This document shows, one piece after another, positions 1 through 64,000 of a stretch of DNA of 64,000 nucleotides. This DNA comes from Clostridia bacterium. GTDB taxonomy: Bacteria > Bacillota > Clostridia > TANB77 > CAG-508. Numbering within the stretch: the first letter of the stretch is position 1; each line of letters opens with the position of its first letter. Both the position numbers and the translations under genes were made by a program. Location of the stretch: positions 8,331-72,330 of the forward strand of contig JAZUKI010000004.1 of NCBI GenBank assembly GCA_045643205.1. The letters run 5' to 3'. The notes under the pieces were generated by a model. The model saw only the letters and a program-made list of their open reading frames with translations. It was not told where the DNA came from and made no database searches.

Positions 1-339
1 CAAATGTTAGAAGCTGGTGCAAAATTATATGCAGTTAAATACACAGATCCAGGATTACAAGAAACAGCTACAGCTACATATTTACCATCTGGTGCTGTAA
101 TGCAATTAATTAGTACAAATCCTAATATTGTTCAAGATGCTAAAGTTAAGATTTATCAATACTATATCAAGAATGCAGATATGTATAGAAACAATGCTAA
201 CACAGGAATTCAAGCTGGACTAAATATGGTTGAAGCTGATGAAAGAACTGATGGAATCAGTGCAAATACAAGACAAGAAATTACTGCTACAAAAGATAAT
301 AGAGAAGAATATTTAGAGAATTTATCAGATATGGAATAA
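1..339 (+). CDS. Hypothetical protein, 3' end (5' truncated by the window edge); possibly the first gene of the Tad-like operon
   Basis: ORF runs in frame to the window start and ends at TAA 337-339. No motif recognised. Same strand as, and immediately upstream of, the ParA-like/CpaF genes. Confidence 0.35.
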   Translation, partial: QMLEAGAKLYAVKYTDPGLQETATATYLPSGAVMQLISTNPNIVQDAKVKIYQYYIKNADMYRNNANTGIQAGLNMVEADERTDGISANTRQEITATKDNREEYLENLSDME

Positions 340-415
340 TTAAAATTTATTTTAAACAAAACAATTAATTTATTACATAGTAAATTTTAATTAATAGAAC
401 GTACAAAAGAAAGGA

Positions 416-1114
416 ATGAGGATTTTGGAACAAGTAGGTTTTTTCGGACCAATAGATAAAAAAGATTTAATGCTTAATATAGGTAGGATACTAACTGAAT
501 TTGGAAAGAAAGTTCTAATAGTTGATGGAACATATTTACAGAGACTAAGATATGTTGTTCCAAAAATCGGCGGAGGACAATCTGCTACTTATATTAGTGA
601 ATATTGCGGAATAGATGTTGCAGTTGGTTTTATGAATGCTCGTGGAATCATGCAATATCTAGGTAGCAATGATTTACCATATGATTATATATTTGTAGAT
701 ACAGATAATATTCAAACCTTTAATTCATATGGTTTGGCGTTTATGAAAAAATTGTTTTTTGTAACGTCATACGATAGATATGAAGTTGGTAAAGCGAAGG
801 AAGTATTTAGTTTCTTTCAACAACCAATAACAATGAAAAGAATCATTATTTCTTCAGATACATCTAAAGAACAACAAGAAGCATTAAATAGAGAATATGA
901 TGAAATTCCAAATATAAAATTTGAAAATCAAGATATTGTTTTTGCAGATACTAACCAAGATAGAGAATTTACATTAGAAAATCAATTAACAAAATCAATA
1001 TCATATAAACATTATACAACTGGTTATAAAGATGATTTAGAATACTTAACTGCTACTATTGCAGAAGGTAATGTAGATCAAACTTTTATAAAAAGAATAA
1101 TAAGACAATCATAA
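416..1114 (+). CDS. ParA/MinD-fold protein with degenerate Walker A (TadZ/CpaE-like pilus assembly protein, paralogue 1)
   Basis: 232 aa. N-terminus FFGPIDKKDLMLNIGRILTEFGKKVLIVDGT has MinD-like topology (P-loop position followed by a VLIVD strand) but no GKT/S. The AAAGGA ribosome-binding site is very close to the ATG, so the exact start is uncertain. Confidence 0.4.
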   Translation: MRILEQVGFFGPIDKKDLMLNIGRILTEFGKKVLIVDGTYLQRLRYVVPKIGGGQSATYISEYCGIDVAVGFMNARGIMQYLGSNDLPYDYIFVDTDNIQTFNSYGLAFMKKLFFVTSYDRYEVGKAKEVFSFFQQPITMKRIIISSDTSKEQQEALNREYDEIPNIKFENQDIVFADTNQDREFTLENQLTKSISYKHYTTGYKDDLEYLTATIAEGNVDQTFIKRIIRQS

Positions 1115-1180
1115 AGCTAAAGAAAATAGCATAAAAAACAGAGGAAGATAATATAGAAAACAAAAGAGAAAGGAAAGAGT

Positions 1181-2032
1181 ATGTCAGTAATCACATTTTA
1201 CAATGAAGACAAAAACGAAGCTGGACAAACATTGGGTGCTGCCGCAATTGCATCAGTTTTTGGAATTGAACGTAACTATAAAATTTTACTTATATCAGTT
1301 GAACGTGAAGATTATAAAATGGAAGATGCATTTTTTAGACCTTCAAGAATTAACTTAACTAGTTTGTTCATGGGACAAAACACAGCTGCAACAGATGCTA
1401 CAAATGGTATTGAAGGATTAATGAGAATGTTCTCAAGTAATAGAGTTGATGCTGATGCTATCGCAAGTTATGCTCGTCCAGTATTAAAAGATAGACTTGA
1501 TGTATTACTACCATTAAAATCAAGAAGTATTGAAGAATTTCAAAATTCATCTAAGTTTTATTCACCAATAATTGATGCAGCAAATAAGTATTATGATTTA
1601 GTTTTAGTTGATATGTGTAAAGATGTATTACCAGAAACTAGAGAGACAATAATGAATTTATCAAGTTTAGTAGTTGTTGGATTAAATCAAAATTCTAATT
1701 CAATAAAAGAGTATATTAAACTTAAAGAAAAAGATGAAAAATATAGAAAAAACAATGTTATTACAGCATTGATGAAATACGATGATGCTTCAATGTTTAA
1801 TGCTAAGAACATGGCAAGAGAATTAAAAGAAAAAGACATACCATTATTAGTTCCTTATAATATTCATTTTACAGATGAATGTAGTGGAGGAAGAATATTA
1901 GATTATTTATTGAAGGCACACAGTTTACACTTTACAGATAGACCAGATGGATATTTCTATAGTACTGTTAAAGAGACAGTTGATAGAATTGATTACTTAA
2001 GAAAACAAGTTGATTATGGATTACGTACATAA
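1181..2032 (+). CDS. TadZ/CpaE-like ParA/MinD-family protein with degenerate Walker A (paralogue 2)
   Basis: 283 aa. ITFYNEDKNEAGQTLGAAAIASVFG...ILLISVE resembles the MinD deviant Walker A region with the Lys/Thr lost. RBS AAGGAAAGAG precedes the ATG. Sits directly upstream of the CpaF-like ATPase, as tadZ does in Tad loci. Confidence 0.45.
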   Translation: MSVITFYNEDKNEAGQTLGAAAIASVFGIERNYKILLISVEREDYKMEDAFFRPSRINLTSLFMGQNTAATDATNGIEGLMRMFSSNRVDADAIASYARPVLKDRLDVLLPLKSRSIEEFQNSSKFYSPIIDAANKYYDLVLVDMCKDVLPETRETIMNLSSLVVVGLNQNSNSIKEYIKLKEKDEKYRKNNVITALMKYDDASMFNAKNMARELKEKDIPLLVPYNIHFTDECSGGRILDYLLKAHSLHFTDRPDGYFYSTVKETVDRIDYLRKQVDYGLRT

Positions 2033-2199
2033 TTATATGGAACTGAATATTCATATTTATATAAAATAGAATTATATAAATATAGAAAGAATTATATATA
2101 TAATAGAAAGACTTTAATATTTATAAAAGAAAAAATTAAAATAGGCAAAGATAAAAAAGATAGTAGCTTAATTACAAAAGCGAAAGGAGCAATCGACAT

Positions 2200-4119
2200 A
2201 TGTTAATTAATGCAATACTTATAATTGCTATAGTTGGTGTAGCTTTTTATCTTATACAAAGAAAGATAAAATCGAATCAATTAAAAGCAGAAAACGAAGG
2301 TAAAATTAACGACGTTCAAGTTGATGATAAAACATATACTTTAGATATGATGATTAAATTCGTTAAGAAAAGAATTGACGAAATAACAAAGGTTAACTTA
2401 TATGACCTTGGTTTATCTGAAGAAGAACTTAAGAGAAGAAAAGATAAAAAGTATGAATTAAAGAAAGCTTTAAAAGGCTGTACATATGGCGATGTTAATG
2501 ACAAGAAATATGTAAAGGAATTAATTTTTGATATTTTATCTAAAGAGTATGGAGTTGATGAAACTAATGTATCAAAGGCAATACCATTTGATATTCCTTC
2601 ATTATTAACACCACAAGATAAATATGACATCATTATTTATATGTATCAAAAAGAATTTGGCTATGAAGCATGGAATACTATAATGAAGAAATACAACTTA
2701 GCCACTTTAAAATTCGTAGATGGTGATACAAAACCTTGTTATGTTGTTACTCCAGAAGAAATTAGTGATATTTATATAAAAGAAAACTACACGTTATCAT
2801 TCCAAGATAAATTAATGGTTGTAGTTCAAAGAATATATCAATTATATAAAGGATATAGTTCAATCGACGAACTAAGAGATCAAAATATTGATGGTATTTC
2901 AGGTGGTGTATCTGGTTTACCAGAATCATTCTTAAGTCAGGTTGCTCAAACTGACGCAAACTATTTAACAAAAGTTATGGATCATAAAGTACCACGTTCT
3001 TGTGATTCTATTTGGATCATGTATCATGGTATTTCAATCCGTATGGCATTCTTATCATTTGGAAATGAATCAGAATTAAAGAGAGTTTGCCAAAATATTT
3101 ATAAATATAATAACCCAGGCCAGTTATCTGATGCCAATGGTTATAAGATTAATGAAATGAAAGATGGTTCCCGTGTCGTTGTTGTAAGACCAAGTTTCTC
3201 AGAATCATGGGGATTCTTCGTAAGAAAATTCGATGTTAAGAGAGCTACTCTTGATCAATTAATCAAATGTGATGGAAAAGATGAAGCTATTGCTTTATTA
3301 ACATACTTAGTAAAAGGTGCCAGAATTATATCACTTACTGGTGAGCAGGGTTGTGGTAAAACAACTATGTTAATGGCAATGATTGAAAATATTTATGAAA
3401 CAATGAACATTCGTGTTCAGGAAGTTGCATTCGAGTTACACTTAAGAAAAATTTACCCAACACGTAACATTTTATCTTTCCGTGAAACAGAAACAATTTC
3501 TGGACAAGAAGGTTTGGACGTTCAAAAGAAGACTGACGGTTCTGTTAATATTATCGGTGAGGTTGCAACTGACGAGGTTGCTTCTTGGATGATTCAAGCT
3601 GCACAAGTTGCATCTAAATTTACATTATTTACTCACCATGCTAAAACATTCCCAGACTTAATTACAGCTCTTCGTAACTCAATGTTAAGAACTGGTGTTT
3701 TCAACAACGAATTAGTTGCTGAAAAACAAGTTGTTTCAGTATTAAACTTTGATATTCACTTAGTTAAGGATTTCAGAGGAAATCGTTATATTGAGAGAGT
3801 TACAGAATGTGTACCTGTTGAAGACTTCAACAACTATACATTCGATCAAGATAAAGAAAAAACAATTGAAGGTAAATTTGAAAAATTTGCTGACAATGCT
3901 ACAAGATTCTTTACAAAACAAACAAACAAAGAAATATTTACATATAGAAATATTATGGAATATCAAGATGGAGGATATGTTTTAACTAATAGAATTACAG
4001 ATGCAAACTTACGTGGAATGGTTACAAACATGGACGACAATGACTCTGAAGGATTTAGAGAATTTGCATATAAATATTGGGGCATTAAACTAAATGATAG
4101 AGGAGAAATTATAAAATAA
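2200..4119 (+). CDS. CpaF/TadA-family (PulE/VirB11 superfamily) secretion ATPase with an N-terminal transmembrane anchor and about a 200-aa N-terminal extension
   Basis: 639 aa. Walker A LTGEQGCGKTTMLMAM, an Asp box, Walker B and His box LFTHHAKTFPD are typical of type II/IV secretion NTPases. Residues about 1-20 (LINAILIIAIVGVAFYLI) are hydrophobic. Confidence 0.75.
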   Translation: MLINAILIIAIVGVAFYLIQRKIKSNQLKAENEGKINDVQVDDKTYTLDMMIKFVKKRIDEITKVNLYDLGLSEEELKRRKDKKYELKKALKGCTYGDVNDKKYVKELIFDILSKEYGVDETNVSKAIPFDIPSLLTPQDKYDIIIYMYQKEFGYEAWNTIMKKYNLATLKFVDGDTKPCYVVTPEEISDIYIKENYTLSFQDKLMVVVQRIYQLYKGYSSIDELRDQNIDGISGGVSGLPESFLSQVAQTDANYLTKVMDHKVPRSCDSIWIMYHGISIRMAFLSFGNESELKRVCQNIYKYNNPGQLSDANGYKINEMKDGSRVVVVRPSFSESWGFFVRKFDVKRATLDQLIKCDGKDEAIALLTYLVKGARIISLTGEQGCGKTTMLMAMIENIYETMNIRVQEVAFELHLRKIYPTRNILSFRETETISGQEGLDVQKKTDGSVNIIGEVATDEVASWMIQAAQVASKFTLFTHHAKTFPDLITALRNSMLRTGVFNNELVAEKQVVSVLNFDIHLVKDFRGNRYIERVTECVPVEDFNNYTFDQDKEKTIEGKFEKFADNATRFFTKQTNKEIFTYRNIMEYQDGGYVLTNRITDANLRGMVTNMDDNDSEGFREFAYKYWGIKLNDRGEIIK

Positions 4120-4195
4120 TGTAGCTTTCTAAAATATAATTTAATGAGAGCTATGTATAATAAGTAGACTATAGAAATGGAGGAAGAATTTTCGA

Positions 4196-6271
4196 ATGCC
4201 ATCAGGTTTTATATTTTTTATTGGAATAATGGCTGTTCTTATAATTGGAATAATAGTGCTTTTCATTTATCTACAAAAGAAAAGTAAAAATTCCGATGTT
4301 GCAAGAATACAAAAGTTGAGAAAAGGTACAGATACTAAGAAATTTTCTTCTGAAATTTTGTATCAAAAATTATATGTTTTCTATTTAAGATTTATCTTAA
4401 CAAGATTTTACTTACTAAAAATTCGTAGAAGACTAGAAATTAATAATGCTGATGATGAGTTTTCTGTTAGATTACAAGCAGCAAAAATTATTACTAAAGC
4501 ATTTGCAATTATAATTCCATTAACAATTGTAGTTATTATAATAACACATGAAAATTTCTTGTTAATGGCTATTATATTAATATTTGAATTATTTATAATA
4601 GATGCATTTACTGAAAATGCAGTTACAAAATTAGATAATGAATTACTAACTCAACAAGTTAATTTCTTTGCTGAAATGAGACATTCATATCACCAATGTA
4701 ATATGGTTGGAGAAGCAATATACTTAACAGCACAAGAAACAGATAATGTTGAAGTTGCAAGACAAGCTGAAAAAATATATGAAATTTTAAACTCAGCAGA
4801 TCCAGAAATAGAACTTGAAAAATATTATGATGTTGCACCTAATAACTATTTAAGAGAGTTTGCAGGATTATCATACTTAACCCAAGAATTTGGTGATAGA
4901 AGAATGGATAATAATGCATCATTATATTTAACAAACTTAAATAACATTTCACAAGAAATGCAACTTGAAATTTTAAAGAGAGATAAATTAAATTATGTTT
5001 TTCAATCTTTATCATTTATAGCAATTGCACCAATACTAATGCTTGAACCATTAAAAGCATGGGCAACAAGCAACTTTGGTTTTACTAAACCATTTTATAG
5101 TGGAAGTGGTGGATTGTTAATGCAAATATTAGTTATGATACTAACTTATGTTTGCTATATATTTGTTAGAAAAGTTAGAGATAGCGGTTCTACAAAATTA
5201 GTTCAGAACACACAAAACCCATGGCAAGAAAAATTATATAAATTTCCTATAGTGAAAAAAATTGTTGATTTAGTTATGCCAGCAAGGGGAACAAAAGATT
5301 ATATTAAGCTTGAAAGAAAGATGAAGGATGCTGGTTATAAAATTAAAACCAGATGGTTCTTTGTTAATAAATTAGTAATTTGTTTAGGGGCATTTATTAT
5401 CACATTATTAGTATGCTTTGGTATGCATATCATGCAAACAAATTTTGTTTATACTGATCCTACAGCAGATTACAACTTAATAAGTAACATGAATTCTAGT
5501 CAAGAGAAAAAAGCAATGGCTACTACATTACGCCAAAACAAAATTCTTGATCACTTCAAAGGAAAAGACAAATTAAAAGATACTGAAATATATGACTACA
5601 TGAAAAAACAAGCTGACTATGAAAGTATGCAAGATGATGATATATACAGAGAAATTGCTCAGATTAGAAGTAAATTAACTACATTAAATGGTGAATATTT
5701 AAAAGCTTATGAAGTTTTACTAGCATTTGCAATAGCAGCATTAGGATATGTTTTCCCTAATATTATGCTTAAGTTCCAAACTAAAATGAGACAAATGCAA
5801 ATGGAAGATGAAGTTATGTCATATCAAACAATTATCATGATGTTAATGAGAATTGAGAGAGTTGATGTTGAGATGATTCTTGAATGGCTTGAAAGATATT
5901 CAGATATATTTAAACCACAAATTAGCAAATGTTTGAATAACTATGAATCAGGTGCCTGGGAAGCACTTGATGAAATGAAAGATGAAATTACTTATGAACC
6001 TTTAATAAGAATTGTTGAAAGTTTACAAACAGCAGTTGAACAAGTTCCAATAAAAGAAGCATTTGAAGAACTTGATGCAGACAAAGATTATTATAAGGAT
6101 AAACGTAAAGAAACAAACGAAAGATTAATAGCTAGAAAAGGAAGAATTGGAAAGATTATTGGTTTCGCACCGATGGTTGTTGCATTCGTTGGATACTTAA
6201 TTGTTCCATTAGTATTAATTGGTATGGAATCAATGAACAGTACGTTCGATGAAATGTCATCAATGAACTAA
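4196..6271 (+). CDS. Polytopic inner-membrane protein, probably a fused TadB/TadC-like (T2SS F-family) platform
   Basis: 691 aa with about 7-8 predicted TM helices in two similar blocks separated by cytoplasmic domains. Lies between the secretion ATPase and the pilin-like genes. No sequence signature verified beyond topology. Confidence 0.45.
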   Translation: MPSGFIFFIGIMAVLIIGIIVLFIYLQKKSKNSDVARIQKLRKGTDTKKFSSEILYQKLYVFYLRFILTRFYLLKIRRRLEINNADDEFSVRLQAAKIITKAFAIIIPLTIVVIIITHENFLLMAIILIFELFIIDAFTENAVTKLDNELLTQQVNFFAEMRHSYHQCNMVGEAIYLTAQETDNVEVARQAEKIYEILNSADPEIELEKYYDVAPNNYLREFAGLSYLTQEFGDRRMDNNASLYLTNLNNISQEMQLEILKRDKLNYVFQSLSFIAIAPILMLEPLKAWATSNFGFTKPFYSGSGGLLMQILVMILTYVCYIFVRKVRDSGSTKLVQNTQNPWQEKLYKFPIVKKIVDLVMPARGTKDYIKLERKMKDAGYKIKTRWFFVNKLVICLGAFIITLLVCFGMHIMQTNFVYTDPTADYNLISNMNSSQEKKAMATTLRQNKILDHFKGKDKLKDTEIYDYMKKQADYESMQDDDIYREIAQIRSKLTTLNGEYLKAYEVLLAFAIAALGYVFPNIMLKFQTKMRQMQMEDEVMSYQTIIMMLMRIERVDVEMILEWLERYSDIFKPQISKCLNNYESGAWEALDEMKDEITYEPLIRIVESLQTAVEQVPIKEAFEELDADKDYYKDKRKETNERLIARKGRIGKIIGFAPMVVAFVGYLIVPLVLIGMESMNSTFDEMSSMN

Positions 6272-6309
6272 ATAGCATTGATATAAATTAAGAGGAAAGG
6301 ATTTGTTAA

Positions 6310-6906
6310 ATGGAAAATGCTTCTTTGGCCTTACGTATGGCTGGTGGTGTATTAATTGCATTATTAATAATTGGTGTTTTTGTATCAGTTATGGTAGTTA
6401 TTAATAACAATCAACAAAAGCAACAAGACGAAGAAGATTTGCGACAAGTTGAACAATTTAACGAATCCTATAAATCTTATGAAAATAGAATTGTTACTGG
6501 ATATCAAATGATTTCATTAACTAATAAAGCAATTGATTATAATGAGCGTATGTCAAAAGAATCTAAATATGCAGATTCAGCAACTTACTATACACCAATT
6601 CATATATATGTTATTTTAGAGTCTGAAGCCAATGGTGGAAGTGTAAAGCTTCCTGGTCAAAAGACTAAAAATGATAATAAAAATGCAAACAAAAATAATT
6701 ATATAGATTTAAATGATTATTATAAAAAATATTATTCTTCAGCATCTACAGAAACAAAGAATGAATTTAAAAATATGTATTTTAAATGGGAAAAAACAGA
6801 ACATGTTAGTCCAAATGCAAAAGATACAGAAGGAAAAAGTCTTGGTAATGTAGATGGAGTAGGAAGAGTATATGAAATGTATTTCAAAGAATATGTAAAA
6901 GATTAA
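6310..6906 (+). CDS. Pilin-like protein P1 (N-terminal MENAS...GG hydrophobic segment)
   Basis: 198 aa. N-terminus MENASLALRMAGGVLIALLIIGVFVSVMVV is followed by a polar extracellular region. Paralogous to P2, P4 and P5. RBS GAGGAAAGGA. Confidence 0.5.
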   Translation: MENASLALRMAGGVLIALLIIGVFVSVMVVINNNQQKQQDEEDLRQVEQFNESYKSYENRIVTGYQMISLTNKAIDYNERMSKESKYADSATYYTPIHIYVILESEANGGSVKLPGQKTKNDNKNANKNNYIDLNDYYKKYYSSASTETKNEFKNMYFKWEKTEHVSPNAKDTEGKSLGNVDGVGRVYEMYFKEYVKD

Positions 6907-6923
6907 TAAAGGAGAAGTAAAGC

Positions 6924-7676
6924 ATGGATGAAAACGCTTCTCAATCTCTATTAATGGTTGGGGGAATATTATTAGCAATTTCAGTATTAAGTTTCTTCGT
7001 ATATGCAATGGCATCATTCGGTGGATTTGCAAGTAATATGAATGCTCAAATCGGAGAAAGTGAAATACAGAAACATAATCAAAATTTTCAAAAATATGAA
7101 AGCAGATATAACATTACATTTCAAGAAATTGTTTCTACAATAAATTATGCAAAAGATTGGAATGATCAAAATGATTATTCATTTGATCAAGTTACGAATT
7201 CTAACAACGATAAAAAAGGCCAATATGTTGTAAATGTTAACATTATTGATGCTAAAGGCAATGTAATCCAAGTTTTTGGAAAAAATGCTAATAGTTTAAT
7301 TAATGAAGCAAATTATAAAGATAATCAAAAAATAAAAAACATTTTAAACAAAATGCTAAATGATTCAAATTATTCTGATTATTATTATGCTGTAAATGTT
7401 AAGGCAATTGATATTTTAAAAAAGAAAGAAAATAATTATTACGTTTTAAATGGACAATTTGGAGCTAAACATGGAACAATTGCTAAAAAAGATAAAGATA
7501 TAGGCATAAATTCAACAACAGGTTTAGTTGAAGAAATTTATTTTACAGCAGTATCAAAAAGTAATTATTCAAACATTGATCAATTTAAAGTTGTTAACAA
7601 ACAAGGAAAAGATGTAAATGTAGAATACAAAGTTAAGGATAGAGAATATTTTAGAATGGCTGAATTAGAGGGTTGA
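6924..7676 (+). CDS. Pilin-like protein P2 (MDENAS...GG N-terminus)
   Basis: 250 aa. MDENASQSLLMVGGILLAISVLSFFVY. Shares the post-TM motif Q-x-F-x-x-Y-x-x-Y-E-x-R with P1 (QFNESYKSYENR versus QNFQKYESRYN). RBS AAGGAGAAG. Confidence 0.5.
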   Translation: MDENASQSLLMVGGILLAISVLSFFVYAMASFGGFASNMNAQIGESEIQKHNQNFQKYESRYNITFQEIVSTINYAKDWNDQNDYSFDQVTNSNNDKKGQYVVNVNIIDAKGNVIQVFGKNANSLINEANYKDNQKIKNILNKMLNDSNYSDYYYAVNVKAIDILKKKENNYYVLNGQFGAKHGTIAKKDKDIGINSTTGLVEEIYFTAVSKSNYSNIDQFKVVNKQGKDVNVEYKVKDREYFRMAELEG

Positions 7677-7679
7677 TGA

Positions 7680-8114
7680 ATGAAAAAAAGTACACTAACA
7701 GTTATCATATTAATGTTAATAGTATTTGGTTTAGCAGTCTATTTTGCAATTAATTCTAGAATAGGATCAAACATAGCTTCAGAAGAAAATAGATATTATC
7801 AACAATTATTGAATAAAGAAATAACAGGAACAGAATTATCATCTGTTATAAATAAAGTTATAGATACAAATAAGAAAAATGAAATTTCTTTAGATGATAA
7901 AAAGTTATATAAAGAAAATGATAGTAACTCAATTATAATGGAAGTTACATTCAAATATGAAGATGGAACAAAAACACTCAGAGGAGAGAAAATCTACAAT
8001 GGTGAAATTAAAAATTTTATTTCATATTATGGAAATATCAAATTCAAATGTACTAAACTAGAATATCATGATTCAACTAAGAAAGTTAAGAAAATATATG
8101 TAGAAGAAATATAA
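7680..8114 (+). CDS. Small membrane-anchored protein P3 (pilin/pseudopilin-like, different N-terminus)
   Basis: 144 aa. MKKSTLTVIILMLIVFGLAVYFAI is a TM segment followed by a polar domain. Start is 4 nt after the P2 stop, so translational coupling is likely. Confidence 0.4.
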   Translation: MKKSTLTVIILMLIVFGLAVYFAINSRIGSNIASEENRYYQQLLNKEITGTELSSVINKVIDTNKKNEISLDDKKLYKENDSNSIIMEVTFKYEDGTKTLRGEKIYNGEIKNFISYYGNIKFKCTKLEYHDSTKKVKKIYVEEI

Positions 8115-8282
8115 TTCAAAAAGAATATATATGAAATATAATATGATTCAAAAGATAGAAAATATAAAACACAAAAGATTTAGATAAACAAAAGTGCAGA
8201 AAAACATAAATTATATTATATTTATTACTTAGTTTTTAAAATTTTAAACATAAATTAATTTATTTTTTAGGAGGAAAATTTT

Positions 8283-8834
8283 ATGGAAAATGCATCAAAA
8301 GCCCTAATTATAGTAGGTGCCGTACTTATTGCAATTTTATTAATCGGTTTTGGAGTTATGATTTTAAATAACTCAACAAGTCAGGTTAGTCCTGATGCTT
8401 TGAACTCACAAGCAGCTCAAACACACAATGCACAATTTAATAATTACACAGGAAAAACAATTACAGCTCAACAAGTTAAAACATTAATGAATGTTATTAC
8501 AACAAATAATGTAACAGGTAAAACAGCAGACACACCACAAAAAGTATATGTTTACTATACACCAGCATCAGCAACAACATCAACATCAACATCAGATAAA
8601 GAAGCGATTAAAGAAGGATATAATGATCCAGCAAGAATTTCTGCAGCTGTAAGAAATGGTTACACATATACAGTTGAAATTAATAACTCAAATGCAGTTG
8701 ATGTTACAGACAAAGAAGTAACAGATGAAAGCACAGCACCAAGTGATAAAAATGATACATCAGCAGCAAGTTATTATTCAAATGGTTATATAAGAGTTAT
8801 TTGTATTACAGAAAATTCAAGAAGTAGCAAATAA
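8283..8834 (+). CDS. Pilin-like protein P4 (MENAS...VGAVLIA N-terminus)
   Basis: 183 aa. MENASKALIIVGAVLIAILLIGFGVMIL, with a Thr/Ser-rich C-terminal half. RBS AGGAGGAAAA. Confidence 0.5.
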   Translation: MENASKALIIVGAVLIAILLIGFGVMILNNSTSQVSPDALNSQAAQTHNAQFNNYTGKTITAQQVKTLMNVITTNNVTGKTADTPQKVYVYYTPASATTSTSTSDKEAIKEGYNDPARISAAVRNGYTYTVEINNSNAVDVTDKEVTDESTAPSDKNDTSAASYYSNGYIRVICITENSRSSK

Positions 8835-8881
8835 TTAACTAGTATATTGTACTAATATCCATAAAATTAGGAGAAATATAA

Positions 8882-9757
8882 ATGGAGAATGCATCAGAAG
8901 CTTTAAAAATGGCAGGCGCTATGCTAATTTTTGTAGTGGCCTTAACCATCACAATAATTTCATTTACTGCCGCAAGACAAGCTTCTGATAGCATTGTCAG
9001 TACTTATGGCCAGTTAACTACTTTTTATGATTATGAACTATACAAAAATACAGGTTCATATAGAGAAGTAAAATCTGATGAGATAATAGCTAATTTGTAT
9101 TCATATTATCAAACCAACAATACAATTTTGTTTTATTATTTAAAAGATGGAACTTATAATACAAAGAGTAAAACCTTTTCAACAGATGCTGTCATTAATA
9201 AGATGACTTTATATTATACTCCTACATCAGACACGGTAACACAAGCAGATAAAAACCAAGGAAGGCTTTCAAACTTAAGAAAATCATTCTTAAGAAATAC
9301 AACTCTTGGTGATGATGATACACGTGCAATTTATGGATTAGACATTCAAGATGAAACAATAACTAGAAATGAAGCCTGGAAGGGAACAGCAGGAGATGCT
9401 AAAATCTTTATAGATTGTTTAGTTTCAGGAACTACATATGTAAATAACAATGTAAGTAAATCAAATTATAATGATATTAATCGTACATATTATGATAATA
9501 AAGGAACATTAAATATTATATTTCAATATCAAGGAATATTAAAAAAGCCATTGAATCAAGCTAGTGATTGTTTATTCATTGAAAGAGATGGAGAATATAT
9601 TTCTTCAGCGAAAGATGAAGATACAAGAAATGATGAATGGAAAAGAGTTGTCGCAAATTCAACCGAGGAGTTGAATGATGAAGTTTTAGAAAATAATACT
9701 GCTACAACAAAGAAAGTAATACAGTATATTTATATACCAAATGAAAAGTGTATATAA
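8882..9757 (+). CDS. Pilin-like protein P5 (MENAS...AGAMLIF N-terminus)
   Basis: 291 aa. MENASEALKMAGAMLIFVVALTITIISF. RBS AGGAGAAAT. Confidence 0.5.
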   Translation: MENASEALKMAGAMLIFVVALTITIISFTAARQASDSIVSTYGQLTTFYDYELYKNTGSYREVKSDEIIANLYSYYQTNNTILFYYLKDGTYNTKSKTFSTDAVINKMTLYYTPTSDTVTQADKNQGRLSNLRKSFLRNTTLGDDDTRAIYGLDIQDETITRNEAWKGTAGDAKIFIDCLVSGTTYVNNNVSKSNYNDINRTYYDNKGTLNIIFQYQGILKKPLNQASDCLFIERDGEYISSAKDEDTRNDEWKRVVANSTEELNDEVLENNTATTKKVIQYIYIPNEKCI

Positions 9758-9870
9758 GTAAAGAGTATAAAAAACAGACAAAGCATAGATATATAAGGGT
9801 TACATGTCTAATTTCATAGTATATTTTTGGAATAAAATTGTTAAAAATTACCTATATTTGGGTAAAACTA

Positions 9871-9899
9871 TTGGAAAAACGGGAAAATCATGCTATAAT
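9871..9899 (+). promoter_or_regulatory. Putative sigma-A-type promoter for P6 (TTGGAA-17 bp-TGcTATAAT)
   Basis: TTGGAA at 9871-9876, a 17-nt spacer, and TATAAT at 9894-9899 with a TG extended -10. Sits about 35 nt upstream of RBS AGGAGGA and the ATG at 9935. Confidence 0.4.
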
Positions 9900-9934
9900 A
9901 TTAGTATTGATTAAATTTTTAGGAGGATAAGAGA

Positions 9935-10459
9935 ATGAATGATACAGTAATGTCAATCGTTGCAATCTTTTTGGCAGCAATTTTAATGTTTATATTTCCA
10001 CTAATGTCTACTGCAGATAGAAGTGATGATATAGCACAACAAGCTGTACAAACACAAACAACTGAGTTTGTTGATAATATTAGAACTACTGGAAAAATAA
10101 CTCAAGATAGTTATAATAGTTTTGCAACAACTATTGCTGGAACTGGTAATTCTTTTGATATAGAGCTTGAAGTTCAAATACTAGATGATAATGCTAGAAA
10201 GAAAACAGCTCAAGCATCAGCATCTAAAGTTGGTGAAAATAGTTATTATAGTGAGTATACATCACAAATCCAAGAACATATGGATAAAAATGGTGGAACT
10301 TATATTTTAAAAGAAGGTGATATTGTATCTTGTACAGTTAGAAATACAAGCCAAACAATGTCTCAAATGTTAAAGAATTTCTTTTACCAAGTAACAGGTA
10401 ATAATTCATATAATATTTCTGGACAACACTCAGGAATTGTTAATGTTAATGGAAATTAA
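9935..10459 (+). CDS. Membrane-anchored pilin/pseudopilin-like protein P6
   Basis: 174 aa. MNDTVMSIVAIFLAAILMFIFPLM is a TM segment followed by a polar domain. Own promoter and followed by a terminator. Confidence 0.4.
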   Translation: MNDTVMSIVAIFLAAILMFIFPLMSTADRSDDIAQQAVQTQTTEFVDNIRTTGKITQDSYNSFATTIAGTGNSFDIELEVQILDDNARKKTAQASASKVGENSYYSEYTSQIQEHMDKNGGTYILKEGDIVSCTVRNTSQTMSQMLKNFFYQVTGNNSYNISGQHSGIVNVNGN

Positions 10460-10488
10460 TAATTAAATAAAAATGTATAAATGAAAAA

Positions 10489-10519
10489 TAAACTTAAGAC
10501 AACTTGAGTTTATTTTTTT
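10489..10519 (+). terminator. Rho-independent terminator closing the pilin gene block
   Basis: TAAACTTAAG-acaa-CTTGAGTTTA forms a 10-bp stem with one G-U pair, followed by TTTTTTT. Confidence 0.65.
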
Positions 10520-10564
10520 GTTTGTATATAATTATTTTCATAAAATAGGTGAAGGAATTGATAA

Positions 10565-11581
10565 ATGAAGGATTCAAAAATTTCTTTTAAGTTAATTGAT
10601 TTTATAATTCTTAATATAGCAATAGTTGCAATAATTGCAGTTATTGTTTTTTGTAATGTAAATAAATTACATAATAATTCAAATCCTAGCAGTATTTCAA
10701 AAGAAATTATTCAAGAAGACTTAAAAAAATCAATAGAAAATAGATATTACTATAATCAATTAGATGCTAATGGTCAAAAAATGTACAATACATTTTTAAG
10801 TAACACTGAAAAATTTAGAGCAGGAAACGAATACATATCAATTGATATAAATGAAGAAAGTGCAGGGGATAGTTTTCAAGCAGCATGGGATGCATTTTCT
10901 GTAGATAGACCAGAGTATTTTTACATAGATACTAATAAACTTTCACTATTAACTAATGTTAAAACTAACATTTTTAATAATAAAGAATATGAATATAAGC
11001 TTCAACCTAAGAACGGAGAAACATATTTTGAAAAAGAATTTCCAACAAAAGAGGATGTTGATTTTGCAAATTCACAATTAGAAACAATTACTAAATCAAT
11101 AATAGATCAAGCAAATAGCAAATCAACTAGATATGAGAAAGTAAAGTTTATACATGACTATCTAGTAGATAACATTTCTTATTCAAAAGATGAAAATGAA
11201 GCTAGTGCTGATACAATATATGGAGCATTGATTAATAAAGTTTGTGTTTGCGAAGGATATGCAAAATCATTCAAATATTTATTAGATAAATTAGAAATAC
11301 CATGTATTATTGTTTTTGGAAACGGAACCAACTCAGAGGGAAAACAAGAATATCATTCTTGGAACTATGTGAAAATGGAAGATGATAAATGGTATGCTGT
11401 TGATGTTACATGGGATGATCCTATTGTAGTTGGCGGAGGAAAAGTAACAACAGCAATTAAGTATAAATATTTTTTAGTTGGAACAGAAATTAATTCTAAT
11501 CATACTTTAGAATCAGATATCTCAGGAACAGGTCAAAATTTTAAATATCCTGAGTTAAGTTTTAGTAACTATAGTAAATAA
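10565..11581 (+). CDS. Membrane-anchored transglutaminase-like cysteine protease-fold protein
   Basis: 338 aa. N-terminal TM segment FIILNIAIVAIIAVIVF. Cys-His-Asp triad context CVCEGYAKSF ... EYHSWNYV ... WYAVDVTWDD matches the transglutaminase-like core. Confidence 0.7.
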   Translation: MKDSKISFKLIDFIILNIAIVAIIAVIVFCNVNKLHNNSNPSSISKEIIQEDLKKSIENRYYYNQLDANGQKMYNTFLSNTEKFRAGNEYISIDINEESAGDSFQAAWDAFSVDRPEYFYIDTNKLSLLTNVKTNIFNNKEYEYKLQPKNGETYFEKEFPTKEDVDFANSQLETITKSIIDQANSKSTRYEKVKFIHDYLVDNISYSKDENEASADTIYGALINKVCVCEGYAKSFKYLLDKLEIPCIIVFGNGTNSEGKQEYHSWNYVKMEDDKWYAVDVTWDDPIVVGGGKVTTAIKYKYFLVGTEINSNHTLESDISGTGQNFKYPELSFSNYSK

Positions 11582-11609
11582 AAACAATATTCTTAAAAAA
11601 TAAAAAGTA

Positions 11610-11886
11610 TTAAGTATAGAGAATAATAAAAAAATAGGAGCAATCTAAATTGCTCCTATTTTTATGTTGTTTATTTGTTATCGCTGTTATTGTTATTATT
11701 GCTATTATTATAGTTGTTATAGCCATGGTTGTTATGGTTATAATTGTTATATCCATGATTATTATGATTATAATAATTATTTTTATAATTGTTATGGCCA
11801 TGGTAGTTATTATAATTATTGTGATAATGATAATTACTATTCTTAGTATTATTGTTATTATTGTTATTATTATTATTTTCAACTGA
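11610..11886. repeat. Low-complexity (ATT/ATA/GTT)n microsatellite-like tract, open in several frames on both strands
   Basis: About 270 nt made almost only of att/gtt/ata/atg triplets. The ORF track shows stop-free frames on both strands. It encodes the Asn/Tyr/His-rich tail of the murC ORF. Confidence 0.7.
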
Positions 11887-13512
11887 TTCTTCTGATTGAG
11901 ATTCAGTTACATTGTTTGATGGAGTAGAGCTAAATTGTTCTAATGAATCAAAGTTCTCTATTTTTGTTTCTTCAATTGATGAACATGTTTCACAGTCATT
12001 TTCTTGAGTACAAGCACATTTATTTGTACATCCATTTGCACATTCGTTTTCACAATGATCTTCACATTCATTTTCGCAGTGATCTTCACAATGACATTCA
12101 AAAGTAGAAGAGCATTCAGCAGAGTCTTGTTCACTTTTAACAAGTTCATGTCCAACTTTAGTGATTGAACCAGCACCTTGTGTAATGATGATATCATCTG
12201 GTTTTGCATTTCTTCTAACAAAATCAACAATGTTTTCTAAATCTTTAATATAGTATGCTTTTCTACCAAGAGCTTCGATTTTATCAATAATATCTTTTGA
12301 AGATACTTCGTTATTATCAATTTCTCTAGCAGCATATATATCAGTAACAATAATGTTATCAAAGTTTGTTAAAACATTAGCAAAGTCATCTAGCAATGCT
12401 TTTGTTCTACTAAATGTATGTGGTTGGAAAAGAATCCATGAATGATTATATTTTCTCTTTTTAACTGCATTTGCAACAGCTAAAATTTCTGTAGGATGAT
12501 GTCCATAATCATCAAAAACATTTGCACCATTAACTTTTCCTAAATATTGAAAACGTCTTTCAGCACCACCATATGTTTTTAATGTATTTTTTACTGAGTT
12601 TTTATCAACTTCAAATTGACTACAAACAGCGATACAAGCTAATGCATCATAAATATTATGTTCTCCAGGAACACCTAGTTTGAATGTTTTATAAAAAGTA
12701 TTGTTATGATAAACATCAAATGAAGCACATCCGTTTACATCATAAGAAATATTTTTTGCTACAAAGTTTGCATTATTTGATTTTATACTAAATGAAATAC
12801 TCTTTGCTTTAGTATGAGAAGATAGTCCATGACAATTCTCATCATCAGCATTGTAAACCAATATTCCATCATCAGGTAATAATTTAACGTATTCTACGAA
12901 AGCTGCTTTAATATTGTCCATTGTTTTATAGTAATCTAAGTGATCATTATCAATATTTAAGATAACTTCAACTTTAGGGAAGAAATCTAGGAAACTTGCA
13001 GAATATTCGCAAGCTTCAATGATAAAATATTCACTTTCACCAACTCTATAATTTCCACCAATTGAATCTAAAACAGCGCCAATTTGAATTGTTGGATCTT
13101 TTTTGGCATCTAAGAAACATTGAGCAATCATTGAAGTAGTAGTCGATTTTCCATGAGTTCCAGAAACACAAATAGAATTTCTGAAAACTCTAGTAAGTTC
13201 ACCCATGATTTCTTTTCTTTCAATTGTAGGAATACCTAATTCTTTAGCTCTAACTAATTCAGGATCTTCTGGTTTTATAGCTGCAGAATAAATAACTAAA
13301 TCAGATCTATCAACATTCATAGGATTATGACCTATATAAACTGGGATATCATTTTCAATTAATTGATTTGTAATGTCAGATTCGGTTGAATCAGAGCCAG
13401 TTACATTAAAATCCCACTTTTTTAAAATTTCGGCAATACCACTCATAGATGAACCACCGATACCTATCATATGTATATTTTTATATTGTTTTAGTTCTTG
13501 TAAATTTGGCAT
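11671..13512 (-). CDS. murC: UDP-N-acetylmuramate--L-alanine ligase MurC with an unusual C-terminal extension of about 150 aa (Cys/His/Glu-rich, then Asn/Tyr/His-rich)
   Basis: N-terminus MPNLQELKQYKNIHMIGIGGSSMSGIAEIL (the MurC GIGG nucleotide motif). Start chosen at ATG 13510-13512, preceded by GGAGAT. The MurC domain ends near ...ITKVGHELVK, and the frame stays open for about 150 more aa. Confidence 0.85.
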   Translation of the reverse strand: MPNLQELKQYKNIHMIGIGGSSMSGIAEILKKWDFNVTGSDSTESDITNQLIENDIPVYIGHNPMNVDRSDLVIYSAAIKPEDPELVRAKELGIPTIERKEIMGELTRVFRNSICVSGTHGKSTTTSMIAQCFLDAKKDPTIQIGAVLDSIGGNYRVGESEYFIIEACEYSASFLDFFPKVEVILNIDNDHLDYYKTMDNIKAAFVEYVKLLPDDGILVYNADDENCHGLSSHTKAKSISFSIKSNNANFVAKNISYDVNGCASFDVYHNNTFYKTFKLGVPGEHNIYDALACIAVCSQFEVDKNSVKNTLKTYGGAERRFQYLGKVNGANVFDDYGHHPTEILAVANAVKKRKYNHSWILFQPHTFSRTKALLDDFANVLTNFDNIIVTDIYAAREIDNNEVSSKDIIDKIEALGRKAYYIKDLENIVDFVRRNAKPDDIIITQGAGSITKVGHELVKSEQDSAECSSTFECHCEDHCENECEDHCENECANGCTNKCACTQENDCETCSSIEETKIENFDSLEQFSSTPSNNVTESQSEESVENNNNNNNNNNTKNSNYHYHNNYNNYHGHNNYKNNYYNHNNHGYNNYNHNNHGYNNYNNSNNNNNSDNK

Positions 13513-13850
13513 AAAACAAAAATCTCCTTTACATATAGTCAAGTTACAAACTCTATTATACTACAAAACGGGCAAAAAAACAACAAATTAAGTAAAATAG
13601 AGAGGTAGAGTAAAGACAAAAATTTTGTCTTAAAAGGAACAAAAAGACACAGAAAAAAACATAAAAAAGCGAGTAGAAATTTTGAGCAAAATATTAATCA
13701 AAAAAATATGAAAAAACATGTAAAAAAATGCAAATAATTGTAAAAAACTATTGAAAATTTTATTTATTTATTATAAAAATTATACAGGTAAAGTTTTATC
13801 GCGTATATAGTACGTAAGTACAATTAAAACTTTGGAAGGAGACTTTTTAA

Positions 13851-14147
13851 ATGGAAATCACAGACGTAAGATTAAGAAAATTAAGCACAGACAACAAGCT
13901 TAAAGCTGTTGCATCTGTAACATTCGACAACGAATTCGTTGTACACGAAATCAAAGTTATCGAAAATCCTGAAGGAGTATTATTTATTGCTATGCCTAGC
14001 AGAAAAATTGGAACAACTGGAGAACACAGAGATGTAGCTCATCCAATTAACCCAGCTGCTAGAGAAAAGATCCAAAATGCAATCTTAGAAGTATACAATA
14101 ATACACCAGAGCCAGAAGCTAAAGCTGAAGAAACACCAGCTGAATAA
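13851..14147 (+). CDS. spoVG: Septation protein SpoVG
   Basis: 98 aa. [11 protein letters not shown]...[19 protein letters not shown]...FIAMPSRK is a near-canonical SpoVG sequence. RBS GGAAGGAG. Confidence 0.9.
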
Positions 14148-14193
14148 GCTTTAACAAAAAATTGTATATTATTTTAATATATGATAATTAAAG

Positions 14194-14250
14194 GATGCCT
14201 AATTATGTTGTTCAATAAAAGGACAGCATAGTTAGGCATCTTTTGTTTTT
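14194..14250 (+). terminator. Rho-independent terminator after spoVG
   Basis: GATGCCTAA ... TTAGGCATC is a 9-bp stem with a long loop, followed by TTTTGTTTTT. Confidence 0.55.
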
Positions 14251-14391
14251 AGGAAAAATAAAAAAATCATTATTAATATTAAAAAATAAGAAAGCATTTT
14301 TATATTAGAAAACTAGAAAATCGTTTCTTTACATTAAAATATAATAATGGTAAAATAATTTAGTCAATTTAGTTTTGCGGAGGAAAAGAAA

Positions 14392-15288
14392 GTGAATTAT
14401 TTATTTGCAGTAATATTTGGAATCATTGAAGGTATTACAGAGTGGTTACCAATTAGTAGTACAGGACATTTAATAATTGCCCAAGATTTTATAAAATTTA
14501 CAGATGTGTCACCAGATTTTTGGTCACTATTTGAAGTTGTTATCCAATTAGGTGCAATTTTAGCAGTTGTTATATTGTTCTTTAAAAAATTGTGGCCTTT
14601 AAAATATAAAACAAATGAGTCAGAAAAATTAGAAGATAGCGAAGGAAAGCGTTTTGCAAAAAGACATCTTGGATTTGATATGAACATATTAAAATTGTGG
14701 GGCAAAATAATTGTTGCTTGCATACCTGCAATTGTAATTGCCTTATTAAAACTTGATGAAAAAGCAGAAGAATTATTCTATAACACAACTTGTGTATCAA
14801 TTGCATTAATTGTTATTGGTATTGCATTTATTATTGTAGAAATCTTAAATAAAAAGAGAAAAAGAGAGCCAAGAGTTAAATCAATTGATGAATTAAGATG
14901 GTCAGATGCAATTATTATTGGATTATTTCAATTAATAGCTGCAATTTTTCCGGGAACATCACGTTCAGGTGCAACTATTATTGGTGCTTTGATAATTGGA
15001 GTTTCAAGATCTGTTTCAGCAGAATTTACATTCTTCTTAGCAATTCCAGCAATGTTCGGAGCATCATTATTGAAAGTTTTAAAATATGAAGCTGCACTAT
15101 CTAGCAACGAATTAATTCTTTTAGTAATAGCTTCAGTAGTAGCTTTCTTAATATCAATTTTTGTAATTAAATTCTTAATGAATTATATAAAGAAACATGA
15201 TTTCAAAGTATTTGGATTTTATAGAATTGCAATTGGTATTTTAATTTTAGCTTTAGGATTAACTAATGTAATTTCAATTGCATTATAA
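14392..15288 (+). CDS. uppP: Undecaprenyl-diphosphatase UppP/BacA
   Basis: 298 aa. GITEWLPISSTGHL and PGTSRSGATI are BacA signature motifs. GTG start with RBS GCGGAGGAAAAG. Confidence 0.9.
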   Translation: MNYLFAVIFGIIEGITEWLPISSTGHLIIAQDFIKFTDVSPDFWSLFEVVIQLGAILAVVILFFKKLWPLKYKTNESEKLEDSEGKRFAKRHLGFDMNILKLWGKIIVACIPAIVIALLKLDEKAEELFYNTTCVSIALIVIGIAFIIVEILNKKRKREPRVKSIDELRWSDAIIIGLFQLIAAIFPGTSRSGATIIGALIIGVSRSVSAEFTFFLAIPAMFGASLLKVLKYEAALSSNELILLVIASVVAFLISIFVIKFLMNYIKKHDFKVFGFYRIAIGILILALGLTNVISIAL

Positions 15289-15310
15289 GAAATGATTTTA
15301 AAACAAAATA

Positions 15311-15365
15311 AAAAGAGGTGATTGAGTGGATAACAAGTATTCACAAAAATCATCTCTTTTAATTT
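15311..15365. terminator. Bidirectional terminator between convergent uppP (+) and deoD (-)
   Basis: AAAAGAGGTGATT ... AATCATCTCTTTT is a 13-bp stem with one G-U pair, flanked by A-rich sequence on the 5' side and T-rich sequence on the 3' side. Confidence 0.55.
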
Positions 15366-15381
15366 ATTTAATTTTAAATTT

Positions 15382-16110
15382 CTAATTTTGAATTCTTGCA
15401 GCTGTATCTAAAGCAACTTTAATCATATTATTTAATGAAATTTCTCTTTCTCTAAAAGTAGCTTCTTCAATATCGCCATATAGGCAATCAACAACTGTTA
15501 ACAAACAACTAGCTTTTTTATGAAAATAGTTTGCAATGTAAAACAATGCAAAAGCTTCCATTTCAGAACAACTTATTTTAAATGTAGTAGGGAAACGACG
15601 CATTACTGTTTTCATATCTTGCATATAATGATCAAAAACTTCTGAACAACAAGAATTTGCATGAATAACATTTATATTATCTTCTTGAGCAATTTGAGAG
15701 ATTAATGAATTCAAATATGCAGATGATTCAACAATATGGCAATCTACATTATTAAAAGTTCTTGAAAAATTTCCTTCTGTAAAAGTTTTTTCAACAAGAA
15801 CAGTGTCAAAAAGTTTTAAATCTTCAGTATATGCACCACATGAACCAATTCTAATAATGTTTTCTACTCCATAAAATTTGTACAATTCATAAGCATAAAT
15901 TCCAATACTAGGCATACCCATACCAGAAGCAAAAACAGTAACTTCTTTACCTTTATAGAGTCCAGTAAATCCATACATACCTCTGACAGTATTAACAACT
16001 CTAGCATTTTGAAGATAATTTTCTGCTATATATTTTGCTCGAAGAGGATCACCAGGCATCAAAACTGTCTTAGCAATATCACCTAATTGTGCTTCATTAT
16101 GTGGCGTCAT
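15382..16110 (-). CDS. deoD: Purine nucleoside phosphorylase, DeoD-type
   Basis: 242 aa. MTPHNEAQLGDIAKTVLMPGDPLRAKYIAE is the canonical PNP-I N-terminus. RBS AGGAGG. Confidence 0.9.
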   Translation of the reverse strand: MTPHNEAQLGDIAKTVLMPGDPLRAKYIAENYLQNARVVNTVRGMYGFTGLYKGKEVTVFASGMGMPSIGIYAYELYKFYGVENIIRIGSCGAYTEDLKLFDTVLVEKTFTEGNFSRTFNNVDCHIVESSAYLNSLISQIAQEDNINVIHANSCCSEVFDHYMQDMKTVMRRFPTTFKISCSEMEAFALFYIANYFHKKASCLLTVVDCLYGDIEEATFREREISLNNMIKVALDTAARIQN

Positions 16111-16322
16111 ATGTACCTCCTAATTTTCTTTAGTATCTACAATTTTATGATAGCATTATTGAATAAAAATCACAATAAAAATAATTATAAAGAAGAGAAA
16201 AAAGTGTTTTTTTGAAGAACGATTACAAGATTTTTTATTTGACTTTTAATAGTAAAAGAACTATATTTATGAATAGTTGTTACAGACCAAAACATAGATA
16301 AAATCTTAATTAGAGGGAGAAC

Positions 16323-18614
16323 ATGCAGTTAGTCGGCGAATTAGAAGATATAATTTATAGAAATGACACCAATAGCTACACAGTAGCTAGTTTTATTGTG
16401 CATGCTATGGATGAAAATATATCTAATAGTGAGCAAATAAGTTTTGAAGAACAAGGTATAAAATTTGCTAAAGAACTTGCTACTGTTTTTGAAACAACTA
16501 TTGTTGGATTTTTACCATTTATTAATCCAGGAGATAATCTTAAATTAATAGGAAAATTTGTTACTCATCCTGATTATGGTGAACAATTTAAGATTGAGAC
16601 ATTTGAAAAAATAATGCCACAAACATTAGATGCGTTAGAAAGATATTTAGGAAATGGATTAATCAAAGGAGTAGGAAAAGCTACAGCTAAAAAAATAATC
16701 CAAGAATTTGGAGAAGATACTGTTGAAGTAATAAAAGCTTATCCTGAAAAATTGGTTAAAATTAAAGGAATCACACCAGATAAAGCAATTGAAATTTCAC
16801 AAAGTTTTAACGAAAGTTGGGATATGTGGCAAATAGTTGGATTCCTTGATAAATTTGGGATTGGAGCACAATCTGCACAAAGTATTTATAAAACATTAGG
16901 ACAAGATACAATAGAAAGAATTCAAAATGATCCATACATTTTAGAAGATTGTGGAGTTAAAGTTGATTTTGCTCAAATTGACAAAATGGCATTATCAATT
17001 GGAATAGAAAGAACATCACTTAGAAGAATTGGAAGTGGAATTATTCACGCACTTAATTTAGCAACATATAATGGACATACTTGTGTTTTAGAAAGCAATT
17101 TAATAAATTTTACAACTCAACTTTTAGGAATTTCAGAAGAAGATGTAACTAATGGAATTATTGATTTAAAAGCCAAAGAAAAGATTGTTGAAGAAGAAAG
17201 AGAATCAATGGTTACTATTGATGGTAAAACTGAAATGAAAAATGCAAATTGGGTGTATCTTAAAAATTACTTTGATGCCGAACTTAATATTGTTAGAAAA
17301 ATCAAAGCTTTGCAAGAATCAGAAAATTTAAAAAAATTTGCTAATGTAGATAAAAGAATAAAAGAAGTTAGTGAAATAACTCCTTCTGAAAAACAAATAG
17401 AAGCAATAAAATTAGTTAATAATAACAATGTTGCAATTATTACCGGAGGACCTGGTACTGGAAAAACAACAATTATAAAAACACTTATAGAATTATATGA
17501 ATCAATCGGAAAGAAGACTGTTTTATGTGCGCCAACAGGAAGAGCTGCAAAACGTATGACAGAAGCAACAGGCAAAGAAGCAAAAACATTACATAGATTA
17601 CTGGAAATCAATAAAATAGGTGAAGAAAAACCAAATCCTGATTTAAATGTTGCTCCAATAGATGCAGATGTAATCATTATTGATGAGATGTCAATGGTTG
17701 ATTTATTCTTAATGAATTATTGCTTAAATGGAATTTATAAAGGTACAAAACTAGTAATGGTAGGAGATGTTGATCAATTAGCATCTGTAGGACCAGGCTG
17801 TGTTTTAAAAGATTTAATTGATTCTGGAAAAGTTCCTTTTATAGCATTAAATAAAATTTTTAGACAAGCTGCAAAAAGTAAAATTATTGTTAATGCCCAC
17901 AAAGTAAATGAAGGAATTAACTTTATTGAAGAGAGAAGCGAAGGCGATGAAACTATTGATGATTTTGAGTTTAATAACCAAACTAATCTACAAGTCGCTC
18001 AAAGTATGATTTTAGCATTATATGATTTTGACACTCAAATTATCACACCAACTAAAAAAGGTGATTTAGGAACTCGTACACTAAACGAACTAATTCAAAA
18101 AAGATATAATCCAGAAGATGATAATAAGCGTGAGAAAAAATTCGGCAGTGTCATTTTTAGAGAAGGTGACAAAGTAATGCAAACCAAGAATAATTATGAC
18201 ATTGAGTGGAAAAGAAAAAATTCAACATTTGGGTATGAAGTAGAGTATGGTTCTGGAATTTTTAATGGTGAAATGGGAATTATTGAAAGTATTGATAAAG
18301 ACGGAACTATTGAAATTAGATTTGAAGATGGTAAAGTTGCAGAATATGTAACACAGGATTTAGAACAGATTGAACATTGTTTTGCCATTACAATTCATAA
18401 ATCACAAGGGAGTGAATTTGAAAAAGTTCTAATGCCAATTTTAGGAGCAGCTCCAATGCTACTTACAAGAAACGTTCTATACACGGGAATGACAAGAGCA
18501 AAAAATAGACTAACTATTATTGGAAGCAGTAATACAGTTGAATATATGATAAATAATGCAAATAGCAGAATGAGAAATTCAGGTTTGAAATTTAAACTAG
18601 AAGAAACATTATAA
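16323..18614 (+). CDS. recD2: ATP-dependent RecD-like DNA helicase (RecD2 family)
   Basis: 763 aa. N-terminal HhH-containing region, Walker A ITGGPGTGKTT, and C-terminal helicase motifs (QSQGSEF). Confidence 0.85.
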   Translation: MQLVGELEDIIYRNDTNSYTVASFIVHAMDENISNSEQISFEEQGIKFAKELATVFETTIVGFLPFINPGDNLKLIGKFVTHPDYGEQFKIETFEKIMPQTLDALERYLGNGLIKGVGKATAKKIIQEFGEDTVEVIKAYPEKLVKIKGITPDKAIEISQSFNESWDMWQIVGFLDKFGIGAQSAQSIYKTLGQDTIERIQNDPYILEDCGVKVDFAQIDKMALSIGIERTSLRRIGSGIIHALNLATYNGHTCVLESNLINFTTQLLGISEEDVTNGIIDLKAKEKIVEEERESMVTIDGKTEMKNANWVYLKNYFDAELNIVRKIKALQESENLKKFANVDKRIKEVSEITPSEKQIEAIKLVNNNNVAIITGGPGTGKTTIIKTLIELYESIGKKTVLCAPTGRAAKRMTEATGKEAKTLHRLLEINKIGEEKPNPDLNVAPIDADVIIIDEMSMVDLFLMNYCLNGIYKGTKLVMVGDVDQLASVGPGCVLKDLIDSGKVPFIALNKIFRQAAKSKIIVNAHKVNEGINFIEERSEGDETIDDFEFNNQTNLQVAQSMILALYDFDTQIITPTKKGDLGTRTLNELIQKRYNPEDDNKREKKFGSVIFREGDKVMQTKNNYDIEWKRKNSTFGYEVEYGSGIFNGEMGIIESIDKDGTIEIRFEDGKVAEYVTQDLEQIEHCFAITIHKSQGSEFEKVLMPILGAAPMLLTRNVLYTGMTRAKNRLTIIGSSNTVEYMINNANSRMRNSGLKFKLEETL

Positions 18615-18776
18615 TTAAAGGCAAAAAATATAAGTTAAAAGTTATCTTATAATTGAAAATTTAAGAAATATAAAAAAGTAAAATTTAAAAATAAAACTAA
18701 GTTTTTTTATAAAAAGTGAGAGAAAGAGACTAAAATAGTTTACATAAAATTAATTTTTGAAAAAATATTAGATATT

Positions 18777-19454
18777 TTGTTTCCAAAATCTTGCGGAATA
18801 TGTGGAAAGATGGGCGATACAATATGTTCTAATTGTGTTGCTAAAATGGAAAAATATAGAAATAACAATACCACAGATAATCAAATAAAAGTGCTTGAAA
18901 GTACTATAAATATGCACTTTTTATACAAATATGAAGGATTGGTCAGAAAAATCTTGTTAAAATACAAATTTGATGACCAATCTTATTTGTTTTTTACGAT
19001 AATTTTTCTCATATTAAATAGCCCTGAAACGTGTATTTTTATAAGACATTATGATATAATCATGCCAGTTCCTTTGCACAAAAAAAGACACTTAGAAAGA
19101 GGGTATAACCAAACTGAATTGGTGGCAAAAAATCTAGGTGAAAAATTAAAAATTGATGTAAATGGAAAAATACTGAAAAAGAATAAGAATATAAAACCTC
19201 AGAGTCAAAAAAATGGCGAAGATCGATTAAAAGATGTAATCGGAATATATGAATTAGATTCTAGGTATAGTTCTGAAATTATTGGAAAGAGCGTGCTAAT
19301 AGTAGATGATATCTATACTACAGGAAGTACATGTAGAGAATGTGCAAAAATGCTTCTTCAAGGAGGGGCAAAAGAGGTTGGAATATTTTGTATTGCAAAA
19401 GATTATTTAAGTATGAAAAATATAGATAAAAGGAGCCAAGATGCCAAAGGTTAG
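18777..19454 (+). CDS. comFC: ComF family protein (ComFC-type phosphoribosyltransferase-fold competence protein)
   Basis: 225 aa. N-terminal Cys cluster CGICGK...CSNC and the PRTase motif VLIVDDIYTTGST. TTG start per the ORF track. Confidence 0.7.
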   Translation: MFPKSCGICGKMGDTICSNCVAKMEKYRNNNTTDNQIKVLESTINMHFLYKYEGLVRKILLKYKFDDQSYLFFTIIFLILNSPETCIFIRHYDIIMPVPLHKKRHLERGYNQTELVAKNLGEKLKIDVNGKILKKNKNIKPQSQKNGEDRLKDVIGIYELDSRYSSEIIGKSVLIVDDIYTTGSTCRECAKMLLQGGAKEVGIFCIAKDYLSMKNIDKRSQDAKG

Positions 19455-20412
19455 CGTAATAGTACCTGTATATAATGTTCAGGACTACGTAACTAAATGT
19501 TTAATAAGTTTAGGTGAACAAACTATTGATGACTTAGAAGTTATCATTGTTAATGATGGTGCAACAGATGATTCTAAAGAGCGAATTATGAACTTTCTTG
19601 AAGATAAAGCACCAAAATTTAAAGGTAAAAAGTTTAAATATTTAGAAAAGCCAAATGGAGGACTGTCTGATGCTAGAAATTTTGGAATGAAAGAAGCAAC
19701 AGGTGATTACATAGCTTTTCTAGATTCAGATGACTATGTAGATAGTACTCTTTACGAAAAAATGTATAACAAAGCAATAAAAACAAATGCTGATTATGTA
19801 GAATGTGATTTTTATTGGACTTATTCAAAGAAAAATGGAAAATTAAAACTAAAAAAAGATGTTGGTTATAGGGCAAAGACAAGAAGAGATTTATTCGTAT
19901 ATGGAAGAGTAGTTGCTTGGAATAAATTAATAAGAAGAAGTTTAATAAATATTATTTTCCCAGTAGGACTTAATTATGAAGATGTAGAGTTTTTCTACAA
20001 GTTATTACCTAGTATTGAAAAATTTGCTGTAGTTGAAGAACCTCTAATCTATTATGTTCAAAGAGAAGGTTCTATTGTAAATAAACAAGATTATAAAACA
20101 GCACAAATATTTACAGTTCTTAATAATGTAATTGAATGGTACAAAAAACACAATTTATATGATGAGTATTTTGAAGAAATTGAGTATACATATACAAGAC
20201 TTATTTTCTGTAGTTCATTAAAAAGAATTGCAAAAATTAAAGATAACGTAGCAAGAGAAAAATTATTTTATGAAACATGGTCAAATGTTAATACAAAGTT
20301 TCCTAACTGGAAGAAGAACAAATATCTAAAAAAGAAGAGCAGAAAGAACTTATATTTAAAATCAATAACAAAAGTCACATACAAGATTTACTGCAAACTT
20401 TTAAAGAAATAA
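19441..20412 (+). CDS. Glycosyltransferase family 2
   Basis: 323 aa. VSVIVPVYNVQDYVTKCL...VIIVNDGATDDS...FLDSDD is the GT-A DxD architecture. Confidence 0.8.
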   Translation: MPKVSVIVPVYNVQDYVTKCLISLGEQTIDDLEVIIVNDGATDDSKERIMNFLEDKAPKFKGKKFKYLEKPNGGLSDARNFGMKEATGDYIAFLDSDDYVDSTLYEKMYNKAIKTNADYVECDFYWTYSKKNGKLKLKKDVGYRAKTRRDLFVYGRVVAWNKLIRRSLINIIFPVGLNYEDVEFFYKLLPSIEKFAVVEEPLIYYVQREGSIVNKQDYKTAQIFTVLNNVIEWYKKHNLYDEYFEEIEYTYTRLIFCSSLKRIAKIKDNVAREKLFYETWSNVNTKFPNWKKNKYLKKKSRKNLYLKSITKVTYKIYCKLLKK

Positions 20413-20502
20413 GTTTTATATAAATAGCAAGAAATAAAATTAAGCAAAGATAAATGAAATAGCAAATAAAGAACAAATAGTTCTAAGAAATAAAGGAAAA
20501 AG

Positions 20503-21624
20503 ATGAAAAAAGTTTTATTTGGAATTACTAGTTTAACTTTAGGTGGTGCCGAAAGAGTTCTAGTAGATTTAGCTAATAGAATAAAAAATGATTACGCAGT
20601 TACAATATTAACTGTGTATGCTAATGGAGAACTTGAAAAACAACTTGATGAATCAATTGAAGTTAGAAGTATATTTCCAAAGAGATTTGAGGAATATTCA
20701 AAAGTTGAAATCTTTAAAAATTCTAGACAACTTTTAAAGAAAGAGCAATTACCTGAAGGATTTGATTTATATGTTTCATTTTTAGAGGGACCCATTACAA
20801 GATTATTTGCTAAAGATATTAAAAATTCAGATGCTAAGAAAATAGTTTGGGTGCATAACGATATTTCAAAAGTTTTTGGTCAAGGATATAAAGCAAAATT
20901 AAAATTGAAAAATGATAAAAAAGCTTATGAAAAATTCGATGAAATAATATTTGTTTCACAAGAGAATTTAGAAGACTTTAAAAACACTTATCCACAAATT
21001 GATAACAAAAAGTTGAAAGTTATAAGAAACTATATTGATTATAAAAAAGTTTTAGAAAAGGCAGAACAAAAAGTTGATGATGCATTAGTAGAAACAGATA
21101 ATGTTAATCTTGTTTCTGTATGCAGACTAGTTGATCAAAAGGCATTAGATAGATTTGCTGTTGTACATAGAAGATTATTAGATGATGGATTTAAACATCA
21201 AGTATATATAGTCGGTGATGGACCAGCAAAGAGTAGTCTAAATGACTTAATAGATAAATTGGAAATAAAAGAAAGTTTCCATTTGTTAGGTTCAAAACAA
21301 AATCCATATCCTTATATAAAACAAGCAGATTACTTTTGCTTACTTTCATACTATGAAGGTTGGGGAATGGTTTTGGATGAAGCTAAGATTTTAAATAAAA
21401 ACATTTTAATCACAGATACTGCCGCAAAAGAATGTGTTAAAGAATATTCTAAAGCAGAAGTTTTTGAAAATTCAGAAGATGGAGTATATGCAGGATTAAA
21501 GAATGCTTTAAAAAATGCAAAACAAAAAGATAATAGTACAAATGATGCTATCGATGAAGTTGCTAAGTATTATGAAGATATCGCAATGCAAGTCGAAACA
21601 ATGTTTAACGAAAAGATAAAGTAG
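20503..21624 (+). CDS. Glycosyltransferase, GT-B fold (family 4-like)
   Basis: 373 aa. C-terminal EGWGMVLDEA motif (the E-x7-E region of GT4). Confidence 0.7.
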   Translation: MKKVLFGITSLTLGGAERVLVDLANRIKNDYAVTILTVYANGELEKQLDESIEVRSIFPKRFEEYSKVEIFKNSRQLLKKEQLPEGFDLYVSFLEGPITRLFAKDIKNSDAKKIVWVHNDISKVFGQGYKAKLKLKNDKKAYEKFDEIIFVSQENLEDFKNTYPQIDNKKLKVIRNYIDYKKVLEKAEQKVDDALVETDNVNLVSVCRLVDQKALDRFAVVHRRLLDDGFKHQVYIVGDGPAKSSLNDLIDKLEIKESFHLLGSKQNPYPYIKQADYFCLLSYYEGWGMVLDEAKILNKNILITDTAAKECVKEYSKAEVFENSEDGVYAGLKNALKNAKQKDNSTNDAIDEVAKYYEDIAMQVETMFNEKIK

Positions 21625-21639
21625 ATAAAGAGGATAATT

Positions 21640-22674
21640 ATGAAAATTTCAATTCTAACACCAACATACAATAGAGCAAAATATTTGGAACAAGTTTATA
21701 ACAGTTTAGTTATTAATACTCATTGCGGAGTTGATTTTGAATGGCTTATTATGGATGATGGCTCAACAGACAATACAGAAGTTGTAGTTCAAAATTATAT
21801 TGCACAAGGAATTGTTAATATCAAATATTATAAACAACATAACATGGGAAAAATGACAGCAATAAATAATTTGATGGATTATGTAACAGGAGATATCTGC
21901 TTTACATGTGATTCAGACGATTATTTAGCAACTGGTGCTTTAGATATCATTAGAGAAAATGCGGATAGATTATTAAAAGATGATACAGTTTATGCGTTAG
22001 CTTTCTTAAAGCAAAAGGAAAACGGCAAAATAAGCGGTGATAAATTTCCAGAAGAATATCATAGAAGTGATATGTTCAGTTTATATTTTAGAGAATGCAT
22101 TGATGGAGAATTTGTTTTAGTTTTCAAAACAGAAATAAGAAAACAATATCATCATGAAATTGAAGCGGATGAAAAGTTTATTACTGAAAGAAGAATGTAT
22201 CATAAAATGGATTTAGATCATGACATTATAGGAATAAACAAAGCTATTGAAGTAGGTGACTATCTAGAAGACGGCTATACTAAAAACATTACACATGTTT
22301 TTAAACAAAATCCTTTAGGATATTTTATGTATTTTAGAGAACTTCTTGAATTAGATTTAACAGGGGTTAAGTTCAATAAGAAAATGTATTTATACAAACA
22401 TTTTATATTGTTTTCAAATCTTGCTGAAAGAAGTCACACAATAAGAGAAACAAGAGGTTTGTTTAATAAATTTATGCTTTGTATTTTATGGATACCAGGA
22501 ACATTAGCAACAAAGAAAAGATTTTCAGGGGCCAATAATTTTAAAAATGATGCTGATGAAGAAGCGGAAGCAAAAGGATATATTGGTTCACACAAGCACG
22601 AAGAAGAAGTAAAAGAAATACAAGAAGAAATTAAAAAGAGAGAATTGAAAAAGAAAAAAGAAAAACAAAAATAA
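21640..22674 (+). CDS. Glycosyltransferase family 2 with Lys/Glu-rich C-terminal tail
   Basis: 344 aa. ISILTPTYNRAKYLEQ ... LIMDDGSTD ... CDSDD. Confidence 0.75.
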   Translation: MKISILTPTYNRAKYLEQVYNSLVINTHCGVDFEWLIMDDGSTDNTEVVVQNYIAQGIVNIKYYKQHNMGKMTAINNLMDYVTGDICFTCDSDDYLATGALDIIRENADRLLKDDTVYALAFLKQKENGKISGDKFPEEYHRSDMFSLYFRECIDGEFVLVFKTEIRKQYHHEIEADEKFITERRMYHKMDLDHDIIGINKAIEVGDYLEDGYTKNITHVFKQNPLGYFMYFRELLELDLTGVKFNKKMYLYKHFILFSNLAERSHTIRETRGLFNKFMLCILWIPGTLATKKRFSGANNFKNDADEEAEAKGYIGSHKHEEEVKEIQEEIKKRELKKKKEKQK

Positions 22675-22788
22675 AATTTATAAAAGATATGAAATCAGAA
22701 AATAAATTTATTAAAAAATAAAATTGAAATTTATGCAAAAGACAAAAGTTTATAAAAAATCAAAAAATAATTTAGATGGAGAAGAAGA

Positions 22789-23532
22789 ATGGCTAAGATA
22801 TCAGATGAATATAGCATAGTAGTAGACCACGTATACAAAAATTTTATTGTATACATGGATAAAGCACCAAGTTTGAAAGAAAAATTATTGTTTTGGAAAA
22901 GAAACAGAAAAGAAAATAGAGAAGTATTAAAAGATATTAATTTAAACATAAAAAAAGGTGAAGCTGTTGCATTAATAGGTGTTAATGGTAGTGGTAAGTC
23001 AACATTACTTAAGTTAATGACAAAAATTATTTATCCAAACAAGGGAAAAATTACTACAAACGGAAAATTAACATCATTACTAGAATTAGGTGCTGGTTTC
23101 CATCCTGATTTTTCTGGCAGAGAAAATATTTATTTTAATGCTTCTATCTTTGGTTTAACTAGAAAAGAAATTGATGCAAGATTAGATCAAATAATTGAGT
23201 TTTCAGAATTAGGAGATTATATAGATAATCCTGTAAGAACTTATTCTTCAGGTATGTATATGAGACTTGCATTTGCAGTAGCAATAAATGTTGATGCCGA
23301 AATTCTTTTAGTTGATGAAATCTTAGCAGTTGGTGATCAACATTTCCAAGATAAATGTATTAACAAGATGAAAGAATTAAAAAAAGAAGGCAAGACTATG
23401 ATTTTTGTTACACATAGTTTAAATTCTGCAAGAGAATTATGCGATAGAGGTATATGGATTAAAAATGGAGTAGTAGAAGAAGATGGCAACATAAACGAAG
23501 TAGTTGATCATTATCTTGAAGCTACAAAATAA
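22789..23532 (+). CDS. ABC transporter ATP-binding protein (polysaccharide/teichoic-acid exporter, TagH/Wzt-like)
   Basis: 247 aa. Walker A GVNGSGKST, signature YSSGMYMRL, Walker B LLVDE. Confidence 0.8.
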   Translation: MAKISDEYSIVVDHVYKNFIVYMDKAPSLKEKLLFWKRNRKENREVLKDINLNIKKGEAVALIGVNGSGKSTLLKLMTKIIYPNKGKITTNGKLTSLLELGAGFHPDFSGRENIYFNASIFGLTRKEIDARLDQIIEFSELGDYIDNPVRTYSSGMYMRLAFAVAINVDAEILLVDEILAVGDQHFQDKCINKMKELKKEGKTMIFVTHSLNSARELCDRGIWIKNGVVEEDGNINEVVDHYLEATK

Positions 23533-23577
23533 AAAATATAAGACAAGAATAAATATCAAAATAAAACAGGAGATTTT

Positions 23578-24351
23578 ATGAGCATTTTTAAGAATTTATA
23601 TAATTATAGAGAATTAATAAAAACAAGTGTTAAGAAAGATATAGGTGGAAAATACAAACATTCATTCTTTGGAGTGCTTTGGTCATTCATAAATCCACTT
23701 TTACAAATTGCTGTTTATGCAATTGTATTTCCATTAATAATGAGAAACAACATACCTAATTACACAGTATTTATGGTATGTGGTCTTATACCATGGGCAT
23801 ATTTTAGTTCAAGTGTAAATCGTTCAACATTTGTAATGATTGAGAATGGAAATATTTTGAAAAAAGTTTATTTTCCGCGAGAGATATTACCATTGTCATT
23901 AGTTACTAGTGAAACTGTAAACTTTTTAATTTCATCGATTATAATTCTAGTATTTACTTTAGCTAATGGAATTGCTTTAAGTTGGTTAATTGTATTATTC
24001 CCAGTAGTTTTACTTGTACAATATGTTTTACAACTAGGAATTGCTTTAATACTTTCAAGTGTAACTGTTTACTTTAGAGATTTAAATCACTTTATGGGTG
24101 TTTTATTACAATTATTCTTCTATGCAACACCTATTGTTTATAGTATTGAAACTATACCTGAGAACTTTAGATGGATACTTAAATTTAATCCAATGACATA
24201 CATAATTGAAGGATATAGATCAATTTTCTATACACATGAAATGCCAGACTTTAAAGCAATTGGAATAGTGTTTGCAATTGCAGTTGCATTATTAATATTA
24301 GGATATTTATTATTCAATAAATTGCAAAAGAGATTTGCAGAAGAACTATAG
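23578..24351 (+). CDS. ABC-2 type transporter permease (TagG/Wzm-like)
   Basis: 257 aa with 6 predicted TM helices. Immediately downstream of the ATPase. Confidence 0.75.
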   Translation: MSIFKNLYNYRELIKTSVKKDIGGKYKHSFFGVLWSFINPLLQIAVYAIVFPLIMRNNIPNYTVFMVCGLIPWAYFSSSVNRSTFVMIENGNILKKVYFPREILPLSLVTSETVNFLISSIIILVFTLANGIALSWLIVLFPVVLLVQYVLQLGIALILSSVTVYFRDLNHFMGVLLQLFFYATPIVYSIETIPENFRWILKFNPMTYIIEGYRSIFYTHEMPDFKAIGIVFAIAVALLILGYLLFNKLQKRFAEEL

Positions 24352-24369
24352 AAGTGGGGGAAAATAATA

Positions 24370-26619
24370 ATGGAAGAATTTTTTGACTTCAGCAAGGAGC
24401 CAGGAAAAAAATTAGAAAGACTAAAATACGAAAAACATAAACCTGAAATTTCAGTAATTATTCCATTTTATAATGATAAAGATTATATAGAACAATCAGT
24501 AAATTGTATATTAAATCAAACATATCCATATTTTGAATTACTTATTGTAGATGATGGTTCAAAAGATGAAGAAAGTTTAAAAAAGTTAGAAGAAGTTTCG
24601 AAACTAGATGAGAGAATAACTGTTTTTCATAAACAAAATGAAGGATTAGCTGCAACAAGAGATTATGGAGCTTCAAAAGCATCAAAAGATACAAAATATT
24701 TAATGTTTATAGATTCAGATGACTTAATAGATAAAACATTTTTTGAATGTGCATATTGGGCATTAGAAACTAATAAAGATGCAAGTTGGGCATATGCAGA
24801 TTCAGTAGGATTTGGATGTACTACATATACATGGAATAAGTGGTTCAGTTCAGAAAAAATGAAAAAAGTAAATGATTTAATATCAGCAGCAGTAATAAGA
24901 AAAGAGGCATTCGAAGAAGTTGGCGGCTATGAGCTAAGAGAAAAATCAGTAAATGAAGATTGGAACTTTTGGCTAAAATTAATAGCTAAAGGCAGATATC
25001 CTGTTCATATGAGTTATTATGCAGAATGGTATAGAAGAAAAGAATCAGGAGAATTAGCTAAAGCAACTGCTAATAGAAAAAGATCACTAGAAATAGTAAA
25101 GAAAACAGCTAAAACAATTACTAAAAAAGTAGAAGCTATACAATATCCATCATATAGATTTGATAAAGAAATAGTAAGCAATGTTGATATAGTCCAACCA
25201 AAAATACAAAATGATAAGAAAATTCATTTGTTAATGATTATTCCATGGATGGTTATGGGTGGTGCTGATAAATTTAATATAGACTTATTAAGTAGATTAG
25301 ATAAAGATAAGTATGATATCACAATTGTTTCAACCGAACCAGGAATGAATGAATTTAGACAAAGTTTTGAACAAGTTGCTACAGTTTATGATTTATCTTC
25401 TTTCTTAAGTCAAAAAGATTGGTTAGCTTTTGTAAAATATATTATTGAAAAAAATAATATAAATTTAATTTTTAATACAAATAGTTACACAGGATACAAT
25501 ATGTTACCAAGTATTAAAGGAATGTTTCCAGAGATTCCTATTATGGATTATATACATATGGAAGAATGGTATAACAGAGATGGTGGATATTCTAGAGATT
25601 CTAGTGAAGTTGAAAATGTAATTGATAAAACTATTTGTTGTAATGCCAATAGTACTAGAATATTAGAAGAGTATTTTGGAAGAAATCCAAAAGAATTAGG
25701 AACTGTTTATATTGGAGTAGATGAGAAAAAATTTGATCCAACACAGTTTGATGTTGAAGAATCAAGAAAAGAACTAAATGTAAACAAGAAGTATGCAATA
25801 GGATTTATTTGTAGAATTTCAAAACAAAAAAGACCATTTTTAATGTTAGAAATAGCTAAAAAGTTAAAAGAAAAAAGAGATGATTTTGTTATTTTAGTTG
25901 CAGGAGATGGAGAACTTTTAGAACAGGTTAAGAAAAAAGCTAAAAAATATGGATTAAAAGATAATATACAATTTTTAGGAAGAGTTTTAAAGCCAAGAAC
26001 TATATATAGAGCATCTGATGTTACTTTAAATTGCTCTATTAAAGAAGGCTTAGCGCTTACTTCATACGAATCATTAAGTATGGGAACACCAGTTGTTTCG
26101 GCAGATGTTGGTGGACAAAAAGAACTAATTAATGAAGATGTTGGTGTAATTGTACCATGTATGCAAGAAGAAAAAGACATTGATATAATTGAATATTCAG
26201 ATGAAGAAATTGACCCATATGTAGATGGATTAAATAAAGTGTTAGATAACATTGATCAATACAAGAATAAATGTAGAGATAGAATATTAAATGGATTTAC
26301 AATTGATCAAATGGTAGTAAATATGGATAAAGAATTTACAATGATAATGGAAAATCCGAATAAAGAAAAAATTCATAATGGACAAGTGATAGCACAAAAT
26401 TTAGATGAAGCATATGCTAGACTAGCAAAACATTTTGAAGATATAAAAGATGTATATGAATGGCAAGCAAAAGAATTTAATATTAAGCATGGAATGGAAG
26501 GAACATATAAACTTCAAATATTCAGAGAAAAAATGTGGAAACATGCTTGGTATAGAGGAATAGTAAAAGTCTTTCAAAAAATAGGAATAATAAAATTTGC
26601 AAAGAAAATTATTAATTAA
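24370..26619 (+). CDS. Two-domain glycosyltransferase (N-terminal GT2, C-terminal GT-B/GT4-like)
   Basis: 749 aa. ISVIIPFYNDKDYIEQ...LLIVDDGSKDE...FIDSDD in the N-terminal half. The C-terminal half has the GT4-like E-x7-E region (EGLALTSYESLSMGTPVV). Confidence 0.7.
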   Translation: MEEFFDFSKEPGKKLERLKYEKHKPEISVIIPFYNDKDYIEQSVNCILNQTYPYFELLIVDDGSKDEESLKKLEEVSKLDERITVFHKQNEGLAATRDYGASKASKDTKYLMFIDSDDLIDKTFFECAYWALETNKDASWAYADSVGFGCTTYTWNKWFSSEKMKKVNDLISAAVIRKEAFEEVGGYELREKSVNEDWNFWLKLIAKGRYPVHMSYYAEWYRRKESGELAKATANRKRSLEIVKKTAKTITKKVEAIQYPSYRFDKEIVSNVDIVQPKIQNDKKIHLLMIIPWMVMGGADKFNIDLLSRLDKDKYDITIVSTEPGMNEFRQSFEQVATVYDLSSFLSQKDWLAFVKYIIEKNNINLIFNTNSYTGYNMLPSIKGMFPEIPIMDYIHMEEWYNRDGGYSRDSSEVENVIDKTICCNANSTRILEEYFGRNPKELGTVYIGVDEKKFDPTQFDVEESRKELNVNKKYAIGFICRISKQKRPFLMLEIAKKLKEKRDDFVILVAGDGELLEQVKKKAKKYGLKDNIQFLGRVLKPRTIYRASDVTLNCSIKEGLALTSYESLSMGTPVVSADVGGQKELINEDVGVIVPCMQEEKDIDIIEYSDEEIDPYVDGLNKVLDNIDQYKNKCRDRILNGFTIDQMVVNMDKEFTMIMENPNKEKIHNGQVIAQNLDEAYARLAKHFEDIKDVYEWQAKEFNIKHGMEGTYKLQIFREKMWKHAWYRGIVKVFQKIGIIKFAKKIIN

Positions 26620-26639
26620 GTATAAGATAGAAGGAAAAA

Positions 26640-28151
26640 ATGAAAGAAAAAATTAAAAATGCAATTATAGACAGAAAAATATATATTATTTTACTAATTG
26701 TATTAGTGTTTTTTGGAAGTTTTGTAAATACTAATTATACAACTGATACATATGCTGTTATTGGTTCATCAATAAAAAAAATAGTAAATAATTATTTAAT
26801 GTGTGGTAGACCATTTCAAGCAGTATTTCATATAATTTTTTCAGTAATGCATATAGGAATAGAAAGAATATACATATTTTCATATATAGCAGCAATAATA
26901 TTTATAACACTTGCAATTTACAAATTATATAAACTATTTGAAAGTGAAGTGAGGGCATTAAAGTTATCAACTAAAATTTTAATGTTAGTAATATCAGTAG
27001 TTACTATAATCAATCCATTTTCTATAGAATTGTTTTTTTACATTGAAAAAGGACTGATGGTTGCTTCATTATTCTTTATTGTAAAGGCACTTGAATTATT
27101 TGTAAGATTTTTAAAACAAGGTACATATAAAAATGGAAAAAAAGAATTCTATTTTTCTATGATTAACATGTTTATTGCTACATTACTATATCAAGGCACA
27201 GTTGGAATATTTTTACCATTGGCTACAATATTTATTTTTAAGTATGAAAAGAATTTTAAGAGTTTCTTAATAAAAACATTTAATACAATTGTTATTTATG
27301 CAATTCCAGCAATAATTGATCTAGGTATTGCAAAATTTATATTTAAGGGGAATAGAGTTAGTGAAACAACAAACATTTTAGATGCAATAAGTAAATGCTT
27401 TTCTGGATCACTTGAAATGTTTAATGCATTTGAAATTTTTCCAAAATACTTTTTAGTTATTATGATTCTAGCAATATTTACTATTACTGCAAAGTCAGCA
27501 ATAGTAAAATGTAATAATTTAAAAAAATCAGTAATGCAACTAGTAAAATTAATTTATATTTGCATATTAACATATATAATTGCTATTGCACCACAATTAC
27601 TTCAATCAAGTAATGCAATATGGTTTACACCACGAGCATTATATAGTTTTGGAAGTGTTTTAGGAATTATAGGTTCTTACTATATAGTAAATATTAAAAA
27701 TGAAGAATCAAATGAAAAAGGATTAAACTATATTTTAATAATTACATACTTAATATTAATGATTGTTCAATTTAAGTCATTCAATACAATTATTTTAGAT
27801 AACTATAAAATAGCACTTGCTGATGAACAATATGCAAAAACAATTCAAACATATATTGATGAATATGAAAAAGAAAAAGATATAAAAATTAAAACAATAA
27901 GCATTTATTATGATAAAAATAAAACATACACATATGAAGAAATTACACCAATCAAAGATATGAATATAAAAGCAATAGCTACATATTGGTCAGATGTAAA
28001 TTCTATAAATTATTATAATTATAAAAATTATGAAAGAGTTGAAGGTACAGATGAAAATATAAAACAAATATTTCAAGAAAAAGATTGGAACAAATTTGAT
28101 AAAGAACAACTTATTTTTATAGGGGATACATTACATTTATGCGTTTATTAG
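26640..28151 (+). CDS. Polytopic membrane protein of unknown function (possible polymerase or GT-C-like)
   Basis: 503 aa with about 10 TM helices in the N-terminal 370 aa and a soluble C-terminal domain. No motif verified. Confidence 0.35.
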   Translation: MKEKIKNAIIDRKIYIILLIVLVFFGSFVNTNYTTDTYAVIGSSIKKIVNNYLMCGRPFQAVFHIIFSVMHIGIERIYIFSYIAAIIFITLAIYKLYKLFESEVRALKLSTKILMLVISVVTIINPFSIELFFYIEKGLMVASLFFIVKALELFVRFLKQGTYKNGKKEFYFSMINMFIATLLYQGTVGIFLPLATIFIFKYEKNFKSFLIKTFNTIVIYAIPAIIDLGIAKFIFKGNRVSETTNILDAISKCFSGSLEMFNAFEIFPKYFLVIMILAIFTITAKSAIVKCNNLKKSVMQLVKLIYICILTYIIAIAPQLLQSSNAIWFTPRALYSFGSVLGIIGSYYIVNIKNEESNEKGLNYILIITYLILMIVQFKSFNTIILDNYKIALADEQYAKTIQTYIDEYEKEKDIKIKTISIYYDKNKTYTYEEITPIKDMNIKAIATYWSDVNSINYYNYKNYERVEGTDENIKQIFQEKDWNKFDKEQLIFIGDTLHLCVY

Positions 28152-28176
28152 AATCTATAAAATGAATGGAGAATTT

Positions 28177-29133
28177 ATGAAAAAAAAATTATCAATAATT
28201 GTATCATGTTATAACGAAGAACAAGTATTACCATTATTTTACAAAGAAGTATCAAAAGTAATAGATGAAATGAAGGAATTAGATTTTGAGTTATTATTTG
28301 TTAATGATGGTTCAAAAGATAATACTTTAAATGTTATGAAAGAACTTGCTAAAAAAGATGAAAGAATACGATATGTAAGTTTTTCTAGAAACTTTGGAAA
28401 AGAATCAGCAATGTATGCAGGATTGAAAAATGCTACAGGAGATTATGTAACTCTTATGGATGCTGATTTACAAGATCCGCCAGCATTATTACCTGAAATG
28501 TACAAAGAGTTAATTGAAGGCAATTACGATATGATTGGTACTAGAAGAGTAACACGTAAAGGAGAGCCACCAATTCGTTCTTTTTTTGCTAGAAGATTTT
28601 ATAAACTAATAAATAGAATGTCTGATATTGAAATGGTTGATGGAGCTAGAGATTATAGATTAATGACTAGACAAGTTGTTGATGCGATAGTTTCATTAGA
28701 AGAATATAACAGATATTCAAAAGGATTATTTTCATTTGTAGGATTTAATACAAAATGGATTGAATTTGAAAATGTTAAAAGAGCAGCAGGAGAAACAAAA
28801 TGGTCATTCTGGAAATTATTTAAATATGCTATAGATGGTATTGTAGGCTTTTCTACAGCTCCATTAAATATAGCTTCAATATTAGGATTACTTATGTGCT
28901 TTTTAGCATTTATATTAATAATAGTTATTATTGTTAAAACATTAGTACTAGGAGATCCAACATCTGGATGGCCTAGCACAATATGTACTATATTATTAGT
29001 TTCTGGTGTTCAAATGTTAAGCTTAGGAATAGTTGGTAAATATTTGGCAAAAACTTATTTAGAAGTAAAGAAAAGACCAATTTATATAATAAAAGAAACT
29101 GAAAAAGATTTAAAACAAGATAGCAAAGATTAA
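28177..29133 (+). CDS. Polyprenol-phosphate glycosyltransferase (GT2, GtrB/CsbB/DPM1-like) with C-terminal TM helices
   Basis: Start moved to ATG 28177 (MKKKLSIIVSCYNEE), preceded by GGAGA. LMDADLQD is the DxD motif, and two C-terminal TM helices are typical of GtrB-type enzymes. Confidence 0.8.
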   Translation: MKKKLSIIVSCYNEEQVLPLFYKEVSKVIDEMKELDFELLFVNDGSKDNTLNVMKELAKKDERIRYVSFSRNFGKESAMYAGLKNATGDYVTLMDADLQDPPALLPEMYKELIEGNYDMIGTRRVTRKGEPPIRSFFARRFYKLINRMSDIEMVDGARDYRLMTRQVVDAIVSLEEYNRYSKGLFSFVGFNTKWIEFENVKRAAGETKWSFWKLFKYAIDGIVGFSTAPLNIASILGLLMCFLAFILIIVIIVKTLVLGDPTSGWPSTICTILLVSGVQMLSLGIVGKYLAKTYLEVKKRPIYIIKETEKDLKQDSKD

Positions 29134-29180
29134 TTAATAAAAGACAAATATATTATTAATAAAGATATCAAAGGAAAAAT

Positions 29181-29876
29181 ATGAGTAACATAGTAGTATT
29201 AGTTCCATGCTATAACGAGAGTATAACAATAAAAAAAGTTGTTGAAGATTTCAAAAAAATATTACCTGAAGCTGCAATTTATGTTTATGATAATAATTCA
29301 ACAGATAAGACAGATGAAATTGCAAAAGAAGCTGGCGCAATAGTTAGATATGAACATAAGCAAGGCAAGGGAAACGTAGTAAAAACAATGTTTGAAGAAA
29401 TAGATGCAGATTGTTACATCATGGTAGATGGTGATGATACATATCCGGCAGAAGAAGCACAAAAGTTTGTAAAAGAAATATTAGAAAATAATATTGATAT
29501 GGTTATAGGAGATAGAATTTCTTTAAACAATTTTGGAAAAATAAAAGGAACATCGCATAGATTTGGAAATAAATTAGTTAGAGATTTAGTTAATAAATCT
29601 TATCATAGTGATATTAAAGATGTTATGACAGGATATAGAGCTTTTAGCAAAAAATTTGTAAAATCATTTCATCCAATTTCAGAAGGGTTTGAGATAGAAA
29701 CAGAAATGACTATATATGCATTGGAAAAAAATATGAAAACTTCAAATCTAATTATAGAATATAGAGATAGACCTCAAGGCAGTCATTCGAAATTGAAAAC
29801 ATATTCAGATGGTTTAAAAGTTTTGAAAATGATTAGAAGATTAAAGAAAAAGAATAAAAATTGTAAGGAAGAATAA
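29181..29876 (+). CDS. Glycosyltransferase family 2 (short, soluble, GtrB-like catalytic domain only)
   Basis: 231 aa. VVLVPCYNESITI ... YVYDNNSTDKT ... MVDGDD. Confidence 0.7.
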   Translation: MSNIVVLVPCYNESITIKKVVEDFKKILPEAAIYVYDNNSTDKTDEIAKEAGAIVRYEHKQGKGNVVKTMFEEIDADCYIMVDGDDTYPAEEAQKFVKEILENNIDMVIGDRISLNNFGKIKGTSHRFGNKLVRDLVNKSYHSDIKDVMTGYRAFSKKFVKSFHPISEGFEIETEMTIYALEKNMKTSNLIIEYRDRPQGSHSKLKTYSDGLKVLKMIRRLKKKNKNCKEE

Positions 29877-31232
29877 ATGACAACTGAAAAAAGAGTAGGA
29901 TCACATAATATTAATATAAAAACTAATGCAATAATAGTAGTTATAGCTTATGTAGCGATTCTTTTAGCAGTATTAAATTTCTTTCGTATAGAATATTACA
30001 ATGCTCAGCATGATGTTTTTTATACATATCCAACAGAAGAAGAAACAGTTTATGAAGATCATATACACTATATTAGAGAAATTGCAGATAATAATAGATT
30101 ACCTCAAACAAATGATTTGCAATATTATCATCCACCATTACATCATTTTATATGTGCAATGTTTTTAAAAGTAATTGAAGTATTTACAAGTAATGTAGAA
30201 ATACAATATGCATTATTACAAATAGTTCCGTTAATAGAATATATATTGTTGATGATTGTTATTAGTAAATTATTAGATACTTTGCATATAGTTGGCAAAT
30301 ATAAAATTTTAGTATTTATATTATTGATATTACATCCATCATACTTTATGCTTTCGAGAGTATTAAACAATGATATGCTAGTTACATTATTAATGTATAC
30401 AGCAATATGGAGAGCTTTTAAATGGTACCAAAAACCAACGGTTAAAAATATTATTTTAACAGGTATATGTGCAGGACTAGCAGTAATGACTAAAATTTCA
30501 GGTGGATTAGTAGCTATACCAATATTATATTTATTTATTAAGAGGGCAATTTCTGATTATAAGAAAAATGAAAATAAAAAGATAATTGTAAAAAAATACA
30601 TAGGACAAACATTGCTATTAGGATTAACTGCATTACCTTTAGGATTATGGTATCCAATTCGAAACTATATAAAATTTAATCAAAGCTTTTTCTATGTATT
30701 AAATCCAACAGAAATATTTAATATAGAAAACGTTGGAGGTAGAAATTTATGGGAAAGATATGGTTTAGATTTTACTTCTAATGCAATTACATTTAGAGGC
30801 AGAACATCATACAATATACCATTAGCAATAATTCAAACTTCAATAATTGGAGAATTAGGACGGGATAATAGTGCAGGATTAGTAAGCATAGTTTTAATTA
30901 TGAATATGATTGCAATATCATTTGCTATATATTGTTTTTGCAAAACTATGTTTAGTAAAAACACATTTAAGAAAAGTAAAACTGCTAAGGGTACACTAAC
31001 ATTATTATTGGTTTTTAATTTTATATCATATTTGATGATGAATAATAAATTGCCATATCCATGTACAATGCATTATAGATATTTGCTAACAACAGCATTT
31101 GTAGGATTTGCATTTATAAAATATTATTTAGACTATTTAAGACACAAAAATAAGAAACAAGAAAATATAATATATTATACAATTTTGTTTTTTGCAGTTA
31201 CTTTATATATATTAGCAATTTTAGCTCAATAA
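29877..31232 (+). CDS. GT-C fold membrane glycosyltransferase (GT39/GT83, PMT/ArnT-like)
   Basis: 451 aa, polytopic. YYHPPLHHFI in the first periplasmic loop region resembles the conserved HPPL motif of the PMT_2/ArnT family. Follows the GtrB-like gene, as GtrC/YfhO-type partners do. Confidence 0.6.
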   Translation: MTTEKRVGSHNINIKTNAIIVVIAYVAILLAVLNFFRIEYYNAQHDVFYTYPTEEETVYEDHIHYIREIADNNRLPQTNDLQYYHPPLHHFICAMFLKVIEVFTSNVEIQYALLQIVPLIEYILLMIVISKLLDTLHIVGKYKILVFILLILHPSYFMLSRVLNNDMLVTLLMYTAIWRAFKWYQKPTVKNIILTGICAGLAVMTKISGGLVAIPILYLFIKRAISDYKKNENKKIIVKKYIGQTLLLGLTALPLGLWYPIRNYIKFNQSFFYVLNPTEIFNIENVGGRNLWERYGLDFTSNAITFRGRTSYNIPLAIIQTSIIGELGRDNSAGLVSIVLIMNMIAISFAIYCFCKTMFSKNTFKKSKTAKGTLTLLLVFNFISYLMMNNKLPYPCTMHYRYLLTTAFVGFAFIKYYLDYLRHKNKKQENIIYYTILFFAVTLYILAILAQ

Positions 31233-31282
31233 AAAAATAAAATACAGAAGAAAACAATAATAGAATCCTGCAGAGGAGAAAA

Positions 31283-32842
31283 ATGAAAACGAGAGTAGTT
31301 ATAATAGGCGCTGGACCAGCTGGTTTAACGGCAGCATATGAACTATTAAAAAATGATGGCCAAAAAAAGTATAGTGTTGAAATTTTTGAAGAGAGTAAAG
31401 ACATCGGAGGAATATCAAAAACAATAAAATTTAATGGCAATAGAATGGATATTGGAGGACATAGATTCTTTTCAAAGAATGATGAAATAATGAATTTTTG
31501 GAAAGAACTAATGCCTATACAAGGGAAAAATTCTTTTGATGATGAAGAATTAGGAAGAGTTAAAAAACTTGAAGAAGGTGGTCCTAATCCAGAGAAAGAA
31601 GACAAAGTATTTTTAATAAGACAAAGAGTTTCAAGAATTTATTTTAATAAAAAATTTTATGACTATCCTATAAGTTTAAAGAAGCAAACATTAAAGAATA
31701 TGGGCTTCAAAAATACAATAGTTGTTGGTTTAAGTTACTTAAAATCATTAATACATAAAAGAGAAGAAAAATCATTAGAAGATTTTTATATAAATAGATT
31801 TGGAAAAAAATTGTATTCAATGTTTTTTGAAAGTTATACTGAAAAACTTTGGGGAAGACATCCAAGTAAAATTTCAGCAGACTGGGGAGCCCAAAGAATA
31901 AAAGGAATTTCAATTAAAACTATCATTAAAGATATTTTTAATAAGAAAAATAATAAGAAAAACAATAAAAACACTGAAACATCACTGATTGAACAGTTTT
32001 ATTATCCTAAATTTGGACCAGGACAATTATGGGAGACTTTAGCCAATAAGGTTGTAGAACTGGGTGGAAAAATAAATTTAGAATGCTCAGTACAAAAAAT
32101 AAATTTCAACGAAAACAAAATTGTTTCTATAGAATACAAAAAAGAGAATAAAGTTAAAGTAGTTGATACTGACATTTGTATTTCTTCAATGCCTATAAAA
32201 AATCTAATTAATAGTTTTGAAAAAACAGTTCCAATAGAAATGCAAGATATTGCTAATGGATTACCTTATAGAGATTTTGTTACTGTCGGAATTCAAGTAG
32301 ATAAATTAAATATAAAAAATGAAACTGATATTAAAACAATAAACAACATTGTTCCTGATTGTTGGATATATGTTCAAGAACCAAATATTAAAATGATGAG
32401 AATTCAAGTTTTCAATAATTGGTCTCCTTACTTGGTTAAAGATATACATAATAAAGTTTGGATAGGTACAGAATATACTTGTGAAGAAGGAGATGAATTT
32501 TGGAATAAAGCAGATGAAGAAATTTCAAAATTTGCAGTAGAAGAGCTAGCAAAAATGAACATTATAGATAAGGAACAAGTCGAATTTACTCATTGTGAAA
32601 AAGTAAAAAAAGGTTATCCAGCATATTTTGATACATATAAAGATATAAACAAGTTAGTTTCATATTTAAACAAAATAGAAAATTTATATTGTATAGGAAG
32701 AAATGGACAACATAGATATAACAACATGGATCATTCAATGCTTACTGGGATTGAAACAGTAAAATGTATTAAAAAAAATAAAAATGACAAATCAAGTATT
32801 TGGAATATAAATGCTGAAAAAGAATATCATGAAGAAAAATAA
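31283..32842 (+). CDS. FAD/NAD(P)-binding oxidoreductase (amine-oxidase / UDP-galactopyranose-mutase superfamily)
   Basis: 519 aa. N-terminal Rossmann motif [17 protein letters not shown]. Embedded in the glycan locus. Precise function not determinable. Confidence 0.55.
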
Positions 32843-32916
32843 TGTTATGAAGAAAATAATATAAACTAGAAATATTAAAAAGAACAAAACCATAATAAGT
32901 TTAAGGAGGTTACATT

Positions 32917-34089
32917 ATGTGGGGAGATATAGCAATTGCTTTTATGCTTTCTTTTATTACATCGTTTGTTTGCGTACCAATGACAATTAAATTAGCTAAG
33001 AGAGTTGGAGCAATAGATTATCCTGATGAGAGAAGAGTAAATGTAAAACCAATACCTAGAATAGGTGGAATTGCAGTAATACTAGGCTTTTTAGTTGCAA
33101 TGGTGTTTCTAATTACAACTATGGTAATTCAAGGCGATTTAAATTTAGAAGAAGAAAATATGAAAATGAAACTTATTGGTTTCTTACTTGGAGGAATTAT
33201 TTTAGTTTCTGCAGCATTATTTGATGATATTAAAAATTTAAAACCTTGGATGAAATTTTTAGCACAATTAGTTGCAGCTGGAATAGTTGTAGGATTTGGT
33301 GTTAGAATTGATAGTTTCAACAATATTGAAATTCCAGTTTGGGCAAGTATTAGCATAACTATATTATGGATTGTTGGAATAATAAATGCGATTAATCTTA
33401 TAGATGGATTAGATGGATTATCATCAGGTATTTCATTAATATCATGTTTGTGCTTATTAATAATATTTGCAACAAATTTTTCACCAATTATTTCTATTAT
33501 ATTAGTAACTGCATTAGCTGGAGGAATTACAGGATTCTTACCATTTAATATAAATCCAGCAAAAACTTTTATAGGTGATGTAGGAGCACAATTTTTAGGT
33601 TATGCATTATCTGTTATAGCAATATTTGGTGTTGCAAAAACAGTTACATTATTTGTATTAATTGCTCCAATTTTAATTTTGGGATTACCTATTTTTGATA
33701 CAGTATTTGCCATTATTAGAAGAATGATAAAAGGAAAATCAATTAAAGCTGTTTTTCAAGCAGATAGAGGACATTTGCATCATAGATTAATGGATCAAGG
33801 TTTTACACAAAAACAATCTGTTACAATTTTATATGCACTAAGTGCTTCTTTAGGAATGTTTGCAATTATTTTAGTAGATGACAATTGGCAAAAAGCATTA
33901 GCATTTATTATAGTAGTTGCCATAGTCGTATTATTAGGATTTAGAGGAGTTAAGGCATATAAGAAATCAATAATTGAAGAAAATAAAGAATTAAATTTAG
34001 TAGATAAAGAAAAGCTTGAAAAAATAGCAAAAGATAAAGAAAAAGAAAAAGTAGAAAAGAAAAAGACTAAAGAGAATAAAAAGAAGTAA
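32917..34089 (+). CDS. Polyprenyl-phosphate N-acetylhexosamine-1-phosphate transferase (WecA/TagO/MraY family, GT4) with Lys/Glu-rich tail
   Basis: 390 aa, polytopic. DDIKNL ... NAINLIDGLDGL ... FIGDVGAQFLG are the conserved PNPT-family motifs. Confidence 0.8.
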   Translation: MWGDIAIAFMLSFITSFVCVPMTIKLAKRVGAIDYPDERRVNVKPIPRIGGIAVILGFLVAMVFLITTMVIQGDLNLEEENMKMKLIGFLLGGIILVSAALFDDIKNLKPWMKFLAQLVAAGIVVGFGVRIDSFNNIEIPVWASISITILWIVGIINAINLIDGLDGLSSGISLISCLCLLIIFATNFSPIISIILVTALAGGITGFLPFNINPAKTFIGDVGAQFLGYALSVIAIFGVAKTVTLFVLIAPILILGLPIFDTVFAIIRRMIKGKSIKAVFQADRGHLHHRLMDQGFTQKQSVTILYALSASLGMFAIILVDDNWQKALAFIIVVAIVVLLGFRGVKAYKKSIIEENKELNLVDKEKLEKIAKDKEKEKVEKKKTKENKKK

Positions 34090-34135
34090 TAAAAGCAAGT
34101 GATAAAAACAAAAAATAAAAAGGGGAAAATTTAAT

Positions 34136-35137
34136 ATGGGAGAAAACATAGTTAACCCAGAATTGAATAATGAAATTGAAGAATCTTCTGAAAATGCTTT
34201 AAGACCACAAAGATTAAGCGAATATATTGGACAAACAGGTGTTAAAGAAAAGATGCAAGTATACATTGAAGCAGCAAAGAAAAGAAATGAGACTTTAGAC
34301 CATGTTTTATTATATGGTCCTCCAGGATTAGGAAAAACAACTCTTGCAAATATAATTTCAAATGAAATGAATTCAAACATAAAGACAACATCTGGTCCTG
34401 CAATTGAAAAAGCAGGAGATTTAGCGGCAATATTAACTAGTCTTTCTGAAAATGATGTTTTGTTTATCGATGAGATTCATAGATTAAATAAAAATGTAGA
34501 GGAAATACTTTATCCAGCATTAGAAGATTTTACAGTAGATATAATGATTGGAAAAGGACCAACAGCAAAATCAATCAGATTAAATTTACCTAAATTTACT
34601 TTAATTGGTGCAACTACAAAAGCAGGTTCATTAACAACACCTTTACGTGATAGATTTGGAATAGTTGAAAGACTAGAACTATATGAACCAGAAGAATTGG
34701 CTATGATTGTAAAAAGATCAGCTAAAATTTTAAAGGTAAATATTGATGAAGATGCAGCATATGAAATAGCTAGACGTTCTCGTGGAACACCTAGAATTGC
34801 AAATAGATTGCTAAAAAGAGTAAGCGATTATGCTGTAGTTTTAGGTGATGGAAATATTAACTTAAACGATGCAAAGAATGCATTAAATAAATTAGAAATT
34901 GATGAATTAGGATTAGATAATTTAGATAGAAGACTATTAAAGACATTAATAGATACATATCATGGAAGACCAGTTGGGGCAGATACATTGGCTACAACTT
35001 TAGGAGAAGAAACAACGACTATTGAAGATGTATATGAACCATACTTAATACAAATAGGATTTATAGCAAGAACACCTAGAGGAAGACAAGCAATGCCAGA
35101 AGCATATAAGCATCTTGGATATAAATATGAAGAATAA
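34136..35137 (+). CDS. ruvB: Holliday junction branch migration helicase RuvB
   Basis: 333 aa. [12 protein letters not shown]...[14 protein letters not shown]...LFIDEIHRL. Confidence 0.9.
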
Positions 35138-35151
35138 TTAGGAGAATATAG

Positions 35152-36732
35152 ATGAAAAAAGATAAAATCTTTTTTTGGATAATTACAATTTTAACTGTAG
35201 GATTTGTTTTCTGTGTTACACTTAGCGGAATAATTAATCATAACATTTCAGATTTGGATGAATTATGGCAATTTAATATATCAAAACAAATAGGTAATGG
35301 TTTAATTCCATATACAGATATAAGTATGATAACAACACCTTTAACATCATGGATAGGAGCAATATTTCTAAATATAATTGGAGTTAATGTTTTTAATTTT
35401 AGAATTTTAACTGCAATTATAGTTAGCATAATAGCATTAGTAACTATGCTTATATGCAAAGAATTAACCAATAAAAAATTATTTGCATTTGTTACTACAA
35501 TGATTCTTACAGAAATGTTTTTGATTAATTATAGATTGGATTACAATGTTACCACCAATATATTAGTTTTAATAATTCTTCTAATTGAATTAAAATTAAT
35601 GAAGAAATATAACAATGAAACAAATTCTAAAGTACCATTAAAATTTAATCATATAATAATTGGAATTGTTTCAGGACTAGCTATTATTAATAAACAAACA
35701 TTAGGAATATTTATATCATTAGCTGTTATTATTGTTCCGTTATTGTTTTTAACAAAAGATAATAAAAAAAATATATTAAAAAATATACTATATAGAATAA
35801 TTGGTATTGTAATTCCAGTTGCAATATTTATAGTATATCTTTTAATAAGTAATAGTTTTTATGATTGCATGAGTTATATAATACTTGGAATTAAATCTTT
35901 TGATAACTTTATTGGATATTCAAAATTAATTGAAAAAAGAGAGGGAGGTATTAATGTTTTAGCAATATTAGTACCTATGATAGAAATATTAACTCTTATT
36001 GTAATCTTAGTAGTAAGAATAGGAAAGCATAAAGGTAAAAAATCAACATTAGAAAAAAGTGAATTTGATAAATTACAATTATTATTTATATATTCTTTAC
36101 CAATGTTTACTTTAATATATCCAATTGCAGATAGAATACATTTTTTAATTGGGATATATGTTATATCAATTTTAATTATGTATGAATTATATATAAGCAT
36201 TCAAATTATTATTAAAAACAAAAAGGAAAAAACTAAATATTTAATTTATATATTTAGTTTTATACTGTTAATGGGATATCCAGTATATTCAAATCTTGTT
36301 TATTTAAAGGAGAATACAACTCAATATATTGATGCAAAAAAATCAGACATTCATTATTATGAGAATACAGTTTATTCTAGTGCAATACAACAAAGAGTAT
36401 ACGAAATAGAAAATTTTATAAATTTAGAACAAAATAAAGGATATAAGATAATCATAGTTGATGCAGAAGCAGCAGCTAGTGAAATACCATTAGATATATA
36501 TAATAAAAATTACTCAATGTTTACAAAAGGAAATTTGGGAGCAAAAGGGGAAGATGGAATTATAGAGGATATAAAGAAATCTGAAAAATGCATATATTTA
36601 ATTAAAAATAGTAGATATAAACCTAATTGGCAAAATCCTTCTAAAGTTACAAACTTTATAAAAGAAAATTTATATTTAATTGATTCTGTTTATGTTTTTG
36701 ATTGTTATGTAGTTGAAGCAGGAGGAAGATAA
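35152..36732 (+). CDS. Polytopic membrane protein (possible GT-C-type glycosyltransferase)
   Basis: 526 aa with more than 10 TM helices. An acidic DLDELW segment follows TM1 (GT-C enzymes carry a DE/DD motif in the first external loop). Weak support. Confidence 0.3.
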   Translation: MKKDKIFFWIITILTVGFVFCVTLSGIINHNISDLDELWQFNISKQIGNGLIPYTDISMITTPLTSWIGAIFLNIIGVNVFNFRILTAIIVSIIALVTMLICKELTNKKLFAFVTTMILTEMFLINYRLDYNVTTNILVLIILLIELKLMKKYNNETNSKVPLKFNHIIIGIVSGLAIINKQTLGIFISLAVIIVPLLFLTKDNKKNILKNILYRIIGIVIPVAIFIVYLLISNSFYDCMSYIILGIKSFDNFIGYSKLIEKREGGINVLAILVPMIEILTLIVILVVRIGKHKGKKSTLEKSEFDKLQLLFIYSLPMFTLIYPIADRIHFLIGIYVISILIMYELYISIQIIIKNKKEKTKYLIYIFSFILLMGYPVYSNLVYLKENTTQYIDAKKSDIHYYENTVYSSAIQQRVYEIENFINLEQNKGYKIIIVDAEAAASEIPLDIYNKNYSMFTKGNLGAKGEDGIIEDIKKSEKCIYLIKNSRYKPNWQNPSKVTNFIKENLYLIDSVYVFDCYVVEAGGR

Positions 36733-37770
36733 ATGAAATTATTGTTACATGCTTGTTGTGCACCTTGCAGTGTGTATTGTGTGGATACATTAAGAGCAGA
36801 AGGCATTGAGCCTACAATGTATTGGTTCAATCCAAATATTCATCCATACAAAGAATATGTTTCAAGAAGAGATTGTTTTAAAGAATATTGTCAAACACAA
36901 AATTTAAAAAGTATTATTGAAGATGAATATGGACTTGATGAATTTTGTAAGAATGTTTCGAATGACATTAAAGGAAGATGTATAAATTATTGTTATCCAA
37001 TAAGACTAAGAAAAATTTTTGAATATGCAAAAGAAAATGGATACGATACAGTTAGTACAACATTACTTTATAGTATTTATCAAAAACATGATTTTATAAA
37101 AAAGTATTGCGAAGATTTATCTAAAGAATTTGAAATAGATTTTTTATATAGAGATTTTAGGGTTGGTTTTGAACAAGGACATCAAAAAGCATATGAACTA
37201 GAATTATATTTACAAAAATATTGTGGATGTGTTTTTAGCGAAGAAGATAGGTATTATTACCATAGTGCAGAGAAACCAACAATACCAATAAATTATGAAG
37301 AAATGAACCAAAAGAACATATGTGTAAAAAAGATAGAAAATAAAGAAGAATATATAGACTTATTTTTAGAAGCAGATCCATCAGAAGAATGTATTAAAAA
37401 ATATTTAAATGATTCAGATGTATATGGATTACAAGTAGATAAGGATATTGTTTCTTTAGCAGTAATTTTGCATATTTCTGATAAAACATTAGAATTAAAA
37501 AATCTAGTCACAAAAGAAGAATATCGAGGAAAAGGATATGCAAAAAAATTATTGAAGTCATTATGTGGAAATTACAAACAAAAATACAACCAAATAATAG
37601 TTGGAACATCAGAAAATAATATACCATTCTATGTAAAACAAGGATTTGATAAATACGAAAAGACAATTAAGAACTTCTTTATAGATAATTATAATGAAGA
37701 AATATGGGATGGAAATTTACAATGCATTGATATGTATTATTATTCAAAAGATTTAAAGAAAAAACTATAG
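36733..37770 (+). CDS. queH: Epoxyqueuosine reductase QueH fused to a C-terminal GNAT acetyltransferase-like domain
   Basis: Residues 1-180 carry MKLLLHACCAPCS...YxxxxGC, the QueH/DUF208 Cys-cluster hallmarks. Residues about 230-320 carry EEYRGKGYAKKLLKSL and an FYVKQGF-type GNAT core. Confidence 0.7.
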   Translation: MKLLLHACCAPCSVYCVDTLRAEGIEPTMYWFNPNIHPYKEYVSRRDCFKEYCQTQNLKSIIEDEYGLDEFCKNVSNDIKGRCINYCYPIRLRKIFEYAKENGYDTVSTTLLYSIYQKHDFIKKYCEDLSKEFEIDFLYRDFRVGFEQGHQKAYELELYLQKYCGCVFSEEDRYYYHSAEKPTIPINYEEMNQKNICVKKIENKEEYIDLFLEADPSEECIKKYLNDSDVYGLQVDKDIVSLAVILHISDKTLELKNLVTKEEYRGKGYAKKLLKSLCGNYKQKYNQIIVGTSENNIPFYVKQGFDKYEKTIKNFFIDNYNEEIWDGNLQCIDMYYYSKDLKKKL

Positions 37771-37793
37771 ATTAAAATTAATGGAGAAAATTT

Positions 37794-40193
37794 GTGATAA
37801 TAAAGGATGAATTAAAAAGAAAAAATATAATAGACAGAATGATAAAAGAACAAGATATTATTTCATTTTATGCAAATACACATTTTAATAAATCTTTAAA
37901 TATCTTACAAGATTATGATGAAGGTCTATATTATAGCCAAATAGGTGACTTTATTATGGAAAACAGTGAAATGCTAGCAAATTTTTCAGTGAAAAATTTA
38001 TACAATGTACTTGCTAGTGTATCTGAAGATGAAGATAAAAAGAAAATAAATTCTTTTCTTATTAGTAAATTAGAAAAAGAAGATTTTTTCATTGAACCAA
38101 TAGATTTAGAATTTATGATGAAAAATTTTTATACAAGTTCATACTATAGCAAGATAGAAGAAAATACTAGAAGTTCAATAAATGAAAAATTAATGGCTAG
38201 CTATGATGAATTAAAAGGCACAAAATATGAAAAGATAATAAAGAGTTTTTCAAAATATACAGATATAGCCAACTTTTTAAAATATTATAAAGAGGGCATT
38301 TTTACAGATGAAAAAATTAAAGCATTAGAAGCAATGATAGATAAAAATCCTAATGCAATGGATAATGTAAATTTTGGAATATTTAAAGATGAAATATTTG
38401 CCATGGGAACTGAATTTTGTGAATATGTATCAAAATTCCCATCACTAAGTTACCAACTTGTTTTTTTAAGTGAACATGCTCCTGAATTAGTAAAAGTTAT
38501 TTCAAATAGAGTAAAAACATACGATAATGTAAAAGATAATCTTGATGAAATAGAAACATTAATTACATATTCTGCTAGAAATGCATTCGAATTAAAAAAT
38601 ATTTCAATAAACAGTAATGAACTTATTGAATGTGCATATAGAAACTCAAATGATTTTGGATTAATAAATGTTCCATATGGGGAAGATTATGAAAAAAGAT
38701 TAAATGAAGAGTTAAATAGAAAATATGAAAATGCTAGAGATAAAGATGAAAAGCTAAATATATATTTAAATAAAGTATATTCTATCTCTTTAGATAAATC
38801 AAAAAAAATGTTAAGTGAGTACGGAAGTGATCTAGGAAACTTAAATTTACCAGAAGAAACATTATCATTCTTCAGTGAATTAAACAAGATAATTCAGATA
38901 GATGATGAAACTTCAATTAATAAGATGTTTGAAAATTCTACTAGAAGTTACTTACCAAGTCAAATAGCACAAATTAAAAAAAGTATCGCAAATGAATGTG
39001 CAAAAGACTTTTCTAAAGAATTTGATTTAACAGGAAAAAATTTAGATTCACAAAATGAAGATATTGAAGAAATTGAATTTGATGGAAAGAAAATAAAACA
39101 AATAAATCTACATGGCAAGTTTAATATGCTAGTACATAGTACAGATTCTGGATTTATAAGAAATGCAAAAGAGACAGAAAACTATAAAGAAGAATGGAAT
39201 TCTAACAAAGATAAGAAAAATCATATAGTTTCTACAACATATATAAATCAAGACTTTATAGGATTAGCTCCTGTAGGAGAAAGTGGCGTAAGATACGGCT
39301 TTGCACATCTAAATGAATCTCAAATAAAGTTAATGGGAGTTACAGATTTAAATACTTATTCAAGTAATTTCGCATATGATGCAGCTACAAAACAATATAT
39401 GTCATCTAAGACTTTACTATACAACACAAGAAGAGTTTATAGTGAATTTGGAATAGAACGTGAAGAAACTAATCCTGATTATATTATTATATGTGATGAT
39501 GATTCAAAGGAATTAACTCAAAATGCATATAAAGCAGCAAGTCAATTTAATATACCTATAGTTTATATTGATAAGCAAAAAATCGAACAAAATCAAATTA
39601 ATAATTTAGATAATTTAATAGAAGAATTTAAACGAACTCAAGATACAAACACATTAAAGAAATTAATTAATGCATATGAAACTAATATGTCAGGCTGGTT
39701 ATTAAATAGAAGTGATACAATAGAAAACGACAATTCATATACTGCGGATATAGATAATTCAAGATTTATAGATGACTTTAATAATAGAAAAACACAATTG
39801 ACTGATTTAGTTCAAGATTTTTTAAGTAAAGAAAATAAAGAAAATGAAATTGTTGAAGTAATAGAAATTTTATTAGAAGAAATTGAATTATATGAAGATT
39901 GTGAAAAGGATAAACCGATTAGCAAAACGAAAATAAGTTTTGATGCAAATGATTTACTAATAAATGCAAATGAAAAACTAACAGAAATGGGTAAGGACAA
40001 TTTAAAAGTTAATTTAGAGTCAGGAGAAAAATTATCACAATACAAATTAAGAATTAATGATTGTGTAAAAAGTTTCTTAAGTGGAGAAGAACCAGTTACA
40101 TCAGAAAATGTTAGAGCAGTAAAAGAAAAAATGCTTAGTTTAGAAAAGTCAGAAATTACAAATGATACAAAGGAAATTAATGAACTAGAGTAA
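37794..40193 (+). CDS. Large hypothetical cytoplasmic protein (Lys/Glu/Asn-rich)
   Basis: 799 aa. GTG start with RBS GGAGAAAA. No TM segment, signal peptide or recognisable motif. Confidence 0.4.
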   Translation: MIIKDELKRKNIIDRMIKEQDIISFYANTHFNKSLNILQDYDEGLYYSQIGDFIMENSEMLANFSVKNLYNVLASVSEDEDKKKINSFLISKLEKEDFFIEPIDLEFMMKNFYTSSYYSKIEENTRSSINEKLMASYDELKGTKYEKIIKSFSKYTDIANFLKYYKEGIFTDEKIKALEAMIDKNPNAMDNVNFGIFKDEIFAMGTEFCEYVSKFPSLSYQLVFLSEHAPELVKVISNRVKTYDNVKDNLDEIETLITYSARNAFELKNISINSNELIECAYRNSNDFGLINVPYGEDYEKRLNEELNRKYENARDKDEKLNIYLNKVYSISLDKSKKMLSEYGSDLGNLNLPEETLSFFSELNKIIQIDDETSINKMFENSTRSYLPSQIAQIKKSIANECAKDFSKEFDLTGKNLDSQNEDIEEIEFDGKKIKQINLHGKFNMLVHSTDSGFIRNAKETENYKEEWNSNKDKKNHIVSTTYINQDFIGLAPVGESGVRYGFAHLNESQIKLMGVTDLNTYSSNFAYDAATKQYMSSKTLLYNTRRVYSEFGIEREETNPDYIIICDDDSKELTQNAYKAASQFNIPIVYIDKQKIEQNQINNLDNLIEEFKRTQDTNTLKKLINAYETNMSGWLLNRSDTIENDNSYTADIDNSRFIDDFNNRKTQLTDLVQDFLSKENKENEIVEVIEILLEEIELYEDCEKDKPISKTKISFDANDLLINANEKLTEMGKDNLKVNLESGEKLSQYKLRINDCVKSFLSGEEPVTSENVRAVKEKMLSLEKSEITNDTKEINELE

Positions 40194-40212
40194 AAAAATA
40201 GGAGAAAATTTT

Positions 40213-40728
40213 ATGGTAAATACATTCAATGTTTCGTGTACAGAAGTATATGAAATAATAAAAAAATTGCCAGAGAAAGAATTAGAAAAAATACCTCAAA
40301 AAGAAATAGAATTTTTAGAAAAAAATATGGATAAGTCATATTCTTTTGAATGTAATGAAAATATTTTAAATCCTAATAGTAATATTTCATTAGAAGCTAA
40401 AGCTATGATTATAATATTATGGGAAAAATATTTTGCAAGTGATTTACAAAGACAAAAATTGAAAGCTATACTAGAAAGAAATCAAATTAAAGTTGAAGAG
40501 GAAAAAAGAAGAAAATATTCCTATGAAATGCTATTTGAAAGAAACAGTAAAACACAAAATTTAAAAGAAAAAAATCACAATGATTTTAAAATAAATGAGA
40601 ATACAAAAAATATAGAAACTATTAAAAATACCGCAAATGCAACCAATATAGAGAATGCATTAGTTGTAAAAAAAGAAGGCTTATTAAGTAAAATCAAAAA
40701 CTTTTTTAAAAAAATTTTGAAAAAATAA
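40213..40728 (+). CDS. Hypothetical protein
   Basis: 171 aa with RBS AGGAGAAAA. No motif. Confidence 0.4.
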   Translation: MVNTFNVSCTEVYEIIKKLPEKELEKIPQKEIEFLEKNMDKSYSFECNENILNPNSNISLEAKAMIIILWEKYFASDLQRQKLKAILERNQIKVEEEKRRKYSYEMLFERNSKTQNLKEKNHNDFKINENTKNIETIKNTANATNIENALVVKKEGLLSKIKNFFKKILKK

Positions 40729-40744
40729 AAGTAAAGGAATGAAT

Positions 40745-41743
40745 ATGGGAAAAGTAAGTTATTTGATTAAAAGAATTGCAAAAATGGATAAAAAAGCAAT
40801 GCTAAGAAAAACAAGAGAAATTCATAAGAAAACAGGAAAATCTAGAATATATTTATTTTTTGACATGATTAAATGTGGAAGAAAATATGGAGCAGGTTAT
40901 ATGGATTATGACTTATATGAAATGTATAATTTAACTCCAGAACAAAGAGATACATATTTAACTCGTGGAAGAAATAATAATATAGATAAAACATTTAATA
41001 ACAAAGAATATAAATGGAGACTTGAGAGAAAAGACCAATTTAATACAAATTTCAATAAATATTTAAAACGTGATTGGGTAAATGTTTCAGGAGATAATAA
41101 AGAAGAGGTTATTAAATTTTTGGAAAAGCATGAAGAATTCTTAGCAAAACCAATAAATGGTTCATGCGGAAAAAATATAGAAAAGATACATACTAAAGAT
41201 TATGAAAATTTAGATGAATTATATAATTATCTTATTGATAAAGAATTTGAACTTGAAGAAATTATTCAACAACATTCTGAAGTAAGTAAAATTTATCCTG
41301 GATCAATAAATACAGTAAGAGTAGTTACAATTTTAAAAGATAACGAAACTCATATAATGGCAACTTATTTTAGAATTGGTAACAATGGAAAATTTGTTGA
41401 TAATTTTAATTCGGGAGGAATGGTTGCACCAGTTAATGAAGAAACTGGTGAAGTTACACAAAGTGCAATTGATAAAAATAAAAATCTTTATGATGTTCAT
41501 CCTACTACAGGAACACAAATAAAAGGATTTAAGTTTCCTTATTGGAAAGAAATGCGCAAAATGGTAGAAGAAGCAAGCAAAGTAATTCCTCAAATGGGAT
41601 ATGTAGGATGGGATGTTGCATTTACACCTAATGGACCTGTACTAGTTGAAGCAAATGATTTTCCTGGCCACGATATTTATCAATTACCAGAACATACTCC
41701 AGATAAAATAGGTGTATATCCTAAATTTAGAAAATATTTATAA
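40745..41743 (+). CDS. Sugar-transfer-associated ATP-grasp family protein
   Basis: C-terminal YVGWDVAFTPNGPVLVEANDFPGHDIYQLP and upstream SINTVRVVT ... YFRIGNNGKFVDNFNSGG match the ATP-grasp_ST family. Start moved to ATG 40745 so that RBS AAAGGAA has 5-nt spacing. Confidence 0.6.
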   Translation: MGKVSYLIKRIAKMDKKAMLRKTREIHKKTGKSRIYLFFDMIKCGRKYGAGYMDYDLYEMYNLTPEQRDTYLTRGRNNNIDKTFNNKEYKWRLERKDQFNTNFNKYLKRDWVNVSGDNKEEVIKFLEKHEEFLAKPINGSCGKNIEKIHTKDYENLDELYNYLIDKEFELEEIIQQHSEVSKIYPGSINTVRVVTILKDNETHIMATYFRIGNNGKFVDNFNSGGMVAPVNEETGEVTQSAIDKNKNLYDVHPTTGTQIKGFKFPYWKEMRKMVEEASKVIPQMGYVGWDVAFTPNGPVLVEANDFPGHDIYQLPEHTPDKIGVYPKFRKYL

Positions 41744-41821
41744 TATATCTATAATATAAATATTTATAAAAAATATCATAATATAATATATAGAAAACCA
41801 AAATAAAAGAAAGAGATTATT

Positions 41822-43213
41822 ATGAAAAAGAAAGTTTTATTTAGTCTATTATTTGTTTTATTATTTTTAGTAATGATGCAATTAAATAGTTATGCTACAA
41901 GTATTCCAAAAGTAAGTATTGAAGGCAATATTTCTAATATGCAAAGTAAATCAGATGTTAGAAATGTAAAAATAAAATATGAAAGCGATGAGATAAATTT
42001 TGAAGCTTATACAGAAATTAAAATTCAAGGAAATACTAGTTTATCTTTCGAAAAGAAAAATTACACTATTAAATTATTTAAAGATAATGAACATAAAGAA
42101 AAAAATAAAGTTCAAGTAAAAGAAGAATGGGGAAAACAAAGTAAATATTGCTTAAAAGCTAACTGGGTAGATGATGTTACGCAAGCTAGAAATATTGTTT
42201 CAGCAAGAATAGCAGCTAAAGTTAATGAAAGATATAACGTTTTTACTAATACACCACATAATGGAACTATAGATGGTTTTCCAATTGAAATTTATAATAA
42301 TGGAAACTTTTTAGGAGTATATACATGGAATATTCCTAAAGATGATTGGCTTTGGAATTTAGATGATGAGGATGAAAATCAATATGCAATTGAAACAGAA
42401 GAATATACAAAAGCATCATCTTTTAAAGAAAATATAACAAAATTTGATGAAAATGTTTTTGATGTAGAAGCAGGAACTAAAAGTGATAAAGCATTAAAAC
42501 ATATTCAAGATACAATTACATTTGTAAAAGATAGTACTGATGAAGAATTTAAAGAAAACTTTGAAAAGTATTTTAATTTTGATGCTACAGTAGATTACAT
42601 TTTATGTTGTTATTATTTTGGAGCCTATGATAATCTTGAAAAAAACATGTTATTAGTATCATATGATGGTCAAAAGTTTATACCATCACTATATGACTTA
42701 GATACAACTTTTGGTACAAAGTATGATGGATCAGAGAAAGTAAGCTATGATACTAATTTTGATAAAGATAATTCATTATTATGGTACAAATTAATTAAGA
42801 ATTTTCCAAATGAAATTGCTCAAAGGTGGTTTGATTTAAGAAAAGATATATTTACAAAAGAAGCAACAATGAAGGAATTTTATGATTTTTATAATTCAAT
42901 TCCGGAAGAAACATGGCAAAGAGAGAAAGAAAAATGGGGAGAAGATAAGCTTCCTGGATTTGGATTAGATCAAATTGAAGAGTTCTTAGACTTTAGAATT
43001 AAATTTGTAGATGATATAATGGATGAAAAATTTACTCCGGAATACAAAGAAAAATTAGAAGAAGAAAAGAAACAAGAACTTCAAAGAATTAAAAGCGAAG
43101 AAGAAATAGAAAGCTTCAATAAAAAAATAATACCTGCATTTGCAATAATTGCAGTAATAATAGTAGTATTAATAATTGCCAAAATAGTAATACAAATTAA
43201 GAGAAGAAAATAA
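41822..43213 (+). CDS. CotH kinase-family protein, secreted with C-terminal membrane anchor
   Basis: 463 aa. Signal peptide, then blocks matching B. subtilis CotH by eye: KKNYTIKLF (KKSYRVEF), LKANWVDDVTQARN (LNAEYQDPSLIRN), NGNFLGVY (NGVMAGVY), IPSLYDLDTTFG (IPWDYDATWG). C-terminal TM segment plus a KRRK tail. Confidence 0.6.
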   Translation: MKKKVLFSLLFVLLFLVMMQLNSYATSIPKVSIEGNISNMQSKSDVRNVKIKYESDEINFEAYTEIKIQGNTSLSFEKKNYTIKLFKDNEHKEKNKVQVKEEWGKQSKYCLKANWVDDVTQARNIVSARIAAKVNERYNVFTNTPHNGTIDGFPIEIYNNGNFLGVYTWNIPKDDWLWNLDDEDENQYAIETEEYTKASSFKENITKFDENVFDVEAGTKSDKALKHIQDTITFVKDSTDEEFKENFEKYFNFDATVDYILCCYYFGAYDNLEKNMLLVSYDGQKFIPSLYDLDTTFGTKYDGSEKVSYDTNFDKDNSLLWYKLIKNFPNEIAQRWFDLRKDIFTKEATMKEFYDFYNSIPEETWQREKEKWGEDKLPGFGLDQIEEFLDFRIKFVDDIMDEKFTPEYKEKLEEEKKQELQRIKSEEEIESFNKKIIPAFAIIAVIIVVLIIAKIVIQIKRRK

Positions 43214-43298
43214 AACACAAACAACAAGAAAAAATAAGAATTAAAATAAAAACAGAAGAAAATAAAAATAGAAAAAAATAAAGCAAAAGGGAATATAC

Positions 43299-44696
43299 AT
43301 GAAAAGAAAAGTGTTTACAATAATTAAAAGCATAATTAAATATATTTCTATATTCATTGCATTAATTGCTTGCTACAATGGATTAATGTATGCAGTTTGC
43401 AAAATTCCATCTAGCATGATGAAATCAACAGTAGAAAAGTCTGCTGAGATATTGAGAGGGCAAGGCATACGATATAGATTTGCTTTTTATGCATATAATG
43501 ATAATGAAACAGATGCATTAATGGTTAATAATGCTTATTCTATAGATAGTGAGAAACCATTTGATTCTTATATGTGGGCAAGAAAAAATTATAATCCTGA
43601 AATAACCAAAGAAGTACAAGATGAAACTCAAGGTGAATTAATTTCTTATGATAAAACAGATACAATAGTTGAAGATTATAATGCACCAAATGAATTATAT
43701 GATTTCTTAGAAGGAAAAATAACTCACTCAATCTCATATCAAAGATATTGGCATGGATATTTAATAGTTTTGAGATTATTACTATTAGTATTTAACGTTA
43801 CAGAATTAAGAGTAGTAAGACTATTAGTATTAGGAGGAATTTTATACTTTTTCTTAAAACAATTAAAAAGAAATTTTGGATTCAAAGCAGTATTTGGAAT
43901 GCTAGCAATAATTTTGTTATATGAATTTTATAGTATTCCAGCAACATTAGCAACTTATCCAGTTGTTCTTATTACTATACTTTTCTCAATGTTCTTATTA
44001 AGAAAAGTAGGAAAGAATGGAAAAGCAATTCATTTTGAAAAACTATATAAATATTTCTTTATAATTGGTTCAATAGTTAATTTTGTGGATTTCTTATCTA
44101 TACCACTAATTTCATTAGGAATACCATTACTATTAGTGTTAATGAAATATAATGAAACACAAAGGCAAAACAATGGATTGATTAACAGAAAAAAATGTGT
44201 AAAATTTGTAATAGGAGCAGCACTAATTTGGTTAACAGGTTATGCGCTAACTTGGGTAGCTAAATGGGTAATATTCATGATTTACACAAATAACTTTGAT
44301 TTATCTAACATTATTTCACAAATAGGATTTAGAATGTCACATACTATTAAGTTTGGAAACATAGGAGAAAATGTTAATTACATATTTACTTTATCAATAG
44401 TTATAACAGCATTTTCTATTGCAATATCACTATTAAGAAATAAAAAAATAAAAACAATGAAAGAAATAATTAATGATAACTTAGCAATTATATTAGTAGG
44501 ATTATTTCCAATAATTTGGGTAACAGTACTATTAAATCATTCAGCTTTTCACTATTTTTTCACTTACAGAGTATCAATGGTTACAGCTCTTGCAGGAGAA
44601 ATGGTAGCAATGTATATGGTTAAACCAATAAAAAAAGAAAAGAAGCAAAAAAGAGTAAAATCACTTTTACCAAAATGGCTTAAGGCAAAAAACTAG
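43299..44696 (+). CDS. Polytopic membrane protein of unknown function
   Basis: 465 aa. N-terminal TM segment, a soluble domain of about 130 aa, then about 8 TM helices. Confidence 0.4.
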   Translation: MKRKVFTIIKSIIKYISIFIALIACYNGLMYAVCKIPSSMMKSTVEKSAEILRGQGIRYRFAFYAYNDNETDALMVNNAYSIDSEKPFDSYMWARKNYNPEITKEVQDETQGELISYDKTDTIVEDYNAPNELYDFLEGKITHSISYQRYWHGYLIVLRLLLLVFNVTELRVVRLLVLGGILYFFLKQLKRNFGFKAVFGMLAIILLYEFYSIPATLATYPVVLITILFSMFLLRKVGKNGKAIHFEKLYKYFFIIGSIVNFVDFLSIPLISLGIPLLLVLMKYNETQRQNNGLINRKKCVKFVIGAALIWLTGYALTWVAKWVIFMIYTNNFDLSNIISQIGFRMSHTIKFGNIGENVNYIFTLSIVITAFSIAISLLRNKKIKTMKEIINDNLAIILVGLFPIIWVTVLLNHSAFHYFFTYRVSMVTALAGEMVAMYMVKPIKKEKKQKRVKSLLPKWLKAKN

Positions 44697-44808
44697 AAAT
44701 ATAGTATGTTGAAACACACTTACATGCACTTTTACATAAATTAATAATTTGGAAAATAGGATATGAAGTGATATAATACGTTAGAAGGAAGTAGACAGGA
44801 GAAATAAT

Positions 44809-46602
44809 ATGATTTTTACTAAAAAGCAAATTGAAGATACAAGGGATAGTAAAAAACCTGACTTAAGAATATATACATCTAGAAAAATTAAAAACTATAG
44901 AGAATTAGTTAGCTATAGTGCAGAAAACTATGCCGATCATATTGCTTACAAATATAAAAATAATCCAAATGACAAAATGATTATTGAAAAAACCTATGAA
45001 CAAGCTGGCAATGATATTAAAACATTTGCAACAGCTTTATTAAGCAAGAAAATCAAGTCAAAAAAAGTAGCTGTCATTGGAAAAAATAGATATGAATGGT
45101 GCATGACTTATTTAGCAGTTACAACTGCCGGAATGGTTATTTGTCCACTTGATCGAATGCTTCCAGAAAATGAAATTAAAAACCTAATAAAGAGAAGTGA
45201 AGCTGAAATAGTAGTTTGTGACAAACAATTTGTAGAAATATTCAAACAAATAAAAGCAACTAAAGGTAGCAATTTAAAGAATATAATATGCTTTGATGAA
45301 TTGGAAAATTATGATAAAGATGTTGAATATTGGTATGATTTAAGAGATGAAGGCTTTAAATTACGTTATGAAGGAAATGATGAATATGATAAAGTTGAAA
45401 TAGATGAAGATAATATGTCAATTTTATTATTTACATCAGGAACAACATCAGAGGCAAAAGGAGTTATGCTTTCTCAAAAGAATGTTTGCACTAATATTGA
45501 AGATATGGCTTCATTTTCTAAATTGTATGATACAGACGTAATCTTATCAGTATTACCATTACATCACACTTTTGAATGTACAATATCATTCTTATATGGT
45601 TTTTATAGTGGAGTTTGTGTAGCATTTTGTGATGGACTTAGATATTATGCAAAGAATCTTAAAGAATATGAAGCAACAGTTATAGTGGCAGTTCCTGTAT
45701 TATTAGAAACTATGTATAAGAAAATAAAAAAAGGCATAAAAGAATCTGGAAAGGAAAAAACTTTCCAAAGAGGAATCAAAATTTCTAAATTTTTATTAAA
45801 ATTTCACATAGATATTAGAAAGAAATTATTTAAACAAGTACTTGAATCATTAGGTGGCAAAGTTAGAATTCTATATTATGGTGCTGCCCAAATGGAAAAA
45901 GATACAATAAATGGATATTTTAATTTAGGAATTAATTCTGTTCAAGGCTATGGTTTAACAGAAACATCACCAATTTTAACTGCAGAAACAGATAAATTAC
46001 ACAAATTAGGAACAGTTGGACAATGTTTACCATCACTTGAAATGAAAATTATTGATAAAAATGAAGAAGGCATAGGCGAAGTTTGTGCAAAAGGCGCAAG
46101 TATAATGCTTGGATATTATAAGAATGAAAGCAAAACAAAAGAAGCTTTTGATGAAGATGGTTATTTTAAAACAGGTGACTATGGATATTTTGATAAAGCA
46201 GGTTTCTTACATTTAACTGGAAGAAAAAATGATATCATTGTTTTAAGAAATGGAAAAAATATATATCCAGATGAAATCGAAGGATTAATTAATAAAATAC
46301 CATATGTAAATGAAAGCCTTGTTTTTGCTAGAAATGAAAAGAAGACAGATACTTTATTAGCAGCTAAAATTGTTTATGATCCAGACGAATTAAAAAGAGT
46401 TCATGAAGGAATTGATTTAGAAAATCAAAAAGAATTAAAGAAAATAGTTATGGAAGATATTAAAAATGATGTAGATACAAAATTATCAACATTTAAACAT
46501 GTTAAGAGAGTAATTTTAACTACTGAGCCTATGGAAAAAACAACAACACAAAAAATAAAGAGAAATCTTGAATTAAAGAAATTAGAAGATACTAAAATAT
46601 AA
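44809..46602 (+). CDS. AMP-dependent synthetase/ligase (long-chain acyl-CoA synthetase-like)
   Basis: 597 aa. AMP-binding motif LLFTSGTTSEAKGVML, plus YGLTE and GDYGYFDKAGFLHLTGRKNDII. Confidence 0.8.
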   Translation: MIFTKKQIEDTRDSKKPDLRIYTSRKIKNYRELVSYSAENYADHIAYKYKNNPNDKMIIEKTYEQAGNDIKTFATALLSKKIKSKKVAVIGKNRYEWCMTYLAVTTAGMVICPLDRMLPENEIKNLIKRSEAEIVVCDKQFVEIFKQIKATKGSNLKNIICFDELENYDKDVEYWYDLRDEGFKLRYEGNDEYDKVEIDEDNMSILLFTSGTTSEAKGVMLSQKNVCTNIEDMASFSKLYDTDVILSVLPLHHTFECTISFLYGFYSGVCVAFCDGLRYYAKNLKEYEATVIVAVPVLLETMYKKIKKGIKESGKEKTFQRGIKISKFLLKFHIDIRKKLFKQVLESLGGKVRILYYGAAQMEKDTINGYFNLGINSVQGYGLTETSPILTAETDKLHKLGTVGQCLPSLEMKIIDKNEEGIGEVCAKGASIMLGYYKNESKTKEAFDEDGYFKTGDYGYFDKAGFLHLTGRKNDIIVLRNGKNIYPDEIEGLINKIPYVNESLVFARNEKKTDTLLAAKIVYDPDELKRVHEGIDLENQKELKKIVMEDIKNDVDTKLSTFKHVKRVILTTEPMEKTTTQKIKRNLELKKLEDTKI

Positions 46603-46641
46603 TTTAAAAAATTAAAATTTTACTAAAGAAAAAGGAGAAGT

Positions 46642-47934
46642 TTGTTGACCGCAGAAGAAAAGAAAATCTTAAATGAAAAAAGAACTGCGATGAATCGTAA
46701 AAATAATATTAAGTTATATCCAATATATAAAGCTTTTGGATTTGATACTTGGTTTTATTTTGCAATTAGTGTCAGTTACTATATTCATAAAGGATTGACC
46801 TCATCTGAAATTATGATGAGGACTGCATTTTTTGCATTGTTTTCAATCTTATTTCAACCTATTGCAAATTTATGCACAGAAAAATTCGGAAAGCGAAACA
46901 CAATAATTATAGGAAATATTATTGTTATAATTTCTATGATTGTTTTGATTCTTGCACAACATTTTTGGTCAGTAATAGTTTTTGTATTACTAAATGCATT
47001 AGGTTTTGATATGAAATATATTGCAGAAGCAAACTTGTTATACGATTCATTTGCAGAAGGACAGCATAGACATGAAGCATATGCTAGAATAGAGCAAAAA
47101 GGGTATACTGCTTACTGTGTATTTCAAGCACTTTCATCAATTGCGGCAGGTTTCTTATTTAATATAAATCCAGATTTGCCAATATATTGTGGATTAATAG
47201 TTACTGTAATAGCGACATTAATATCATTTAGCTTTGTTGAAATTTTACCACTAGATAAAAAGCCAGTGGAGGAAACGAAAAAATATTTTAAAGTTTTATT
47301 TAAAAAATATAAAAAAATTAATAAATCAAATCGACTTAGAGCATTGCTTATAATTACTGGAATAGGATTTGGTTTAACATACATATCTGAAGGATATGAG
47401 CTTCAATTATTTGATAAGATTGAAATAAATACAACAATTGTCGGTATATTATATGCTGTAATGATAGCAATGCGTGGCATAGGAGCGAAAGCAGCTAATG
47501 CTATAAATAGAAAATTTAAGAACAAAACACTCACATACATTTTACAAGCATATGTTATAAACTTCTTTTTAGGCGGTATTATTGCATTAATAAGTATACC
47601 AATTGAAATTAAGGTTGCTTTGTTAGGAATTTTATACGCATTCTATTCAATTAATGATGGAGCACAACATGTTTTAGAGCGAAGATACTTATTTAGCTTT
47701 TCTAATGATAATGTAGAAAATTCAATTTCATCAATAAAGTCAATTACAGATAATATTATAAAAATGATAATGTCATTTATTGCATCAGGGGTTTTAATTA
47801 TTGTAGATATTAGATATGCATTTTTAATAATGGGTGTAGTAGCGATAATATTAATATTTATAGGTTCATCATATGCAAAAAATAGATTAGGACTACAGCC
47901 AGAAGAATATACTAAAAAAGATAAATACGAATAA
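46642..47934 (+). CDS. Polytopic membrane protein, MFS-transporter-like
   Basis: 430 aa with about 12 TM helices in 6+6 arrangement. TTG start per the ORF track. No signature checked. Confidence 0.4.
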   Translation: MLTAEEKKILNEKRTAMNRKNNIKLYPIYKAFGFDTWFYFAISVSYYIHKGLTSSEIMMRTAFFALFSILFQPIANLCTEKFGKRNTIIIGNIIVIISMIVLILAQHFWSVIVFVLLNALGFDMKYIAEANLLYDSFAEGQHRHEAYARIEQKGYTAYCVFQALSSIAAGFLFNINPDLPIYCGLIVTVIATLISFSFVEILPLDKKPVEETKKYFKVLFKKYKKINKSNRLRALLIITGIGFGLTYISEGYELQLFDKIEINTTIVGILYAVMIAMRGIGAKAANAINRKFKNKTLTYILQAYVINFFLGGIIALISIPIEIKVALLGILYAFYSINDGAQHVLERRYLFSFSNDNVENSISSIKSITDNIIKMIMSFIASGVLIIVDIRYAFLIMGVVAIILIFIGSSYAKNRLGLQPEEYTKKDKYE

Positions 47935-47959
47935 TCTTATAATATAGAATAGAGGAATC

Positions 47960-48409
47960 ATGAGAGCAGTAGTGCAAAGAGTTTCACATGCACAAGTGAA
48001 AGTTAATGATAAAGTAGTTGGAAAAATTCAAAAAGGATATTTAGTTTTATTAGGGATAAAAGAAGGCGATACAACCAAGGAAGCAGATTTCTTAGCTAAA
48101 AAATTAATTAATTTAAGAATTTTTGAAGATGAAAATGATAAAATGAATTTATCGATAAATGATGTTGGAGGAGAGATGTTAATTGTTTCTCAATTTACTT
48201 TATATGGAGATGCATCTCATGGAAACAGACCATCATTTATAGAAGCAGCTAGACCTGAAAAAGCGAATGAATTATATGAATATTTATGCCAAAAAGTTAA
48301 TGAAGAAGTCCATGTTGAAAAAGGGATTTTTCAAGCCGAAATGAAGGTAGAACTTCTAAATGATGGACCCGTTACAATATTGATAGAAAAAGATCCTGAA
48401 AACGTGTGA
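47960..48409 (+). CDS. dtd: D-aminoacyl-tRNA deacylase
   Basis: 149 aa. MRAVVQRVSHAQVKV...GYLVLLGI...SQFTLYGD is the canonical Dtd sequence. Confidence 0.9.
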   Translation: MRAVVQRVSHAQVKVNDKVVGKIQKGYLVLLGIKEGDTTKEADFLAKKLINLRIFEDENDKMNLSINDVGGEMLIVSQFTLYGDASHGNRPSFIEAARPEKANELYEYLCQKVNEEVHVEKGIFQAEMKVELLNDGPVTILIEKDPENV

Positions 48410-48503
48410 CAGAGCAAACCACAATGCTCAAAACAGCATTTAAAGCATTGAAAATACTGACTTTTAGGAACAAAGATACATAGCACCAAAAACGCTAAAA
48501 ATA

Positions 48504-48532
48504 TGGACAAAATTGGTAAAATATGTTATAAT
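48504..48532 (+). promoter_or_regulatory. Putative sigma-A promoter (TGGACA-17 bp-TATAAT) for the small ORF and fic
   Basis: TGGACA at 48504-48509, a 17-nt spacer, and TATAAT at 48527-48532, followed by RBS AGGAGG and the ATG at 48563. Confidence 0.4.
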
Positions 48533-48562
48533 TATGGTGTGTTGATTTTTTAGGAGGTTGCT

Positions 48563-48739
48563 ATGAATAACGAAGAAAAATTTAAATTTGATATCGCTAA
48601 TTTAAAAACTGATTTTGCCGTTGAAAACATGGCAATCACTAGCGATGATATCAATATGTTAAGAAAATTAAATAATAATGAAATTACAATGAATGAAACA
48701 ATAAACAATATTAAAAAGACGTATATTCAAGGAGTTTAA
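48563..48739 (+). CDS. Small protein (58 aa) immediately upstream of fic, a candidate Fic-associated antitoxin or regulator
   Basis: Not in the ORF track (under 60 aa). Strong RBS TAGGAGG. Its stop TAA overlaps the fic start region (TAATATG), indicating translational coupling. Confidence 0.4.
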   Translation: MNNEEKFKFDIANLKTDFAVENMAITSDDINMLRKLNNNEITMNETINNIKKTYIQGV

Positions 48740-48740
48740 T

Positions 48741-49343
48741 ATGGCAGATGATTTATACGAAGCAAGAAATTCTATTTACTGTTATCCAAATTCTGATGTT
48801 TTAATAAATAAGTTAAACATTAAAGATAATCAGGTATTGCATGAAGCGGAAAGAAAGATTGTTCTAACAAAGTCTTATGAACTTAGGAAAAACAGCCAAA
48901 TAGGTAACTTCGATTTAAATCATTTTTTAGAAATTCATAAATTTTTATTTGAAGATATATATCCTTTTGCTGGAAAGTTCAGAAATGAAAACATAGCAAA
49001 AGGATATTTTTCTTTTGCTGAATGGCAATATATTGAACCTGAAATAAAAAGACTGTTTGACAAATTAAAAGAAGAGGATTATTTACAAGGAAAATCTAGA
49101 GAAGAGTTAGTAAAAGGATTAGCTTATTATTTAAGTGAACTTAATGTTTTACATCCATTTAGAGAAGGTAATGGAAGAACAATTAGAGAGTTTATAAGAG
49201 AATTAGCCTTTTACAATGGATACATATTAGATTTGCAAAACACTACTTCTGATGAACTACTAAAAGCAAGCATTGATTCAATCGCTGACACAAAAGAATT
49301 AGAAGAAACATTAAATAGATGCCTAATTAAAACAGATTTTTAA
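48741..49343 (+). CDS. fic: Fic/Doc family protein (AMPylation-type Fido domain)
   Basis: 200 aa. Fic core motif HPFREGNGRTIREF (HPFx[DE]GNGR). Confidence 0.8.
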   Translation: MADDLYEARNSIYCYPNSDVLINKLNIKDNQVLHEAERKIVLTKSYELRKNSQIGNFDLNHFLEIHKFLFEDIYPFAGKFRNENIAKGYFSFAEWQYIEPEIKRLFDKLKEEDYLQGKSREELVKGLAYYLSELNVLHPFREGNGRTIREFIRELAFYNGYILDLQNTTSDELLKASIDSIADTKELEETLNRCLIKTDF

Positions 49344-49450
49344 ATAAATTTAAAATATATTACTAAGACAATTATTAGCCCAATTTAACTATGATATTTA
49401 AATTTAGTTATGATATAATGCAAAAAACTAAAGAAGATAAAGGAATTAAT

Positions 49451-50479
49451 ATGAAAAGTGAAAACACTTTAAAAAATATTAATATTGAGAATTCAGAAAC
49501 CTTAGATGTTGAGAGAAAACTTAACATATCTAAGGCTATTGCTAGTATGTTAATAGATCAAATATATGAGATGCCATACACATACAATGAACTATTTATT
49601 AGAATTTATAATAAAGAATATAAAACTGCAGAGTTTTTAGAAACATCAAACCAAATTTATTATGATGGTAAGAACGATATAATATATTTAGATAGAACAA
49701 TATTAGAACAATCAGAAGATGAATTTATTGATGAATTTTTTATTCACGAAATAATTCATGCTTTACAAAAGTTTGGCAGTAGCAACAAAAGAACAGGATT
49801 ATGTTTTGATGCAGATTCGAAGCCTAAAGGTATAGGTTTGAATGAAGCAGTTATTCATTATATGTCATCAAAAGCTGTAAAAATGGTAATTGAAAGAGTT
49901 CAAGATGATAATTTAAATTATTACACAAATAACACTAAATATTATGATTATATGATTGGATTAGTAATTGAATTATTTGAATTTATTGATCCGTTGATTA
50001 CATATGAAAGCTGCATTTCAAGTAATGAAAAAGTAAGCATTTTGATGAATGACATATTTGCAGAGGATGCAAATCAAATTATTTGTAATTTTGATGAATT
50101 ATATAAAGAGTATCAAGATAGTAATTATCAAAACATGGCAGACATCTTTATAAAAACTCAAAAAATAATATATAAAAGATTCTTTTCTATCAACTATAAA
50201 AAAGCAGAAGATGCAGATCAATTAAATATGGTTGTTCAAAAAATGGAAGACTTCGAAAAAGTATTAGCAATAAGAGTTAAAGATGGAAAAGAAGTAACAG
50301 AAGATAAAGAAGAATTTGAAAATTTCAAAAATGAAATGCATAAAGAATATTTTCAAAAATACCTTGAAGTCGACAAACATCAAAAAAACACACAACTAGT
50401 TGTCGTTAAAGAAGGTTTACTTGCAAGATTTTTTAGATGGATAAAGGAAAAGTTTAATGAAAAAAATTCTACTAATTGA
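49451..50479 (+). CDS. Hypothetical protein with HExxH zinc-metallopeptidase-like motif
   Basis: FIHEIIHALQKFG (HExxH). Start moved to ATG 49451 (MKSENTLK) with RBS AAAGGAA. The 3' end overlaps the polA start by 23 nt. Confidence 0.45.
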   Translation: MKSENTLKNINIENSETLDVERKLNISKAIASMLIDQIYEMPYTYNELFIRIYNKEYKTAEFLETSNQIYYDGKNDIIYLDRTILEQSEDEFIDEFFIHEIIHALQKFGSSNKRTGLCFDADSKPKGIGLNEAVIHYMSSKAVKMVIERVQDDNLNYYTNNTKYYDYMIGLVIELFEFIDPLITYESCISSNEKVSILMNDIFAEDANQIICNFDELYKEYQDSNYQNMADIFIKTQKIIYKRFFSINYKKAEDADQLNMVVQKMEDFEKVLAIRVKDGKEVTEDKEEFENFKNEMHKEYFQKYLEVDKHQKNTQLVVVKEGLLARFFRWIKEKFNEKNSTN

Positions 50480-53141
50480 TGGCAATTCAATAATGAATAG
50501 AGCTTTCTATGGTATTTCTGCACCAATGAGTACTGAAGACGGAAAGCAAACTAATGCATTATATGGATTCTTAGCTATTATGTTTAAAAATATGGAAGAA
50601 GTTAATCCTGATTATATGTTAGTTGCATTTGACTCAAAAACAGCAGCCAACGTTAGAAAACAACAATATTCAGGGTATAAAGCATCACGTCATGGTATGC
50701 CAGAAGAACTTGCATATCAAATGCCTGAAATAAAAGAGATTCTTGATGCAATGAATATTAAACATCTAGAATTACCAGATTTTGAAGGTGATGATATCTT
50801 AGGAACAACTGCAAAAAAATTCGCCTCTAATGATGTTGAAGTTTTTATTCTTTCAGGAGATAGAGATTTATTTCAATTAGTTCAAGACAATATAACAATA
50901 AGAATTCCTAAAACAAAAATGGGAAAAACAGAAACAGAAATTTATGATGTTAAAAAAGTAGAAGAAGAATATGGGCTAGAACCATCTGATCTAATTGATT
51001 TAAAAGCATTGATGGGAGACTCATCAGATGAAATACCAGGTGCACCAGGTGTTGGTCCAAAAACAGCAACAACATTACTTCAAAAATTTAAATCAATAGA
51101 TGGAATATATGAAGCACTTCAAAATGAAGAATATGCAAAAGATTTTAAACCAAAAGTTAGAGAGAGTTTAGAAAATAATAAAGAATTAGTTGATATATCA
51201 AAAGTTTTAGGAGCAATAAAATTAGATGCAACTGTAACTGACAACATTGATGAAATTAAAGTTTCTGAATGGAATAAAGAAGAAGTTGTAAAACAATTTA
51301 ATAAATACAAATTTAAAAAATATTTAAGCAAATTTGGACTTGAAGGTGTTTCTACAACAAGTGATGCAGGCGAATCAATTATTGATGAAAAAGAAATCGA
51401 ACCATTCTTAAATGTAGAAATTATCACAGATTTAGCAGATGCTAAATTAAGTGATAAAATAATTATGTATGTTGAAACAAAACCAATAAATGATGAAACT
51501 AGAATTATAAAAAAAGACATAGTAGGAATTGCATTATATAATGAACAAAATAACAAAGTAGTTTATTTAAATAATCCAAGCGATGAACAATTAAAAGAAA
51601 TAGCAGAAAATAATTCTGAAAAAATTGGATTTAATTTGAGTGAACTTTATGTTTTATTAAAAGAAAAAAATATCAATTTAAATAATATGAAATTCAATGC
51701 TGAAGTTGCTGCATATAACATTAATCCGACAAATGCTAAACATACATTAGAAGAGATTGCATTTCAATATTTAGAAATTAATTTAGAACAATATAAAGGA
51801 GAAAAGCAAACTTCATTATTCGAAGAAAATGTTTCTAGTGATAAAAAAGAACTTGGCGCATATATTTTTGCTATAAAGAAATTTTATGAAATGGCATTAA
51901 AAAAATTAGAAGAAGAGGGTGCACTAAAATTATTTAATGATATTGAAATGCCATTAATTAGAGTTCTTGGCGACATGCAATTTAATGGAATGATGTGCAT
52001 AGAAGAAGTTCTACAAGAGTTTGGTAAAATGTTAAAAGAAGAAATAGACCAATTAACTCATGAAATATATGATGATGCTGGTGAAGAATTTAATATTAAT
52101 TCAACACAACAATTAGGCGTTGTATTATTTGAAAAACTGGGACTTCCAGCACCTAAGAAAAATAAAAAAGGATATTCAACAGATGTTGATACACTTGAAA
52201 AAATTGCTTATATGCATGATATCGTTCCTAAAATTTTACAATACAGAACTTTATCAAAATTAAATTCTACATATATAGATGGATTAATACCTTGCATTAA
52301 TCCAAAAGATAATAGAATACATTCAACATTCAATCAAACAATTACAACAACAGGAAGAATTAGTTCTACAGATCCTAATTTACAAAACATCCCAGCAAGA
52401 GATGAATTAGGAAAAAATATAAAGAAAGCATTTGTTCCAAAACAAGGTTATGTTTATATAGATGCTGACTATTCACAAATTGAACTTAGAGTTTTAGCAC
52501 ATATGTCTCAAGATGAAAATATGTTAAATGCATTTAGAAATGATGAAGATATTCATAGAGAAGTAGCTTCAAAAGTTTTTAACACACCATTTGATGAAGT
52601 AACCAAAGAACAAAGATCAAGAGCAAAAGCGGTTAACTTTGGCATTGTTTATGGAATAACAGGATTTGGATTGGCAAATCAAATTGGAACAACAAATAAA
52701 GAAGCAACAAATTATATTAATAGTTATCTTGAAAAATATAGTGGCGTTAATGAATACATGAAAAAGCAAGCCGATAAAGCTAAAGAAACTGGCTATGTCG
52801 AAACTTTATTTGGTAGAAGAAGATATATTTCGGAATTAAAATCTTCAAATTATATGGTTAGAGAATTTGGAAAACGTGCCGCTATGAATTCACCAATTCA
52901 AGGAACAGCAGCAGATATTATGAAAATTGCTATGAATAAAGTTTATGATGAACTAGAAAAAGCAAAGATTGATGCTAAAATTGTTCTACAGGTACATGAT
53001 GAATTGATCATTGAAGCTAGTGAAGAATGTAAAGAAAAAGCAAAAGAAATATTAAAGAATTCAATGGAAACAGCAGTTAAATTAGATATCCCACTAAAAG
53101 TTGAATTAGAAGAGGCAAAAACTTGGTATGATGCCAAATAA
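50457..53141 (+). CDS. polA: DNA polymerase I
   Basis: 894 aa. N-terminal 5'-3' exonuclease (LLIDGNSIMNRAFY), polymerase motif A (DYSQIELR) and motif B (RSRAKAVNFGIVYG). Confidence 0.9.
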   Translation: MKKILLIDGNSIMNRAFYGISAPMSTEDGKQTNALYGFLAIMFKNMEEVNPDYMLVAFDSKTAANVRKQQYSGYKASRHGMPEELAYQMPEIKEILDAMNIKHLELPDFEGDDILGTTAKKFASNDVEVFILSGDRDLFQLVQDNITIRIPKTKMGKTETEIYDVKKVEEEYGLEPSDLIDLKALMGDSSDEIPGAPGVGPKTATTLLQKFKSIDGIYEALQNEEYAKDFKPKVRESLENNKELVDISKVLGAIKLDATVTDNIDEIKVSEWNKEEVVKQFNKYKFKKYLSKFGLEGVSTTSDAGESIIDEKEIEPFLNVEIITDLADAKLSDKIIMYVETKPINDETRIIKKDIVGIALYNEQNNKVVYLNNPSDEQLKEIAENNSEKIGFNLSELYVLLKEKNINLNNMKFNAEVAAYNINPTNAKHTLEEIAFQYLEINLEQYKGEKQTSLFEENVSSDKKELGAYIFAIKKFYEMALKKLEEEGALKLFNDIEMPLIRVLGDMQFNGMMCIEEVLQEFGKMLKEEIDQLTHEIYDDAGEEFNINSTQQLGVVLFEKLGLPAPKKNKKGYSTDVDTLEKIAYMHDIVPKILQYRTLSKLNSTYIDGLIPCINPKDNRIHSTFNQTITTTGRISSTDPNLQNIPARDELGKNIKKAFVPKQGYVYIDADYSQIELRVLAHMSQDENMLNAFRNDEDIHREVASKVFNTPFDEVTKEQRSRAKAVNFGIVYGITGFGLANQIGTTNKEATNYINSYLEKYSGVNEYMKKQADKAKETGYVETLFGRRRYISELKSSNYMVREFGKRAAMNSPIQGTAADIMKIAMNKVYDELEKAKIDAKIVLQVHDELIIEASEECKEKAKEILKNSMETAVKLDIPLKVELEEAKTWYDAK

Positions 53142-53256
53142 GACAAAACAAGCAAGATAATATTACAAAAATATAATAATACAAAGGTTGAAAAATAAGG
53201 TATTTTGTTATAACATCAATTTGTGTTACACACATACAAATGAGAGGAGATTTAGA

Positions 53257-53577
53257 ATGGACAACGAAAATATGAATGAAGAAAATAATATAGTTACTTT
53301 AAAAGACGAGAAAGGTAACGATGTACGTTTTGAATTTTTAGATTATATCCAATATTTAGGTGAAAATTATGTAGTTTTATTACCAGCTGATGAAGATTCT
53401 ACAGAAGTTCTAATTCTTAAAGAAGGAAAACAAATTATTGATGGAACTGAAGATGTTGAATATACAACAATAGATGATGAAAATGAAACTAAAGAGGTTT
53501 TTGAAATTTTCAAAGATAAATTCAAAGATGAATTTGATTTTGAAGATGATGAAGACGAAGATGAAACTGAAGAATAA
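53257..53577 (+). CDS. Small acidic protein, DUF1292-like
   Basis: Start moved to ATG 53257 (MDNENM) after RBS GAGGAG. The core (VRFEFLDYIQYLGENYVVLL...STEVLILK) followed by an acidic tail resembles the DUF1292/UPF0473 family. Confidence 0.45.
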   Translation: MDNENMNEENNIVTLKDEKGNDVRFEFLDYIQYLGENYVVLLPADEDSTEVLILKEGKQIIDGTEDVEYTTIDDENETKEVFEIFKDKFKDEFDFEDDEDEDETEE

Positions 53578-53590
53578 TTAAATAATTAGT

Positions 53591-53625
53591 AAAGCCTTTT
53601 GTTTCAAACAAAAGGCTTTATTTCG
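53591..53625 (+). terminator. Rho-independent terminator
   Basis: AAAGCCTTTTG-tttcaaa-CAAAAGGCTTT is an 11-bp perfect stem followed by ATTTC. Confidence 0.7.
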
Positions 53626-53676
53626 TGAAGATAAGTAGTTTTATTTATCAAAACTTTTTAATGAAAGAGGATAAAT

Positions 53677-54147
53677 ATGAGAAGTCTAATGAACTGGATA
53701 ATTGCATTTTTTATGGGTGCATTTACTATTTTTAGAACTATAGTATCATTGATGGATGCAAGAGGAGAAGAGTTTTTTGTAAAGCCTTTAGATCCAACAG
53801 TAGAATTAGTATTGTTATTTGTTGCTTTAGCATGCATTGTTATGGTATTTAAAAGATTAAAACTTGGTGGAATATTGTATTTAGTAGCATATTTAGGCTA
53901 TTTTGGCGCTGATATTGTTAGTCACATTCAACCATTAATGGACGGAGAACAATTACCTAGTGGTATGGGAATACAACTATTTTGTTCTGCAATTGGAGTA
54001 GTTTTAGCTGTTATTGTTATGATAGATCTTTTAACTGATCATGTAAAAAAATCAGATGATACAAAAACTTCGTGGTTCTATAATAATTCTGATTTAGATA
54101 GAAAGAAAGATGAAAGAGAAGACACACATAATTACAGAATTTATTAG
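53677..54147 (+). CDS. Small integral membrane protein of unknown function
   Basis: 156 aa with 4 predicted TM helices. RBS AAAGAGGA. Confidence 0.4.
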   Translation: MRSLMNWIIAFFMGAFTIFRTIVSLMDARGEEFFVKPLDPTVELVLLFVALACIVMVFKRLKLGGILYLVAYLGYFGADIVSHIQPLMDGEQLPSGMGIQLFCSAIGVVLAVIVMIDLLTDHVKKSDDTKTSWFYNNSDLDRKKDEREDTHNYRIY

Positions 54148-54351
54148 AATAAGGAACGGAAAACACACAAATAAATTTATAAAAAACACTTTAATTTATG
54201 GATTAAGGTGTTTTTTTATGCATATTTGTTATATAATTTATGCGAAATTTAAAGAAAAACAAAACTACAATAAAATAGATATAATTGAAAGAAAATTAGA
54301 GAAAGAATTAAAGAAAATATTAAAGAAAATATTAAAGAAAGCGAGGTTGTT

Positions 54352-54963
54352 ATGAAAGTTTTATTTGCAACAGGAAATCCATCAAAAGCAAAAAGATTTT
54401 CAGAAGGATTAGCTAAAAATGGAATAGAGGTAATTTCATTAAAAGATATTGATACAAAAGTTGATGTTGATGAAAATGGAAATGATAGAGTTGAAAATGC
54501 ATTAATAAAAGCAAGAGCATATAATCAAGCAACAGGAATGCCAACAATAGGAATGGATGACAACCTTTATTTAGAAGGAGTACCAGAAGACAAGCAACCA
54601 GGAATGTTTGTGAGAAGATTAGATAAAAAACATGAATCATCAGACAATGAGTTATTGGAATATTATATAAATTTAGTTAAAGAGTTCGGCATAAATGGAA
54701 AATTAGAAGCAAAGTGGAAATACGGAATGGCTTTAATAAATAATGGAAAAGAATATACTTATACATGGGAAAAAGGTAATATGTATATAGTTGATAAAGC
54801 ATCAAGTATAATTAATCCTGGATATCCGATAAATTCAATTTCAATAAATAAAACTTTAGGAAAATATTTTACGGAAATGACAAAAGAAGATCATAAAAAA
54901 GTTAAACAAAGTGAAGATCATGTTATAGATTTTATAGTTAATAGTTTGAATGATAGCAAATAA
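54352..54963 (+). CDS. Ham1/RdgB-like non-canonical purine NTP pyrophosphatase family protein (divergent)
   Basis: 203 aa. N-terminus VLFATGNPSKAKRF (Ham1 signature ATxNxxK) and IGMDDNLYLEGVP (DDSGL-like block). Confidence 0.45.
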   Translation: MKVLFATGNPSKAKRFSEGLAKNGIEVISLKDIDTKVDVDENGNDRVENALIKARAYNQATGMPTIGMDDNLYLEGVPEDKQPGMFVRRLDKKHESSDNELLEYYINLVKEFGINGKLEAKWKYGMALINNGKEYTYTWEKGNMYIVDKASSIINPGYPINSISINKTLGKYFTEMTKEDHKKVKQSEDHVIDFIVNSLNDSK

Positions 54964-55020
54964 AAGTTAGCAAAAATAAAATGAAATCATAACAATATGA
55001 AATAAAATGGAGAATTAATA

Positions 55021-56073
55021 ATGATTAACAACGAAAATGGAAATAATAAAAAATCAATTTCACTTGTAAGTATTATAATTATTATACTTGCAGGTTTGTT
55101 AATCATAGGATTACTAGTACTAGATATTAATAATTCTTTAACTAATATTAATAAAATTAGTTTAGCTCAACAAGAAATAATTGCTACTAAAGAAGATAAT
55201 GAAGAACAAAATAAAAAACAAAACGAAAATGAAAAACAAAACGAAAATTCTAAAAAAGAGAATGAAAGTAAAAATCAAAAAACGCAGCAACCTAATGAAC
55301 AAAAACAAGTAGAACTACAAAATAAAATACAAGAACAAGAAAAAAAGCAAGAACAAAATAATCCAGAACCAATAGAAGCAAAAAAACAAGAAGAGCAACA
55401 AGTAAAACCTGAAACAACAGAAACAAAGCAACCTACAAAGCCTGCACAAAGCAGTGGAGGAAAGATATTTTTAACTTTTGATGATGGTCCAAGTGATGAA
55501 TACACAGGAAAAATTCTAGACATTTTAAAAAAATATAATGTAAAAGCAACTTTCTTTGTAACAGGAAGAGGTAGCGATGCATTAATAAAAAGAGAATATG
55601 ATGAAGGGCATAGTATAGGACTACATAGTTATACTCATACATATAAAACTGTTTACGAATCAGAAAAAGCATATTTTAATGATATTGCAAAAGTAGATCA
55701 ACGAGTTTTTAATATAACAGGACAACATACAAAAATTGTTAGATTTCCTGGAGGAGCATCTAATACAGTAAGCAAATTTAATCCTGGAATAATGACTAGA
55801 TTAGCAAAACAAGTAAAGGAAAAAGGATATAAATACTGGGATTGGAATGTTTCATCAGGAGATGCAGGAGAAACAAAAGATCCAGATAAGATATTTGAAA
55901 ACGTAAAAAATGGAGTAACTAGCACAAAAAGAAATATTGTTTTACTTCATGATATACACGAATATACAGCTAATTCAATTGAAAAAATAATAGTTTGGGC
56001 TAAAGAAAACAACTATCAATTTTATAGAATAGAAGAAAGTATGGATCCAGTACAACATAAAATCGCTAATTAA
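55021..56073 (+). CDS. Membrane-anchored polysaccharide deacetylase (NodB/CE4 family) with Lys/Gln/Glu-rich linker
   Basis: 350 aa. N-terminal TM segment, a low-complexity KQNENEKQ linker, then FLTFDDGPSDEYT ... HSYTH ... LLHD (CE4 motifs). Confidence 0.8.
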   Translation: MINNENGNNKKSISLVSIIIIILAGLLIIGLLVLDINNSLTNINKISLAQQEIIATKEDNEEQNKKQNENEKQNENSKKENESKNQKTQQPNEQKQVELQNKIQEQEKKQEQNNPEPIEAKKQEEQQVKPETTETKQPTKPAQSSGGKIFLTFDDGPSDEYTGKILDILKKYNVKATFFVTGRGSDALIKREYDEGHSIGLHSYTHTYKTVYESEKAYFNDIAKVDQRVFNITGQHTKIVRFPGGASNTVSKFNPGIMTRLAKQVKEKGYKYWDWNVSSGDAGETKDPDKIFENVKNGVTSTKRNIVLLHDIHEYTANSIEKIIVWAKENNYQFYRIEESMDPVQHKIAN

Positions 56074-56150
56074 AATAACAAAAATTACCAATTTATAAAA
56101 ATAAAACAAAAGATATAAAAATGAAATAACAGAAATAAATACACTATTAC

Positions 56151-56197
56151 AGATTTGTAACACCCTTATTAAAAAAAGGTTACAAATCTTTTTTTTG
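56151..56197 (+). terminator. Rho-independent terminator
   Basis: AGATTTGTAAC ... GTTACAAATCT is an 11-bp stem followed by TTTTTTTT. Confidence 0.7.
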
Positions 56198-56265
56198 CTT
56201 TTAAAAATTAGCAAATAATAGTAAAATTATAAGTATCAAAATTCAAAAGAAAGAGGAAAAAACTT

Positions 56266-57315
56266 ATGAAAAGAAAAACTATTATTTTATTACTTATCGT
56301 TTTAATGTTTGCATCAGTATTAGGCGGAACAAGTTTCGCAGCTAATTACATTCCACCAACAAATCCAACTGGTGACACAACTGTAACAGTAACAAAAACA
56401 CTAGAAGGAATTACAAACCCTGTTTCAGTTACATTTGGATATCAAGTAACAGCAGCTGAAGGAAATCCAGCAGCAGTTTCAGGAACACTTCCACTTACAG
56501 CTAGTATTGTATTTAACAATGCTGCACCAAATGAAGATGATGAAGTTATTGGAACAACAGAAGTTGACTTTGCAGGATTAAGTTTCCCAAAAGTTGGAGA
56601 TTACAAATTCATTATTTCTGAAGTTTCTACTACAAATTCAACACTATATCCAATAAGCAATGACAAATATTATTTATATGTTTCTGTTAGAAATGGAGAA
56701 GGCGATACATTAGTTGCAACAGTAGCACAACAAGGAATTCTTACAACAGATGAAACTCAAACAAAGGTTGACGTTGTTTATCCATCACCTGTTAACTTAA
56801 CATACATTACAGTAGAAAAAAGAGTAACAGGAAATATGGCTGACAAAACAGAATACTTTAAATTCAAAGTAAACATCGAAGGTGGAAACACAGGAGATAC
56901 ATATACAATTATTGGACAAGATACAAATGTTACATACAACGGATCAACATTTGCAGCACCTACAACATATACAGTAGGACAAGATAACTATGTATACTTA
57001 CAACATGGACAAACAGCAACTATTGGTTTGTATAAGAATTCAATTCCACAAATCCCAGTAAATGTAAAATACTCATTTGTTGAGCAAGATGCATCAACTT
57101 ACGAAACATATGTTGATGGAAGCACAACAAAATCAAAAACATCAGCTGAAAAGACAACAGTTCTTACAGCAGCTAACAACAAAACAACATTCGTAAACAA
57201 TAAAGAAGAAGCAACATTTACAGGAGTAGTTGTTACTATAGCTCCTTATGTAGCAGTAGTTGCAATTGCAGCACTTGGAATTGTTGTTGTTAAAAAATCA
57301 AAAAGAAGAGACTAA
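56266..57315 (+). CDS. Secreted pilin-like / cell-wall-sorted surface protein (candidate backbone pilin)
   Basis: 349 aa. Signal peptide (SFA/AN) and a Thr/Val-rich beta-type sequence. The C-terminus ATFTG + hydrophobic VVVTIAPYVAVVAIAALGIVVV + KKSKRRD resembles a sorting signal with a non-canonical motif. Confidence 0.5.
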   Translation: MKRKTIILLLIVLMFASVLGGTSFAANYIPPTNPTGDTTVTVTKTLEGITNPVSVTFGYQVTAAEGNPAAVSGTLPLTASIVFNNAAPNEDDEVIGTTEVDFAGLSFPKVGDYKFIISEVSTTNSTLYPISNDKYYLYVSVRNGEGDTLVATVAQQGILTTDETQTKVDVVYPSPVNLTYITVEKRVTGNMADKTEYFKFKVNIEGGNTGDTYTIIGQDTNVTYNGSTFAAPTTYTVGQDNYVYLQHGQTATIGLYKNSIPQIPVNVKYSFVEQDASTYETYVDGSTTKSKTSAEKTTVLTAANNKTTFVNNKEEATFTGVVVTIAPYVAVVAIAALGIVVVKKSKRRD

Positions 57316-57362
57316 TACAAGAATAAAATAAAAACAAAAGAAAATAACAAGGAAGGAATAAT

Positions 57363-57698
57363 ATGGAGAAGCCACTTGGAGTAGATATAGGAAAAATTAA
57401 ATTCAAAAGAAAATTATTTGGTGGATTTAATGAAATAGATACTTATATGAAACTAAAAGAAATTAATAATAAGTATTATGAATCTATTGAAATTGCTTCA
57501 ATGGAACACCAGATTATTCTTGAAAAAAGAGAAAAAGAAATCAAAGAGTTGAAACAACAACTTGAAGAGAAAGATAAAGAAATTGAAAGGCTAAATAACA
57601 ATGTTAGAAATTTAGAAAACATTGTTAGCCAAAGTCAAATTTATGAACAAATGAAAAACATTCAAGAATTAAATTCAAATAAAGATACAAAGGATTGA
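57363..57698 (+). CDS. Hypothetical coiled-coil protein
   Basis: 111 aa. Heptad-like EKREKEIKELKQQLEEKDKEIERL. RBS AAGGAAGGA. Confidence 0.4.
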   Translation: MEKPLGVDIGKIKFKRKLFGGFNEIDTYMKLKEINNKYYESIEIASMEHQIILEKREKEIKELKQQLEEKDKEIERLNNNVRNLENIVSQSQIYEQMKNIQELNSNKDTKD

Positions 57699-57700
57699 TT

Positions 57701-58273
57701 ATGCAACTTTTATTAGACGATAAAATTGTTAATAAAAGAATATTGGACCAACAATTAATTGATAAAAAAATTGAGAAGGCAAAATCTGTAAGAGATATAA
57801 AAGCTCTACTTATAAAAATAATAGTTGTTTTATTAGTTTTATACGGATTACATTTCTTTATATTTCAATTAGTTAGACATACTGGTCTTTCTATGAGCCC
57901 CGCTATAAATGATGGAGATCTATTATTTGTGTACAAATTAGATCGAAATTTTAAAGAAGGAGACATAGTATCGGTTAATCATGAAGGAAGACAATTAATT
58001 TTAAGAATAGTTGCAACAGGAGGTCAAACTGTAAATATTACTGATGATGGTAATATGTATGTTGATGAACATAACGAAGCACAAAAAGTTTTTTATGATA
58101 CGAAACCTGTTAGAAATTCTGGAATTAATTATCCATATAAAGTTGAAGAAGGAAAAGTTTTTCTATGTGGTGATTATAGAATAGATAGCTATGATTCTAG
58201 AATATTTGGGGCAGTTTCTTTAAATGAAATAGAAGGAAAGGTAATCACAACCTTAAAAGTAAGAAATATATAG
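57701..58273 (+). CDS. Signal peptidase I (S26) homologue, probably catalytically impaired (SipA/LepA-like pilus assembly factor)
   Basis: N-terminal TM segment. Box B GLSMSPAINDGDLL has the Ser. The box D position reads LRIVATGGQTV, with Leu where the general-base Lys normally is. Box E GDYRIDSYDSRIFG is conserved. Start set at ATG 57701 (RBS AAGGA, 6-nt spacing). Confidence 0.65.
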   Translation: MQLLLDDKIVNKRILDQQLIDKKIEKAKSVRDIKALLIKIIVVLLVLYGLHFFIFQLVRHTGLSMSPAINDGDLLFVYKLDRNFKEGDIVSVNHEGRQLILRIVATGGQTVNITDDGNMYVDEHNEAQKVFYDTKPVRNSGINYPYKVEEGKVFLCGDYRIDSYDSRIFGAVSLNEIEGKVITTLKVRNI

Positions 58274-58284
58274 GAGTATAAGAA

Positions 58285-58881
58285 ATGCAGAAAGGCAAAG
58301 TAATAATTTTTAATCGCATATTAATAATTGCAATGATAATTATTGCTAGCAATTTCTGCATTTTTTCTTATGCTCAAGAGCAATACAATCATGAAATTAA
58401 GGTTAATGTTACCAGCAAAGATGACATAGAATGTACATATTCTTTATACACAGAAGAAGACAAAAACAATCCAGATAAAATAGAAAATCTTCCAAAAAGT
58501 TTAGATGTTTTGCTAGATGGATATTCAACTGAAAAAGTATTTGAATTAAATGATTTGAAATTTACAAAACCAGGTGACTACATATTTTATATTTATGAAG
58601 GCGCGAGCGAGATACCAGAAGTATTTCCAGTTTCACCACAAAAATATGGCATTGGAATACATGTAGATTATCTACTAAATTATAATATACATATACAAGT
58701 AATTGATTGTACAACAGGAGAAAAAACAGATGGAGTTGTATTTAAAAATGAAGGACAGCTAATTGATTTTCCTAAGACAGGAGTAAAGTTAGATACCGAT
58801 CCATTCGTTTTTGTTACAGCAGGTTCAATTTTATTTTTAGCAATTGTAATTGCTATTATACCTAAAAGGAAAAAAGAATGA
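58285..58881 (+). CDS. Small secreted pilin-like protein with FPKTG sorting signal (candidate minor/basal pilin)
   Basis: 198 aa. Signal peptide (SYA/QEQ). C-terminus DFPKTGVKLDTDPFVFVTAGSILFLAIVIAIIPKRKKE is xPxTG + TM + positive tail. Confidence 0.55.
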   Translation: MQKGKVIIFNRILIIAMIIIASNFCIFSYAQEQYNHEIKVNVTSKDDIECTYSLYTEEDKNNPDKIENLPKSLDVLLDGYSTEKVFELNDLKFTKPGDYIFYIYEGASEIPEVFPVSPQKYGIGIHVDYLLNYNIHIQVIDCTTGEKTDGVVFKNEGQLIDFPKTGVKLDTDPFVFVTAGSILFLAIVIAIIPKRKKE

Positions 58882-59630
58882 TTATAAGAAAAGCAACTAA
58901 GATAGTTGATAAAATAATTAATTTTGTAATCATTATTCTATTATTAGTTTCAATAAGCTATGGAGCTTATGCAATTATTGATGGAGTAAATGTTCAGAAT
59001 GGTGCTACTTTATCAGAAGATATTAAAAAAAATGCACCATCTAATAAGTTTGCTCAATTACCAATTGATGAACTAAGAAAAATAAATTCTGATATATGTG
59101 CATGGTTAAATATTGATGATACATTGATGGATTATCCAATAACACAATATACAGACAATGATTATTATTTAAATAGAAATTATAAAAAGGAATTTGCTGC
59201 AGCTGGTACTGTATTTCTTGATTATAGAAACAATGTTGACTTTGATGATGACTATAATGTTGTTTATGGTCATAACATGAAGGGAAGTGTAATGTTTGGA
59301 GGAATAAAGAAATATGAAGATAAAGAATATTTCGATGCTCATTCAACAGGAACATTATTTACAGCTAAATGTAACTATAAATTAAATGTACTATTTTATG
59401 ATCGTATAAGTGCTTATGAATCAACTGTATACAATGTAACTCATTACAAAAATGGATGTAATGAAAATTTATTTAATTTTTTTAAAACACACGCTATTAC
59501 ACAAGGCAATATAGATAAATATGATGGATCAAAAATACTTGTTCTATCAACATGTACTACAAATCAAAACGAAAGAGTATTATTAGTATGCACTCTTTCA
59601 AAATTAGATGAAGACACCAATGAAGAATAA
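58878..59630 (+). CDS. Class B sortase
   Basis: 250 aa. N-terminal TM anchor. The long N-terminal segment with DYPITQ, VYGHNM (His) and LVLSTCT (Cys) is characteristic of SrtB-type enzymes. Confidence 0.8.
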   Translation: MIIRKATKIVDKIINFVIIILLLVSISYGAYAIIDGVNVQNGATLSEDIKKNAPSNKFAQLPIDELRKINSDICAWLNIDDTLMDYPITQYTDNDYYLNRNYKKEFAAAGTVFLDYRNNVDFDDDYNVVYGHNMKGSVMFGGIKKYEDKEYFDAHSTGTLFTAKCNYKLNVLFYDRISAYESTVYNVTHYKNGCNENLFNFFKTHAITQGNIDKYDGSKILVLSTCTTNQNERVLLVCTLSKLDEDTNEE

Positions 59631-59643
59631 TTAGGAGAAAAAC

Positions 59644-61833
59644 TTGAGAAGTAAAATATTTTTAATTTTAAATATGTTAATTACTTTAATCATTGTTTTA
59701 ATCATTACTTGTTTAGGTAATGATTGTTTAGCATATTCAAAATTAGAAATATTTGAATCTTCTAAAGTAGCTGAAGCTTATCAAAGTGGAAAAAAATATC
59801 TTTTCAGAATTAAACAAAATGATGGAACATATAGTTATTATGAACGCGCTGAAGATTTCCAAGCATGGCAATATCCACCTATTGAAGCAAATCCATCTAA
59901 TTATTACGATGAATTAACCATAGAATTTTTACAACCAGAATGCCAATTAACATCATCAATTACTACTTATTATAATTATCCATTACATTTTGTAACAGCA
60001 CCTGTATCTGATTCTGATTATGGATATCAAGGAACACCAGGAACTAGTGCAGTTATAAAAAGAGCTAATAGCTATACCGGAAACATGTTTACAACAACAA
60101 ATGGAGAATTAACGTTTGAAAACTTAGTTATTGATGGTGGCTGGCAAGACAATAGAAAAGGAACAGCAACTGGAGGAGCATTAATTAATAATGATGGAGC
60201 TGCATTAGTTACATTAACAAATGTGATTTTAAGAAATAATAATAATACAACTAGTGAAGGTGGAGCTATAAGAGCATGTGGCGATAATGAATTTGAATTT
60301 AATAATGTTCAAATCACAAATTGCCAAGCAAGCAATGGAGGAGCTATATATTGTACTAATACAACAGCTACTTATAATAACGTAACAGTTACAAATTGTT
60401 GTGCAACAGGATCAGGAAATCAAATAGCAAGTGCTATTTATAGTTCACCATCAGATTATTCATACTATAATAGATTTAATGGATTAACAATAACAGAATG
60501 TTCAGCTATAAATGCGACAGGTTCAGGTTCTGCATTCTTTGTAAATAGCCAAGGAAATTATATTGTTTCTAATACAGCTAGTGGTGCCCCAGGTTTAGTT
60601 ATAACTAATAATTATAGTTCAGGAGATAAAGCTGGTTTTGCAATTGTAAGAGGATCATGGTATCCAAAAATTGAAATATATGGGGACATGGTAATAGATA
60701 ACAACTATACAGGATGTAGCTTTAATAAAAATAATAAAGCAACTAAAAAAGGTGATGAGGTCAACCTTTTCATCCAAAAAGAAGCAGAAGATCAAACATT
60801 AGTTACATTTCACTATAGTCCTACAAGTAATAGTAAAGTAGGTGTTGTAACTGCTTATACTATCCAAGGAACAAGTAATTATAAAACAGAAGATGCAGCT
60901 ACAAAAGAAGCAACAATATTTGCAAATGCAGATAATAGCATAACAGGTTTAGAAAATTACTTTTATGATGGAAACACATCAATTACAGGTAAAACAGATG
61001 GAAGCGGTCATGCTGTTTTTGAAGGAGATTCATCTTTATCACCATTAGGAAGAGTAATTATAAAATATATTGATTACGATGCAGGAACTGCAACAGCTAT
61101 AAATAGTATTTCAGGACCAATCGAGTATGTAAAAGATGGCCAATCAACTACTGAATACAATGTAAATTATACAAATGGAACAACAATAGAAAGAATTGTT
61201 GATCCTAATACAAATATCAATGTATATTTATATTGGATACCAGACGGAGTAACTGTAAGTTATACTTTATCAGCAGGTGCAACCTCAACATTTACAGTTA
61301 ATCAAGCAAATGGCGGTAGAGTATCAGGACAATTAAATCCTAGAGAAACAATAACAATACTTTATGAACATGGAACAAAACCAGCTGGTAACAAAACTTC
61401 AGACTTAACATTTAAACATGTAGACTCAGGAAACTATGCAGATAAAACAAAGAAACATAGTTACAGAGTAGTATATACTTTAAATGGAGAATCGAAAAAT
61501 GAAGTATACGAATTAGCAGATGGCGAAACTCAAAAAATCACAATAGATCAAGGTACAACATATACAATTTCATTAGATGAGACATCAGATGGAAATTATG
61601 GTATTACTTATACAATGCCTAGTGGAAACACAGCTAATCCAACAGTAAGCTCAGCAAATGTATCAATTTCAGGAACTATAGATGCTGATGGAGAAGGTCA
61701 GGTAACATTTACACATACATTGAATAAAGCAGTAGAGACAGGCTTTACAGACAATATTCCAATGATTTGTATGCTTAGTGGAATAGTTATAATATCGCTA
61801 TTATTAGTAAAGAAATTTAAGATAAAAGATTAG
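59644..61833 (+). CDS. Large secreted adhesin-like protein with parallel beta-helix (PbH1-type) repeats and C-terminal sorting-like signal
   Basis: 729 aa. Signal peptide. Repeated N-x-T/GGAI-type segments (TSEGGAIRACGDNEFEFNNVQITNCQASNGGAIYCTN...). C-terminus AVETGFTDNIPMICMLSGIVIISLLLV + KKFKIKD. TTG start after AGGAGA. Confidence 0.5.
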   Translation: MRSKIFLILNMLITLIIVLIITCLGNDCLAYSKLEIFESSKVAEAYQSGKKYLFRIKQNDGTYSYYERAEDFQAWQYPPIEANPSNYYDELTIEFLQPECQLTSSITTYYNYPLHFVTAPVSDSDYGYQGTPGTSAVIKRANSYTGNMFTTTNGELTFENLVIDGGWQDNRKGTATGGALINNDGAALVTLTNVILRNNNNTTSEGGAIRACGDNEFEFNNVQITNCQASNGGAIYCTNTTATYNNVTVTNCCATGSGNQIASAIYSSPSDYSYYNRFNGLTITECSAINATGSGSAFFVNSQGNYIVSNTASGAPGLVITNNYSSGDKAGFAIVRGSWYPKIEIYGDMVIDNNYTGCSFNKNNKATKKGDEVNLFIQKEAEDQTLVTFHYSPTSNSKVGVVTAYTIQGTSNYKTEDAATKEATIFANADNSITGLENYFYDGNTSITGKTDGSGHAVFEGDSSLSPLGRVIIKYIDYDAGTATAINSISGPIEYVKDGQSTTEYNVNYTNGTTIERIVDPNTNINVYLYWIPDGVTVSYTLSAGATSTFTVNQANGGRVSGQLNPRETITILYEHGTKPAGNKTSDLTFKHVDSGNYADKTKKHSYRVVYTLNGESKNEVYELADGETQKITIDQGTTYTISLDETSDGNYGITYTMPSGNTANPTVSSANVSISGTIDADGEGQVTFTHTLNKAVETGFTDNIPMICMLSGIVIISLLLVKKFKIKD

Positions 61834-61924
61834 TGTTAACATAATTGAAAAAAGTAAGCTTTTATGCTAAAATAAGTACGTATTAAACCTTATAATTATA
61901 ATAATATTCTTAGGAGGTTATATT

Positions 61925-62527
61925 ATGGAAAAATATAAGTACACAGAAGAAGATTTAGATCTTGTTTCTTGGGAAAGAGTAGATGAGTTCATTAATAAAA
62001 TTTATAATGAAGTTTCAGAATATCTTACAAAAAACAAATTAAGTATTAAGTATATTGTTCCAATTTTAAGAGGTGGTGGAATTCCAGCAATAAAACTTTC
62101 ACACATGTTTGATGCAGTAAATCTATTACCAATTCAATTAAAATATAATACAAGCAATAATTTAATTGAAAAGAAAATCTCTTTAGATGATTATGAAAAT
62201 ATTAAAGAATTAAATGACAATGAGGTTATATTATTAGTAGAAGGAAATCATTGTACAGGAAGAACTTCTAATATTGCATGTAAGAGCATTAAAGAAAAGT
62301 TTGGCGACAATGTTAAAGTTATATATGTTTCTCTAACAAGAGATTATACATATAAAGATTCAGTTGAAGGAACAGTTTTTGATACATGGGCATTAACAAC
62401 AAATGAATCTAAAAGATTAAGCAAAGAAGAATGCGATAAATTAAATATTAACTATCATAAAGTTTCAGTTTATCCTTGGGAAAATGCCAAGGAAGAACTT
62501 GAGGAATTAAATGAATATGATGCCTAA
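61925..62527 (+). CDS. Phosphoribosyltransferase-fold protein (type I PRTase-like)
   Basis: 200 aa. VPILRGGGIPA and VILLVEGNHCTGRT resemble PRTase PRPP-binding loops. RBS AGGAGG. Confidence 0.45.
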   Translation: MEKYKYTEEDLDLVSWERVDEFINKIYNEVSEYLTKNKLSIKYIVPILRGGGIPAIKLSHMFDAVNLLPIQLKYNTSNNLIEKKISLDDYENIKELNDNEVILLVEGNHCTGRTSNIACKSIKEKFGDNVKVIYVSLTRDYTYKDSVEGTVFDTWALTTNESKRLSKEECDKLNINYHKVSVYPWENAKEELEELNEYDA

Positions 62528-62540
62528 GTTTAGGCTTTTA

Positions 62541-62570
62541 AAGGGCAAAATATTTTGCCCTTTTATTTTT
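62541..62570 (+). terminator. Rho-independent terminator
   Basis: AAGGGCAAAA-ta-TTTTGCCCTT is a 10-bp stem followed by TTATTTTT. Confidence 0.65.
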
Positions 62571-62610
62571 GTAAAAATAAAAGGTAGTATAAAGAAGGAA
62601 TAATTAAGAA

Positions 62611-63234
62611 ATGTTAGAAAAAATTAAAAGCTTATCAAATCAAGAAATATTAGAAAAGATTAGAAGCTTATCAAATCAAGAAAAAAGAGAATTAAGTTAT
62701 GAAACATTAAGTGGAATAATAAATAAACTAACACCTGATGAAATTATAGAACTAAGCAATATAATTGGATATCCTGTTTTTACTAGACTTTGCATGAATG
62801 AATTAAAACATAAATTTGTTCTATTACAAGATGGTGCAGCTGCAATTATAGTAAATGATAAAGGAAAAATATTACTTCAATCAAGAACAGATAATGAAAG
62901 ATGGGGACTTCCAGGTGGATGCCAAGAATTAGGAGAAAGATTTGAAGAAACTATTATTAGAGAAGTAAAAGAAGAAACAAATCTAGACATAACAGAAGAA
63001 AATTTAGAGTTGATTGGAATTGTTTCAGGCAATACAAGAAGAAAGTCATATCCTAATGGAGATGTAGTAATTAATAATACAATTCTATATTGCGTAAAGA
63101 ATTATTCTGGTGAAGTAAAGTGGGATAGTGAATCTAAAGAAATGAAATTTTTTGATTTAGATAATTTACCAGAAAATCAACATGATCCTGATTTGGTAGA
63201 AGCATATATTAAATACATAAATAAGAAAGCATAA
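62611..63234 (+). CDS. NUDIX hydrolase
   Basis: 207 aa. Nudix box GLPGGCQELGERFEETIIREVKEETNL (GX5EX7REUXEEXGU). Confidence 0.75.
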   Translation: MLEKIKSLSNQEILEKIRSLSNQEKRELSYETLSGIINKLTPDEIIELSNIIGYPVFTRLCMNELKHKFVLLQDGAAAIIVNDKGKILLQSRTDNERWGLPGGCQELGERFEETIIREVKEETNLDITEENLELIGIVSGNTRRKSYPNGDVVINNTILYCVKNYSGEVKWDSESKEMKFFDLDNLPENQHDPDLVEAYIKYINKKA

Positions 63235-63243
63235 GGAGTTTTT

Positions 63244-63828
63244 ATGACAGCTAACGAACTATATAAAATATTACTTGAAGACAAGCCAAGTAAAGCAATC
63301 AAAGAAAATGAAGAAGAAATTTTTAAGTTAATACCAATATTAGAAACATGTAAAGGATTTGATCAAAATAATTCAGAGTGGCATATATATGATGTATATG
63401 AACATATATTACATGTAGTAGATGGAGTCCCAAAAGATTTAGAATTAAGACTAGCAGCATTATTTCATGATGTTGGAAAACCAAGTCATTATCAAGAAGA
63501 TGAAAAAGGCGTAGGTCATTTTTATGGACATTGGGAAACTTCACAAGAAGAATTTGAAAAGTTTGCTAGCGAATATAATATTCAAGGCAAAATAAGAGAA
63601 CTAACATCAAATTTAATTTTTTATCATGACAAAAGTCTTGCTAGAATGACAGAGGATGAATTAAAAAACATACGCAAAACTTTTGGAAAAGATGGAATTA
63701 GAAAACTATATACATTAAAGAGAGCTGACACATTAGCACAAAATCCAAAACATTATGATCGACTAGATATTATAAATAATCAGGAAATGAATATTTTATC
63801 AAGCTTTCCAGAAGAAATAGAGAGATAA
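63244..63828 (+). CDS. HD-domain phosphohydrolase-like protein
   Basis: 194 aa. H...HDVGKP...GH...D is the HD motif pattern. Confidence 0.6.
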   Translation: MTANELYKILLEDKPSKAIKENEEEIFKLIPILETCKGFDQNNSEWHIYDVYEHILHVVDGVPKDLELRLAALFHDVGKPSHYQEDEKGVGHFYGHWETSQEEFEKFASEYNIQGKIRELTSNLIFYHDKSLARMTEDELKNIRKTFGKDGIRKLYTLKRADTLAQNPKHYDRLDIINNQEMNILSSFPEEIER

Positions 63829-63851
63829 GAAATTAGCAATAGGAGAAATAA

Positions 63852-64000
63852 ATGTATATAAAGGATTACTTAGAACAATTTAAAGATAAAAAAATAAAAT
63901 TGTATATTGATATGGATGGAGTTATTGTTGATTACATTTTAGGTGAAGCAAGAGATTACGATAAAAAGAGACCATTAGTTGATAGTATTAAAAAATTAGA
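63852..64000 (+). CDS. HAD-superfamily protein, 5' end only (possibly a 5'(3')-deoxyribonucleotidase-like enzyme), truncated by the window
   Basis: MYIKDY...KLYIDMDGVIVDY carries the DxDGV HAD motif I. RBS AGGAGAAAT. Confidence 0.4.
   Translation, partial: MYIKDYLEQFKDKKIKLYIDMDGVIVDYILGEARDYDKKRPLVDSIKKL

Follow-up and report, generated by a model that had tools for sequence, protein, structure and literature searches.

Which apparatus is encoded by the eleven co-oriented genes that open this 64-kb stretch of DNA (the whole stretch is called the window here)? A sequence-only reading had proposed a Tad/Flp-like pilus locus of atypical architecture, possibly an uncharacterised pilus or secretion apparatus. 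The Tad-like reading is supported, with the comparisons of the ATPase and of the platform protein both favoring Tad, and the atypical parts (a membrane-anchored ATPase, a fused platform, two ParA-like genes, and neither a Flp pilin nor a prepilin peptidase nearby) are confirmed. The suggestion of an uncharacterised apparatus does not hold, as this cluster has been known since 2024, when it was published as the conserved pilus cluster of TANB77, an order of uncultured gut clostridia (Kim et al., Nat Commun, PMC11680825). The locus is the Tad-like "TANB77 pilus gene cluster", unusual in detail and no new kind of system. We put at roughly three in four the probability that its products form a divergent machine of the Tad (type IVc-like) kind, which assembles type IV filaments in a Gram-positive cell.

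Gene content and order of the locus

The genes of the locus, between positions 4 and 10459, lie on the + strand, and each ORF named in the sequence-only reading was found at its given coordinates. The locus begins 5' of the window, with the first gene only partly inside it. The order runs from the 3' end of a SAF-domain gene through two ParA/MinD-like genes, a CpaF-family ATPase gene, a fused platform gene and six genes for small proteins to a terminator (protein numbers are those of Kim et al.):

4..339, +, TM+SAF (CpaB/RcpC-like) gene, 3' end, last 111 codons; protein 927
416..1114, +, P1, putative degenerate ParA/MinD-like (TadZ-like) protein, 232 aa; protein 928
1181..2032, +, P2, ParA-family (putatively CpaE/TadZ-like) protein, 283 aa; protein 929
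2200..4119, +, CpaF/TadA-family secretion ATPase, membrane-anchored, 639 aa; protein 930
4196..6271, +, fused inner-membrane platform, 691 aa, N half TadB-like, C half TadC-like; protein 931
6310..6906, +, pilin-like paralogue, 198 aa, starts MENASLAL, hhalign 99.9% to the family of the gene at 8283; protein 932
6924..7676, +, pilin-like paralogue, 250 aa, starts MDENASQSL, hhalign 99.9%; protein 933
7680..8114, +, pilin-like-family paralogue, 144 aa, with an ordinary MKK... signal/anchor replacing MENAS; protein 934
8115..8282, +, AT-rich intergenic region, 168 nt, before the candidate major subunit gene, with hexamers that resemble promoters and AGGAGG as a strong Shine-Dalgarno sequence
8283..8834, +, candidate major subunit, 183 aa, N-terminus MENASKALII invariant; protein 935
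8882..9757, +, pilin-like paralogue, 291 aa, starts MENASEAL, hhalign 97% over its first 45 residues; protein 936
9935..10459, +, conserved protein, 174 aa, N-terminal helix (MNDTVMSIVAIFLAAILMFIFPLMS...), separate family; protein 937
10487..10520, +, terminator-like AT-rich hairpin, then a T-run, dG -14.4 kcal/mol, z = -5.5; ends the operon

The final hairpin bears out the terminator expected after the run of small proteins; a consensus terminator scan missed it because its stem has fewer than three G-C pairs. An unrelated transglutaminase-like gene follows on its 3' side.

Our comparison set consisted of 80 related genome loci, plus plasmid cassettes. Conservation of gene content and order extends to every one of the 80 loci, thus the arrangement is not a product of chance. 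The nearest relatives come from MAGs of uncultured Clostridia, CAG:245 among them (one of the related loci, L013, is from Clostridium sp. CAG:245), and CAG-245 is a genus placed in TANB77 (Kim et al., PMC11680825). The chromosomal context in TANB77 is ruvA-rarA ... murC-spoVG. In the same genomes the ATPase is 76% conserved, compared with 81% for RarA and 55% for MurC; a protein about as conserved as RarA and more so than MurC argues for a functional machine.

The eleven genes match genes 927-937 of the published cluster one to one, in order and in transmembrane topology. Kim et al. (PMC11680825) annotated these independently, from AlphaFold models and Foldseek searches, as CpaB, TadZ, CpaE, TadA, TadB/C and pilin-like proteins: CpaB-like 927, TadZ-like 928, CpaE-like 929, TadA 930 with one transmembrane helix, a TadB/C fusion 931 with eight, and six pilin-like proteins, 932-937. 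Lengths here and in the paper agree closely for 928 (232/231 aa), 929 (283/280), 930 (639/640) and 931 (691/693), while the SAF protein is longer here (440 vs 358 aa), as are several pilin-like proteins (198, 250, 183 and 291 vs 165, 170, 146 and 237 aa). The published gene 938, downstream of 937, encodes a 621-aa TadE/PilV-like "pilin" that was tested immunologically and found to be immunostimulatory (Kim et al., PMC11680825). Its homologues (~540-830 aa, starting MKLQ or MKIQ) occur in 61 of the related loci and in plasmid cassettes, yet tblastn found none in the 64 kb of the window. Besides the immunology on one subunit, work on the TANB77 cluster has been in silico only; the order is uncultured and Kim et al. 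report no microscopy (PMC11680825).

The ATPase and the fused platform

The ATPase has the T2SSE domain expected of the CpaF/TadA clade (Pfam, 30.2 bits, cutoff 24.9), and its catalytic motifs are intact (GEQGCGKTT as Walker A, IIGEV as Walker B, THHAK as His box). Against CpaF in the PDB the single sequence scores E = 2.6e-7 and the family profile 4.5e-17; the same profile reaches archaeal GspE and FlaI at 1e-4 and VirB11 at 1e-3 to 5e-3. The grouping with CpaF proposed from the sequence alone therefore stands, as opposed to one with conjugative VirB11/TrbB. The N-terminal transmembrane helix and extension are also real: a single hydrophobic helix (residues 1-19) is followed by basic residues and a family-specific N-domain up to residue ~266, then by CpaF-like NTD and CTD, with the part alignable to CpaF starting at ~267-277. 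The extension reaches ~100 aa beyond Caulobacter CpaF and ~200 aa beyond the short TadA proteins. Both the motifs and the N-domain are conserved in plasmid homologues. The ATPase is ~26% identical to canonical CpaF, from which its transmembrane helix and ~250-aa N-domain set it apart, whereas within its own subfamily identities are 35-55% over the full length and 40-71% over the core domain.

The 691-aa platform, with 7-8 predicted transmembrane helices, has no match in Pfam or NCBIfam, and its assignment comes from profile comparisons. Its two halves align collinearly with two adjacent, split platform genes in a Tad-like locus of Clostridium botulinum (hhalign 92%, E = 5e-7, and 97.5%, E = 7e-12) and, more weakly and in the same order, with Pfam-positive TadB (46%, 2e-4) and TadC (7%, 5e-3), while cross-pairs and reversed controls gave at most 1%. 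GspF/PilC-type cytoplasmic folds are found in both halves, the pair of domains expected of a TadB + TadC platform. The fused TadBC-like platform of the sequence-only reading is thus upheld, and the comparisons support a fusion of TadB and TadC in that order. Kim et al., working from structure, put TadC first and TadB second; our profiles give the opposite, collinear order. An order of TadB then TadC suggests that the platform may have arisen by secondary fusion of adjacent tadB and tadC genes rather than descending from an ancestral unsplit gene. The split pair from C. botulinum, which includes the clearest relatives of both halves, lies on plasmid pRSJ20_1 after a T2SS/T4P-family ATPase gene, and neither of its proteins reaches Pfam T2SSF. 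That locus differs from ours in its split platform, in its 468-aa ATPase (~25% identical) and in the 57-aa Flp-sized ORF that follows.

Among known systems, the Tad/Flp (type IVc) loci of Aggregatibacter, Caulobacter and monoderm Actinomycetota and Bacillota are the natural comparison, the ATPase being closest to CpaF, and the order CpaB/SAF - TadZ-like - TadA/CpaF - TadB - TadC - subunits is also found in a Streptomyces plasmid locus. A secretin is absent here, as expected without an outer membrane. The locus departs from Tad/Flp in its fused platform, its two ParA-like genes and its subunits with globular domains, and no G/XXXXEY Flp pilin, TadE/TadF (Pfam, hhalign) or TadV was found in it. 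Some of these features recall the type IV pili of the archaeal Epd/Aap type, from which Tad has been proposed to derive (Denise et al. 2019, PMC6668835). Those pili likewise combine one platform protein of two domains with subunits that carry a globular domain, and have a very short polar N-terminus ending in a charged, a small and then a hydrophobic residue; the next-best solved relatives of the ATPase after CpaF are archaeal GspE and FlaI. Unlike the Epd/Aap pili, however, the locus has an ATPase much nearer to bacterial CpaF, SAF and ParA-like accessory genes that are typical of Tad, and platform halves in TadB-then-TadC order.

Accessory proteins, subunits and their maturation

The full SAF gene, read in a 97%-identical contig (L001:3456-4778), encodes 440 aa with an N-terminal transmembrane helix and a Pfam SAF domain (E = 9.3e-6, 26.6 bits, cutoff 21), the two parts of a CpaB/RcpC-type component, although the protein has no RcpC-domain match and its hhalign match to CpaB is weak (E = 0.016). 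In 75 of the 80 related loci the gene precedes the cassette, and its counterpart in plasmid cassettes is annotated "SAF domain-containing protein". Of the two degenerate ParA-like genes originally described, P2 fares better. Its profile identifies it as ParA-family, with the ATPase 3ea0 as the best PDB match (E = 1.3e-6) and Get3, CooC and Soj next; its Thermobacillus homologue is annotated ParA, and a weak collinear hhalign match links it to a Streptomyces TadZ-like protein (16%, E = 0.0016). P1 is marginal and may be called only weakly ParA/MinD-like, as it has no Pfam match, its family profile finds MinD alone and weakly (E = 0.1), and its hhalign probability with P2 is 49%; Kim et al. found protein 928 structurally similar to TadZ (PMC11680825). 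Both P-loops are degenerate, P1 having G11..D14-K15 (consensus GAYDKTD) along with a Walker-B-like YDxxLID, and P2 having lost the lysine (consensus KETGQT).

The six small genes had been taken together as pilin-like. Five of them are mutual paralogues (hhalign 97-99.9%), including the one at 7680-8114, which matches the family of the 8283 gene past the helix (98.3%) and keeps its position in the related loci; the sixth, at 9935-10459, belongs to a separate family (hhalign 29.5% only to the MENAS family). This last is the most conserved small protein across the loci (median identity 54% vs ~35% for the others), with homologues at the same position in plasmid cassettes. Four of the five paralogues share a near-invariant extreme N-terminus, MENAxxAL, and such an N-terminus followed by a hydrophobic helix is the layout expected of a pilin. 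The promoter-like sites beside the candidate major subunit gene (8086-8115 and 8115-8142) are consensus matches only, not enriched over shuffles; several pilin genes of the TANB77 cluster have been predicted to have separate promoters (Kim et al., PMC11680825). The reported absence of a small Flp pilin is borne out: Pfam and NCBIfam give no Flp match in the locus, the two long gaps in the pilin-gene run hold no candidate ORF of at least 20 aa, and the candidate subunits, at 144-291 aa, exceed the about 50-80 aa of Flp-family major pilins. TadE/TadF-type minor pilins are likewise missing among the locus proteins by Pfam and NCBIfam, and by hhalign (at most 2%).

We considered the possibility that no extracellular filament is built, and that the ATPase and platform instead drive a short pseudopilus or piston, as in type II secretion, exporting or displaying the small proteins or other cargo, or that the small proteins are plain membrane-anchored surface proteins. 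The small proteins carry 100-260-aa globular domains of unknown fold, which Tad Flp pilins lack, they are many and diverged with no single dominant pilin, and a Lys before the helix would equally fit a plain signal anchor. The extreme N-terminus, however, is more conserved than expected of a mere membrane anchor, no conserved candidate secreted cargo was found in the loci, and the paralogue of the 8283-8834 type is short, duplicated in the loci and provided with its own intergenic region and strong Shine-Dalgarno sequence, like major pilin genes. We regard a non-filament role as improbable.

Among 237 unique N-termini, M1 is conserved in 98%, E2 in 95%, N3 in 99%, A4 in 92%, A7 in 97% and L8 in 96%, above the rest of these proteins (~35% identical). 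To our knowledge, every known type IV filament system has a prepilin peptidase among its defining components. The sequence-only reading saw none in the window, and Pfam agrees for Peptidase_A24 in the locus ORFs and in most multi-TM ORFs elsewhere in the 64 kb; phmmer found no prepilin peptidase in the 80 related loci, and none is annotated beside six plasmid cassettes, so that no dedicated TadV/CpaA-type enzyme was seen in any of these. The same machine might then assemble its subunits with the translated N-terminus (fMet/Met1-Glu2-Asn3...) intact, without a peptidase step. There is no room for a longer leader, because the ORFs were called from the earliest start codon that follows a stop, and an upstream extension is present in only 13 of 309 ORFs. 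Residues 1-4 (MENA) show 92-99% conservation among the paralogues and do not vary within the major-subunit family, which is unusual for a leader that is to be discarded. An acidic residue at position 2-3, which recurs in plasmid homologues (MDS.., MES.., MGE..), could act as the pilin Glu5, and an A24 peptidase gene is in no cassette examined, including those on plasmids moving between hosts. On the other hand, position 7 holds a small residue in 99% of the N-termini, as for a -1 cleavage position, and positions 6-8 of MENAS proteins ([K/D/E/R]-[A/G]-L) fit what we take to be the class-III signal-peptidase site of archaeal pilins, which speaks against an intact N-terminus. Other type IV filament loci without a linked peptidase, such as MSH, borrow one (PMC6668835). 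We give clearly less than even odds to the idea that the MENAS subunits are leaderless type IV pilins, with Glu2 for Glu5, in a self-sufficient peptidase-independent system, spread vertically in TANB77 and also on large Bacillota plasmids, where it could be a Gram-positive mating or aggregation pilus; if true, no other type IV filament would yet be known to do without the peptidase. To us it is an even bet, and so slightly likelier than an uncleaved N-terminus, that a class-III signal peptidase encoded elsewhere trims the subunits after Ala7 (consensus [K/D/E/R]-A↓L). Subunit maturation is the weakest step of the proposed machine.

In the Tad-type machine that we favor, a CpaF-family hexameric-type ATPase, held at the membrane by its own N-terminal helix, would dock on the platform at its cytoplasmic, GspF-like domains, and ATP hydrolysis would raise subunits from the membrane into a helical filament as it grows. 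The 8283-8834 protein would be the major subunit, with its paralogues as minor subunits or at the tip, the ParA-like pair with its degenerate P-loops would serve as a TadZ-like scaffold or localisation factor rather than as an enzyme, and the SAF protein may line the passage through the cell wall. Such a filament might serve adhesion or aggregation in the gut and, on plasmids, may aid cell-to-cell contact in mating. What weighs against this reading is that the filament is a predicted one, that no peptidase was found in the window ORFs scanned, the 80 loci or the six plasmid neighborhoods, that the link to canonical TadB and TadC is weak when taken by itself (46% and 7%), and that the likeness of P1 to ParA is marginal.

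The cassette on plasmids

The published cluster was described as exclusive to TANB77 (PMC11680825), but we found the same cassette, complete, on 35 large Bacillota plasmids, thus it is not confined to that order. These plasmids raise the alternative of an accessory to mating or DNA transfer rather than a general adhesion pilus (a Gram-positive counterpart to the IncI thin pilus, or a component of some apparatus for conjugation or DNA uptake), of which the TANB77 copy would be a domesticated plasmid module. Plasmid pBsph has VirD4, VirB4 and VirB6 homologues besides this "pilus assembly ATPase" (PMC4363355), the pBsph-like plasmid p1593 is conjugative and can mobilise IME8 (PMC13239906), and a replication-relaxation gene is found close to the Thermobacillus copy. 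The best NCBIfam match of the ATPase, far under its cutoff, is "TadA family conjugal transfer-associated ATPase", and a ComFC-like gene lies within the window. Yet MOB-suite types 35 of the 35 plasmids as non-mobilizable, and one study saw no transfer of pBsph (PMC4363355). The TANB77 copy sits in a chromosomal housekeeping context with no relaxase nearby, and the conjugative T4SS set of a VirB11/TrbB-type ATPase, VirB4 and a coupling protein is not present, with no VirB4/VirD4-like match among locus and neighboring proteins. We consider a mating accessory unlikely, and the Tad-type filament remains our preferred reading; the plasmid cassettes are followed by genes for SLH or cell-wall-binding proteins, a giant DUF5704 protein and GGDEF cyclases, which point to surface adhesion or biofilm control.

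Layout of the locus and the published TANB77 cluster

The window has a GC content of about 27% and carries nearly all of its genes on the + strand. The sequence-only reading had placed a Tad/Flp-like pilus locus at 1-10520, and in the ORF listing the genes are indeed present there, as eleven co-oriented ORFs. It overlooked that the locus opens with a CpaB-like gene, the SAF-protein gene, which begins outside the window; the whole gene is visible in a 97% identical contig (L001), downstream of ruvA, rarA and an SPFH gene. The features of the locus are as follows.

4-339, +, 3' end of the SAF-protein gene, whose full 440-aa product carries an N-terminal TM helix and a SAF domain
416-1114, +, P1, first ParA-like gene
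1181-2032, +, P2, second ParA-like gene
2200-4119, +, ATPase
4196-6271, +, platform, 691 aa
6310-6906, 6924-7676, 7680-8114, 8283-8834, 8882-9757 and 9935-10459, +, six small proteins
10487-10520, +, terminator, an AT-rich hairpin followed by a T-run (dG -14.4 kcal/mol, z = -5.5)

The consensus terminator scan is blind to the closing hairpin because its stem is too poor in G-C pairs.

The order SAF, P1, P2, ATPase, 691-aa protein and small proteins is conserved in all 80 of the related genome loci fetched. Median identity across related loci is 75% for the ATPase, 55% for the 691-aa protein, 54% for the 174-aa protein (9935-10459) and about 35% for the remaining cluster proteins. Calibrated against RarA (81%), SPFH (78%), RuvA (60%) and MurC (55%) in relatives that keep the synteny, the ATPase is conserved like a good housekeeping protein, and the accessory and subunit genes are fast-evolving. 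Pfam and NCBIfam scans of all locus proteins returned T2SSE and SAF only, the rest being noise, and exact-sequence look-ups of the window proteins found no matching record.

Kim et al. (Nat Commun 2024, PMC11680825) described a 'pilus gene cluster' of 12 genes that the uncultured order TANB77 conserves. Its products are 927, CpaB-like; 928, TadZ-like (231 aa); 929, CpaE-like (280 aa); 930, TadA (640 aa, 1 TMH); 931 (693 aa, 8 TMH, with TadB and TadC halves); 932-937, pilin-like; and 938 (621 aa), partly TadE/PilV-like. The window corresponds to this cluster one-to-one in order and topology, with closely similar lengths for 928-931, and Clostridium sp. CAG:245, whose genus Kim et al. placed in TANB77, is among the related loci. 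Given this match, the finding is not new: the apparatus, which had been thought possibly uncharacterised, was already described in silico as a predicted Tad-like pilus. As a surface structure, the cluster is the signature of a gut order for which Kim et al. reported, across ten cohorts, an association with improved response to checkpoint-blockade therapy. They also reported that recombinant 938 activates dendritic cells via TLR4 and betters the anti-PD-1 response in mice. Their paper contains no microscopy and does not discuss prepilin processing, and our literature search found no later experimental work on the TANB77 pilus.

By tblastn, no 938 homologue was found in the 64 kb window; after the 9935 gene (937) come the terminator and a transglutaminase-like gene that is unrelated. 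Elsewhere, 938 is present in 61 related loci and in plasmid cassettes, after 937, as a protein of 540-830 aa starting MKLQ or MKIQ. The nearest multi-gene relatives (L002-L004, L006, L019) have a spoIVB-like gene after 937, which is missing from the window. Because the window lineage has the machine without 938, read-based '938 abundance' and 'TANB77 abundance' can diverge. This absence is one of three points of remaining interest, along with the processing question and the plasmid-borne homologues in cultivable hosts.

ATPase, platform and ParA-like proteins

The ATPase passes the Pfam T2SSE gathering score (30.2 vs 24.9 bits), and its Walker A, Walker B and His-box motifs are intact. When a family profile that included plasmid homologues was compared with solved structures, CpaF was nearest (E = 4.5e-17), followed by archaeal GspE (1.5e-4), FlaI (6e-4) and VirB11 (1e-3 to 5e-3); bacterial PilB, PilT and GspE are absent among the matches listed. 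Judged from sequence, the ATPase is a subfamily of its own: members on Bacillota plasmids share 35-55% identity with it over the full length and 40-71% in the core domain, against about 26% for canonical CpaF. The subfamily as a whole keeps the N-terminal TM helix and an N-domain of about 250 aa.

The platform (7-8 predicted TM helices) has no sequence match in Pfam, NCBIfam or the PDB, the last searched by profile with shallow and deep alignments. Foldseek with the full-length model found nothing significant in the PDB, hhalign found no internal repeat between the two halves (0.6% and 8%), and no homologue was found in the phage collection. An exhaustive search gave 1188 clusters at 50% identity, and of the 150 listed nearly all span the full length (620-760 aa), so that the fused platform is the norm in this family. 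The N half matches the first platform gene of Tad loci by hhalign (95%, E = 2.8e-8) and the C half the second (77%, E = 2e-5); with cross-pairs and reversed sequences at 1% or below, these matches are specific and collinear. Split platform genes on a Clostridium botulinum plasmid account for most of this signal (92% at 5e-7 and 97.5% at 7e-12), and comparison with only Pfam-positive proteobacterial and actinobacterial TadB and TadC is weaker, in the same direction (46% at 2e-4 and 7% at 5e-3). By profile comparison the TadB-like half would precede the TadC-like one, opposite to the table of Kim et al. (PMC11680825) and to the order reported for archaeal platforms by Denise et al. (PMC6668835).

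The botulinum locus (L085, pRSJ20_1, 6824-11203) is Tad-like and clostridial too, related yet distinct, and its ATPase is shorter. Its two separate platform genes, neither of which reaches Pfam T2SSF, match the two halves of the fused protein, and a 57-aa Flp-sized ORF lies downstream of them. It is a handy intermediate for following the platform fusion.

P2 belongs to the ParA family (PDB 3ea0, E = 1.3e-6, then Get3, CooC and Soj), with its P-loop lysine substituted (consensus KETGQT). P1, which appears marginally ParA/MinD-like in sequence, retains the Lys-Thr and has Asp in place of the P-loop Gly (GAYDKTD). Comparisons of P1 and P2 with CpaE by hhalign were negative or marginal, which is weak negative evidence, the template alignments being tiny. 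An archaellum-like reading, suggested by a FlaH-FlaI-FlaJ order, was dropped, as P2 is of the ParA family rather than KaiC/RecA-like and the ATPase is nearest to CpaF.

The ATPase's proximity to CpaF and the match of the platform halves to Tad platform genes support the Tad-like interpretation. We put the probability that the locus encodes a type IV filament machine at roughly three in four, and we consider it likely, with somewhat less assurance, that the machine makes an extracellular pilus. By analogy with Tad and type IV pilus biology, a membrane-tethered ATPase hexamer would engage the cytoplasmic domains of the platform and push subunits from the membrane into a filament. P1 and P2 may form a non-catalytic, TadZ-like scaffold, and the SAF protein may cross the cell wall. 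The filament would serve in adhesion or aggregation and, on plasmids, possibly in mating contacts as well.

Candidate subunits and prepilin processing

Five of the six small proteins (those starting at 6310, 6924, 7680, 8283 and 8882) are paralogues (hhalign 97-99.9%); the product of the 9935 gene belongs to a separate, better conserved family. Searches with Pfam, NCBIfam and hhalign gave no tie between the small proteins and Flp or TadE, although the tiny template alignments make the hhalign result weak negative evidence, and the two long intergenic gaps inside the pilin-gene run hold no Flp-sized ORF.

Four of the small proteins start with M(D)ENAS, and a longer N-terminus is impossible for these because the ORF listing begins at the first start codon after a stop. 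Among 237 unique N-termini from related loci, M1 (98%), E2 (95%), N3 (99%), A4 (92%), A7 (97%), L8 (96%) and A11 (92%) are conserved, and 97% have K, D, E, N or R at position 6. Residues 1-10 show no variation among 54 sequences of the 8283 family, whose identity elsewhere falls to 33%. The 8283 gene is the shortest paralogue in most relatives, is tandemly duplicated in several, and follows a 168-nt intergenic region and an AGGAGG Shine-Dalgarno sequence; for these reasons we take its product (8283-8834) as the candidate major subunit.

No Peptidase_A24 was found among the window ORFs scanned, adjoining six plasmid cassettes or, in a weak test (phmmer with one CpaA query), in the 80 loci. Unprocessed subunits would fit with residues 1-4 being almost invariant, with an acidic residue at 2-3 and with no peptidase being linked to the cassette; even so, we think it rather unlikely that the subunits are used uncleaved. 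The [K/D/E/R]6-A7-L8 motif resembles what we take to be an archaeal-type class-III signal-peptidase site, with cleavage between A7 and L8, and is a lead; K-[A/G]-[L/I] is mostly retained in the plasmid homologues. With so short and almost invariant an N-terminus and no cassette-linked peptidase, one may ask whether a type IV filament can form without prepilin processing. Four further genes of the window touch on this question.

10565-11581, +, transglutaminase-like protein, 338 aa, N-terminal TM helix, Pfam Transglut_core 2e-15
16323-18614, +, RecD2-type helicase
18777-19454, +, ComFC-like protein, phosphoribosyltransferase and double zinc ribbon
53677-54147, +, 156-aa protein, 4 predicted TM helices, without Pfam family

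The transglutaminase-like gene was rejected as the processing enzyme: it lies beyond the terminator, is adjacent in only 6 of 80 loci, and is probably outside the pilus system. The ORF at 53677-54147 was likewise set aside as a cryptic aspartic peptidase, the Peptidase_A24 signal being absent; speculatively, its Asp27 after TM1 and G-A-D79 motif recall the spacing of small aspartic prepilin peptidases. The RecD2-type and ComFC-like pair (16323-19454) hints at DNA-uptake machinery, and if a ComG-type pilus is encoded elsewhere in the genome, a prepilin peptidase would come with it.

Plasmid-borne cassettes and other loci in the window

By tblastn the platform is found on 35 large plasmids (61-543 kb) of Paenibacillus, Lysinibacillus (pBsph), Thermobacillus, Cohnella, Alkalihalophilus, Sporosarcina, Cytobacillus, Butyrivibrio, and Clostridium argentinense, botulinum and beijerinckii. 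The full cassette, in unchanged order, is present in all six cassette-bearing plasmid neighbourhoods examined. The cassette extends beyond TANB77 and is not exclusive to that order, which corrects the published account (PMC11680825). Cultivable Bacillota with full cassettes (Paenibacillus, Lysinibacillus, Alkalihalophilus, Butyrivibrio) offer an experimental route, TANB77 itself being not yet workable. Downstream there is typically an SLH or cell-wall-binding-repeat protein and a giant protein (about 870-1200 aa; DUF5704 in Bacilli); three of the cassettes (C. argentinense, C. beijerinckii, A. pseudofirmus) also have a GGDEF diguanylate cyclase after them. A hypothetical protein of about 480 aa precedes it in L081-L083 and L088-L090. 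MOB-suite typed all 35 plasmids as non-mobilizable; pBsph also has VirD4, VirB4 and VirB6 homologues (PMC4363355), and pBsph-like plasmids are reportedly conjugative (PMC13239906).

Outside the pilus locus, the following features were noted.

57695-58273, +, S26 signal peptidase
58285-58881, +, 198-aa protein, N-terminal signal and C-terminal TM
58878-59630, +, sortase
59644-61833, +, 729-aa protein, signal and C-terminal TM
11630-11663, bidirectional terminator, 15-bp, between the murC ORF and the convergent gene

The first four (57695-61833) are a possible sortase-dependent surface-protein or pilus cluster, which would be a second, independent surface appendage locus. A long glycosyltransferase run at about 19441-36732 (+) also includes a pair of ABC-2 exporter genes, PMT-like proteins and large polytopic proteins, and resembles a gene cluster for a surface polysaccharide or cell-wall glycopolymer. 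The murC ORF (11671-13542, -) has an unusual C-terminus, a low-complexity tail of some 150 aa encoded in its 3' part (about 11671-12150): a Cys/His/Glu-rich stretch (CHCEDHCENECEDHCENEC...) leads into a run rich in Asn, Tyr and His.

Follow-up and report, generated by a model that had tools for sequence, protein, structure and literature searches.

The 64-kb window (the whole stretch of 64,000 nucleotides that was analysed) opens with a run of genes, all on the forward strand, that is the conserved 'pilus gene cluster' of TANB77 encoding proteins 927 to 938 (Kim et al., Nat Commun 2024, PMC11680825): gene order, sizes and transmembrane (TM) pattern match, including a TadA/CpaF protein with one TM helix (TMH), an 8-TMH TadC+TadB fusion and single-TMH small proteins. 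The first cluster gene (927; 4..339), cut by the window start, encodes the C-terminal end of a CpaB/RcpC-like (SAF-domain) protein; homologues occupy the equivalent position in 77 loci, and the orthologue of locus L002 is 31-46% identical to SAF-domain proteins of the plasmid loci described below. It is followed by a gene for a TadZ-like protein (928; 416..1114), kept in this position in 80 loci, which gave no match in a Pfam search and tblastn matches to the plasmid loci (E 1e-9 to 7e-16), and whose TadZ structural homology was reported by Kim et al. (PMC11680825). Next come a ParA/CpaE-like gene (929; 1181..2032), conserved in 81 loci, with weak NCBIfam matches (CpaE_hom_Actino among them) and a plasmid orthologue annotated as ParA, a gene for a CpaF/TadA-like secretion ATPase of 639 aa (930; 2200..4119) and one for a putative fused TadC+TadB platform of 691 aa with 8 TM segments (931; 4196..6271).

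Directly behind the ATPase and the platform, four ORFs open with M(D)ENAS and continue into a hydrophobic helix. These MENA-type, pilin-like proteins of 183-291 aa are P1 (198 aa, 932; 6310-6906), P2 (250 aa, 933; 6924-7676), P4 (183 aa, 935; 8283-8834) and P5 (291 aa, 936; 8882-9757). P3 (144 aa, 934; 7680..8114) has the head module of P1, P2 and P4 without the MENA cap; it begins with MKK and a hydrophobic stretch of the signal-peptide or anchor type, and a signal peptide was predicted for its equivalent (PMC11680825). P6 (174 aa, 937; 9935..10459) is conserved across TANB77 (median identity 54-60%) with a start of the form M-[GSN]-D-[TS]..AIFLAAxLMFxFPLMS, and 16 of 40 orthologues match DUF4320 weakly (best E 0.016). 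The operon's last gene in the window lineage encodes a membrane-anchored transglutaminase-core (Cys-protease fold) protein (10565..11581; Pfam Transglut_core E 2.2e-15), which is found in only 10 of 84 loci and takes the place of P7, the tested 'pilin 938' of Kim et al., present in 64; the two proteins show no similarity, and no P7 homologue was found anywhere in the 64-kb window. A bidirectional terminator-like hairpin (11630..11663; 15-bp stem, T-runs on both strands) closes the operon and separates it from the convergent murC gene. A ComFC-like gene lies further along the window (18777-19454).

Proteins 932-937 had been called 'pilin-like' from context and topology only, and the pilus itself had been inferred from context, with no filament observed; the same paper makes no mention of a prepilin, peptidase, TadV, leader, cleavage, motif or N-terminal (Kim et al. 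2024, PMC11680825). The N-termini of the four MENA-type proteins, MENASLALRMAGGVLIA (P1), MDENASQSLLMVGGILLA (P2), MENASKALIIVGAVLIA (P4) and MENASEALKMAGAMLIF (P5), are exactly those quoted in the preliminary description of this DNA. A ribosome-binding site (Shine-Dalgarno) of the AGGAGG or GGAG type lies 6-9 nt to the 5' side of every ATG, and an in-frame stop is met 1-5 codons upstream, which leaves no possibility of an earlier start or a leader. The primary product carries a 6-residue polar cap (Met-Glu-Asn-Ala-Ser/Thr-Lys), then Ala-Leu, then a hydrophobic helix of about 22 residues, with a one-residue insertion in the MDENAS start of P2.

This arrangement recurs far beyond chance expectation: among 83 related loci and the window, most carry three to five MENA-type ORFs in a fixed order, and the Met of MEN is the start of 258 of 266 longest ORFs. 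Canonical forms of the architecture E-E-o-E-E-P6 (E, MENA-type gene; o, P3) were found in 43 loci, in agreement with proteins 927-938 of Kim et al., while 10 loci have a third MENA-type gene after P3 (E E o E E E P6). Over 257 distinct sequences from the 83 loci, the cap is nearly invariant (M1 100%, E2 97% with D in 3%, N3 99%, A4 96%), as is the start of the helix (A7 97% with G in 2%, L8 96%, A11 91%, L15 93%), and position 6 is Lys in 72%. Codons at the conserved positions vary synonymously (GAA 155/GAG 88; GCA/GCT/GCG; TTA/CTA/TTG/CTT), indicating that selection acts at the protein level. A search with the P4-family profile at E <= 1e-3 matched 6465 clusters (50% identity), of which the best 150 all align from residue 1. 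P4 has the most uniform N-terminus of the set (MENASKALIIAG in 83 copies) and is the smallest paralogue (median 143 aa across loci); it is preceded by the longest intergenic spacer (8115-8282) and an AGGAGG site, and locus L082 has two adjoining copies with a P4-type N-terminus. Identity between P4 heads is 30-37%.

Profile comparisons bore out that the four proteins are paralogues with a common N-terminus. With hhalign, P4 matched P1 over columns 1-95 (99.7%, E 2.6e-25), P5 over the N-terminal 46 columns only (96.7%, E 4e-10) and P3 over columns 43-84 only (92.8%, E 4e-7), and P6 was unrelated to P4; by BLASTP, P2 matched P1 (E 1e-6) and P4 (E 1.5e-4) across its N-terminal 70-80 residues. Judged from these comparisons, two modules are newly recognised here, an N-terminal one common to P1, P2, P4 and P5 and a post-helix one of about 45 residues common to P1-P4, and such sharing among P1-P5 follows the pattern expected of pilins. 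The post-helix module contains a block that the preliminary description had ascribed to P1 and P2 as Q-x-F-x-x-Y-x-x-Y-E-x-R; its correct form is N-x-x-[FY]-x-x-Y-E-x-R. While the first 25 residues or so are invariant, the heads of the four paralogues differ, that of P5 being unrelated, and evolve fast (29-42% identity); a conserved N-terminal helix is joined to differing heads as in type IV pilins. AF2 models (pLDDT 84 and 87) gave a helix over residues 2-32 followed by an alpha/beta head, but a variable Ser/Thr/Asn-rich linker (residues ~30-36) interrupts the helix, which means that the classical continuous alpha-1 'lollipop' is not reproduced and counts against a pilin reading; no solved structure matched the predicted head fold.

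The ATPase scored 30.2 bits against Pfam T2SSE (cut-off 24.9), and its best solved relative is CpaF (E 2.6e-7); it has an N-terminal TM helix, starting at residue 1, and about 270 aa make up an additional N-domain. Sequence identity of the ATPase is 73-97% across the best 80 of 593 confirmed species-genome matches, from Clostridia/Clostridium MAGs (CAG:245, CAG:780 and Ca. Merdicola among them) that we take to belong to TANB77. Within the same genomes, identity is 82% for the motor and 69% for Era, and RecO and HPF are likewise less conserved than the motor. The platform has a median identity of 55% to other loci and no Pfam or PDB sequence match, its TadC/TadB structural homology being that reported by Kim et al. 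(PMC11680825). That the platform, TadZ-like and CpaE-like proteins gave no sequence-level family match here counts against the reading that we favor below.

Like Tad/Flp (type IVc) systems, the locus combines a motor of the CpaF family with two platform domains, ParA proteins of the TadZ/CpaE type and a SAF protein resembling CpaB, and small single-helix subunits follow in a row downstream. It differs in that its ATPase has a membrane tether and some 200 aa more, in that TadB and TadC are fused, in that no TadV was found in or near (±10 kb) the loci, and in that its subunits have folded heads and lengths of 140-290 aa compared with about 50-80 aa for Flp, a size difference already pointed out in the preliminary description. 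As had also been noted there, neither the G/FTLxE nor the G/xxxxEY motif is present, and none of P1-P6 scored above cut-off with the pilin models of Pfam/NCBIfam (N_methyl, Flp, TadE, ComG). Since no TadE/TadF/TadG or competence pseudopilin HMM was matched, the proposal of a distinct pilin or pseudopilin signal class holds to this extent; the family is nevertheless not unknown, because the cluster and the 'pilin-like' label were already published (Kim et al. 2024, PMC11680825). The ComG pseudopilus of Firmicutes, a monoderm system, is similar in that genes for an ATPase and a platform are followed by those for single-helix subunits, one of them major and several minor, but ComG pilins carry the canonical KG/FTLxE that is cut by ComC, and the only ComG trace here is a sub-threshold match of P3 to ComGF (E 0.019 and 15 bits, where the cut-off is 80). 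Archaeal class III signal peptides, the substrates of PibD, FlaK and EppA, have the same very short polar N-terminus and small residue before the helix, and archaeal-type pilins often have Lys/Arg at -2 and lack Glu5, as MENA proteins do; archaeal leaders are, however, basic and variable, whereas the MENA cap is acidic or neutral and invariant, and no archaeal-type peptidase gene was found near the loci. Tad systems are reportedly derived from archaeal Epd-like pili (Denise et al. 2019).

The whole system is also collinear on 35 large plasmids of cultivable Firmicutes, relatives that are new and absent from Kim et al. On these 35 plasmids, 'hypothetical proteins' align with 80-97% of the length of the platform at 23-36% identity, and P6 is 29-31% identical to the third small gene in 5 of 6 plasmid loci. 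A full homologous system lies on pTHECO01, a complete plasmid of 149 kb, where it adjoins conjugation modules (T4CP, relaxase, Tcp-like genes). All six plasmid homologues of the MENA proteins keep [A/G]-[L/I] after 5-8 polar residues, as in MGENGRKG/LFMAV of C. beijerinckii; Glu2 is not conserved among them (starts such as MSTNASKAL or MNNASSAL), and the Butyrivibrio homologue has the charge arrangement E7/R10, as in the P5-type swap.

The cap may be either kept or removed. Lacking an ordinary prepilin leader, the MENA proteins may be assembled without the usual prepilin peptidase, and we somewhat prefer retention of the cap, with peptidase-independent assembly, over removal of MENASKA. From one paralogue or species to the next, residues 1-4 stay invariant even though their codons turn over synonymously, which is not the behavior of discarded leaders. 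The positive charge shifts from position 6 to 9 when position 6 is acidic (P5 orthologues have Asp/Glu at 6 and Lys at 9, a swap seen in 43 sequences), and P3, P6 and P7 are without any comparable Gly/Ala site. The polytopic membrane ORFs (110-330 aa, at least 4 predicted TM segments) within ±10 kb in the 83 loci and the window included no Peptidase_A24, and pTHECO01 carries none either.

A less likely but still tangible alternative is that M-E-N-A-S-K-A is a cryptic 7-residue class III leader cut between Ala7 and Leu8 by an A24 peptidase (TadV, ComC or PilD type) whose gene would lie at another place in the genome, leaving a mature pilin that starts LIIAGAIL... and lacks Glu5, like many archaeal pilins. 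A class III signal peptide (SPIII) is defined by a leader that 'invariably ends with Gly or Ala', with Glu5 'often, but not always' present. Ala or Gly occupies position 7 in 99% of copies and likewise in the six plasmid homologues, always followed by Leu/Ile and usually with Lys at -2, which formally fits this loosest rule; the preliminary description, right about the classical motifs, was thus too strong in stating that there is no recognisable cleavage motif. The leader of gonococcal PilE, MNTLQKG/F, is of similar length and also has Lys at -2. The lack of Glu2 conservation outside TANB77 and the extra residue that P2 of the window tolerates ahead of the motif likewise argue against a retained cap, and related clostridial tad-like loci in C. 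kluyveri, C. cellulolyticum, C. bolteae, C. sp. L2-50 and D. hafniense, compared here by their published description, carry tadV while lacking recognisable prepilins (Imam et al. 2011, PMC3244431). Against such cleavage stand the cap invariance, the absence of an A24 gene near the 83 loci and on pTHECO01, the unmatched pilin HMMs and the lack of a comparable site in P3, P6 and P7; it would also leave a charge in the filament core, considering that P5 orthologues and the Butyrivibrio homologue are acidic at -2 and have Lys/Arg at +2.

As for the whole, the gene order runs CpaB-like, TadZ-like, CpaE-like, membrane-tethered CpaF-like ATPase, fused platform of ~690 aa, small single-helix proteins, and it is reasonably likely that a divergent filament machine of the Tad type (type IVc-like) has P1, P2, P4 and P5 as its subunits. 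An unlikely alternative is that these make up a short pseudopilus or piston embedded in the membrane, or a complex anchored at the surface, rather than a long adhesive pilus; the MENA proteins would then be type II anchors recruited by a Tad-like motor, and the structure would serve secretion, the uptake of DNA or contact between mating pairs, comparable to T2SS or ComG. Motor conservation above that of housekeeping genes and order-wide synteny do suggest a core role in the cell more than an accessory adhesin island, and the conjugation modules beside the plasmid relatives, the ComFC-like gene in the window and a flexible helix-head linker unlike the rigid pilin alpha-1 also speak for this alternative. 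Yet several paralogues with hypervariable heads, sometimes with an extra putative major copy, are typical of exposed filaments under diversifying selection, and no conserved gene for a secretion substrate or DNA receptor was found in the locus. It is very improbable that the N-termini are ordinary Sec signal peptides, serving for targeting only and removed with the hydrophobic segment by signal peptidase I to release soluble or wall-bound heads, since P3, with its MKK start, predicted signal peptide and common head module, is the one protein that fits, whereas the MENA segment lacks a basic n-region and a conserved AxA site, has a hydrophobic stretch (~22 residues) too long for an h-region, is invariant from Met1 unlike targeting peptides, and is called a TM helix by DeepTMHMM (Kim et al., PMC11680825).

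In the favored reading of a Tad-type filament machine, the major subunit is probably P4, with P1, P2 and P5 as probable minor ones, and P3 and P6 would be accessory subunits. The MENA proteins would insert as signal anchors with the N-terminus inside and the C-terminus outside, and the conserved helix would act as an assembly module taken up by the platform; if the cap is retained, the Glu2/Lys6 pair would neutralise the tail. The ATPase would then polymerise the helices into a surface filament or a short pseudopilus with the variable heads exposed, and such a machine would be a hallmark that passes vertically within the uncultured gut order TANB77.

Five open reading frames (ORFs) lie on one strand between positions 6310 and 9757 of the window, and a sixth, P6, comes next at 9935-10459. 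Four of them are pilin-like genes that we call MENA-type, namely P1 (6310-6906), P2 (6924-7676), P4 (8283-8834) and P5 (8882-9757), and their products begin with MENASLALRMAGG, MDENASQSLLMVGG, MENASKALIIVGA and MENASEALKMAGA, respectively; the neighbouring small genes P3 (7680-8114) and P6 encode proteins that start with MKKSTL and MNDTVMS. These translations bear out the shared M(D)ENAS N-terminus that had been read from the DNA in the preliminary description. Each of P1 to P6 has a single N-terminal hydrophobic segment. A site of the AGGAGG or GGAG type precedes every MENA-type ATG by 6-9 nt, and the reading frame is closed by a stop just 1-5 codons before that ATG, so that a longer N-terminus cannot be encoded. 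In these proteins, the helix is preceded by 6-7 polar residues and no more (Met-Glu-Asn-Ala-Ser-Lys, hereafter the cap), and the hydrophobic stretch, running from residue 7/8 to about 28, has the length of an alpha-1N helix (20-25 residues).

In profile comparisons using hhalign, P1 to P5 show the organization of a modular family. P4 and P1 align (99.7%, E 2.6e-25) over 95 columns comprising the cap, the helix and a post-helix module with N-x-x-F/Y-x-x-Y, P4 and P3 share the post-helix module only (92.8%, E 4e-7), P4 and P5 share the N-terminal 46 columns only (96.7%, E 4e-10), and P4 and P6 are unrelated, with no aligned region. The proposed paralogy of P1, P2, P4 and P5 is in line with the P4-P1 and P4-P5 matches and with the MENA-type start of P2. 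A single assembly helix carrying differing heads characterises the major and minor pilins of type IV systems. The strongest candidate for the major subunit is P4, since its N-terminus is the most uniform, its size the smallest, its upstream spacer the longest and its ribosome-binding site the strongest, and since 10 loci have a third MENA-type gene after P3 and two adjacent copies in one locus (L082) have the P4-type N-terminus. Promoter predictions for P4 were given no weight, because the number of sites was at expectation: the scan was uninformative at 27% GC, with 89 sites found versus 88 expected.

An AlphaFold2 model of P4 (74-sequence alignment; pLDDT 84.4) predicts a helix at residues 2-32 (pLDDT 88-97), a break at 33-36, a second helix at 37-53 and a mixed alpha/beta head thereafter, and the head modelled alone (residues 29-183) gave a pLDDT of 87.1 and a pTM of 0.83. 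A check for a pilin-like alpha/beta fold had been advised in the preliminary description; the predicted head is mixed alpha/beta, and the MENA heads have no 'lollipop' fold with structural similarity to solved pilins. Among PDB sequences, nothing matched the profiles of P4, P5, P6 or P7, the last being the 'pilin 938' family that is present in other loci.

Upstream of the P genes and on the same strand, we found the 3' end of a gene of CpaB type (4-339), a pair of ParA-like genes (416-1114 and 1181-2032) and the gene for a 639-aa ATPase with an N-terminal transmembrane (TM) helix (2200-4119); a 691-aa protein with 8 TM segments and no family match is encoded at 4196-6271. The ATPase scores 30.2 bits against Pfam T2SSE (cut-off 24.9), and its closest PDB sequence is the Tad motor CpaF (E 2.6e-7, residues 277-542). 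The 691-aa protein, our candidate platform, has the right position and topology for TadB/TadC and matches no Pfam model or PDB sequence; each of its halves is structurally homologous to TadC/TadB according to Kim et al. (PMC11680825). In 83 related loci and in 6 plasmid loci, the small genes come directly after those for the CpaF-like ATPase and the 8-TM platform. By analogy, the system would work like a Tad (type IVc) machine, with a TadA/CpaF-family ATPase present and no TadV found in or within ±10 kb of the loci studied. A SpoIIIA-like or VirB11-type system was rejected, since no component matches and the nearest relative of the ATPase is CpaF.

The cluster is a known one, since it matches the 'pilus gene cluster exclusively conserved in TANB77' described by Kim et al. 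in 2024 (PMC11680825), which encodes proteins 927-938: 927 is CpaB, 928 TadZ, 929 CpaE, 930 TadA/CpaF (one TM helix), 931 TadC+TadB (eight TM helices), 932-937 are labelled 'pilin-like', and 938 is given as a larger minor pilin with partial structural similarity to TadE/PilV. A few species of CAG-492 lack the cluster. The pilin label of 932-937 was based on context, size and topology, the authors' sequence and structure searches having been uninformative. Gene order and sizes in the window agree with Table 1 of that study, except that a gene for a transglutaminase-core protein replaces 938. The locus is thus already published, but the N-terminal feature of the MENA proteins is not described in that paper, where the terms prepilin, peptidase, TadV, leader, cleavage, motif and N-terminal do not occur. 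The nearest genomes are Clostridia metagenome-assembled genomes, including CAG:245, CAG:780 and Ca. Merdicola, and an IMG/VR scan for outgroup loci returned just two contigs, both TANB77-like.

For comparison, we used 80 species-level genome loci fetched via the neighbouring ATPase (the best 80 of 593 matches) and three more. Database searches uncovered a large family: a P4 search gave 377 relatives, all unannotated, and nearly every full-length one among the 120 listed begins with MENASKALII, while an exhaustive P4 profile search reached 6465 clusters at 50% identity, with alignment from residue 1 in the best 150 of these 6465. The commonest order after the platform, seen in 33 loci, is MENA, MENA, other, MENA, MENA, P6, and 10 further loci have an additional MENA copy. 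Over 257 distinct MENA-type sequences, Met1 is conserved in 100%, Glu2 in 97% (Asp in 3%), Asn3 in 99%, Ala4 in 96%, Ala7 in 97% (Gly in 2%), Leu8 in 96%, Ala11 in 91% and Leu15 in 93%, and 258 of 266 longest ORFs begin precisely at the Met of MEN. Since the codons of these positions vary synonymously (GAA/GAG, GCA/GCT/GCG, TTA/CTA/TTG/CTT), the conservation is at the protein level, and the pattern is under strong selection. Gene conversion or an RNA element as its source was rejected on account of the same synonymous variation.

Median identities to one reference locus (L028), computed over the same 21 genomes, were 82% for the ATPase, 67% for the platform, 69% for Era, 60% for RecO, 58% for HPF and 29-42% for P1-P5 and P7; the initial ~25 residues of the MENA proteins are invariant despite this 29-42% overall identity. 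These values point to a tightly constrained motor and to fast-evolving subunit heads that would be exposed. The neighbourhood of the cluster is constant across TANB77 (era/recO/hpf ... murC/spoVG). Since the ATPase is more conserved than Era, RecO and HPF and since the chromosomal neighbourhood is kept, the cluster behaves as a core, vertically inherited trait and not as a mobile tad island.

The claimed absence of classical pilin motifs stood up to Pfam and NCBIfam: none of P1-P6 passes an N_methyl, Flp_Fap, TadE or ComG model, even at E <= 1, and only sub-threshold noise was seen. Flp/Fap pilins (PF04964) are about 50-80 aa long with a G|xxxxEY site, whereas MENA proteins have 183-291 aa here and 130-400 aa in relatives and lack both the EY motif and a match to the HMM. 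The TadE/TadF/TadG family (PF07811), which has a G|xxxxE-type site, matched neither P1-P6 nor any of 26 P7 orthologues, and the sole trace of ComG, whose pseudopilins carry a KG|FTLxE prepilin motif, was P3 against ComGF (E 0.019, 15.2 bits versus a cut-off of 80). MENA proteins fail all of these Flp, TadE and ComG family tests. As for the type IV pilin rule for class III signal peptides (SPIII; IPR012902), Ala7 (97%, Gly in 2%) followed by Leu8 (96%) formally fits -1/+1. Relative to Ala7|Leu8, Glu/Asp at +5 is absent, position 12 being Gly or Ala, and the primary product has its conserved acidic residue at position 2 (Glu2). Several type IV pilin tests are failed as well: signature, Glu5, pilin-like head and linked peptidase.

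Type IV filaments are defined by SPIII prepilins and a dedicated prepilin peptidase, which reviews list as core to every system. A co-occurring dedicated peptidase had been raised in the preliminary description, and we collected polytopic membrane ORFs (110-330 aa, with 4 or more predicted TM segments) from the ±10-kb surroundings of the 83 loci and from the 64-kb window and ran a non-redundant set of 21 against Pfam. No Peptidase_A24 (the prepilin peptidase family, with TadV, ComC and PilD types) was found among them. The transglutaminase-core protein was rejected as a dedicated processing enzyme, since just 10 of the 84 loci encode it. The complete 149-kb plasmid pTHECO01, read end to end, has no annotated or ORF-detectable A24 peptidase either.

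This plasmid is one of many carrying relatives of the system. In a tblastn search of PLSDB, the ATPase was matched over its full length, with 35-55% identity, on large plasmids from many cultivable Firmicutes, among them Thermobacillus, Cohnella, Paenibacillus, Cytobacillus, Alkalihalophilus pseudofirmus OF4, Sporosarcina, Lysinibacillus sphaericus (pBsph), Butyrivibrio proteoclasticus and Clostridium beijerinckii, and the fused platform was found on 35 plasmids, annotated as hypothetical in every case. Most of the six plasmid loci that we read start with a SAF/CpaB-like gene, followed by TadZ-like, ParA-like, long ATPase and ~680-aa platform genes, after which come a gene for a protein of 137-161 aa, another small gene and homologues of P6 and P7. 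In most of the six, significant homologues were obtained for CpaB, TadZ, CpaE, CpaF, the platform, P6 and P7. The C. beijerinckii locus deviates, with one gene between the SAF gene and the ATPase gene and a cell-wall hydrolase gene in place of the second small gene. P4 is homologous to the first small protein of 5 of the 6 loci (E 7.5e-10 to 8.5e-3, with Z set to 1e6), and 4 of these 5 align from residue 1-4; the L. sphaericus protein was not recovered in the same search. The N-termini of the first small proteins vary (MSTNASKALYFGA, MNNASSALKVAAG, MDSVTKAIIFGA, MESPVVKAIILAV, MGENGRKGLFMAV, MGGSLSEGLRTVFA), and all six consist of just 5-8 polar residues, Ala/Gly, Leu/Ile and then the helix. 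Glu2 is not universal among them, and 4 of 6 have an acid/base pair at i,i+3 or i,i+4 spacing.

On pTHECO01, the whole system sits beside a Tcp-like conjugation module and a coupling protein (T4CP). After the P7 homologue, pTHECO01 (L086), pBsph (L087), pBpOF4-01 (L093) and pPPM1a (L094) encode an S-layer-homology or stalk-domain protein, and a giant DUF5704 protein (1000-1200 aa) is also encoded downstream of it in these Bacillales clusters; a GGDEF protein follows the cluster in pTHECO01 and in the C. beijerinckii plasmid. These downstream genes could provide a filament-associated adhesin and c-di-GMP control. Platform homologues with 23-25% identity over 71-81% of the length were also seen on ~134-143-kb plasmids of Clostridium argentinense and C. 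botulinum (H50-H59). Literature searches on DUF4320, PYCH_01220 and plasmid Tad-like systems gave nothing relevant.

The MENA proteins are subunits without a conventional leader that have a common assembly-type helix and whose genes lie behind a CpaF-type motor and a platform. We infer that they would insert N-in/C-out and would be polymerised into a Tad-like filament or pseudopilus. As to the fate of the cap, we lean slightly towards its retention on the subunits. Residues 1-4 are invariant, unlike discarded leaders, and an acidic position 6 goes with a positive charge at position 9 in 43 of 47 sequences, which are mostly P5 orthologues and represent few independent events; a Butyrivibrio homologue has the same type of charge arrangement (E7/R10). 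P3, P6 (M-G/S/N-D-T...) and P7 (MK-L/I-Q...) are without any Gly/Ala site, and the failure to find a linked peptidase near the 83 loci, in the window or on pTHECO01 also argues for retention. Alternatively, MENASKA|L would act as a cryptic class III signal seven residues long. Position 7 is Ala/Gly in 99% of copies and the equivalent residue is so in every plasmid homologue, Leu or Ile comes next and Lys is usually at -2, in agreement with the SPIII rule, by which the leader 'invariably ends with Gly or Ala' and Glu5 is optional; moreover, clostridial tad-like loci without recognisable prepilins still carry tadV (Imam et al. 2011, PMC3244431). Sequence alone does not decide the matter, and we slightly favour a retained cap over cleavage at MENASKA|L.

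A bolder possibility, which we advance tentatively and think rather less probable than its negation, is that a Firmicutes Tad-like clade makes ready-made leaderless subunits that are polymerised without any prepilin peptidase, a retained charge-balanced cap replacing the processed N-terminus and Glu5. In TANB77, the genes of such a clade would lie on the chromosome, and in Paenibacillus, Lysinibacillus, Clostridium, Butyrivibrio and others they would lie on plasmids.

Other genes in and around the window were noted. The membrane-anchored transglutaminase-core protein (Cys-protease fold; 10565-11581) ends the operon in just 10 of 84 loci (the window, L001, L005, L006, L007, L009, L011, L022, L025 and L031); in the window, its gene holds the place of P7/'pilin 938', found in 64 other loci. 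P7/938, the protein tested in mice by Kim et al. (PMC11680825), is absent from the window, and the lineage of the window lacks it altogether, as indicated by the transglutaminase-core gene in its place. P6 is the best-conserved small protein (54-60% identity); its 40 orthologues start with M-[G/S/N]-D-[T/S], and it may also expose an acidic second residue after Met removal. Weak DUF4320 matches were obtained for 16 of the 40 (best E 0.016). The murC ORF (11671-13542, minus strand) encodes three normal Mur-ligase domains up to residue 458 and then a ~165-aa tail (11671-12167) of Cys/His/Glu-rich repeats (ECHCEDHCENECEDHCENECANGCTNKCAC...) followed by poly-Asn/His/Tyr low complexity, which is missing from the 425-aa orthologue of L002; Ile-rich ORFs opposite this tail (11650-11886) are artefacts of the repeat. 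A second surface-fibre cluster, of the sortase type and unrelated to the Tad-like one, occupies 56266-61833, with a DUF7601 protein that has an N-terminal signal and a C-terminal TM segment (56266-57315), an S26 signal peptidase (57695-58273), a sortase (58878-59630) and a 729-aa protein with a signal and a C-terminal anchor (59644-61833). A RecD2-like helicase gene (16323-18614) followed by a gene for a ComFC-like protein with a double zinc ribbon and a phosphoribosyltransferase domain (18777-19454) suggests a DNA-uptake pathway; with no ComG pseudopilus genes in the window, the Tad-like machine may serve competence. TANB77 members appear to be spore formers, given the spore-related genes around the locus: a CotH kinase-like protein (41822-43213) and SpoVG (13851-14147) in the window, and SpoVAC (L006, 3344-3868) and SpoIVB (L002, 13505-14374) in relatives.

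In the literature that we searched, there is no account of the leaderless and invariant cap, of the modular paralogy, of the missing peptidase or of the plasmid relatives in cultivable hosts. TANB77 abundance and its 'pilin-like' genes correlate with the response to checkpoint immunotherapy, and one protein of the cluster was reported to act via TLR4 (Kim et al., PMC11680825). TANB77 is clinically relevant through this link and the bacteria are uncultured; cultivable hosts of the plasmid systems, such as P. polymyxa M1 (pPPM1a), L. sphaericus C3-41 (pBsph), A. pseudofirmus OF4 and C. beijerinckii, open a route to testing assembly, processing and structure. The MENA N-terminus would be either a class III signal shorter and more atypical than any other known or the mark of the first peptidase-independent member of the superfamily, and a peptidase-free clade, if real, would be the first type IV filament family to break the definition by 'SPIII plus peptidase'.

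Follow-up and report, generated by a model that had tools for sequence, protein, structure and literature searches.

A lineage-specific, repeat-encoded C-terminal tail rich in Cys and in Asn, Tyr, and His on MurC of uncultured gut Clostridia

The murC gene in the 64,000-nucleotide stretch of Clostridia bacterium DNA analyzed here (contig JAZUKI010000004.1; below, the window) raises the question of whether an essential ligase of peptidoglycan synthesis genuinely carries a long low-complexity tail and, if so, what the tail might do. Mur ligases are compact cytoplasmic enzymes and antibiotic targets, and known fusion proteins of MurC include MurC-Ddl and MurC-MurB. To our knowledge, long disordered appendages on Mur ligases have not been described. 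A first-pass annotation had noted that the murC frame stays open for about 150 aa past the ligase domain. This was confirmed in the ORF: its first 460 codons specify a normal ligase, and another 153 aa make up the tail (aa 461-613, window positions 11674-12132, minus strand). The interval 11671-12230 given in that annotation covers the tail but also includes about 100 nt of the C-terminal ligase domain; the tail proper starts at 12132. The features of the locus are listed in Table 1.

Table 1. Positions of murC, its tail modules, and neighboring signals in the window
Feature	Position	Strand	Basis
murC, complete CDS, 613 aa plus stop (ligase, then tail)	11671..13512	-	ORF list and sequence; identical to NCBI protein P0145
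murC start ATG	13512	-	read in sequence
Shine-Dalgarno-like AAAGGAG, 11 nt upstream of ATG 13512	13524..13530	-	read in sequence
Mur ligase catalytic, middle, and C-terminal domains, aa 12-448, including P-loop GTHGKST	12169..13479	-	Pfam, AF2
Cys module, 45 aa: 12 Cys, 10 Glu, 3 His, 3 Asp; net charge -12	11983..12117	-	sequence composition
Tandem DNA repeat behind the Cys array, period 12, 6.3 copies	12015..12090	-	TRF
Acidic Ser/Glu-rich linker, 35 aa, net charge -8; C-terminal end is the clade-conserved anchor ESQ.E..VENN	11878..11982	-	sequence and alignment
Asn/Tyr/His module, 68 aa: 38 Asn, 11 Tyr, 8 His	11674..11877	-	composition, TRF
TAA stop of the extended ORF	11671..11673	-	sequence
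Bidirectional hairpin terminator, 15-bp stem, T-runs on both sides	11630..11663	.	hairpin analysis

Residues 1-460 are those of an ordinary MurC, with the same three Pfam domains and the same P-loop, GTHGKST, as the canonical clostridial enzyme of ~460 aa. The Mur ligase three-domain architecture is found at aa 12-448 (PF01225, 84.5 bits; PF08245, 113.5 bits; PF02875, 75.9 bits; all over the cut-off), with E-values of 1e-21 to 1e-32 for Mur_ligase, Mur_ligase_M, and Mur_ligase_C. The ATP-binding P-loop (G-x-x-G-K-T/S) reads SGTHGKSTTT at aa 117-126 of the translation, and its residues G118, T119, H120, G121, and K122 are invariant across an alignment of 27 MurC sequences. The best full-length matches are named UDP-N-acetylmuramate--L-alanine ligase in NCBI and JGI (P0062, P0121), which assigns the protein to MurC rather than to MurD, MurE, MurF, or Mpl. 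The AF2 pLDDT of the ligase core is mostly 80 to 95, its identity to tail-less MurC proteins of related gut Clostridia MAGs is 58-74%, and the MurC proteins of the relatives all begin with MPNLQEL. Typical homologues end at 459-461 aa, immediately past ...GH.LV.., whereas the window protein has 153 additional C-terminal residues without a domain match in Pfam; no second catalytic domain is fused to it.

The tail reads ECSSTFECHCEDHCENECEDHCENECANGCTNKCACTQENDCETC, in full agreement with the first-pass annotation, followed by a Ser/Glu-rich stretch and then by a block rich in Asn, Tyr, and His (N/Y/H block); the junction with the ligase reads ...HELVK-SEQDSAEC..., and Lys and Arg are scarce in the tail. 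Hardly any residues other than C, E, D, H, and N occur in the Cys module, which is an array of x3-Cys units, six of them consecutive in the codon print-out, that terminates in an ancestral CxxC (NDCETC). The first-pass annotation had attributed the Cys/His/Glu-rich part to imperfect tandem DNA repeats, and TRF indeed found, besides the period-12 array, a repeat of period 24 at 12039-12090 (2.2 copies, 89% match), whose two 24-nt copies differ at three positions in the codon print-out, all of them synonymous. The (ATT)n tract that had been held responsible for the low-complexity end was likewise recovered: nearly all codons of the N/Y/H block are AAT/AAC, TAT/TAC, or CAT/CAC, the plus strand shows (ATT)n-like repeats, and arrays of period 3, 15, and 30 span 11657-11877. 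The block is 56% Asn and 16% Tyr. Three aspects had escaped that annotation, namely the conserved three-module architecture of the tail, the status of the long CxxxC array as an expansion private to this genome from a short ancestral CxxC/CC motif, and the nature of the N/Y/H composition as an xAT pattern at the level of codons, on which compositional selection acts.

In composition, the tail stands alone as an outlier among the ~55 window ORFs with 100 aa or more. Per 40 residues it reaches 36 N/Y/H and 11 Cys, compared with at most 15 and at most 5, respectively, in the other plausible genes of the window; the background residue content is 1.0% for Cys and 1.2% for His. A stop-free tail frame was obtained in none of 20,000 shuffles of the tail DNA, and the remaining five frames contain 3 to 44 stops. 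In the AF2 model, residues 462-613 have pLDDT values of 24 to 39 (about 25 in the N/Y/H block) and no secondary structure, and the tail is accordingly modeled as intrinsically disordered, without a folded domain.

Among the best 120 MurC homologues, such a tail is present only in one clade, which comprises seven clusters and the window sequence, itself filed in one of them (representative P0002). The seven sister clusters (577-595 aa) have homologous three-module tails from independent assemblies, and the order of Cys cluster, acidic spacer, and N/Y/H block is fixed across the clade. The tailed proteins form a single clade in the NJ tree; its sister, P0008, is tail-less, and the nearest outgroups end at ~460 aa. 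The suggestion of a lineage-specific extension in the first-pass annotation is thus borne out, as each of the eight clade members, but no outgroup, has a homologous tail. The comparison of murC 3' ends in related genomes that it had proposed showed tailed sister lineages in which the stop abuts the terminator. An unrelated pair, P0111 and P0114, has long tails of another, K/E-rich kind; they have a chance-level 'ESQPE' in common with the linker but belong to a separate clade and were treated as independent. In a scan of genome contigs, the matches listed included relatives that were at most 73% identical and tail-less.

Within the clade, the CxxC core occurs as CGSC, CGAC, CGTC, and CETC, and the Cys motif reads DDCCGTS in one lineage and EDYCGTC in another. 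Tyr/His positions such as YH, NNYH, and HNHYNNYN are invariant, and the tails of the relatives contain HNHNHNHD runs. The window protein does not have the YGNRFNH terminus that is conserved in relatives.

The tailed loci share the gene order PNP-BacA-SpoVG-murC, followed by a convergent transglutaminase-like gene. The hairpin terminator of the window lies 7 nt past the murC stop and is common to both genes, and among the relatives, all five loci inspected have an equivalent hairpin directly past the extended stop. Gene order is the same at the tail-less locus L001, where murC ends at ...KLVGK and only ~100 nt with a terminator separate it from the convergent gene. We considered that the tail might stem from fusion with a small downstream gene and rejected this, because in this outgroup no gene lies between murC and the terminator and hence nothing was available to fuse. 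From these comparisons, the tail appears to have arisen once, in a small clade of uncultured gut Clostridia of ~27% GC. In-frame slippage of short repeats lengthens and shortens it, and the Cys site of the window has been amplified from 2-3 to 12 Cys by duplicated 12/24-nt units. A pilus cluster adjoins the locus, which suggests the TANB77 group; this group has been linked to immunotherapy response.

Searches with the tail found no characterized counterpart. The whole tail had no phmmer match among 1.84 billion protein representatives, and among 5.8 billion proteins the combined Cys module and linker (91 aa) shared words with a single candidate, which yielded no scored match. A profile of seven N/Y/H modules returned 8,000 candidates, none with E <= 0.01, and left the known relatives unscored too, owing to filtering for bias and low complexity, so that its outcome is uninformative and does not count as a negative. 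The 24-nt repeat unit had no exact match in the DNA of JGI metagenome contigs, and Rfam found nothing in 11000-14500. Pieces of the tail searched against Pfam and PDB yielded sub-threshold noise only (C_tripleX, GAF_PdtaS, and a nucleoplasmin-like chain), and no significant homology to a characterized metal-binding tail or domain was found in Pfam, PDB, or the large protein sets.

Whether the tail is real at all, and whether it is maintained, can be judged from its relatives. AT-rich low-complexity repeats are prone to error, so that a frameshift might have removed the true stop; alternatively, the real gene might be a hydrophobic plus-strand ORF at 11650-11886, antisense to the tail, whose I/V/M-rich counterparts of 63-78 aa are present in 6/6 loci. 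We rejected the antisense ORF as a gene: it is an automatic mirror of the xAT/xAC codons, starts inside the terminator, and has neither loops nor charged residues. On one 174-kb contig murC is split into three ORFs, but this copy is frameshifted within the ligase core too and therefore reflects general assembly error. The frame is kept in at least eight independent assemblies, the same 613-aa product is present in NCBI, the repeats are shorter than a read, the 24-nt copies differ only synonymously, and the position of the terminator fits the extended stop. The assembly or sequencing artefact that the first-pass annotation had allowed for was rejected on this evidence. A more serious, if doubtful, alternative is that the tail is a near-neutral run-on, in which AT-rich slippage extended the 3' end of murC, the C-terminus tolerated it, and repeat amplification set its composition. 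As low-complexity misalignment inflates dS in the tail, we used core dS and the nonsense expectation as yardsticks and set aside the classical tail dN/dS of 0.08-0.30. Tail dN (0.15-0.55) is ~0.5-1.0 times core dS (0.24-0.49), which points to weak constraint at the sequence level and would allow a large part of the tail to be near-neutral. Such a run-on agrees with the 31 or more distinct gap blocks among six sequences, length polymorphism between strains, the orphan sequence, and a terminal motif that is not universal. Against it, no nonsense substitution was observed in the tail, whereas ~18 were expected (tree of 1.07 synonymous substitutions per site; P ~1e-8), none of ~30 complete sequences has a truncated tail, and the repeat copies differ only synonymously. 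The strain-level length variants (565-598 aa) are all in frame. Cys is kept in a proteome with 1% Cys, with 3 changes in the Cys columns compared with ~8.6 expected. In the N/Y/H block, Ile is absent, Thr and Lys are excluded, and Asp is rare, though each is one mutation from AAT; among codons one step from AAT, Tyr and His make up 70-86% versus 25% expected, the compositional binomial tests being non-independent because repeats amplify. Synonymous T/C changes are present in conserved N/H/Y columns. Taken together, these comparisons of related sequences indicate that the tail is very probably genuine, translated, and selected, and that selection keeps its presence, length, and composition rather than its exact sequence.

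As to function, most plausibly the tail either binds metals or is sticky in a prion-like manner. Metal binding, which the first-pass annotation had also suggested, is the best explanation, and as a physiological role we put it forward tentatively, as a reasonable possibility that falls short of an even chance. This reading predicts that the ligase chemistry is unaltered and that the tail would act as a flexible multivalent ligand array, in which Cys thiolates, His imidazoles, and Glu/Asp carboxylates could coordinate metals of the soft or borderline class (Zn, Ni, Co, Cu); MurC would thereby buffer or sequester metal. Alternatively, metals, or pH via His-Tyr contacts, might cross-link MurC molecules by their tails. 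The terminal extension, absent from orthologues, is enriched in Cys and His (12 Cys and 3 His in 45 aa; 8 His in 68 aa). A precedent in logic and composition is GroES (HspA) of Helicobacter pylori, whose Cys/His-rich C-terminal domain B has 4 Cys and 8 His in ~27 aa and, by binding Ni, contributes to its storage and detoxification (PMC5116745). Both are clade-restricted Cys/His-rich tails on essential cytoplasmic housekeeping proteins. The MurC tail differs in having no sequence similarity to domain B, five times its length, an acidic spacer, and dominant Asn and Tyr, and whereas Ni binding is known for GroES, metal binding by MurC is predicted from composition in a host not known to be Ni-dependent. 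The C-x3-C periodicity of the array also resembles C_tripleX (PF02363) and metallothionein-like arrays. Unlike these, the window array is acidic, contains His, and lies inside a larger disordered tail; the PF02363 score is below threshold (13.3 bits, cut-off 22.9; E = 0.098), and no metallothionein family of Pfam matched the tail. No other protein within the 64-kb window has such a tail, and there is thus no sign of a genome-wide metal-handling program. The N/Y part fits metal-independent self-association equally well.

Metal-ligand character would be incidental if Tyr and His served as stickers and Asn as the spacer in the N/Y/H block and this block made MurC self-associate reversibly, condense, or assemble in an amyloid-like manner; His might make the process pH-dependent, and the acidic linker would keep the enzyme soluble. 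The block, at 68 aa, is of the length and kind of a disordered Q/N-rich stretch (at least ~60 aa), its predicted disorder and Asn/Tyr content are those described above, and the invariance of its Tyr/His positions is in line with such a role. The N-rich amyloid core NNNNSNFNNNSNNNSSFNNSN of Clostridium botulinum Rho self-assembles (PMC4703818), and Rho resembles MurC as a housekeeping protein of low-GC Clostridia with a long, Asn-dominated, disordered low-complexity segment containing aromatics (PMC4703818; PMC4606120). In MurC, unlike Rho, the segment is C-terminal instead of N-terminal and has Tyr/His in place of Ser/Phe, the protein is a metabolic enzyme and not an RNA-binding factor, and prion behavior is putative. 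In squid beak HBPs, deprotonation of His followed by His-Tyr hydrogen bonding drives phase separation and coacervation of GHGLY repeats (PMC6884462). The MurC tail similarly alternates His and Tyr in a Gly/Asn-type polar background and contains HGY twice as well as YHGH; the HBPs, however, are extracellular animal proteins with another repeat unit, and the likeness is compositional only. Bacterial prion-like domains are reported to be enriched in peptidoglycan-related proteins (PMC4606120), but the proteins cited there are mostly extracellular cell wall enzymes and not Mur ligases. Aggregation of an essential enzyme would be costly, and self-association leaves the conserved Cys cluster and its expansion unexplained; we regard it as unlikely to be the role of the tail. 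The Cys cluster takes center stage in a further proposal, according to which oxygen or ROS would oxidize it in a strict anaerobe and the resulting disulfides would inactivate or sequester MurC, pausing wall synthesis. The conserved CxxC core, the density of Cys in the window protein, and a host that, from its relatives, is presumably an obligately anaerobic gut Clostridia member are consistent with such thiol redox sensing. The idea is purely compositional, leaves the His/Asn/Tyr block unexplained, and conflicts with the lineage lacking the second Cys of the CxxC (DDCCGTS), which makes it quite improbable. Metal binding remains our preferred reading. A combination, in which metal, redox state, or pH would control an assembly switch formed by the tail of MurC, seems improbable; here, the Cys/His sites would capture Zn, Ni, or Cu, or become oxidized, and the Asn/Tyr/His block would then reversibly cluster or condense MurC, a sequence of events to which we likewise assign little likelihood.

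Annotators should not trim such tails as errors, and this MurC, when expressed heterologously, may co-purify on IMAC resin or aggregate. The locus is a clean natural example of how AT-rich in-frame repeat slippage creates, expands, and remodels a protein module (here from 2-3 to 12 Cys), with selection preserving frame and composition, and the tail is kept by selection among uncultured bacteria of human and animal guts that form one clade. If it binds metal or self-associates, MurC would join H. pylori GroES as a second housekeeping protein of bacteria with a role in metal handling, or would alternatively be a rare bacterial metabolic enzyme regulated through a prion-like region. Should the assembly switch prove true, it would represent an undescribed regulation of the Mur pathway, exerted through a disordered region, prion-like and metal-binding, of the ligase that acts first on the peptide stem, and would tie the supply of cell wall precursors to chemical conditions in the gut in uncultured Clostridia of a clade with reduced genomes.

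The murC ORF encodes a 613-aa protein and is preceded by an AAAGGAG motif 11 nt 5′ of its ATG. As three Pfam Mur ligase domains occupy residues 12-448 and MurC homologues usually end at 459-461 aa, right past the ...QGAG.IT..GH.LV helix, the first-pass annotation was correct in stating that the frame stays open beyond the ligase domain. The resulting tail (residues 461-613) comprises a Cys module, a Ser/Glu-rich linker, and an Asn/Tyr/His (N/Y/H) block. The imperfect tandem repeats described for the DNA under the Cys-rich part were recovered by Tandem Repeats Finder with periods of 12 (6.3 copies) and 24 (2.2 copies, 89% match), and read by codon this module consists of successive x3-Cys units (EDHC-ENEC-EDHC-ENEC-ANGC-TNKC). 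The low-complexity segment reported to follow corresponds to the N/Y/H block, beneath which lie period 3/15/30 arrays. None of 20,000 shuffles of the tail was stop-free, and its remaining five frames contain 3 to 44 stops, indicating that composition alone would not have left the frame open by chance. Across the window, which has a uniform GC content (24-31%) and ~55 ORFs of 100 aa or more, the tail is the sole segment of this kind.

Features of the murC region and its neighborhood in the window
Feature	Position	Strand	Remarks
T2SSE-type ATPase	2200-4119	+	PF00437
691-aa ORF	4196-6271	+	no Pfam match
Four small ORFs	6310-6906, 6924-7676, 8283-8834, 8882-9757	+	start with MENAS.AL.MAG or MDENASQSLLMV
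Further small ORFs of pilus cluster	7680-8114, 9935-10459	+	
Transglutaminase-like protein	10565-11581	+	PF01841; N-terminal membrane anchor
Terminator hairpin	11630-11663		15 bp; T-runs both sides; begins 7 nt past murC stop
I/V/M-rich shadow ORF	11650-11886	+	78 aa; antisense to N/Y/H block; xAT/xAC mirrored to ATx/GTx
Cys/Tyr-rich shadow ORF	11664-11846	+	60 aa; antisense to N/Y/H block
murC ORF	13512 (ATG) to 11673-11671 (TAA)	minus	613 aa
N/Y/H block	11674-11877	minus	68 aa; 38 N, 11 Y, 8 H
Ser/Glu-rich linker	11878-11982	minus	35 aa; net charge -8
Cys module	11983-12117	minus	45 aa; 12 Cys, 10 Glu, 3 His, 3 Asp; net charge -12
spoVG	13851-14147	+	divergent from murC

An assembly or sequencing artefact, which the first-pass annotation had also considered, is excluded by independent copies. 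An NCBI protein encoded on a 75-kb contig (P0145) is identical over all 613 aa, and the tail is present in all seven of the closest cluster representatives (P0001 to P0007; 577-595 aa, ~91% ligase identity). Five relatives' loci from independent assemblies (L036, L037, L039, L040, and L042) share the gene order PNP, BacA, SpoVG, murC, and convergent transglutaminase-like gene, and in each the frame is open and a GAGGAGCA...TGCTCCTC hairpin terminator lies directly 3′ of the extended stop. Within 90% clusters, strain-level members vary in length (565-598 aa) owing to in-frame indels in the N/Y/H block. Among named organisms, uncultured Clostridia MAGs and Clostridium sp. CAG:793 and CAG:245 are the nearest relatives. 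A 174-kb ENA contig has murC broken up into ORFs of 40, 158, and 288 aa (P0133, P0134, and P0143); because the frameshifts lie within the ligase core as well as the tail, the gene is probably not a pseudogene but the product of a long-read assembly with general errors.

Neighbor joining of 121 ligase cores placed the eight tailed MurCs in one clade, with the window's sequence the most divergent member and a tail-less protein (P0008, p-distance 0.27) as sister. In the tail-less outgroup locus L001, murC ends with ...KLVGK and is followed by ~100 nt with a terminator and then by the same convergent gene, a layout on which gene fusion was rejected and which identifies the tail as a 3′ extension. 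The comparison of related murC 3′ ends thus bore out the suggestion of a lineage-specific extension.

The tails could be aligned across relatives through three anchors: a short Cys-containing motif with C-x-x-C as its core (DDCCG[SA]C, EDYC[GE]TC, or DDCCGTS), an acidic spacer (Glu/Pro/Val/Thr- or Ser/Glu-rich) closing with ESQ.E..VENN, and the N/Y/H block, whose YH, NNYH, and H.HYNNYN positions are invariant. As NDCETCSSIEE of the window matches EDYCETCSPVEE of the homologue P0136, the Cys module has retained the ancestral CxxC distally, and the CxxxC array is an upstream expansion private to the window's genome; a search of 5.8 billion proteins scored no other protein with this array. The relatives end with HDNNK[YF]GNRFNH, and the window's protein ends with ...SDNK, without the final seven residues. 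The window's TAA (11671-11690 region) stands where L036 to L042 have a TAT/TTT codon, and its stop-to-terminator distance is ~16 nt shorter. Either the window's lineage underwent a truncation by 7 residues together with a deletion, or the other lineages experienced a gain.

Constraint on the tail at the sequence level is weak. Tail dN was 0.15-0.24 among relatives and 0.43-0.55 between relatives and the window, which amounts to ~0.5-1.0 times core dS (0.24-0.49 for the ligase); this core value served as the yardstick since misalignment inflates the nominal tail dS. The ligase core itself showed a dN/dS of ~0.1. An alignment of six tails contains at least 31 distinct gap blocks. Other findings nevertheless speak against neutral evolution. 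On the six-sequence tree (length, 1.07 synonymous substitutions per site), with 16-26 stop-adjacent mutational opportunities per tail per unit distance, no nonsense substitution was seen in the tail versus ~18 expected (P ~1e-8), and none of the complete sequences carried a truncated tail. Third positions of conserved N, H, and Y columns vary freely between T and C, and only synonymous changes, three in number, distinguish the two 24-nt repeat copies. The codons of the N/Y/H block are xAT/xAC, and Tyr plus His account for 70-86% of codons one step from AAT, versus 25% expected; Ile never occurs there, and there is little Asp, Thr, or Lys. Binomial tests gave p-values of 1e-6 to 1e-9, overstated owing to repeat amplification. 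The three ancestral Cys columns showed 3 changes versus ~8.6 expected. Presence, length, frame, and composition of the tail are thus preserved, as is usual for disordered regions that have a function.

AlphaFold2 with a 27-sequence alignment modeled the ligase confidently, with a mean pLDDT of 79-96 for most 10-residue blocks of ligase residues 11-460 (range, 62-96), and predicted residues 462-613 with a pLDDT of 24-39 and without secondary structure. For the tail, Pfam returned only a sub-threshold C_tripleX hit (13.3 bits; cut-off, 22.9), a PDB search no significant match, and phmmer against 1.84 billion representatives no match. We conclude that this MurC extension is genuine, disordered, maintained by selection, and an orphan. 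In six of six loci the plus strand opposite the N/Y/H block holds an I/V/M-rich ORF (63-78 aa), which was rejected as a gene because it is an automatic mirror of the xAT/xAC codons and starts inside the terminator; an AGGAG in the terminator stem lies 9 nt ahead of the TTG of this ORF, which was judged non-coding. Rfam detected no RNA family over 11000-14500 and no known leader or riboswitch in the spoVG-murC intergenic region (13513-13850), which is unusually long (~340 nt) and AT-rich, with long T-runs and a TATAAT box at 13555-13560.

A probable pilus gene cluster (2200-10459, plus strand) adjoins murC, with six or seven small pilin-like ORFs downstream of the 691-aa ORF. In layout it resembles the conserved cluster of the uncultured order TANB77, in which assembly genes precede seven pilin-like genes (PMC11680825), and the window may accordingly come from a TANB77 member. 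The transglutaminase-like gene, convergent with murC and sharing its bidirectional terminator, occupies the same place in all relatives, tail-less outgroups included.

The ligase part is expected to act like any MurC. The tail has two clusters of classical metal ligands flanking a strongly acidic spacer, namely the CxxC/CC motif, enlarged in the window to 12 Cys among Glu, Asp, and His, and the His-rich block, which carries HNHNHNHD runs in relatives. We therefore favor metal binding as the leading hypothesis, by analogy with the closest functional precedent, domain B of Helicobacter pylori GroES, a unique and likewise Cys/His-rich C-terminal extension that binds Ni and contributes to storage and detoxification (PMC5116745). 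The main functional rival would be metal-independent self-association through the N/Y/H block, by analogy with the Asn-rich amyloid core of Clostridium botulinum Rho (PMC4703818) and the His-Tyr-driven coacervation of GHGLY repeats (PMC6884462); one survey reports an enrichment of bacterial prion-like domains in peptidoglycan-related proteins, though not Mur ligases (PMC4606120). For much of the tail sequence a near-neutral run-on is possible, but it leaves the absence of truncations unexplained, and a thiol redox switch is of lower probability. As a flexible metal-binding appendage, the tail could allow metal-bridged MurC-MurC association; it is very likely to bind metal in vitro, with uncertain physiological relevance.

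Two further extended MurCs, P0111 (522 aa) and P0114 (538 aa), share ~62% identity with the window's ligase and form a separate pair in the neighbor-joining tree. Their unrelated Lys/Glu-rich tails consist of an acidic spacer and then a basic stretch conserved at the C-terminus, LES[TV]A[EQ][KR]L[KR]...KK, which resembles an amphipathic helix and possibly serves membrane or partner docking. Given this separate and different tail, MurC may have acquired C-terminal extensions repeatedly in these gut Clostridia.

Follow-up and report, generated by a model that had tools for sequence, protein, structure and literature searches.

A six-gene operon in a Clostridia-like genome that likely encodes a sortase-assembled pilus related to the Streptococcus pyogenes FCT type

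Six tightly packed genes in a low-GC, Clostridia-like genome include pilin-like proteins and a class B sortase, raising the question of whether they build a covalently polymerised pilus or a set of proteins attached singly to the cell wall. The genes occupy positions 56266–61833 on the forward strand of the window, the 64-kb stretch of DNA analyzed here, an interval bounded by the start codon of the first gene and the stop codon of the last. The ORFs are all intact and have ribosome-binding sites, and their order and sizes matched exactly those given in an earlier reading of the sequence alone (the sequence-only reading). That reading had also placed the genes between two strong terminators, which held for the upstream side only. 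There, a hairpin followed by U8 at 56151–56197 (+), the intrinsic terminator of the preceding polysaccharide-deacetylase gene, delimits the operon at its 5′ end, with a ΔG of −15.1 kcal/mol and a z-score of −4.38 relative to shuffled sequences; it was missed by a consensus terminator scan because its stem is AT-rich. Directly 3′ of the last gene, at 61834–61900, there was no structure above chance (z = +0.6), and the next terminator, at 62540–62563, lies 3′ of the following gene. The promoter-like site upstream of the first gene (TTTAAA-16-TAAAAT, 56200–56227, +) matches 9/12 consensus positions and is a weak candidate, such sites being no more numerous in the region than in shuffled sequences.

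The three exported proteins, of 349, 198 and 729 residues, each start with a signal-peptide-like segment and, as previously noted, end in an xxxTG motif followed by a hydrophobic stretch and a Lys/Arg tail: ATFTG, FPKTG and AVETG, respectively. When all ORFs of 60 or more residues in the six frames of the window were scanned with a regular expression, this type of tail appeared in these three proteins only. The motifs scored 13.4 bits, below the 21.35-bit cutoff of the curated QVPTGV model. The sorting motif of streptococcal pilus systems is xVPTG, and the departure from it counts against a pilus of the S. pyogenes type.

The 349-aa protein (56266–57315, +), found to be Thr/Val-rich as described (15.2% T, 12.0% V), matched Pfam DUF7601 at 5e-10. 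A PDB search with the single sequence retrieved T18.1 and T3.2 at 2e-4, and a family profile from 22 homologues matched T18.1, Spy0128, T3.2 and T13 at E-values from 1e-10 to 3e-28. These matches support its membership in the S. pyogenes FctA/T-antigen family, making it the putative backbone (major) pilin. Its sequence comprises a signal peptide, an N-domain, a C-domain and the ATFTG sorting signal, with T319–G320 as the Thr–Gly pair. In the N-domain, K167 aligned with K161 of Spy0128, the experimentally defined linking Lys (PMC3019223), and is therefore the candidate linking residue. The same position is Lys in 16 of the 22 homologues, and the remaining six have a Lys of their own within 1–4 residues. 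The candidate intramolecular isopeptide triad is K185–E273–N311 in the C-domain, conserved in 15, 21 and 21 of the 22 homologues, respectively. Both bond-forming residues have the spacing seen in Spy0128: K185 lies four residues ahead of the VxG glycine, and N311 eight residues ahead of the sorting-signal Thr. Conservation does not extend to the N-domain isopeptide of Spy0128: the protein has K44 but Ser174 at the Asn position, and in 17/22 homologues the Lys position is Arg.

The 198-aa protein (58285–58881, +) resembled the N-domain of the backbone-pilin family (hhalign probability 97.7%, E 1.3e-12). Its AF2 model (pLDDT 80) has eight strands over residues 37–155 in an Ig-like pilin fold, and the top Foldseek matches were the basal pilins FctB3 (8k6t) and FctB (5ttd, 3klq; E 2e-5, TM 0.62–0.65 on the target), followed by Spy0128. 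Pilin-like Ig folds, on which the sequence-only reading depended, were thus found in this model and in the profile matches of the 349-aa protein to T-antigen structures. The small pilin also has a candidate triad, K39–E105–N155, and a candidate acceptor Lys, K147, in the acceptor loop. It lacks the proline-rich tail and LPXTG-type motif of FctB, so that the basal or anchor role proposed here is drawn from fold and size only.

The sortase gene (58878–59630, +) overlaps the preceding gene by 4 nt and encodes 250 residues, including an N-terminal membrane anchor. Its assignment to class B was borne out by TIGR03064 (169.8 bits, cutoff 153.75). The catalytic residues are His132, Cys226 and Arg233, and the HNM and STC motifs and the Arg all aligned with those of the PDB matches: Listeria SrtB Lmo2181 (1.4e-31), Spy0129 (3psq, 2.2e-31) and 4y4q (6.6e-31), the last labeled in the PDB merely as ‘Sortase, SrtB family’. 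Its similarity to the pilus polymerase Spy0129 is thus on a par with its best similarity to other sortases. No housekeeping sortase was found in the 64-kb window.

Between the coiled-coil and small pilin genes lies a signal peptidase I homologue (57695–58273, +) with an N-terminal TM anchor and a Peptidase_S26 domain (7e-26; TIGR02227, 97 bits). The probable start codon is ATG 57701 (190 aa), with AAAGGA 6 nt upstream, rather than TTG 57695 (192 aa); the 192-aa version was absent from the protein collection searched. In the PDB, the protein was far closer to SipA (4n31, 2e-22) and LepA (4k8w, 6e-22) than to true signal peptidases (4nv4, 6e-6; 4me8, 3e-5), in agreement with its earlier designation as SipA/LepA-type. 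PDB alignments, and an alignment with the homologues from loci L001 and L002, showed that the nucleophile Ser66 is kept and that Leu103 occupies the position of the catalytic Lys. Because the general base is missing, the protein is predicted to lack Ser/Lys-dyad peptidase activity; since Ser66 remains, it may have some residual or altered activity. S. pyogenes SipA is itself non-catalytic and essential for polymerisation (PMC4049620).

The last gene (59644–61833, +) encodes the 729-aa protein, which had no sequence match in Pfam, NCBIfam or the PDB; of 1.8 billion representatives, only about seven were close relatives. The xETG signal is conserved with these relatives. Further matches were to giant surface proteins, which have residues 90–320 in common, and the C-terminus matched DUF7601-bearing proteins. 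The claim that this is a beta-helix adhesin found moderate support. The AF2 model was poor overall (pLDDT 52), with repeated strands at residues 90–335 (pLDDT mostly 65–91, apart from two 10-residue blocks at 49 and 54); Foldseek matched beta-helix proteins, namely Rhombotarget A (1.6e-4), tailspikes and pectinases, and a motif count found Pmp-like GGA[ILV]/FxxN repeats. A ≈110-aa insert at residues 470–580 is specific to the protein in this window, and residues 585–695 would form a pilin-like C-terminal Ig domain ahead of AVETG. On this low-confidence model, the protein apparently combines a right-handed, Pmp-like beta-helix (about residues 90–350), preceded by the signal peptide and an N-terminal region, with a pilin-like C-terminal domain. 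By analogy, it would sit at the tip of the fibre.

Five other low-GC loci (L001, L002, L018, L019 and L020) have their genes in the order pilin–(coiled coil)–SipA–(pilin 2)–sortase–(adhesin), a recurrence that is not due to chance. L018 is without the small pilin, L019 is without the adhesin and L020 consists of pilin, SipA and sortase alone, which shows that the core can do without the accessory subunits. The pilin–SipA–sortase module was found in Saccharibacteria MAGs as well.

We consider it likely, from these sequence comparisons, that the six genes form one operon, whose product is a pilus of the S. pyogenes FCT/T-antigen type, assembled by the sortase and polymerised through covalent bonds. 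The analysis showed the homology and fold of the parts, the presence of residues for catalysis and linkage, and a gene order that is conserved; the steps of assembly all derive from homology. The three precursors would be exported by Sec and retained in the membrane by their hydrophobic and basic C-terminal tails. The sortase would form an acyl-enzyme with the adhesin (AVET-), which the epsilon-amine of K167 in a 349-aa pilin would resolve, and successive 349-aa subunits would then be joined T319-to-K167 into a shaft, each stiffened by a spontaneous K185–N311 isopeptide bond with E273 as the catalyst. The SipA-like protein would be an obligatory membrane chaperone, like streptococcal SipA. Elongation would end once the FctB-like 198-aa pilin had been incorporated through K147, and its FPKTG signal would lead to attachment of the fibre to peptidoglycan, by this sortase or a housekeeping sortase, leaving the beta-helix tip to adhere to a ligand.

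Class B sortases are often anchoring enzymes, and C. difficile SrtB attaches its substrates to peptidoglycan as monomers. The locus might likewise be an anchoring cassette whose three xxxTG proteins are wall-attached singly with no polymer, as the equal similarity of the sortase to Lmo2181 and Spy0129 and the motifs unlike xVPTG would allow. We regard this as unlikely: the principal substrate is clearly homologous to a backbone pilin that polymerises and has kept the linking Lys, the trio of presumptive tip, shaft and base subunits suits a pilus, and all six low-GC loci include a SipA-type protein, a kind known only from pilus loci and required for polymerisation (PMC4049620, PMC7900414).

The minor subunits of a pilus could also have other roles, for instance if the 198-aa protein decorated the fibre or formed a second tip subunit and the 729-aa protein were separately anchored to the wall. 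The subunit order comes from analogy alone, and the related loci vary in just these subunits, yet this arrangement is quite improbable given that the best structural matches of the 198-aa protein are basal pilins, that K147 lies in the acceptor loop and that the adhesin ends like a tip pilin, with a pilin-type domain and a conserved xETG. That the operon is a decayed or silent remnant, having lost expression or function, we judge to be very improbable indeed. The weak promoter evidence and the very few relatives of the 198-aa pilin and the adhesin would fit such decay; against it stand the intact ORFs with their ribosome-binding sites, the retained residues for catalysis and linkage, and the occurrence in an independent metagenome of a fragment 99% identical to the 198-aa gene.

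The pilus operon is most likely another member of an already known type of system; its tip protein, apparently a beta-helix, is unusual. S. pyogenes FCT-2/3/4 pilus operons encode Cpa, SipA/LepA, FctA/T-antigen (e.g., Spy0128), the class B sortase SrtC1/Spy0129 and FctB. The proposal that the locus mirrors this region stood for the operon core: shared are the backbone family with its linking Lys and C-domain Lys–Glu–Asn triad, a SipA-type protein without the Ser/Lys dyad, a class B sortase with His/Cys/Arg, a single-domain minor pilin modeled with the FctB fold, and xxxTG signals. It did not extend to the surroundings, as no RofA/Nra/MsmR-type regulators or fibronectin-binding proteins were found in the flanks, or to the tip, which is unrelated to Cpa, a thioester-domain adhesin, except in its last domain. 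Here, moreover, the pilin gene is first and the adhesin gene last, the motifs are TFTG, PKTG and VETG instead of xVPTG or LPXTG, and the backbone N-domain has no Asn for the first isopeptide. S. pyogenes SipA has Asp48 and Gly85 where the protein described here has Ser66 and Leu103 (PMC4049620), and natural FctB has no counterpart to the candidate K39/E105/N155 triad (PMC7900414).

Such islands had been called poorly characterised outside streptococci, a description since overtaken: the C. perfringens VR-10B locus (cnaA, fimA, fimB, a signal peptidase and the class B sortase gene srtB1) was shown experimentally to build a pilus (PMC8088525). That clostridial operon resembles ours in gene content, as both encode a class B sortase and a signal-peptidase homologue alongside three pilins; VR-10B differs in its Cna-type collagen adhesin tip and two-component system (PMC8088525). 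Compared with our locus, Isd-type systems, in which S. aureus or B. anthracis SrtB acts on NEAT-domain substrates with NPQTN-type signals, share the sortase class, whereas no NEAT-domain proteins, NPxTN signals or haem-uptake genes were found in or near the locus. S. pneumoniae PI-2 consists of pitA, sipA, pitB, srtG1 and srtG2; to our knowledge, this system and S. agalactiae PI-2b are streptococcal only. Both are pilus islets requiring a SipA/Lep homologue (PMC7900414), as encoded here, with other accessory subunits.

The remaining gene (57363–57698, +), an addition relative to S. pyogenes FCT, encodes a cytoplasmic coiled-coil protein of 111 residues lacking both a signal peptide and a TM segment, for which family and PDB searches returned generic coiled coils and nothing more. 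Homologues occupy the equivalent place in L002 and L018, and all three share the N-terminal motif KIKFKKKMFGGxDELD, making this a recurrent accessory gene of these operons.

The six genes at 56266–61833 on the forward strand probably encode a sortase-polymerised pilus of the FCT type. The sequence-only reading had proposed such a pilus from six ORFs, three of them with xTG tails, lying between two strong terminators, and the homologies of the components support that interpretation. The underlying observation was also confirmed apart from the terminators, since the tails and all six ORFs, which are intact and closely spaced or overlapping, held up and only the upstream terminator proved real. 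This is a genuine hairpin with U8 at 56151–56197 (ΔG −15.1 kcal/mol, z −4.4), whereas no terminator was found directly 3′ of the last pilus gene (z +0.6), and the next one, at 62540–62563, lies beyond the gene that follows. That gene (61925–62527) encodes a 200-aa PRTase-like protein with a weak UPRTase match (1.6e-3), and has its own RBS and its own promoter-like site at 61845–61873. Because the terminator at 62540–62563 is the first real one, with none between the last pilus gene and the PRTase-like gene, read-through co-transcription of the latter with the pilus operon is possible.

The locus is embedded in housekeeping genes, with PolA, DUF1292, Ham1 and a polysaccharide deacetylase on the upstream side and the PRTase-like protein, Nudix and HD on the downstream side. 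No RofA/Nra or MsmR regulators and no fibronectin-binding proteins were found among the flanking genes, and an Rfam search over the 64-kb window returned no family at gathering score. GC content is about 27% across the window, and the genes are strongly co-directional. Nearly all long ORFs of the window lie on the forward strand, with positive GC skew, an arrangement that is leading-strand-like for a low-GC Firmicute.

The first gene (56266–57315) encodes pil349, a 349-aa backbone pilin. The protein matched Pfam DUF7601 (5e-10), and as a single sequence searched against the PDB it matched the S. pyogenes T-antigens T18.1 and T3.2 at 2e-4. A search of 5.8 billion proteins yielded 21 homologues with 30–47% identity, and the profile and conservation counts are based on the resulting 22 sequences. 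Along almost its entire length, this profile matched the T18.1 tandem (2.7e-28), T18.1 (1.5e-14), Spy0128 (1.8e-12), T3.2 (2.9e-11) and T13 (1.2e-10) in the PDB. FctB was a further match to the N-domain part, and the final domain of Cpa to the C-domain part.

The candidate intramolecular isopeptide triad in the C-domain of pil349 is well represented in the family (K185 in 15 of 22 sequences, E273 and N311 each in 21), and K185 and N311 are spaced as are K179 and N303 of Spy0128: the Lys precedes the VxG glycine by four residues, and the Asn the sorting Thr by eight. For Spy0128, K36, K179, E258 and N303 are numbered as reported by Kang et al. 2007; PDB titles give N168 and E117. In the N-domain, pil349 has K44 and E119, with Ser174 at the Asn168 position, and the Lys position of this domain is occupied by Arg in 17/22 homologues. 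The N-domain cross-link of Spy0128 thus appears not to be conserved. In the profile–PDB alignment, TKVDVVY of pil349 pairs with SKVPIQF of Spy0128, so that K167 corresponds to Spy0128 K161, the Lys that Spy0129 joins to the Thr of EVPTG (PMC3019223), in the loop preceding the final strand of the N-domain. Lys occupies this position in 16 of the 22 sequences; in the remaining six, one lies one to four residues away.

The sortase gene, SrtB (58878–59630, 250 aa), overlaps the preceding pilin gene by 4 nt. Its product passed only the class B model, TIGR03064 (169.8 bits, cutoff 153.75), and its best solved relatives were Lmo2181 (1.4e-31), the pilus polymerase Spy0129 (2.2e-31) and 4y4q (6.6e-31). 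His132 and Cys226 align with His126 and Cys221 of Spy0129 (PMC3019223), and Arg233 with the Arg of 4y4q. When ORFs of 60 aa or more in all six frames of the whole window were scanned with a regular expression for xxxTG followed by a hydrophobic stretch and a basic tail, only three proteins were found: pil349 (ATFTG), the small pilin pil198 (FPKTG) and the large protein adh729 (AVETG). A VPTG motif was absent from all three sorting signals, and the QVPTGV-class model TIGR03065 gave 13.4 bits, under its cutoff of 21.35. In the backbone-pilin family, the sorting signal has the consensus xLTG, in which the T, the G and a Pro at +7 are invariant.

These data also bear on two other systems to which the sortase and its substrates might have belonged. 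A class C, SpaA-type pilus was rejected, since SrtB passed the class B model only and there were no SpaA or Cna_B matches in Pfam. Haem uptake of the Isd type was likewise rejected, as no NEAT matches were obtained and the signals are xxxTG rather than NPQTN-type. The FCT-type pilus is the reading that we retain.

The SipA-like protein is encoded at 57695–58273 (192 aa, or 190 aa from the likely true start, an ATG at 57701 with a good RBS). It passed signal peptidase I models, and its best PDB matches were S. pyogenes SipA (4n31, 2e-22) and LepA (4k8w, 6e-22), whereas true signal peptidases in the PDB reached only 6e-6 and 3e-5. In the PDB alignments, on which our conclusions about catalytic residues rest, Ser66 occupies the nucleophile position and Leu103 that of the general-base Lys; the corresponding residues of S. 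pyogenes SipA are Asp48 and Gly85 (PMC4049620). Like SipA, the protein should lack Ser/Lys peptidase activity, but it differs from S. pyogenes SipA in having retained the nucleophile Ser66. SipA-like homologues from two related Clostridia loci (L001 and L002) have also kept the Ser and lack the Lys. The alignment of these homologues included provisional sequences for the N-terminal 22 residues of S. pyogenes SipA and for the whole of B. subtilis SipS.

No family match above threshold was obtained for pil198 (58285–58881, 198 aa), and its only close relative was a fragment in an ENA metagenome, with 99% identity. Residues 33–131 nevertheless aligned to the N-domain of the backbone-pilin family (hhalign 97.7%, E 1.3e-12). 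An AF2 model, built with the backbone-pilin family as input alignment, had a pLDDT of 80 and showed an eight-stranded beta domain at residues 37–155. The pilin-like Ig fold that the sequence-only reading had suggested looking for in this protein was borne out by Foldseek, where the top PDB matches to the model were the basal pilins FctB3 (8k6t) and FctB (5ttd, 3klq), at E ≈2e-5 and TM 0.62–0.65 on the target, with Spy0128 and T18.1 next. The acceptor loop contains a Lys, K147 (GEKTDGVVF), and K39, E105 and N155 (VVFKN) coincide in position with the N-domain triad of Spy0128; an isopeptide bond of this kind is absent from natural FctB (PMC7900414). FctB-like in its modelled fold, pil198 appears capable of self-crosslinking. 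The proline-rich tail of FctB and its LPXTG-type signal for SrtA are absent from pil198, where the motif is FPKTG.

The last gene (59644–61833) encodes adh729, a 729-aa protein that had no match in Pfam, NCBIfam or PDB sequence searches. A word-indexed search found one homologue, and an exhaustive HMMER search gave 64 matches, seven of them at E <1e-30: its own database entry and six relatives of 326–606 aa. Most of the others were giant surface proteins that have residues ≈90–320 in common with adh729, and two relatives carry a Pfam Beta_helix. Further matches cover residues 585–722 and are to DUF7601-bearing proteins, which argues for a pilin-like C-terminal domain. We rejected hhalign as further support for this domain, as only the sorting signal of adh729 aligned with the pilin family (prob 78%). 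The AF2 model was poor overall (pLDDT 52), but residues 90–335 had values mostly of 65–91, except for two 10-residue blocks at 49 and 54, and formed repeated strands. Foldseek matched the model to beta-helix proteins, with Rhombotarget A (1.6e-4) followed by phage tailspikes and pectinases. There are also three GGA[ILV] and two F/YxNVxI/VxNC motifs, which are typical of Pmp-like repeats. An all-beta insert of ≈110 aa at residues 470–580 (61051–61383), modelled with low confidence, is missing from the closest full-length relative, and Pfam searches with sub-segments of adh729, including this insert, gave nothing significant.

Together, the HMMER relatives, the AF2 and Foldseek results and the motifs give moderate support to adh729 being an adhesin that combines a beta-helix with a C-terminal domain of the pilin type. 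This makes it unlike the Cpa-type thioester adhesin: the model matches beta-helix proteins, and only the last domain resembles pilin/DUF7601 domains. By analogy, we infer that adh729 would be positioned at the pilus tip, and the protein is a candidate for a new class of adhesin.

The second gene (57363–57698) encodes cc111, a 111-aa coiled-coil protein in which no signal peptide or TM segment was found, and which had no family in family and PDB searches. In L002 (9117–9422) and in the metagenomic locus L018 (9154–9399), a homologue separates the pilin gene from sipA, so that the gene recurs in three of the six low-GC loci, including that of the window. The conserved N-terminal motif is KIKFKKKMFGGxDELD. 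By eye, this motif looks DivIVA/GpsB-like, resembling that of the DivIVA N-domain, but Pfam and the PDB gave generic coiled-coil matches only, and hhalign against provisional sequences of B. subtilis DivIVA and GpsB placed the proteins in the same register with a probability of <1%. A DivIVA/GpsB-like identity is thus unsupported.

The five other low-GC loci share all or part of the same arrangement. The gene order of L001 and L002, from Clostridia MAGs with 27% GC, is that of the window. The three metagenomic loci, at 25–27% GC, are less uniform: L018 has pilin, coiled-coil, SipA, sortase and adhesin genes, L019 has pilin, SipA, a second pilin and sortase, and L020 has only pilin, SipA and sortase. 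Because these three vary in the remainder, the conserved core consists of the pilin, SipA and the class B sortase, and the small pilin, adhesin and coiled-coil genes are accessory.

Relatives were also found in fourteen Candidatus Saccharibacteria MAG loci from rumen or gut, with 40–48% GC (for example L005, 8121–9857, and L003, 7959–10085). Their pilins belong to the pil349 family (32–38% identity) and carry an xLTG sorting signal. A homologue of the class B sortase adjoins the pilin in 13 of the 14 loci, and the other, L011, stops too early to show one; several of the sortase ORFs seem to terminate ahead of the catalytic Cys. Many of the loci have an ORF of ≈100 aa between the pilin and sortase genes, a "mini-SipA" that shows homology to the clostridial SipA-like proteins over their N-terminal half (hhalign 97%, E 4.7e-11) and has the C-terminal motif of SipA, GK(I/V)IAxLxVRG, at its C-terminal end. 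Conserved membrane proteins of 121 and 540 aa are encoded upstream. A literature search found no description of sortase-built pili in Saccharibacteria; the recently reported "Pam" pili of CPR are a different system that uses donor-strand exchange. If real and functional, these loci would offer the first indication that sortases build pili in CPR bacteria.

Each part of the machinery in the window can be paired with one encoded by the FCT pilus operon of S. pyogenes (PMC7900414, PMC3019223, PMC4049620). The window locus differs from it in the tip protein, the sorting motifs, the active-site remnant of SipA and the N-domain cross-link pattern, in having an extra coiled-coil gene, and in the absence of FCT regulators. 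Nothing in current understanding is overturned by this; rather, the class B sortase/SipA/T-antigen architecture of streptococci and C. perfringens is extended to uncultured low-GC Clostridia from communities of the gut type. The locus also offers natural variants that might be informative on mechanism: a SipA with the Ser and without the Lys, a backbone pilin without the N-domain cross-link, an apparently self-crosslinking FctB-like pilin, and a class B sortase of the pilus type with non-VPTG signals.

The locus is of interest mainly for its unusual tip adhesin and for its relatives in another phylum. A broader proposal, which we put forward only tentatively and consider rather doubtful as a whole, is that the pilin–SipA–class B sortase module marks out a separate clade of T-antigen-type pili, so far undescribed, among uncultured bacteria of the gut and rumen. 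Such pili would have a new Pmp-like beta-helix tip with almost no relatives, a recurrent cytoplasmic coiled-coil partner that might couple assembly to a cellular site, and an FctB-like base pilin that, in contrast to FctB, can crosslink itself, and the module would be shared between phyla, with Candidatus Saccharibacteria having SipA cut to ≈100 aa. If this sharing between phyla were true, CPR episymbionts would build sortase pili, exchanged with Clostridia.

A further observation concerns polA, which lies within a few kb of the pilus operon both in the window (50457–53141, upstream) and in L018 (14508–17077, immediately downstream). The two polA products are 50% identical, and the genes between polA and the operon differ. 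The proximity may reflect a loose ancestral linkage or coincidence.
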